A DNA stretch of 64,000 bases, from assembly GCA_004764695.1 (NCBI GenBank), contig SMSO01000031.1, positions 9,712,037 to 9,776,036 on the forward strand, written 5' to 3'. Shown here in pieces: positions 1 to 64,000 of this stretch. The translations under genes were made by a program, and so were the position numbers. Origin of the DNA: Schizochytrium sp. TIO01 (taxonomy: Eukaryota; Protista; Bigyra: Labyrinthulomycetes). How positions within the stretch are numbered: position 1 is the stretch's first letter; each line of letters opens with the position of its first letter. The notes beneath the pieces are model-generated. The model did not search any database, was not told the DNA's origin, and worked only from the letters and a program-made list of their open reading frames with translations.

Positions 1-424
1 TAGCAATCCCGCCCATCATGATGAGTCTGCGCTCATGCGTTCAGATATGGAACCTTTGTTTGTAAAATACCATGTAGATCTGGTTCTCAGTGGTCATGTT
101 CATGCATATGAGCGTACGACACCAATGCAGTATTTCAAAAGTGCACCATGTGCCCCTACTTATGTAGTAGTGGGCGATGGAGGAAATCGTGAAAAGGCAT
201 CTCTTTTTAATCCTATTCCTGGAATGTCCCCCACTTGGTCTGCTTTCCGGCAATCAAGTTTTGGATTTGCAAGTATGGAGATTTTTGACGCTGTCCACGC
301 TAATTGGACGTGGCATCGAAACCCGCACGACTTTGATCATTTTCCGACGCAGCCCATCACGCCATTTGGATCATTTGTTCGAGAAGACTCGATTTTGATG
401 GACCGTACGGGATGTCGCGATTAA
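1..424 (+). CDS. Purple acid phosphatase / calcineurin-like metallophosphoesterase, 3' end (5' part lies outside the window)
   Basis: VDLVLSGHVHAYER (GHxH metal-binding motif), YVVVGDGGNRE and WSAFRQSSFGF are typical of the PAP C-terminal region. Stop TAA at 422-424. Confidence 0.85.
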   Translation, partial: SNPAHHDESALMRSDMEPLFVKYHVDLVLSGHVHAYERTTPMQYFKSAPCAPTYVVVGDGGNREKASLFNPIPGMSPTWSAFRQSSFGFASMEIFDAVHANWTWHRNPHDFDHFPTQPITPFGSFVREDSILMDRTGCRD

Positions 425-925
425 GTCGTTTATTCAGATGGTAGACCTCCAGGAAGAGGTCTAACACGCCTGCATGTAAATACTTTCACAATTCACAAAG
501 CTCACTCACTGAGGACCGCTGATGACTTTTTAAACTTGGATTTGCCTCTATCAAGAGAGCATTAACATCAAACAAAAAAAAAAAAGGTTTAACAAAAATA
601 GAATTTAAAAAAACAACTTTTCTCATTTCTTTGTTGCAAAGTAATCAGATGCGCAAAGCGAGGAGTAATAGGATGTTCGACAGAGATGCGTCCTGGCTTG
701 ATTTGGTTTTGTTTAATTTTTACATAAAATGGGAGAAAAAAGAAGAGCAGGAAGGACAATTTTTCTATAAAATGAAGACTCGAGATATTCTCCGTCTCCA
801 CGTACCCGCCATTACTCCAAGCAACAACGAGTGCGGAGTCTATAAGATACAAAGTCAAACGATTCAGCGCTAGCAACAAAACATACCATGACGCGTAATT
901 TTTTTCTTCAAAAAGTACCTTTTGT

Positions 926-2206
926 TTATCTCCACTTGTTGCGCATGTCTATATTTGCTGACATAGGTCGCTTGGGAGGTGAAACCTCTTCATTGCACAA
1001 AGTCATGAAATTCGAGGAAGCAATCACCTCCTCCATAGCTCGCTCGCGTTCTTGAGAGTCCTGAGGTAGATTCTCCGGGAGGAGTATGTTGAAGATGTTG
1101 TGCACAAGTGAGTGTTTCAGCGAGCGGTCGCTCTTGGTGGTCGCGGTCAAGGCAGGGGATGCATTCACTTCAATGAGCCAGACCTTGAGGTTTTCGTCGA
1201 TGAGTAGATCATAACCATAACACTCGAAACAATGTTTTTCATTGATGATGACATTTTGAACAGACTTGATAGAATGTAAAATTACACTTTCAAGCTCTTC
1301 GAAGAGCCTTGCGGTCGCATCAGCACCGTACATTGCCTTAAGATACAAACGTAAATTTGCCAGACTCCATTTGCCGCCATGGTGTTCGTTGTAATCCTCA
1401 TTATGTTTTTGCACAGCAACATTAGTCAAATGCACAAAATGATTGTCCCGATCTGCAGCATTTGCAGAGTACTTTTCGTTGCAAAATCGAGCAAAGCCGT
1501 CCTGGTACAAGAAGGCTTTCAAGGGTTTGTACGATGTCACGAGAACATACATGCGTAGGTCAAACTTGCGTCCACCAATGAGCAAAGGTCTTTCAATGTA
1601 CTTTGATATGACATAGACATCTTGCCCATTCCCTTTAGATGCCCATTTCTTAATCTGATGGAGTTTGGTAACCAAAAAAATGCCAATACCACGTGCTTTT
1701 GAAGTTGGTTTCATTATCCACATACTGTTTGGGGCGCGACGAAACTCCTCAAAGAATAGTGAATAGTCGACAGGCAAAACATAGGTAGGCGGGAGAAAAC
1801 CGCAAGCTTGTGAGTTTGCCGCTGGCGATGAGTCTGCTGTGGATGACAATCCGCCTTGCGCTTGTGTTGACAGGAGCTCTTTCCGGTATCGTTTGATGTT
1901 CTTCACCATGAGGTCTTTGCGAGTGAGTTCATAGTGGTTTGGGAAATGGTTTAGCAGTTGTCCGTCACGAAGACGCACATTTGAGTCTGGGCTGAATAGT
2001 TGCTTGACGCTACCCACGTTTGCCCAATAAACGTGCCAGTCCGGGTCCGAGTCTGCACAGCGCTCCCATCCTCGTCGGTCGAAACAGCCCAGCAGGCATT
2101 GCTTGTCAAAGTCCATCTTCCAACGAATCACTCGTGAAGCAGGGGGGATCGCTGCTAAGGAAGCAGAGGTGCCCAAAGCCGGTGCATTGGCTGAGTTTAC
2201 GGTCAT
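926..2206 (-). CDS. TTLL1: Tubulin polyglutamylase TTLL1-like (tubulin-tyrosine ligase family)
   Basis: NHFPNHYELTRKDLMVKNIKRYRKE, WIMKP..ARGIGIFL, KFDLRMYVLVTSY, HLTNVAVQK, CFECYGYDLLID and WLIEVNASP. First ATG at 2206; intronless. Confidence 0.9.
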   Translation of the reverse strand: MTVNSANAPALGTSASLAAIPPASRVIRWKMDFDKQCLLGCFDRRGWERCADSDPDWHVYWANVGSVKQLFSPDSNVRLRDGQLLNHFPNHYELTRKDLMVKNIKRYRKELLSTQAQGGLSSTADSSPAANSQACGFLPPTYVLPVDYSLFFEEFRRAPNSMWIMKPTSKARGIGIFLVTKLHQIKKWASKGNGQDVYVISKYIERPLLIGGRKFDLRMYVLVTSYKPLKAFLYQDGFARFCNEKYSANAADRDNHFVHLTNVAVQKHNEDYNEHHGGKWSLANLRLYLKAMYGADATARLFEELESVILHSIKSVQNVIINEKHCFECYGYDLLIDENLKVWLIEVNASPALTATTKSDRSLKHSLVHNIFNILLPENLPQDSQERERAMEEVIASSNFMTLCNEEVSPPKRPMSANIDMRNKWR

Positions 2207-2595
2207 TCTTCTTTTTACTCTGCACCTCAAGTTCGCGTTCGGCGGCCAAGGTCAAGAGGTATTACTACAGTATTTTTTTCAAAAGTTTTTTTCTTTTATT
2301 TGATTTCTTGGGCTCGTTGAAGGCTTTAACAGTAAACTAGAAAAACGGTTCTTTCACTTTGAGTCACAATTCCTAAACAGGCTTTGAAATTTATAAAAAA
2401 AGATTTTAAAAACATCGGTTCTTTAACCGAGCGAGCTAGCTACTACCTACTATGAAGATTTGGGGAGAATTTTAAAAAGTATAATGAACATGGTGGCCTG
2501 CATGGACTCTTTGCTTAAAGGTTGGATCGACACAACATGCTAAACGGAGGGCAGCTACGACCAAGATGCGGGGAAAAGAGATAAATCTGAAGTTA

Positions 2596-4731
2596 TCATT
2601 CAGCGTCCATAGCTTCAAGATATCGCTCATGAAATTTGAAGTCGCCAGCCTCAAGAGCAAGATCTGCAGCTTGCTCAAAGTGGCTTTGCGATGTGTTGAT
2701 TTCTCCAATAGTACGGAATGCCGCACCTAGTTGCGCGTGGAGTTCGTGCTGTGTAGTTTCCATGCAAAGTTTACGCTCGGCATCAGTTTTGCCATCATCA
2801 AGAGTAAGGGCTTTTTGCATGTAAAAAATAGACAACAAGGTATCATCTTGGGGAACACGTGCCAGGGCCTCAAGGCAAGCCGCGCGAGAACCGGCCATCG
2901 CTGCAGCATGGTACCAGTTCATGACACTAGACGCTGTAGTGTTTGTATGCTCCGCACAAATGATCATTGAGTCCTTGCAACCAGCCAATGCTGCCATCCA
3001 GCGATGAAAGAAAGATGCCTTTGTGGGATCGACACCGTCACAAACAACACGCTCATCGTCTTCATCATAAAGCTTTGCCAAAGCGGCGTGTACTGCAGCC
3101 TCTGCGGTTTCTTTTAGCGGGATGCTACTACGAATGCGCATGGGGCACTCGCCAACGGGAAGATTCTTTGAACAGTCCAAAATGAACTCTGGGACTCCAT
3201 AGGCATCCGTGTCAATGTCTACACCCTGACCAAAAGCAACGTCCTGGGCATCTGGCCCTTCAGAGGGCGAGCTTTGCAGGGAAGCCTGGCGACGCTTAGA
3301 CCATGCTTGACTGACCAAGTATGACTGGCCAGCTTGAAATTTCTCGATTTCATCACGGGAGGCCTCCCCTTGCTCACCTTTCAGAAATGCGAATGGCGTG
3401 TAGCGCATGTACTGCACCACTGGGTTAAGATCAAACCTAAATTTGCGCAAAAAGAGCGCCATGCCACGTGCTCCAAGGTTTCCCTCACCAAAACCTTCTC
3501 CGTCTCTTGTGTGCACTTGTGGATCTGTGTATAGATCATTGATTCCTTGGATATCAACAACCATCATGGCACCAAGTGTTTCACGATAACTAGCGAAACT
3601 AAAGGCATGCGGCGTGTGGCGAAGGGTCACCGTGTCTGTCCAGCCTGCATTCGTGTTCCACTTGTGGTAGCGACCCTGGATAAATGATTCGTAGCCCAAG
3701 CATGGTTTGTTGGGGCGATCGATCAAGCGAATTAGACCGACGTGAAGCATATCGATTTGTTTCGGAGGTGCCGGATCATGAGAGTTGAACGATGCACAGA
3801 GAACTTTGCAGACTTCTTGCATGATTACATCATCCTCGTACACAGAGCGAATGTCATCTTTGCTCGCCATGTAACGCTTGGCCATGAAATTGAGGGAGCC
3901 ACGTCGCCAGCACTCTTCATCCTTGAGTCCTCGCTGGATGAGGGTTCTAAGGTGGATAATGTCATGCTCATGCAGTGCGTGTGCCTCCTCGATGAACGCT
4001 AGCTCCACAAAGCGCTGGCCTTTTTCGTGCACACAATTCATAACCTCACCAACTGTGAGGACTGTTGGATGGTTATAGTTGACAGAGTTGTAGCCCAATT
4101 TTGTACGAACTCGGCAGGCTGTCCGCCTGCCCAAGTTGTGCAGGACTGCACAAATAGATTCTTTGCAGGTTGCAGCCCAGGCATCCATGTCACTGGCCGT
4201 ATAGTCTGCTCCGTAGTGGACATCTTCATCTCCTGAAAGTTGGCGCACAATGCTTTGGATTTTAAGCTCTTGCAAACTCGAGTGAGATTCGTCCGAGTTT
4301 GCTCGTTGTACGCGGTGACTGGCACCAGGGAGTATGATTTTCTTCATGCGGAAACACTCGCGCATGCGGCCTTTGGCAACAGGTGCCTCGGTATTGATCC
4401 GTACAAGCAGCCTGTGTGATCGCCACTGTTTGGAGGCGACATCGTAGACCAGCTCTTCAGCCCTCTCTACAGGGCAAGATTCTACAACATCTGCCCACGG
4501 GTCTTGCACAGATGTTGCCTGGGTTGCAACTTTACGCCAGTTCGCAGTAGCGAGCTTGTACCTGCGAATACCTTCTGCATCCCGCTTGGTGTCCACGTTC
4601 CCAGGTTGCACCTTTTGCTCGAGACTCGTCCCAGACGAATTCGAGGCGCTGCTTAGGGCCACCGAGTTGAGCGCAGACTTTAAGAGGGACGCGCCTCGCC
4701 TTGCCACCTCCGCACGCTCGCTAGAATCCAT
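2596..4731 (-). CDS. Alpha-kinase, eEF2K-like, with C-terminal helical (SEL1/TPR-like) region
   Basis: GRMRECFRMKK, NFMAKRY, FIQGRYHKWNTNAGW, MVVDIQG..DLYTDPQVHT and FGEGNLGARGMALF are alpha-kinase motifs. C-terminal AALAGC/WYHAAAMAG segments resemble SEL1-like repeats. ATG at 4731. Confidence 0.85.
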   Translation of the reverse strand: MDSSERAEVARRGASLLKSALNSVALSSASNSSGTSLEQKVQPGNVDTKRDAEGIRRYKLATANWRKVATQATSVQDPWADVVESCPVERAEELVYDVASKQWRSHRLLVRINTEAPVAKGRMRECFRMKKIILPGASHRVQRANSDESHSSLQELKIQSIVRQLSGDEDVHYGADYTASDMDAWAATCKESICAVLHNLGRRTACRVRTKLGYNSVNYNHPTVLTVGEVMNCVHEKGQRFVELAFIEEAHALHEHDIIHLRTLIQRGLKDEECWRRGSLNFMAKRYMASKDDIRSVYEDDVIMQEVCKVLCASFNSHDPAPPKQIDMLHVGLIRLIDRPNKPCLGYESFIQGRYHKWNTNAGWTDTVTLRHTPHAFSFASYRETLGAMMVVDIQGINDLYTDPQVHTRDGEGFGEGNLGARGMALFLRKFRFDLNPVVQYMRYTPFAFLKGEQGEASRDEIEKFQAGQSYLVSQAWSKRRQASLQSSPSEGPDAQDVAFGQGVDIDTDAYGVPEFILDCSKNLPVGECPMRIRSSIPLKETAEAAVHAALAKLYDEDDERVVCDGVDPTKASFFHRWMAALAGCKDSMIICAEHTNTTASSVMNWYHAAAMAGSRAACLEALARVPQDDTLLSIFYMQKALTLDDGKTDAERKLCMETTQHELHAQLGAAFRTIGEINTSQSHFEQAADLALEAGDFKFHERYLEAMDAE

Positions 4732-7700
4732 CTTCAATCGCTCCGAAATCTGTCAATTAATTCTGACAAACTCGATTTGATCCGTCATTTACTACTACAT
4801 CAAAGCAATGCGCCTGCACCTATTTGTTGGATCTTCTTCGACTCTTCACCATCATTGATACATCATTAGGTGCCATACATTATATTATTCAATGTTATGA
4901 AAATATATCATTATATTGAAGGTTTGCATTCCCGACATTATATAGAGACCATAAATATTGTTATGAATATATTATGGTAGGATCACGTTCTATCTATGTG
5001 ATAATGCTAGACATGGAGTATTCTCTTCTCTTTCAAAAGATTGATACACGGGGTGCGGAATTAGTGAGACTAGGATTTAGTCTCGGACCCGGCGCGGAAC
5101 TTGGGACGCCGTGGCGGGGTATGCTGTGGGCCTGAAAGTAAGCTCTCAGGCTTGCTTGCTTGCAAATATAAGGCTAGAATGTATTGAGGAGTTGGAGTGA
5201 CGGAGTGATCATATTCTGTAGAGCATACAATTATGACGTAATTCACAATTCGTACTACTATGCTTCTTGACACTTGGGAACTTGTACTTGTGGAAAATGC
5301 ATACTTAGCCATCTATCATTGCATCGAGTGCCGCAGGGTAACAGAAAGACCTAATGCTTGGACCCATTAGGTAGTATTAGATAATAATAGGAGTGATGGT
5401 GTCGTCTGTATAAACGAAAGTGACTTATGTAAATTAGTGTTGATTATATGGTCTAAATAAAGCCCACGGATTTTCATATGCTGCTATTTTGCAAAGTTAG
5501 AAAGGGGTTGATTTCAGAAAGTGGGGAACGTTGCCAAGATTGACTGTATGATTATTGTATTTATACATTGAATTGGTCCGATGCTGGGTAGGTCATATCG
5601 TTGGTACTAGTAGTAGATAGGTGGATTCTTTGTTGAGAGGATGTGAGTTTTGCAGCAGATAGTGGGCTTTTACAAATTAGCGAGTATTTCATTTGGAAAT
5701 ACTTCTCAAAAGGGAAATCTTAACATGACATGTCACGCCTAATTGCAAACGCAACTTCGTAGATAGCGATTTAAGCTCTCTACGATTCATTCTTAGACTA
5801 CGAAAGATTCTATGGATTTAACACATGTTTTTCTATGGATTTAACACATGTTTTTCTTAGTAGGACGCGAACAGATCCAATATTGCCACTCACCTTATGC
5901 CAGGATTATCATGATGAAGATAAAGCACGTGCAAAAACTGCAACCAACGAACCGTTCTATAAGTACATTTCGTATCTTTCTCTCAAGTTTTGTGTATGTT
6001 TTTGTATATATAATTTTTAAATAAATGTAATATATAAAGATTATTGATGTAAGCTGTCCTTTTCCTTTTTTTCTTATTTCTTTTTCTATGGAATATGATC
6101 ATGAGAAATTTGTATGCGTGCGAGAAATGATAAAGGTTGAGGTGAACAACTTCACAATACATCGCAAAGCTTGCATTCTAGTTGGCGCTTGGCGCTTGCG
6201 CTATTATGGTACGCAAAAACCGAAGCTTTGTGACAACTAATTCATGAGTATATCAACTATGCGAGGTATTGTAACGAGATTGAATTCATTCAACCGCGAA
6301 TAAAAAAGTATCAAACTCATTTCTGCAATTTTCTTTTTCGAAAACAACCTCGAAAAAATGGAACCTATTCCCAGTGTTACACTTTCGAAAGAAAAAATAT
6401 CTTTCTTTCTTTTAATTTAAATAGTCGTAGCAAAGTGAAGTGGGTCGTGTCACAAAGATCAAGTGCTGTTGTGGTCTCAATATAACGCTGACTTTATAAT
6501 GTGCAGCCGACAATGGAAGGGGGATTGTAAATATAAGCAGAAATTAGTGCTGGCCTTTGTGTTTCTGTCTGCCTTTGGAAGCGAAGCGAAGAGAAAGCTA
6601 TTGGATATCTATTTATTATTTCATATATATAAATCAAAATAACAGGTGCTACGATGAAAGAAGGGCGTGTGCTCAAATAGTTTTTAAGATTGATTGCCCA
6701 ATTGAAGTCTTTTTCTTTTTTTTTTAAATATATTCAGTTTTTTGCGCAATCTTTATCGCAGTTTCCTAGTGCTTCAATGCTTGATCGTAAACAACCCTCA
6801 AGGAAGCGACGCATCTGCGCTCTATTGCCCCGTATGCACATTTGTAACTTGAAGCAGCGAAGATTTCAAGCAGAGATCGCTTGCAAATTATATTGAACTC
6901 GATTGCTAGGGGGTGGTTCCATTCCAGTTTCATGGAGGGGCTAAGGAATCACGTGGCCTGCACTACACTCTCAATTTCAAGTTTTTTTCTCGCTGTTGCT
7001 GCTACTGCTACTGCTGCTGCTGTCACTGTCAAGTTACAGGTTGCGCTCCTGACTGCCAAGATATTACGACGCTCAGGCCGGAGTTTGGTAGTACCATTTT
7101 GAGCGCTAAGATTCCCCATTATTCTTATTCTATAGCGCAGTTAACAGTTGCACTAAGAGTGTTATAACGAGCCATTATGATGATGCCACGAGAGGTTTTT
7201 ACCTTCACTGCTACCGTTTCGACTATACATGGGCTACTGAAGTATTAAGCGCAGGCTGACTAGACGGTGAGAAAGGCCTTTCTGCAAGCACCTTCGGGTC
7301 CGAGCACCATGAAGCTCGCTGAGCAGCCTGCGATTTCGGGTTCTGGCAGGTCCCTGTGCTCTGGTTCCCACTCTGCGGCGCAGCCTGCGTAGGTCGCCGC
7401 ACCCAGGGCGACTTTTCGCACCAAGCTGTCAAACCAGCAAAGCGCCCAGCGAAGCGCAACGGAGCCTTGACTGTCTGTGCCTTCCTCGGCTCTTTCGGTT
7501 CCAGGAGGGTGCTACGGCCTGCAAATGTAGCACTTTTCGGAATCCTCTTAATCTTTCAATGAGAAGCATTCTTCTAACTTTTAAATTATTTATTATTATT
7601 ATTATTTTTAAATAGTGTTTTTTAGTGACGCATCATTTCTACCAAGAGATGGAGAATTAATTAATTCTTGGGAAACCGGTCTTCATAGGACACCCTTAGG

Positions 7701-8217
7701 CTTAAATAGGCCCCGACTTTGCGGCATTCTTTTGCGTGTGCTTGTGAAGTTATTAAGGAGCGAGCTAGAGGGTGAGTTGGTGGTAGGACCTGCTATAGGC
7801 TATATACCACCTACTTCCTCCATGACACGGTGAGAGATTCCTTCTTTGGGTAAGTTGAAACATTATTATTATTGTTCTAACCAAAATAAAAATTGGTTTC
7901 GAAGTTGAGGTTTCTCTGAATTACTAGGTAGTATGTATTTATAGCTAGGAATTTCTTTGTTTAAAATATGTATATTTGATTAGTTTATAGAGCTACTAAG
8001 TCGAAAGTAGAGCAGAGCTATATTATAATGAATGCATTTGCATTTGGTTGGTGAGATTTACTTTCTCGAAGCTATTTAATTAAAATACTACTATGGAGGG
8101 GTTCTGAAGAAGTACTCATGAAAGTGAGATATGCTTTGACTTGACCCAACTCAATCATCACAAGCATAGATAGGAATGTGAGAATGCGTATTGCTAAATC
8201 ATACCTAATTTGTTCAA

Positions 8218-8290
8218 GATTGCTCAAGGCCTCTTTGATTGTTCAAGGCCTCCTCGATTGCTCGAGGTCTCTTCGATTGCTCAAGGTCTC
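8218..8290. repeat. Short tandem repeat, ~19-bp unit x4 (gattgctcaaggyctcyty)
   Basis: Four consecutive imperfect copies with no spacers. Confidence 0.7.
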
Positions 8291-11200
8291 TGATAAGGTT
8301 TCTTCTGTTTCACTGGATAGGTACTTTCTAGACGAGCGTGTGAGTGAGTATGTGAGAGAATGGGTGAGCGAGCGAAGTTTAATTCTATGGCATTGTGTGC
8401 TTTGTTTGCGCGTGAGCGAGCTGGAGTTACACTTGCTCGGACATGGCAGCGGTGGAAGGGAGCCAAGCTCAAGTTCCCACGTTGTCGTAGATGCGTTGCG
8501 TCAAGAGGAGGTTGGAGTTCTTTGTGGCCCGTCAAAATTCCCTTGGTGCTGCAGACTCGCGGGTGGACTTCAGCGCGAAGAGCATTTATATAGGTAGGTA
8601 CTACCTGCTACGTATTACAATTTACAAAATTTACATAGTAGAGTAATAGAAGGGTCATGGCACCAGAACTGGGAGTGTTATTCAATTCTAATCGTGTTGT
8701 ATCGTAGAACTTGTTAAAGAGTTTGAGCAGAGAGCTTTTCAACTCTAGCTAGTAACCTTCAGGTTGTCATCACAAGCAGCAACAGCAGTAGCACGAATAC
8801 TGAGGTTTGCTGGCTTCAAGTTTGTCGCATTCCGCATTTTAATTTTTTTATTATTAATTAAAAAATTAAAATAAGAATGCCTAGCTAGACAAGAAAAAAA
8901 TCGACCAAATACAAAGACAATGACCATAGACCAGGATGGTAAGAAACCTTCACTGCTATTATCACCGAGGTGTTGCTGCTATTGTCACAGCAGAGAATAT
9001 GCGATGAACTCCGAAGACGCTGTGTTTGCCGCTGTCCGCCAACTGTCTTCTTCTGGGCTCCAAAGCGGCGGTTGAGTTCTCTTGAGCTGGAAAAGAACTT
9101 GAATCGATGTGCTAGCTTTAATGAGTCAGTAACTAGGTAGTACTAGTGGTACTCAGTCCATTTCAATTCGCAAATTATCAAGGTGTCACTGTAGTCGAAC
9201 CATCCCTCGTTTATGACTATGGATCATGGTTTCGTGGTTTCATCTTTCGCTCTGCGGCGACGACCACGTGGAGGGAGTTGCACCTACGAAGCTGAGCACG
9301 CACCTTCAAAGTATTAACTACCACGAAGAGATTGACGGAGAAGGTTGGCGACCTTTTGGTTCAACTTGTGTGCCGTTCTTTCATTAATGAAAGTGGTGGT
9401 AGCACGCAAACACTGCACTGCTACTGCTGGCTATGCACTCTTAGCAACATTAAAAACAAAACAAAAACTTTTTCAGTAGGTAGGTACGTAAGTACCTACC
9501 TACTGAGCTCTCTATATTGGCGCTCAGCGAAGAAAATGCTGCACGGAGTCGAGAAAAGTTGCAGGAAACATGAAAAGCTCGAGCTGGAGGTACCGTGGTC
9601 GCAGCGAGCGAGCGAGCAACCAGGCAGGCGAACGGCCATGACAACGGAAAGGGAGCCTTCCTTGCAGGTACCTACTTTCCGTAATAAAAACAAAAAACAA
9701 AAAACAAAAAAACAAAATAAGCTTTTCCAAAGCTTTGGCAAATTATATTTTTGTTTTTACTTTTACCAACTGTACCTGCCGTGATAATGGAAATAAAATT
9801 GTTCTGAGTCTTTAAAGAGGTTTTTCTTCCAGGGAGGCGAATAAACAGCACCTGATTATTATTCTTATAATTTATTCCCTATCATTAACTTGGAATCGCA
9901 AACTCATAGTTGAAAGGACTCGGAGATAGAAACCCACCAACATTAGCGAATGAGATCAGTGCTCACGGTTCTCAAGAAGCGAATGAACTTATTTTATTGG
10001 CCAGAGGCTTCCCATTGATGAAAACACCACCGTGGGGTGAACGACTTTCTCTTCAAGTTGATGCAAGCGGCTGAGCACTGCGTTTTGTTGCGCTTGCTTG
10101 CCGGTACGATAGGCCGTTTGTTGAGCGGTGCTTGCTTGTTTGTTTGTTTGTTTGCTTGTAGCTTGCTTGCTTGTTGGTTCTTCGACTCTCTGCTTTCCCG
10201 GCATAGCTACTTCGCACAAAGGTACCGCCTTCGTAAGAATACAGCTATGTATCTCTTATACAATATATATTATGTTACTTGTCAAAAGTTTCTCTGGCAG
10301 CTGGAAGAGAGAAGCGGTAGTAGTAGCAGCATTGGCACAAGAATGTTGAAGTTCTTGTGTTGTCGAAGTTTGTTGACGCACTGCCACCCTCAGCTCAGAC
10401 TGAATTGGACTCGCGAAGAGGTTTGAGAACGATGAATCTTGGCGTTGGGGCTTTTGCCTGCCTCACATGCCCAGGTCTTCGAGGTTGCTCGCGAGTCACG
10501 ACTCTACGGGTGTGACTGAACTCCTCGCGCAGCGTCTTGCACAATTCAAGGGCTGGCTAGCTATAGTTAGGTAGCTGTATTAGCTAGCGATTTAGCAGCC
10601 AAGTCCGAATCCACGGTTGCCATGGCTTGGCGATTTTGTAGTTTCTTGTGCTTTTTGCTGGTTTAACCAAACTGCTTCTTCGACGCTCGCCATAACGTAC
10701 TCTTGATTGATCAACCAATACATCAATCAATACATCAGTGTCGGCCTTTGTTCGAGTTCCTACCGCGAGCCATAGATCTAACCCGGATTGAGCTCGGGCT
10801 TGGCCTCTTGACGGCAATATTGTCCTTCTCTTGGATGCGAACTAGGATTAGTAGGCGTACTGTTTTTGTTTTCCTGAGTTCTATAAGAGCTGAGAAATCG
10901 ATTGTTTGCTTTCAACTCGAGTCGTGCCACTTTTGGCAGGACGGCCCATTTATGCATAAAGTGCATGCTAGTCGGAGCGCTAGTGCAAAGCCTAACAGTG
11001 CCCAGGATGGAGGAATCAGTCGAAAGAAAGAAAGAAAGACAAACTTCAAAGTCGGAAGCGAAAGGCTCAGTTCTCACTGATTAGACCAAAGCACTGGACA
11101 GTTCTATCGTCACTCGAGGACCTGTGTGTGTCTTTTCATACTACTGGACGCCTCGGAGATAACGTTCATGTGTAGCACCCGCAAAGCAGCACGCTAGAAA

Positions 11201-11951
11201 GCATGTAAACAGGACATCACTAGTGTGCTACTATCCCTTGAATGTGAAGAGCCTGCATTGTCTGGAGCAATGAAAATAATGCAGAAGAGCATATTTTGTA
11301 CCTTCTCTGAGTCGTTGCTTACCTTTTAAAGTTACTTTATTTATATTTTAATCATCTCTATATGTAATAATTTTTAATTATAAGTAAACGATCATACTGA
11401 TTTACGTAAATAGTAGGTAGTAATAAGGATGATGAATATAAAAATAAATAAAAATAAAAAAATATTTTTTTTTCTCTAACTTTACTTGCTAGCTAGACCA
11501 TACAGAAATGTCTCAAGACTTTCGAAGATGAGAGGAATACCCTAATACTCTTCGTGTTTACCACTGACTGCGATGTTCTGAATAGCGCTAGGTAAGAATT
11601 CTACGTTCTTGAAAAGAACTGGCAAATGCTGCAAGTAGTAATAAGAGGAGGGAGAGAAAGGAAAAAAGAAAAAGAAAAAAAGGGAAAAAGGAAAAAGGAA
11701 AAGAAAAGAAAAAAGTGATTCTTTGATTCAACATTAAATCGATTGATCAATCAGTCAGACAGTCAATCAATCAATTAATCGGTCGATCAAATTTTGAATT
11801 GCTCGATTGAGCGGGCGGCGCCTTTGCAGGTGCTCGTCTTGGCACTCGGTGGAGGTCCTTCCCGTGCTCGCCCTTTGGTAGGGTACCGAGAGCACGCAGG
11901 TCGCGACCACGCTTCGTGTTGGCAAGTGGCCCTCCTTTAAAAACTGGAAAG

Positions 11952-44497: not shown

Positions 44498-47400
44498 TTA
44501 ATCCAACCTAAAATTTGCGCCAACAATATCTGGTGTTAGCAAAGGTGACAATAAGTCTTTCAGAACGAGTCGAAGGTTTCCGTCCTGAATATTTGCATTC
44601 CAGTACTCACGCAAACGTTCTGCGCGGAGCAACTGCCATGCCTCACGAATCTGCTCCAATGAATCAGCAGAATATCCAACACGGGTAAGTTTTCTTGGGC
44701 AGTTACTCACGTGAGCATGGCAAACAAAGCTATTCTTAGAGCTAAATTCAAGACACCAAGCGCAAAAAAAATGCCCACATGTACTATAATGACATTTCAC
44801 AGCACACCATGCATCGAATTTGTAGAACCACAGATGGCAGTTCGGACAACATATGCTCAAGATCTTCTCTTGAATATGCAGTAAATGCCGCTGTGCGTCA
44901 CTGTTCTGTTCATCTGGACGTGGAACTTCTGCAATGCGCCTTTGGATCTCTTCTTCCGCCCAAACTGCTGCTTCATTTTCTACCTTCATCTTCGCGATCA
45001 ACAAAAGATGATTCAAAGCGGTTGGCGCAAGACGGATGATCTCCTGACCTGATATTCTTCCACTACATTCAGGTTTCATGCATGCGATTGTCCCATCAGC
45101 ATCCACTCTTGCAGTAGCTAGTGGTTGTGCTGCCTCTTCTACTGCAGATTCGATACAGTCTCTGCAAAGGAAGTCTCCCTCCTCGCAGCTCGTGCCCTCG
45201 GAAAGCAGATGCTCCTCCATGCATACTAGACATATCTTGACAGGGACCTTAGGAGCTCCAAAAGCTTCATGTTGGAGTGCTTGGCGAGCGGTTGGACGCT
45301 GACCAGGGTCTGTTGCTGTAAGCGCTTCGATAAGCGCCTGCATTGCAACGGACCGCTCAGTAGGATACAGCTCCATTAAGCTGATACCCACAGAGTACAT
45401 GTCTATCGATGTTTCAAACTTATCTACATGCCCATTCTGCAACTCAGGGGCAATGTACCGTGGCGTTGCTTGAAGTGATGTGTACGTAGCAGTGTAGTCC
45501 GCGACCTTGATGCCGTCAAAATCGCCGATCAATGGTGTCCCGTTGCTTGTGAGAAAAATGTTTTCTGGTTTGATGTCACAATGCACAATGCCGTGGGTAT
45601 GTAAATCCGCCACACCAATAAGCAGGCCCACAGCAAGTCGGTCACGCGCTGCTTTGCCTTCGTTAGGATGACTATCAATCCACCTGGCCAGATCACCTTG
45701 TTCGTAGAAAGGCATGACGATACAGCCACGCGGTACTCCATTGGTCATGTCCACAAAAGCACCAGTGATACGGATCACGTGCTGTGACACCACTTTGCCC
45801 AGATTAGCGACTTGTCTGTAGAAGGTTTTGGATTGACTTAGATGCCCAAGCTGAAACTGTTTGAGAACCAGAGTTCTGCCATCTCCATCAAGAACCTTCT
45901 GGACAGTCTTACCTCCTCTGGACGCTAGGAGATCATCGACAGGCTTGAAGTCCGAAACTGCCACATTCGTCAGCCACAGGTCAGAACATGCTACTTCAAA
46001 AAGACCCTCTGCACTTACGTGAAGCCTTTCCAGCCAGGCTCTATTTTGCAGCAACTCTGGAAAATGTTCCTGCGCGTGTTGTAGAGTCTCAGCAAGCTTA
46101 TGACGAAAAGCTTTGCTAAGGTCGATCGGGTTGCCTTGGGAGAGAACAAGCTCTTGTTTCTTTATTCTATTTCTATAGTGCTCTTGTTCTTCCTCATCCA
46201 AGTCCTCTGCCTCGAGTTCTTCTTTGGCTCTCTTTAGACTTTCTGTTGCTTTCCTCGACTTGTCAAGTTTCTGGTATAACTCCTCAACATCGGAGGTACT
46301 TGGTTTTTCGAAACCCAGTACTGCATAGTCATACAGTTCAGAGACCTCTTTTGATGTGCACTTGCTCCCTTCATTCAACACAGTGTTTTCAGCGTATAAT
46401 TCGAAACGAGCGAGTGTTGAACTTATTGCGCAAAGTATTTCGGACAATTGTGCACTAAGAGTATCTTCTTGTAGAGCATCGCTCTCTTCTTGAAGAGCGC
46501 GCTCAAGTTCAGACAACTCGGGTTCTAGCTCCATGGCCTGCTCAGGTGTCCTAAGAGCAACCCATAATCCATCACCGAGTTCTAGCTCAGACAATCGAGA
46601 GACAACGCGTTTTACAGCTTGCTGGCTTCGTTCGCCAATGTTGGTCGGTCGACCTTCTCCACACCTCTTGTACCCTTCCACGCATTGGACAGCCTGAACA
46701 ACGAGTTCTTGGCAATGTTTGAAGTCATCTGTGCTGGTCTCTTCAGTGACTGGTGCAAGATTGATCTTTAAATCTCGTACCAAACTTTCAACTCCCACTT
46801 TGAACTCTCGCACTGCACTCTCATCACTTTCGCAAAGGTTTGCGTGAACCCATGGGTACACGACCTGCAAAAGTGAATGCATGCGACTTCGTTCGGCGTT
46901 TCGCTTTTCGATGAGGCTAGGCAAGCCATCTGCAGAGCTTGCACGAATCTGGTCTTGTAGCGCGTCAATACCCTCTTTGGAGTTCTTGATGTCAGCGGAA
47001 ACCTGTCGCAACTTCACTTGGCCAAAGTAGCCCTGAATCGCCGGTCGAACGAATTCCTCAAGCAAGGCAATCCCAGTCTGCAGGGAGTTTCCTCTGACCC
47101 CGCCTCGGTCCGCGCGCAAGTCCGAGACTTTCTTAGCAAGCTGCACCACATCAGCAAAACTCACTCTGAGGTGGACAAGAAGACGTAAACAAACGAGCAA
47201 AGTGAAGACATTTGAAGCAACAGAGGCAGAAGCAAAAGTTAGGATCTCCAAATATCTCAACAACACAATTTGTGGAATGAATGATCACACGATCCCTAAC
47301 AAAAAACGCATGAACTTACCCAGATATGTTCTCTCCAGGAGAACACACCCTTTCGAACAATTCTTTAGGGGTTCCAGAAAAATTGTCATAGCTGCATTTT

Positions 47401-50400
47401 GTAAATGAATGTGAATACACGAATAAAAGAGAATAAGAGCGCTTGTTAGAAAAACGATGAACGCATCTAAAGACGGCCGCTCGCAAGTTCATATGGAGAC
47501 ATGGAGAGAACCAGCGAGGGCAAGGCTCTGCGCAAGCTGGGAATAGCAGCAGAGGGGACGGAACTTACTAGATTCTAACAGAAGGACATGCTTTGTGCAG
47601 AGACTTTGCGACGGCCTTTGCGCCCTCCGAGCCAATGTTGTTCTTATTAAGACTGTGAGTAGTATAAATGAATAAGTTTGTTTTGTTCATTCGTTGTCAG
47701 GAAAGACAGGTCCAGTCAGTTGATCCTGTTTTGTTTTGTTTTTCCTCACAATAAAAAGCAATCACCTCTTCTTCTGCTGCTGCTGCTGCTGCTGCCTATC
47801 AAATTATATAGATTTCCTTCTTCTCTTTGTAAAAAAGAAAAGACTTCTTTGCCTTTCTTTGCGTACCCAACTACGTAAACTACTTAGGTAGTGTACCAGC
47901 AGTACTACAAACACCAAGCACTGAAAAGAAAGAAAGAAAAAGCTTGGTCCTGACTATTACGATAGCTTTCCCTCGTGGATGATTCCACAAACGTACTTTA
48001 AAATTTGAAGGTTCTTGCATCCCTCGAGTGCCTTTGCGACGGCCTTTGCGCCCTCACCGCCAATGTTGTTGTTGTCAAGACTGTAAGTATAAATGAATAA
48101 GTTTGTTTTGTTCATTCGTTGTCAGGACAGACAGGTCCAGTCAGTTGATCCTGTTTTGTTTTGTTTTTCCTCACAATAAATAGCAATCAGCTCTTCTTCT
48201 TCTGCTGCTGCTGCGTATCAAATTATATAGATTTCCTTCTTCTCTTTGTAAAAAAGAAAAGACTTCATTGCCTTTCTTTGCGTACCCAACTACGTAAACT
48301 ACTTAGGTAGTGTACCAGCAGTACTACAAACACCAAGCACTCAAAAGAAAGAAAGAAAAAGCTTGGTCCTGACTATTACGATAGCTTTCCCTCGTGGATG
48401 ATTCCACAAACGTACGCTAATTCTTGAAGGTTCTTGCATCCCTCGAGTGCCTTTGCGACGGCCTTTGCGCCCTCATCGCCAATGTTGTTATACTGAAGTC
48501 TGTGAGTATAAATGAATAAGTTTGTTTTGTTCATTCGTTGTCAGGTAAGACAGGTCCAGTCAGTTGATCCTGTTTTGTTTTGTTTTTCCTCACAATAAAG
48601 CAATCAGCTCTTCTTCTTCTGCTGCTGCTGCTGCCTATCAAATTATATAGATTTCCTTCTTCTCTTTGTAAAAAAGAAAAGACTTCTTTGCCTTTCTTTG
48701 CGTACCCAACTACGTAAACTACTTAGGTAGTGTACCAGCAGTACTACAAACACCAAGCACTCAAAAGAAAGAAAGAAAAAGCTTGGTCCTGACTATTACG
48801 ATAGCTTTCCCTCGTGGATGATTCCACAAACGTACTCTAAAATTTGAAGGTTCTTGCATCCCTCGAGTGCCTTTGCGACGGCCTTTGCGCCCTCACCGCC
48901 AATCTTGTTGTTAAAAAGACTGTGAGTATAAATGAATAAGTTTGTTTTGTTCATTCGTTGTCAGGACAGACAGGTCCAGTCAGTTGATCCTGTTTTGTTT
49001 TGTTTTTCCTCACAATAAAAAGCAATCAGCTCTTCTTCTTCTTCTGCTGCTGCTGCGTATCAAATTATATAGATTTCCTTCTTCTCTTTGTAAAAAAGAA
49101 AAGACTTCATTGCCTTTCTTTGCGTACCCAACTACGTAAACTACTTAGGTAGTGTACCAGCAGTACTACAAACACCAAGCACTAAAAAGAAAGAAAGAAA
49201 AAGCTTGGTCCTGACTATTACGATAGCTTTCCCTCGTGGATGATTCCACAAACGTACTTCAGATAAGTCAGGTTATTGCATCCCTCGAGTGCCTTTGCGA
49301 CGGCCTTTGCGCCCTCTGAGCCAATGTTGTTGCACCCCCAACCCCCCCCACCAAGACTGTGAGTATAAATGTATAAGTTTGTTTTGTTGATTCGTTGTCA
49401 GGAAACACAGGTCCAGTCAGTTGATCCTGTTTTCTTTTGTTTTTCCTCACAATAAAAAGCAGCCAGCTCTTCTGCTTCTGCTGCTGCTGCTGCTGCTGCT
49501 GCCTATCAAATTATATAGATTTCCTTCTTCTCTTTGTAAAAAAGAAAAGACTTCTTTGCCTTTCTTTGCGTACCCAACTACGTAAACTACTTAGGTAGTG
49601 TCTACAAACACCAAGCACTAAAAAGAAAGAAAGAAAAGCTTGGTCCTGACTATTACGATAGCTTTCCCTCGTGGATGATTCCACAAACGTACTTTAGATG
49701 AGTCAGGTTCTTGCATCCCTGGAGTGCCTTTGCGACGGCCTTTGCGCCCTCACCGCCAATGTTGTTGCACCCCACAAAGAACGGATACCTCCGAGACATC
49801 CCACCAAGACTGTGATTATAAATGAATAAGTTTGTTTTGTTCATTCGTTGTCAGGAAAGACAGGTCCAGTCAGTTGATCCTGTTTTGTTTTGTTTTTCCT
49901 CACAATAAAAAGCAATCAGCTCTTCTTCTTCTTCTTCTTCTGCTGCTGCTGCCTATCAAATTATATAGATTTCCTTCTTCTCTTTGTAAAAAAGAAAAGA
50001 CTTCTTTGCCTTTCTTTGCGTACCCAACTACGTAAACTACTTAGGTAGTGTACCAGAAGTACTACAAACACCAAGCACTCAAAAGAAAGAAAGAAAAAGC
50101 TTGGTCCTGACTATTACGATAGCTTTCCCTCGTGGATGATTCCACAAACGTACTCTAAAGTTTGAAGGTTCTTGCATCCCTCGAGTGCCTTTGCGACGGC
50201 CTTTGCGCCCTCATCGCCAATCTTGTTCCCCAGAAGACTGTGAGTATAAATGAATAAGTTTGTTTTGTGTTCATTCGTTGTCAGGAAAGACAGGTCCAGT
50301 CAGTTGATCCTGTTTTGTTTTGTTTTTCCTCACAATAAAAAGCAATCACCTCTTCTTCTTCTTCTGCTGCTGCTGTTGCCTATCAAATTATATAGATTTC

Positions 50401-52984
50401 CATCTTCTCTTTGTAAAAAAGAAAATACTTCTTTGCCTTTCTTTGCGTACCCAACTACGTAAACTACTTAGGTAGTGTCTACAAACACCAAGCACTAAAA
50501 AGAAAGAAAGAAAAGCTTGGTCCTGACTATTACGATAGCTTTCCCTCGTGGATGATTCCACAAACGTACTCTAAAGTTTGAAGGTTCTTGCATCCCTCGA
50601 GTGCCTTTGCGACGGCCTTTGCGCCCTCCGAGCCAATGTTGTTGCACTCAAGACTGTGAGTATAAATGAATAAGTTTGTTTTTTCATTCGTTGTCAGGAA
50701 AGGCAGGTCCAGTCAGTTGATCCTGTTTTGTTTTGTTTTTCCTCACAATAAAAAGCAATCACCTCTTCTTCTGCTGCTGCTGCTGCCTATCAAATTATAT
50801 AGATTTCCTTCTTCTCTTTGTAAAAAAGAAAAGACTTCTTTGCCTTTCTTTGCGTACCCAACTACGTAAACTACTTAGGTAGTGTACCAGAAGTACTACA
50901 AACACCAAGCACTGAAAAGAAAGAAAGAAAAAGCTTGGTCCTGACTATTACGATAGCTTTCTCTCGTGGATGATTCCACAAACGTACCCAAGATGAGTCA
51001 GGTTCTTGCATCCCTCGAGTGCCTTTGCGACGGCCTTTGCGCCCTCCGAGCCAATGTTGTTCCAACCAAGACTGTAAGTATAAATGAATAAGTTTGTTTT
51101 GTTCATTCGTTGTCAGGAAAGACAGGTCCAGTCAGTTGATCCTGTTTTGTTTTGTTTTTCCTCACAATAAAAAGCAATCAGCTCTTCTTCTTCTTCTGCT
51201 GCTGCTGCCTATCAAATTATATAGATTTCCTTCTTCTCTTTGTAAAAAAGAAAAGACTTCTTTGCCTTTCTTTGCGTACCCAACTACGTAAACTACTTAG
51301 GTAGTGTACCAGAAGTACTACAAACACCAAGCACTCAAAAGAAAGAAAGAAAAAGCTTGGTCCTGACTATTACGATAGCTTTCCCTCGTGGATGATTCCA
51401 CAAACGTACTCTAAAGTTTGAAGGTTCTTGCATCCCTCGAGTGCCTTTGCGACGGCCTTTGCGCCCTCATCGCCAATCTTGTTCCCCAGAAGACTGTGAG
51501 TATAAATGAATAAGTTTGTTTTGTGTTCATTCGTTGTCAGGAAAGACAGGTCCAGTCAGTTGATCCTGTTTTGTTTTGTTTTTCCTCACAATAAAAAGCA
51601 ATCACCTCTTCTTCTTCTGCTGCTGCTGCTGCTGCCTATCAAATTATATAGATTTCCTTCTTCTCTTTGTAAAAAAGAAAATACTTCTTTGCCTTTCTTT
51701 GCGTACCCAACTACGTAAACTACGTAGGTAGTGTACCAGCAGTACTACAAACACCAAGCACTAGAAAGAAAGAAAGAAAAAGCTTGGTCCTGACTATTAC
51801 GATAGCTTTCCCTCGTGGATGATTCCACAAACGTACTACAATTTTTGAAGGTTCTTGCATCCCTCGAGTGCCTTTGCGACGGCCTTTGCGCCCTCCGAGC
51901 CAATGTTGTTCCTTTGAAGACTGTGAGTATAAATGAATAAGTTTGTTTTGTTCATTCGTTGTCAGGAAAGACAGGTCCAGTCAGTTGATCTTGTTTTGTT
52001 TTGTTTTTCCTCACAATAAAAAGCTTCTGTTGCTGCTGCTGCCTATCAAATTATATAGATTTCCTTCTTCTCTTTGTAAAAAAGAAAAGACTTCTTTGCC
52101 TTTCTTTGCGTACCCAACTACGTAAACTACTTAGGTAGTGTACCAGAAGTACTACAAACACCAAGCACTCAAAAGAAAGAAAGAAAAAGCTTGGTCCTGA
52201 CTATTACGATAGCTTTCCCTCGTGGATGATTCCACAAACGTACTTTAAAATTTGAAGGTTCTTGCATCCCTCGAGTGCCTTTGCGACGGCCTTTGCGCCC
52301 TCATCGCCAATGTTGTTGTTACGAAGACTGTGAGTATAAATGAATAAGTTTGTTTTGTGTTCATTCGTTGTCAGGAAAGACAGGTCCAGTCAGTTGATCC
52401 TGTTTTGTTTTGTTTTTCCTCACAATAAAAAGCAATCAGCTCTTCTTCTTCTTCTGCTGCTGCTGCTGCCTATCGAATTCTATAGATTTCCTTCTTCTCT
52501 TTGTAAAAAACAAAAGACTTCTTTGCCTTTCTTTGCGTACCCAACTACGTAAACTACTTAGGTAGTGTACCAGCAGTACTACAAACACCAAGCACTAAAA
52601 AGAAAGAAAGAAAAAGCTTGGTCCTGACTATTACGATAGTTTTCCCTCGTGGATGATTCCACAAACGTACTGCAGATAAGTCAGGTTCTTGCATCCCTCG
52701 AGTGCCTTTGCGACGGCCTTTGCGCCCTCATCGCCAATTATTTTCCAACCAAGACTGTGTTTGTTTGTTTGTTTGTGAACAAGTGAGAGTAAGTATATGC
52801 CATTTCCAACTTCTTCATTAGTGCCACTACTAGTTCAAAACTATTCTTCTTCTACAAAGCTGACTACTACAACACATCGACGACGCGGTGCCTCCTTCAT
52901 CTTTCATCTCCTCTCTCCATCGTGAACTTACTCTATCTCCGTCGTATCTTGTGTGATGTCCTTAATGCTCTTTGCCACAGTCAT
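44498..52984 (-). CDS. Variable-LRR gene B: N-cap + 13 LRR exons + helical/coiled-coil region + Ser/Thr kinase + RING1/Rcat (RBR-like) zinc fingers; ~1310 aa, 16 exons
   Basis: Exon 1 is 52984-52932 (MTVAKSIKDITQDTTEI). LRR exons: 52754-52671, 52327-52244, 51920-51837, 51493-51410, 51071-50988, 50653-50570, 50237-50154, 49809-49693, 49356-49258, 48919-48836, 48499-48416, 48080-47997, 47652-47569. They are bounded by CAG and GTACGT (last one GTAAGT), consensus xLxxNxIGxEGAKAVAKALEGCKNLxxL. Linker exon 47391-47320. Terminal exon 47165-44498 is in frame with the 922-aa ORF (VLK, HCDIKPEN, DFDG, APE; CLVC..C..CRDC..CMKPEC; CPNC..C..CGHFFCAWC). Confidence 0.88.
47570..52760 (-). repeat. Tandem array of ~420-bp units x13 (intron + LRR exon), with a length-variable (CTT)n(CTG)n tract in each intron
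   Basis: Read directly. The intron sequence is unrelated to that of the 385-bp family. Confidence 0.97.
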
Positions 52985-53080
52985 CGTGTTGCAGCAGTGA
53001 GTGTCACCTTTGATGGATGGATTGATCAATCGCGTTGGTTGTCTTTGCTTTGTCTCAGTCTTCGCTTTGCGTTGGCACTC

Positions 53081-53083
<3 letters not shown>

Positions 53084-53117
<34 letters not shown>
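53084..53117. repeat. (GA)n microsatellite about 100 bp upstream of the gene B start codon
   Basis: About 17 GA units, read directly. Confidence 0.9.
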
Positions 53118-53120
<3 letters not shown>

Positions 53121-54237
53121 TTTGAGTCTTCGCTCGCGCTGCTGATCAGGAACGGAGACTTCTGCTCTCTCTTCTTCTTCTCCTACTTCTTCTTCTTCAC
53201 AGCAAGGAAGGAGGATCGGGCGGACTCCTCGCGATGCCTCGCAAGTGCTTCTGCAGACCAAGCCTCGCCCACGAGTAACGAACGCGTGGAGGGGTGTGGC
53301 GCGCGAGAGGTCGCGGGGGCGTGGATATCGTGCGTGCGCGCTGCCTCGTGTTGCGGGTTTGCGAGGATGGCTGGCTTTGGCGAGAGTAGTAGGTTGCTGG
53401 GTGTGATAGTTGGTTGTATACGTAGGTTAAGCGCTGTTAGTGTTTTCGAAGGTCCGTTGAGTCAATTTTTTCCTGAGAGCGCAAGGTGTGAAAATGGATT
53501 CTGCTCTTGAAGAAAGACGAGGAGGCGTTGTGCTTCTACCAAGTCACACACAATGCAGAACGTGGTAGGAAGGTCCCTATCCATTTGTGATCGTGTATGG
53601 GTGCTATTGTTTTGGTTTGATAATATATAGCATTGAGTAGGGTTTTGTTGAGCAAAAGGAGGTCGAGTTTCGATTGTCATGGCGTTTTGTGTAACGAGTA
53701 GTAGGCAAGAAGAGGTCCTTGTATCGGGGTCAATTTGACAGAAGAGCCAAAAACTTGTAGTCTTTTCGTTGTTTTTGGTGAGGTCTTGAAGCGACGAAAA
53801 CTCGTAACTGTGTCATACAAGAAATAAATTGCTTGTCGGGAGTAGGTTTTTGTCTATCAGTTAGTAATAGGTTTGTGATGCGATCTATGATAGATTATCT
53901 TGAGATCGGGAAAGCTTGGGAGAGAATGGAGAGCAAGTCGGATTTCAAAGATGTGTTGAGTTGCTTTACGGCTTCAACATGAAGAAAGCAGAGAGGCGCT
54001 TTCAAAGATCGGAGCTACTGGTGGCTGCAACCAAAGGTGTGCCAGAAAGAAGGGAAGGAAAGTTTCAAAAAGAGGAGAATCTTTGCCCGAGAGTAGAGAT
54101 GCCTAGTTGCCTTTCTTACAGTGCTTGTAATCCTCTTCGGGCAGGTTTATTTTCATGAAATTAATCTTTAATAATATTGTGATATCAGCCGTCGAGTTGC
54201 TTTCTTTTAGTGATAGGGTAAAAAATAAAAGGAAAAA

Positions 54238-54355
54238 ACATTCAACACCGGGGCTTCGCATGCAGTCCCCTATCATACTACTGACCCGGCCCTACGCGAC
54301 TTTACTTCTCAGTGCGAATGAGATGAGGTGTTACCCGCGTGGTATGATCGAATGT
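54238..54355 (-). rRNA. 5S rRNA (copy 2)
   Basis: Same sequence as 18032-18149, with an oligo-T terminator. Confidence 0.93.
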
Positions 54356-54804
54356 GATTAGGAGGTGGTGCATGATGCATTTATACTCACTTACTTACTT
54401 TTTTGATGACTTAGGTGCAAGATAGATAGTATTAGGAGAGAGTGGTAGTGGAACCTGTACAGGAAGCATCCCTGCAAAAGATATTCTAGGAGTAGGCTTT
54501 AGGAAATAGGAATAGTCTTGAAAGAGCGAGAAAGAAAGGAGGTCAGCACATGCAGAACCCGAGGCTGAGTAGGCAAGGTTAGGTTCGTAATAGTAAAATA
54601 TCCTTTCACTTCGGGAGCACTAAAAAGCATCTCCTTCTTAGAGGAAACCATAGTAACTCAGTAAGTGCACAACTCTGTCATCGACTTGCAGCTACGTCCA
54701 GCAGGTTCGAAACCTTCTGCAACGACTGGGACTGTGCCACGAGCTTAGCTGAAAAGGCACACGCACACGCTCACTGGTTAAGGTATAGATCGTTACTTGC
54801 TGCG

Positions 54805-59993
<5,189 letters not shown>

Positions 59994-62900
59994 AAGAAGT
60001 TTTAAATACCTTAGTTTTTGTTAAACCTTGTTGCTGGTCTGTAGGACTATGTGAAGGATATTACTATTTTATAGATTCATAGGATTATGAATGTGCTAGA
60101 AAATTATTAATTATCATAATATAGAGCGTGTAGGTGATGGAAATATTTTCATTGAATATTAAGATTGACAATTTAAGAAGCGAATAAATTAAACGCTGCA
60201 AGAGTCATAGACAACATTCTGAAAGACGTTGGAGAACAATACACAATTAGTGACCGCGCATGCAGCAGCCAGTGATTTTCAAGAAGTGAAGTGAAAAATT
60301 GTCGTAAAGCTCAAATCCCCGATGTTTGCATTTAGAAACAATGATTGAGGGTCATTGTATGAATAAAATATAACCTGACGTTAAATAATGCCTTATAAGT
60401 CCATAATTCTTCATACACATCCTGGAGTGTGAATGTGAAGGTAAGTTTAGAAGTCGTTTTCAAGTTTATCAAATCCCTGCACCCAAATTTTTGGTTAGTA
60501 TTTATTAAAGTATTACTCGAGCTTCAGCTTTTTTAAGCACATGGTTTGCTCGTGACGACCTTTCCAAGTTTGAGAAGGCTCGATAAATTATGAAAATGCA
60601 ACAACTTCTGAAGCAACGTCTATGGGGAAGCTTGACCATTGTTTTTCTGTTTTTCTATAGTGTCAGACAAAATATTTAATGACACATGTGATTTAATAAC
60701 TAATAACTTGTTGCAGAATGATCAATAATGAGAATGTGAATCCCTTCTCCAACAAGGATGGCGTCGTTGTGCATTGTTGTGCATTGAGCGAAAATGATGT
60801 TGCAGGCCTCATTCAGTACCAAAGCCATATCTATTCAGGTGTCTCACCCAAATGTAAATTAACGCCACCCTTCAATGCGAAATCTATGTAATCAGTTTGT
60901 CTGTGTCTAGAAGCTCAATAAACTCAATACTATCCTTTTCTCTTTCACACTCTTCATTAGGCCTCACAGACCACCTTACTAGAGCTCGTTCTCTTGTCAG
61001 ACTGCCTCTGTACGGTCCATTGCAGAAGCTAATATGCAAAAGCTAGATTTAGCAAACCTAAAATGTTGTATTCTGGTAAAGTATTTATGATATAGACTGT
61101 ATTCAAATAAAAAAGCAGCTAGAAGAAGAAGCGCGTGATCACGCAAAAGCTCGAGCAGTCAATAGTATCATGGTAATATCCTAACAAAGTGTCTGGTGTA
61201 CTTTAATGGCTCATTTCTGGTATAATCTGATCACTGTTTCGATAAAACTCAGTAAGCAATCTCTTTTTGAACGCAGATTCTAACGCCGTATATCGAGCGA
61301 CATGAATGTAAGAGCTGCGTACGGCATTCAATCCACCAGGCAGCTGGCGCCCAATAGTGTCATGAGATGGACTCACGTCGTATAAATTGTCTGGAAGAGC
61401 AGAGCCTTACCGTGGATGCATTGCCTTCCTTCCTCCTTTCATTTCACGACCATCATTGCTTGGACGGCTCCACATGCTAGTCTGCTTCACAATCTTACGA
61501 CGAAGGTAATTGTTTTAGTTTATGCACATTCATTCTGAAAGCAAAGGGATTGTAGTATATTAATTAGCCGTGGCGTTATATAGTGCAACGTAACTTTCTA
61601 GTTTCGAGATGGCCTGATTTTGTTTAATCGCAAGAACAAATTCGTACACCAACAATCTACGCTCGAATGAAGCTGAACGAATCACTCATATCCGGCATAA
61701 AACTCGTCTGAAAATCCAAAGCATGCAACACTGATCAGAACTGGATCTCAAGAAACCCGAACATTTATGAATCAATGACAGTGACGGGTGTCTAGGTGTT
61801 CGTAGCTGTACTTAATAAGTGTCTACTGGGCATAACATCATTCTTGTAAGCTCTGCTACTCCGATGATAAGCTTGTAGATATACTAAGATGGAGTCGAGC
61901 AGCATTGCATCAGCCTCTAAACTTGCCCTCAAATCCTCACGTTCAAAGCAACTCTTTCTTCTTTATCTGGTCCCAACGTTCATCTTGCTTACACAACTCT
62001 TCAGTACTCTCACTCTGACCAAACATTTGAAACACTTTGTGAATGTTTACTAAGATTTTCCCAAATGGCTTAGAACCCATTTTTCTTCTTGGACCCTTTT
62101 CACTCTTAGTGCACTGTTTTGCGACTCATTCTAGACCTCATCCGATTCCTTCTTTAGTTCAATCAGTGTCGCGTTTCCTAGTTGATTGGAAGGCAATCGG
62201 AGAGAAGAAAGAAGGGATCTGAGCAAGGATAGGCTAGCCTTCAGAATGGTGAACGAAGAGGTTGCGTGCGTGGAGCGCAGTCGCAGCTCTTTGAGAAAAC
62301 AAAGTTCATCAGAGTCAGTTAGGTTAGCTATGTGTGGGCTAAGAAGACTTGGCTTATGTCGCCGGTGAGACTTGACTGATTGATTATTTTGTGTGTTTTG
62401 GGCATGCTTGCTTGTGGAGCTTCTTCTTCTTGGAGAGGTGTGCAATTTCCTTGTTGCACTTAAGCGTGCACAATAAGAGGATTGCGTTTTAACTCTGAAA
62501 GATTTTCGATTGAAAGATATTTCTTTAAACTTTACTTTTTAAATGGAAAAGTAAAAGAAATCTTTAACTTGAAAGAAGTAAAAGTAGTTATTATATTTTA
62601 AAAAAAAATTATAAATGGAGTATAAGGGGAATGCATTCATTAGACATCTTGTATTGAAACGGTCTAGAGGGCGAGGACCTCAGTAAGAATTATCTTTTCT
62701 AACGTAGTTGTAATGACCTTGGGTCAGCAGGTGAGGATGCAAGAGCTTTCTTCGATCTTCAAACTGCCACAAGCAGCCTGTGACAAGCAGCCTTGGACTG
62801 AACGAGATTATGATTGAGACGTCCCTGTAGATAAACCCCTGTGAACGTGCACATACTTGGTTGGTAAGTTTCAATACTGTGCAAGGGAGGAGTTATCTTT

Positions 62901-63771
62901 CGTGTAGTTCGAAATCGGCTAAGTTTTTCTTTACCTTTCTATTTGTTGCTATCCCTGTTCAGGGTATTTTCAATTTTTTTTCAAGTCATAAATATATATA
63001 TGTCCTTATTCGTCTTTAGTATCACAGATACTTCCAACTGTTCATGGCAGCAAACATGACCCAAGGTACCAGATCCAAGTTTTTGGAAGAAATTCCCCGC
63101 AGCAATTTTCACTTTTTAAATTTATAGAAATTCCGGTACAAATATTTGGAAATTTCCCAAATTTGCCACCATTGGATTTGGTCTTTCAAAACATCCAAAA
63201 CAAGCAAACACCTACAATATCCATCTTCGGTTTCTGCATCGGACCGGCCCTTGTTCAACGCGGCCACTGAACGGGAAACCGTCAGACAGAACAGAACAGT
63301 TGGCAAGTTTCCAACTGTTTGCCGGTTTTGTGAGTTCTCGAGGTGGCGCGAGGAAGGGTGTGTGCGGACGGGTTCAACTCTGTTGGACTTGTGAAGCTCG
63401 AAAATACTTCCTGATTAATGCGCTAAGATTGGATCTGAGACAGCGTGTGCCGTTTGGGTACATTTTGAAGCTGTTGCGGTTCTTGAAGCTTCGTATTGTT
63501 ACCGTAGATCTTCGGCAAAGTTTTGATCTGAACCGAAGGCGTGAGGACCGTTGCCTGTGGATGAATATTTCTTCAGAAGCGTGGGCAGCACTTTCACATT
63601 CGAAGTCTTCCCCTAGGGCTGTCTGATTTAATAAAAAGACATTCCTTCTGGGCGTGAGATTGGTCAAGGGTTGAAAGGACAAATTGGCTGAGTTTGAAAT
63701 ACACTTGGATTGTTAAAGAAATTTTACTTAGAATGGTTTTAGTACCATTTTAAATGAAATAAAGTATAAGC

Positions 63772-64000
63772 AATTCTGGGTTGATCCCCTCCCCCAGTAG
63801 TCACTTGCTCGGCTCAAAGATTAAGCCATGCATGTGTAAGTATAAGTGCGATGTACTGTGAGAACTGCCGAACGGCTCATTATATCAGTAATAATTTCTT
63901 CGGGTGTTGCTTTTATATGGATACCTGCAGTAATTCTGGAAATAATACATGCTGTAAGAGCCCTGTATGGGGCTGCACTTATTAGATTGAAGCCGATTTT
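63772..64000 (+). rRNA. 18S rRNA 5' end (second copy, truncated by the window; contains indels)
   Basis: Matches 30527 onward (CTCAAAGATTAAGCCATGCATGTGTAAGTATAAG...) with several indels in the first ~130 nt. Confidence 0.85.

Follow-up and report, generated by a model that had tools for sequence, protein, structure and literature searches.

The minus strand of the analysed window (64,000 nucleotides of Schizochytrium sp. TIO01 DNA) carries what is, on the sequence evidence, a real and intact multi-exon protein-coding gene. It is a thraustochytrid gene, one of at least 50 family members, and is best explained, with fair confidence on our part, as encoding a cytosolic leucine-rich repeat (LRR) receptor equipped with kinase-like and ligase-like modules. 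The gene comprises 16 exons separated by GT...AG introns throughout, with each junction in phase 2. A local frame check of the spliced frame (3933 nt, 1310 codons) found the terminal stop as the sole stop.

Exon plan and the LRR array

The features are collected in Table 1. Eleven of the 13 LRR exons are 84 nt long, and the other two carry insertions and measure 117 and 99 nt; exons of 99 nt resembling LRR exon 9 are also present in paralog L017. The plan is far beyond chance, since LRR-exon arrays recur upstream of all 12 paralogs examined and the ATG and donor of exon 1 are kept in six paralogs at 90-99% nucleotide identity. The sequence-only reading had proposed that the 922-aa open reading frame lacks a start of its own and is connected from its CTCAG acceptor, through the linker, to 13 LRR exons and the ATG exon. 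Both proposals were confirmed: no ATG occurs before residue 95 of the terminal exon, protein conservation among paralogs begins right at its acceptor, and the coordinates and frame check out. The junction motifs listed in that reading (DLGWKI, HLRNNN and so on to NLNKNN) are exactly what the exons encode. Its statement that a signal peptide and a transmembrane segment are missing also agrees with the N-terminus, which is not hydrophobic, and with a maximum Kyte-Doolittle 19-mer value of 1.34.

Table 1. Positions of the gene's features within the window
Feature	Position	Strand	Description	Evidence
Exon 1	52932..52984	-	53 nt; ATG + 17 codons + 2 nt, GTAAGT donor	
LRR exon 1	52671..52754	-	84 nt, phase 2-2	Pfam LRR_6 E 0.067, exon searched alone
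LRR exon 2	52244..52327	-	84 nt	LRR_6 E 1.6e-4
LRR exon 3	51837..51920	-	84 nt	
LRR exon 4	51410..51493	-	84 nt	LRR_6 E 1.2e-3
LRR exon 5	50988..51071	-	84 nt	
LRR exon 6	50570..50653	-	84 nt	
LRR exon 7	50154..50237	-	84 nt	
LRR exon 8	49693..49809	-	117 nt; 11-codon in-frame insertion at the variable 5′ end	LRR_6 E 3.9e-3
LRR exon 9	49258..49356	-	99 nt; Gly/Trp-rich 5-codon insertion	
LRR exon 10	48836..48919	-	84 nt	
LRR exon 11	48416..48499	-	84 nt	
LRR exon 12	47997..48080	-	84 nt	
LRR exon 13	47569..47652	-	capping repeat, ends ...AKSLHKACPSVRI	
Tandem array	47604..52738		427-bp period, 12.1 copies	Tandem Repeats Finder
Linker exon	47320..47391	-	72 nt	
Terminal exon	44498..47165	-	2.67 kb; 888 codons + stop, CTCAG acceptor	
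All-alpha region	45965..47165	-	about 400 aa	AF2 pLDDT 83.7, helices only
Protein-kinase domain	45245..45964	-	non-RD (HCDIKPEN)	Pfam Pkinase E 1.3e-29, nt 45365-45907
RBR-related tail	44501..45262	-		profile vs PDB, AF2 pLDDT 87.9, Foldseek, Atlas
RING1 of tail	45053..45232	-		
Rcat-like module of tail	44696..44851	-		
Trp codon TGG	44807..44809	-	replaces conserved putative catalytic Cys; next codon (44804-44806) is Cys	

Each unit of the tandem array consists of one intron and one LRR exon. The LRRs are of the ribonuclease-inhibitor type, i.e., 28-aa repeats reading LxxLxLxxNxIGxxG followed by a helix. When searched singly, the exons match positions 10-24 of Pfam LRR_6 (E 1.6e-4 to 0.067), and the same model gives E 7e-45 for the spliced relative P0003 and 1e-33 for P0274. 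Comparison of the units gave p-distances of 0.022 for the introns, 0.046 for the exon core and 0.374 for the exon ends. In 64 units from eight genes, variation maxima were observed only at the first and last codons of the exon, and the 5′ variable 15-mers of 76 units are of 63 distinct kinds. These variable codons correspond to the binding (concave) face of the LRR, and the introns are 98% identical. The eight close paralogs (L013-L020) have between 4 and at least 20 LRR units each, and all of them close the array with the same cap exon. The same cap is found in the MMETSP transcript P0003, where it is followed by a homologous linker.

Domains of the terminal exon

For the all-helical stretch between the LRRs and the kinase, Foldseek gave no match below E 0.1, VIA-align only generic helical bundles (Z <= 9.4) and Atlas no match, so that no family or fold was recognised by these three methods. 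The 922-aa frame gave no NACHT, NB-ARC or Roc-COR Pfam match at E <= 1, and the claim that an NTPase domain is absent stands.

The Ser/Thr-type kinase predicted from the letters was recovered by Pfam. It cannot be assigned to a named group, its PDB matches (E 1e-13 to 1e-17) spanning CDK, NEK, PAK and BAK1. The beta3 Lys (VLK), the catalytic Asp and Asn of HCDIKPEN, the Asp of DFD and the APE motif are kept; the G-loop is degenerate. The alphaC Glu is replaced by Gln across the family (Asn in one paralog), and DFG reads DFD in every aligned member, including the dinoflagellate and Hondaea proteins. Owing to these two family-wide changes the kinase is possibly inactive. Catalytic-loop and zinc-ligand motifs are kept in 17 of 17 aligned copies.

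The tail is built from RING1, a helical linker, the Rcat-like module and C-terminal helices. Profile comparison with the PDB matched RING1 of RNF216 (E 3e-7) and Rcat of CUL9 (E 1e-4), and the Rcat modules of ARIH2 and parkin align too; the top Foldseek matches are all RBR ligases and Atlas places the tail with IBR/Rcat_RNF216 clusters. RING1 follows C-x2-C-x11-C-x3-(H/D)-x2-C-x2-C ... C-x4-C, which supplies eight cross-brace zinc ligands conserved in 17 paralogs, the fourth being Asp in this subfamily and His in others. The Rcat-like module shows the pattern CPxC ... GC ... C ... FCxxC. The Pfam IBR model does not score on the tail, in which residues 72-135 are helices devoid of a Cys/His cluster, and the Pfam Rcat model likewise gives no score. 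The RBR-like RINGs of the earlier reading were supported: RING1 and the Rcat-like module by profile, fold and language-model searches, with no IBR between them. The Cys aligning with the active-site Cys of RNF216, CUL9 and parkin is retained by 90% or more of the wider family and by 20 further paralog sequences, and its replacement by Trp is confined to this copy, one of 21 distinct paralog sequences. The ligase-like module encoded by this copy may, on its predicted residues, be inactive.

Paralogs, relatives and comparable systems

The genome contains the terminal exon at least 51 times, in 44 cases full-length and free of stops. Its dN/dS against close paralogs is 0.25-0.30 (about 0.27), with 0.15-0.24 for the kinase, which indicates that the effector half of the family is under purifying selection; among the LRR halves, repeat number and concave-face residues vary. 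Over its last 118 residues this copy shares only 59-70% identity with close paralogs.

A complete MMETSP transcript of the same organism, P0274, encodes LRR_6, Pkinase and the tail. It maps at 100% identity to a paralog (G000:C13), itself 40% identical to this gene, where it joins an ATG mini-exon and 11 LRR exons (84 nt, phase 2) to the big exon. The protein GBG34335.1 of Hondaea fermentalgiana has LRR_6, kinase and the same tail. The remark that this domain combination was not known from other organisms has to be withdrawn; the combination is not unique, since P0274 maps to a 40%-identical paralog with the same splicing plan. In other proteins the pair of kinase and tail is combined with an Ank, WD40 or ubiquitin domain. 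Taken alone, the tail is found in over 1100 representative proteins, the named sources being thraustochytrids, oomycetes and a dinoflagellate, where it follows an LRR, ankyrin, WD40, ubiquitin or helicase domain.

The closest comparison is with the LRR-ROCO and LRR-kinase candidate immune receptors of Ectocarpus (Zambounis et al. 2012, PMC3341825; PMC11378527). Both are from stramenopiles and share one short, symmetric exon per LRR, an exon number that varies among paralogs, exon shuffling or mosaicism, diversifying variation on the binding face, interspersed non-coding LRR-like units and an enzymatic output domain within a cytosolic architecture. The exon measures 84 nt here (28 aa, ribonuclease-inhibitor type) and 72 nt (24 aa) in Ectocarpus, the output is a non-RD kinase with an RBR-like module instead of Roc-COR, and the present family sits in subtelomeric rDNA spacers. 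Moreover, because its introns are nearly identical, the array is a true 427-bp tandem array, unlike that of Ectocarpus. Exon-per-LRR candidate immune receptors, known in brown algae, would now reach heterotrophic stramenopiles.

With RBR ligases (RNF216/TRIAD3, HHARI/ARIH1, ARIH2, HOIL-1, parkin and CUL9) the tail shares the pattern of RING1 and Rcat. It differs by about 65 helical residues in place of IBR and, in this copy, by Trp at the active-site position; ligase activity is only putative. The effector pair, in which a non-RD kinase bearing Gln/DFD signatures is joined to an IBR-less RING1-Rcat module, was previously unnamed and is defined here. As in NLR and ROCO (LRRK) proteins, a sensor made of repeats is joined to signalling enzymes, and animal NLRs likewise have ribonuclease-inhibitor-type LRRs; the present gene differs in having no NACHT, NB-ARC or Roc domain. 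Its kinase is of the non-RD (HCD) kind seen in IRAK/Pelle/RLK. Non-RD kinases are linked with pattern-recognition signalling.

Proposed function and competing readings

In the proposed mechanism, 13 phase-2 LRR exons would be spliced via the linker exon onto the 2.67-kb effector exon. A variable ligand would dock on the LRR arc, and the kinase-like and ligase-like modules would pass this signal on, whether by phosphorylation, by transferring ubiquitin or as scaffolds. We infer the receptor function, ligand, localisation and output of the protein. Of the earlier proposal of a sensor-effector coupling recognition to phosphorylation and ubiquitination, the sensor-effector role may reasonably be assumed for this gene; the two activities are not secured, given Gln in alphaC, DFD and Trp for Cys.

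These same substitutions would suit a real protein acting as a non-catalytic sensor or scaffold, in which a pseudokinase and a zinc-finger interaction module carry out neither phosphorylation nor ubiquitin transfer. The changes in alphaC and DFG extend to distant members, the G-loop has degenerated and IBR is absent. Nevertheless, the beta3 Lys, the HCDIKPEN Asp and Asn, the Asp of DFD and the APE motif do not vary and are strongly constrained, and every other paralog examined retains the active-site-aligned Cys; we regard a wholly non-catalytic protein as rather unlikely. It is likewise unlikely, slightly more so, that the gene is a silent or archival subtelomeric copy, in frame, rarely or never expressed and perhaps losing function, which by analogy with other subtelomeric contingency families might at best donate sequence by recombination to paralogs that are expressed. 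The gene is located within a spacer that separates two subtelomeric rDNA units, 17 kb from a contig end, with a truncated inverted copy 3 kb distant. It is a mosaic, its 5′ end being 99% identical to that of a paralog with 84% identity in the big exon, and its divergent 3′ segment finds its best other DNA match in the genome at 81%. Among database proteins the best is 65% identical, though the database includes transcripts of this organism, and the Trp substitution is found in this copy alone. Against silence stand the intact 16 exons, splice sites and 1310 codons, a dN/dS of 0.27 overall and of 0.26-0.50 even in the divergent tail segment, and 13 of 13 LRR units intact as compared with 12 of 20 defective in one paralog array.

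The chromosomal position brings in a third account. In Aurantiochytrium limacinum, LORE-TEARS are found at nearly all chromosome ends and were described as having an unknown and possibly structural role; Group 5 (~421 bp, between two consecutive 5S genes) was published as non-coding, and Group 0 (about 385 bp) lies between 5S and 18S genes (Collier et al., preprint 10.1101/2023.06.15.545109). The 427-bp array corresponds to Group 5 both in its period and in lying between two 5S genes, and other arrays in the window fit Group 0. The repeats might then be non-coding structural DNA of the chromosome end, with the kinase frame a separate gene and the LRR exons untranslated. This is very improbable and largely refuted by 84-nt segments that are open, in phase, bounded by canonical splice sites and each matched by LRR_6, by variation restricted to binding-face codons beside near-identical introns, by a big exon lacking its own start codon and by transcript P0274, in which a paralog of the same plan is spliced exactly so. 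In contrast to the published view, the Group 5-type array here is the LRR-coding part of a gene, and the published feature can be reinterpreted: at least Group 5-type arrays encode the LRR halves of a gene family with 50 or more members.

Beyond the cytosolic receptor reading, one may speculate that the subtelomeric, rDNA-linked LORE-TEARS arrays of Aurantiochytrium are a diversity-generating receptor system, comparable in a protist to variable immune receptors and perhaps directed against resident mirusviruses; we hold this to be quite doubtful. Recombination would keep introns and repeat cores about 98% identical, and some eight binding-face codons would be almost unit-specific, with in-frame insertions and, in some arrays, frameshifted 'pseudo-exons'. 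Since all exons are phase-symmetric, new LRR-kinase-ligase receptors could arise at a high rate by unequal exchange, by patch conversion from one chromosome end to another or by the skipping of exons. The culturable, tractable host with its resident mirusviruses suits tests of receptor function. Lamprey VLR genes likewise combine short LRR modules, variable on their concave face, from a large genomic repertoire; the modules here differ in being ordinary exons of germline genes, with no sign of somatic assembly, and the protein in its predicted cytosolic location and its enzyme domains.

Exon structure and its support from paralogs and transcripts

Exon coordinates, splice sites and the open frame have confirmed the gene layout proposed for 44498-52984 in the sequence-only reading, namely an acceptor, a linker, 13 LRR exons and an ATG exon, and the junction residues listed in that reading are exactly those which the exons encode. 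All introns run from GT to AG, and the exons carry one split-codon base at the start and two at the end throughout. Eleven of the 13 LRR exons are 84 nt long, one is 117 nt (49809-49693) and one 99 nt (49356-49258). The exons were joined solely for a local count of length and stops, which gave 3933 nt or 1310 codons with the terminal stop as the sole one, while the database searches were done exon by exon. The terminal "big exon" (44498-47165) encodes a helical region, a kinase domain and a tail with two zinc modules. That its ORF lacks a credible start of its own, as had been claimed, is borne out by the position of its first Met, which does not come before residue 95, although conservation among the paralogs begins at the acceptor. 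Likewise, the earlier statement that no signal peptide or transmembrane segment is evident holds, as no segment of the window protein was hydrophobic enough for either. Tandem Repeats Finder placed the repeat array at 47604-52738, with a period of 427 and 12.1 copies.

Features of the window gene and of the surrounding ribosomal and tRNA genes
Feature	Position	Strand	Remark
922-aa ORF entry	first exonic base 47165	minus	CTCAG acceptor
72-nt linker exon	47391-47320	minus	upstream of big exon
LRR exons (13)		minus	centred on conserved GEGAKAVAKAL core
Exon 1, 53 nt	ATG at 52984	minus	
18S	30527-32311		then 5.8S
28S	32697-36050		after 5.8S
5S genes	18031-18149 and 54237-54355		
Second 18S	starts 63773		
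tRNA genes (4)			in window

At least 51 copies of the big exon were found in the genome from 335 first-look candidates, and 44 of these run full length with no stop, sharing 57-84% identity with the window copy. Arrays of LRR exons lie upstream in all 12 paralogs whose upstream DNA was fetched. The eight close paralogs have arrays of 4 to at least 20 units of ~425 bp each, closed in all eight by the same capping exon, and six paralogs retain exon 1 together with its ATG and donor. Evidence from transcripts was also obtained. P0274, a protein derived from an MMETSP transcript, has a complete ORF, carries the LRR_6 and Pkinase domains together with the same tail, and shares 40% identity over 619 residues with the window big exon. 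Its locus opens with an ATG mini-exon, continues with eleven phase-2 LRR exons of 84 nt each and closes with a single big exon; the same plan is therefore established at the mRNA level for a paralog from this genome. A second transcript, P0003, covers LRRs, the cap repeat and, after it, a linker homologous to the 72-nt exon of the window gene. Taken together, the comparative support for the predicted splicing of the window copy is strong.

A shorter branch of the family (G000:C33:2558427-2559314; paralog loci L029, L034) joins LRR exons and linker directly to the RBR-like tail and has neither helical region nor kinase, as in P0003.

Position among ribosomal genes and LORE-TEARS

The window is the last 64 kb of contig C30 in an assembly of 64 Mb and 37 contigs. 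It contains two rDNA units, and the gene is located in the spacer from a 28S to the next 5S gene. Since P0274 aligns to contig C13 of the assembly with 100% identity over 13 exons, the organism is the strain of MMETSP0958-0961, which we take to be Aurantiochytrium limacinum ATCC MYA-1381. The taxid given in the MMETSP header, 87120, belongs to a fungus and is probably a slip for 87102, that of A. limacinum. The identification is consistent with the published layout of that genome, in which the repeats called LORE-TEARS lie among the subtelomeric rDNAs. In the published account, LORE-TEARS are interspersed with subtelomeric rDNAs and are described as repeats without database similarity; "Group 5", with units of ~421 bp, lies between two consecutive 5S genes, and "Group 0", with units of ~385 bp, lies between 5S and 18S (10.1101/2023.06.15.545109).

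The 427-bp array of the window matches Group 5 both in the length of its units and in where it lies with respect to the 5S and 18S genes, and the 385-bp arrays (18605-26840 and 54805-59993) match Group 0 in the same two ways. At least the Group 5 type of LORE-TEARS is an array of LRR-coding exons. A non-coding nature of the 427-bp repeats, the reading closest to their published description, is essentially excluded. Of 43 copies on contigs whose length is known, 22 lie within 150 kb of a contig end, and several "internal" paralog clusters adjoin internal 18S copies, and therefore the close subfamily is tied to rDNA/LORE-TEARS regions.

The two rDNA-flanking spacers of the window, 17985-30746 and 54194-64000 (5S, 385-bp array and 18S upstream region), are only 84-88% identical, and nothing in 36050-54194 corresponds to 1-17985, the stretch ahead of the first 5S gene.

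Constrained big exon and hypervariable LRR face

Comparison of the big exon with eleven close paralogs gave dN/dS of 0.25-0.30, with 0.15-0.24 for the kinase and 0.25-0.37 for the helical and tail parts, and comparison with five paralogs at dS of ~1 or more gave 0.16-0.22. The window gene has an intact model and belongs to a large family under purifying selection; as judged from the coding sequences, the family members are functional genes and not decaying repeats.

Within the array, the pattern of variation is opposite to the constraint on the big exon. Differences average 2.2% among the twelve introns of the array and amount to 4.6% in the exon cores and 37% in the first 13 and last 11 nt of the LRR exons, the last being nearly all non-synonymous. 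Over 64 units from eight genes, sharp peaks of variation were observed in the first and the last codons of the exon and at a single Asp/Ser/Gly codon, with a flat profile elsewhere. Once the split junction codon is included, the peaks fall on the x positions of LxxLxLxxN, the exposed residues of the LRR beta-strand. The LRR face is hypervariable against a homogenised background. Among 76 units, 63 different 5' variable 15-mers were counted, and only three of the window's twelve were found again in another array. Each LRR exon, searched on its own, matches positions 10-24 of Pfam LRR_6 (E 1.6e-4 to 0.067), the remainder of each repeat being carried by the preceding exon.

The closest known system is found in the brown alga Ectocarpus, whose ROCO and LRR-kinase genes are of the exon-per-LRR kind: each LRR is a single 72-nt exon, the exons are shuffled and the binding-face residues are under positive selection (PMC3341825). 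The window family differs from these genes in LRR type, true tandem-array structure, effector domains and chromosomal location.

Indels of 1-2 nt or stop codons were observed in 16 of 76 LRR units of eight paralog arrays (L018, L013-L015), all within the hypervariable exon ends, and 12 of these 16 sit in one array of at least 20 units (L018, G000:C7:1068100-1077100). Such units could be pseudo-exons, as reported in Ectocarpus, or they could reflect consensus errors made at variable sites within a tandem array. Targeted mutagenesis was considered for L018, but it is inseparable from errors of consensus polishing at such sites.

Effector modules and the 3' end of the window copy

The kinase domain was recognized by Pfam Pkinase (E 1.3e-29) and falls outside any named group, its PDB matches spanning CDK, NEK, PAK and BAK1. 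It retains the beta3 Lys, HCDIKPEN (non-RD), the first Asp of the DFG position and APE, and departs in having Gln at the alphaC Glu and DFD at DFG. These departures are common to all aligned family members, including the Hondaea and dinoflagellate proteins. By sequence the kinase forms a distinct, constrained clade, the activity of which is not to be assumed.

The 254-residue tail was not recognized by Pfam, where the sole match was Sina_RING at E 0.18. A profile of 29 family tails matches parkin, RING1 of RNF216 (E 3e-7) and the Rcat of CUL9 (E 1e-4) and ARIH2. The AF2 model of the tail (pLDDT 87.9) gave nothing but RBR ligases as top Foldseek matches, RNF216 (5e-5) being followed by HHARI, ARIH2, HOIL-1 and parkin, and Atlas sets the tail beside IBR/Rcat_RNF216 clusters. 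The proposition of RBR-like RINGs was thus right by profile, Foldseek and Atlas, but one defining feature of that family is missing: only helices separate the two zinc modules, and therefore the IBR is absent. The kinase and this IBR-less RBR-like tail form an unnamed effector pair.

The first 400 residues of the big exon are predicted as all helix (AF2, pLDDT 83.7). For this region Foldseek gave no significant relative (best E 0.13, alpha-pore-forming toxins), VIA-align gave designed or generic helical bundles at Z of at most 9.4, below the tool's noise level for helical proteins, and Atlas gave no match. An MLKL-like or pore-forming reading was rejected for lack of support, the Foldseek value not being significant.

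At E <= 0.001 the tail module was found in 1128 representative proteins. Of 41 taken from the best of these matches, 21 have a kinase directly upstream of the tail, and others carry LRR_6, ankyrin, WD40, ubiquitin or helicase domains. Among the named sources is Hondaea fermentalgiana, where GBG34335.1 combines LRR + Ank + kinase + tail and GBG34857.1 has Ank + kinase + tail; Pythium, Phytophthora and the dinoflagellate Durusdinium trenchii are further ones. Public data thus already contain the domain combination, and GBG34335.1 supplies a case from another organism, of which the sequence-only reading knew none. The public entries are always labelled "hypothetical" or "protein kinase, putative", and a literature search for the LRR + kinase + tail architecture, thraustochytrids included, found no paper describing it.

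One Cys of the tail lines up with the catalytic Cys of parkin, RNF216 and CUL9; at least 90% of the wider family keeps it, as do all of the 20 other distinct sequences fetched from paralogs. At this position the window gene has Trp (TGG, 44809-44807, minus) with a Cys directly after it (44804-44809 overall), and the Trp is unique to this copy among the 21 sequences. The last 118 codons (44501-44854) are 59-70% identical to close paralogs vs 84-91% for the rest of the exon; their dS is raised too, with dN/dS of 0.26-0.50, and the best other match of this divergent segment in genomic DNA has 81% nt identity. The window copy resembles a mosaic whose 3' segment is older and divergent, and not a product of decay; ubiquitin transfer by it is doubtful all the same.

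We infer a cytosolic receptor, the LRR arc of which would bind variable ligands while its enzymatic or pseudo-enzymatic modules would signal. For the mechanism, a kinase and tail acting as a non-catalytic scaffold is a serious alternative, though a rather unlikely one; the Gln, DFD and Trp replacements can be read in its favour and the retained kinase motifs against it. That the window copy is silent or archival, for which its unique Trp and divergent 3' segment might speak and its open frame and low dN/dS would not, appears improbable. The receptor reading is preferred to both.

Near the gene, a 229-aa ORF at 40988-41677 (plus strand), ~3 kb from its 3' end, is a truncated inverted copy of the kinase C-lobe and RING1 that also takes in part of the Rcat-like module, at 91% nt identity to 45643-44834. 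At the other end, exon 1 with its flanks (52760-53130) is 99% identical to 3443-3811 of the paralog locus L013 on contig C34, the big-exon protein of which is only 84% identical, and the exon 1 match points to a recent exchange between chromosome ends.
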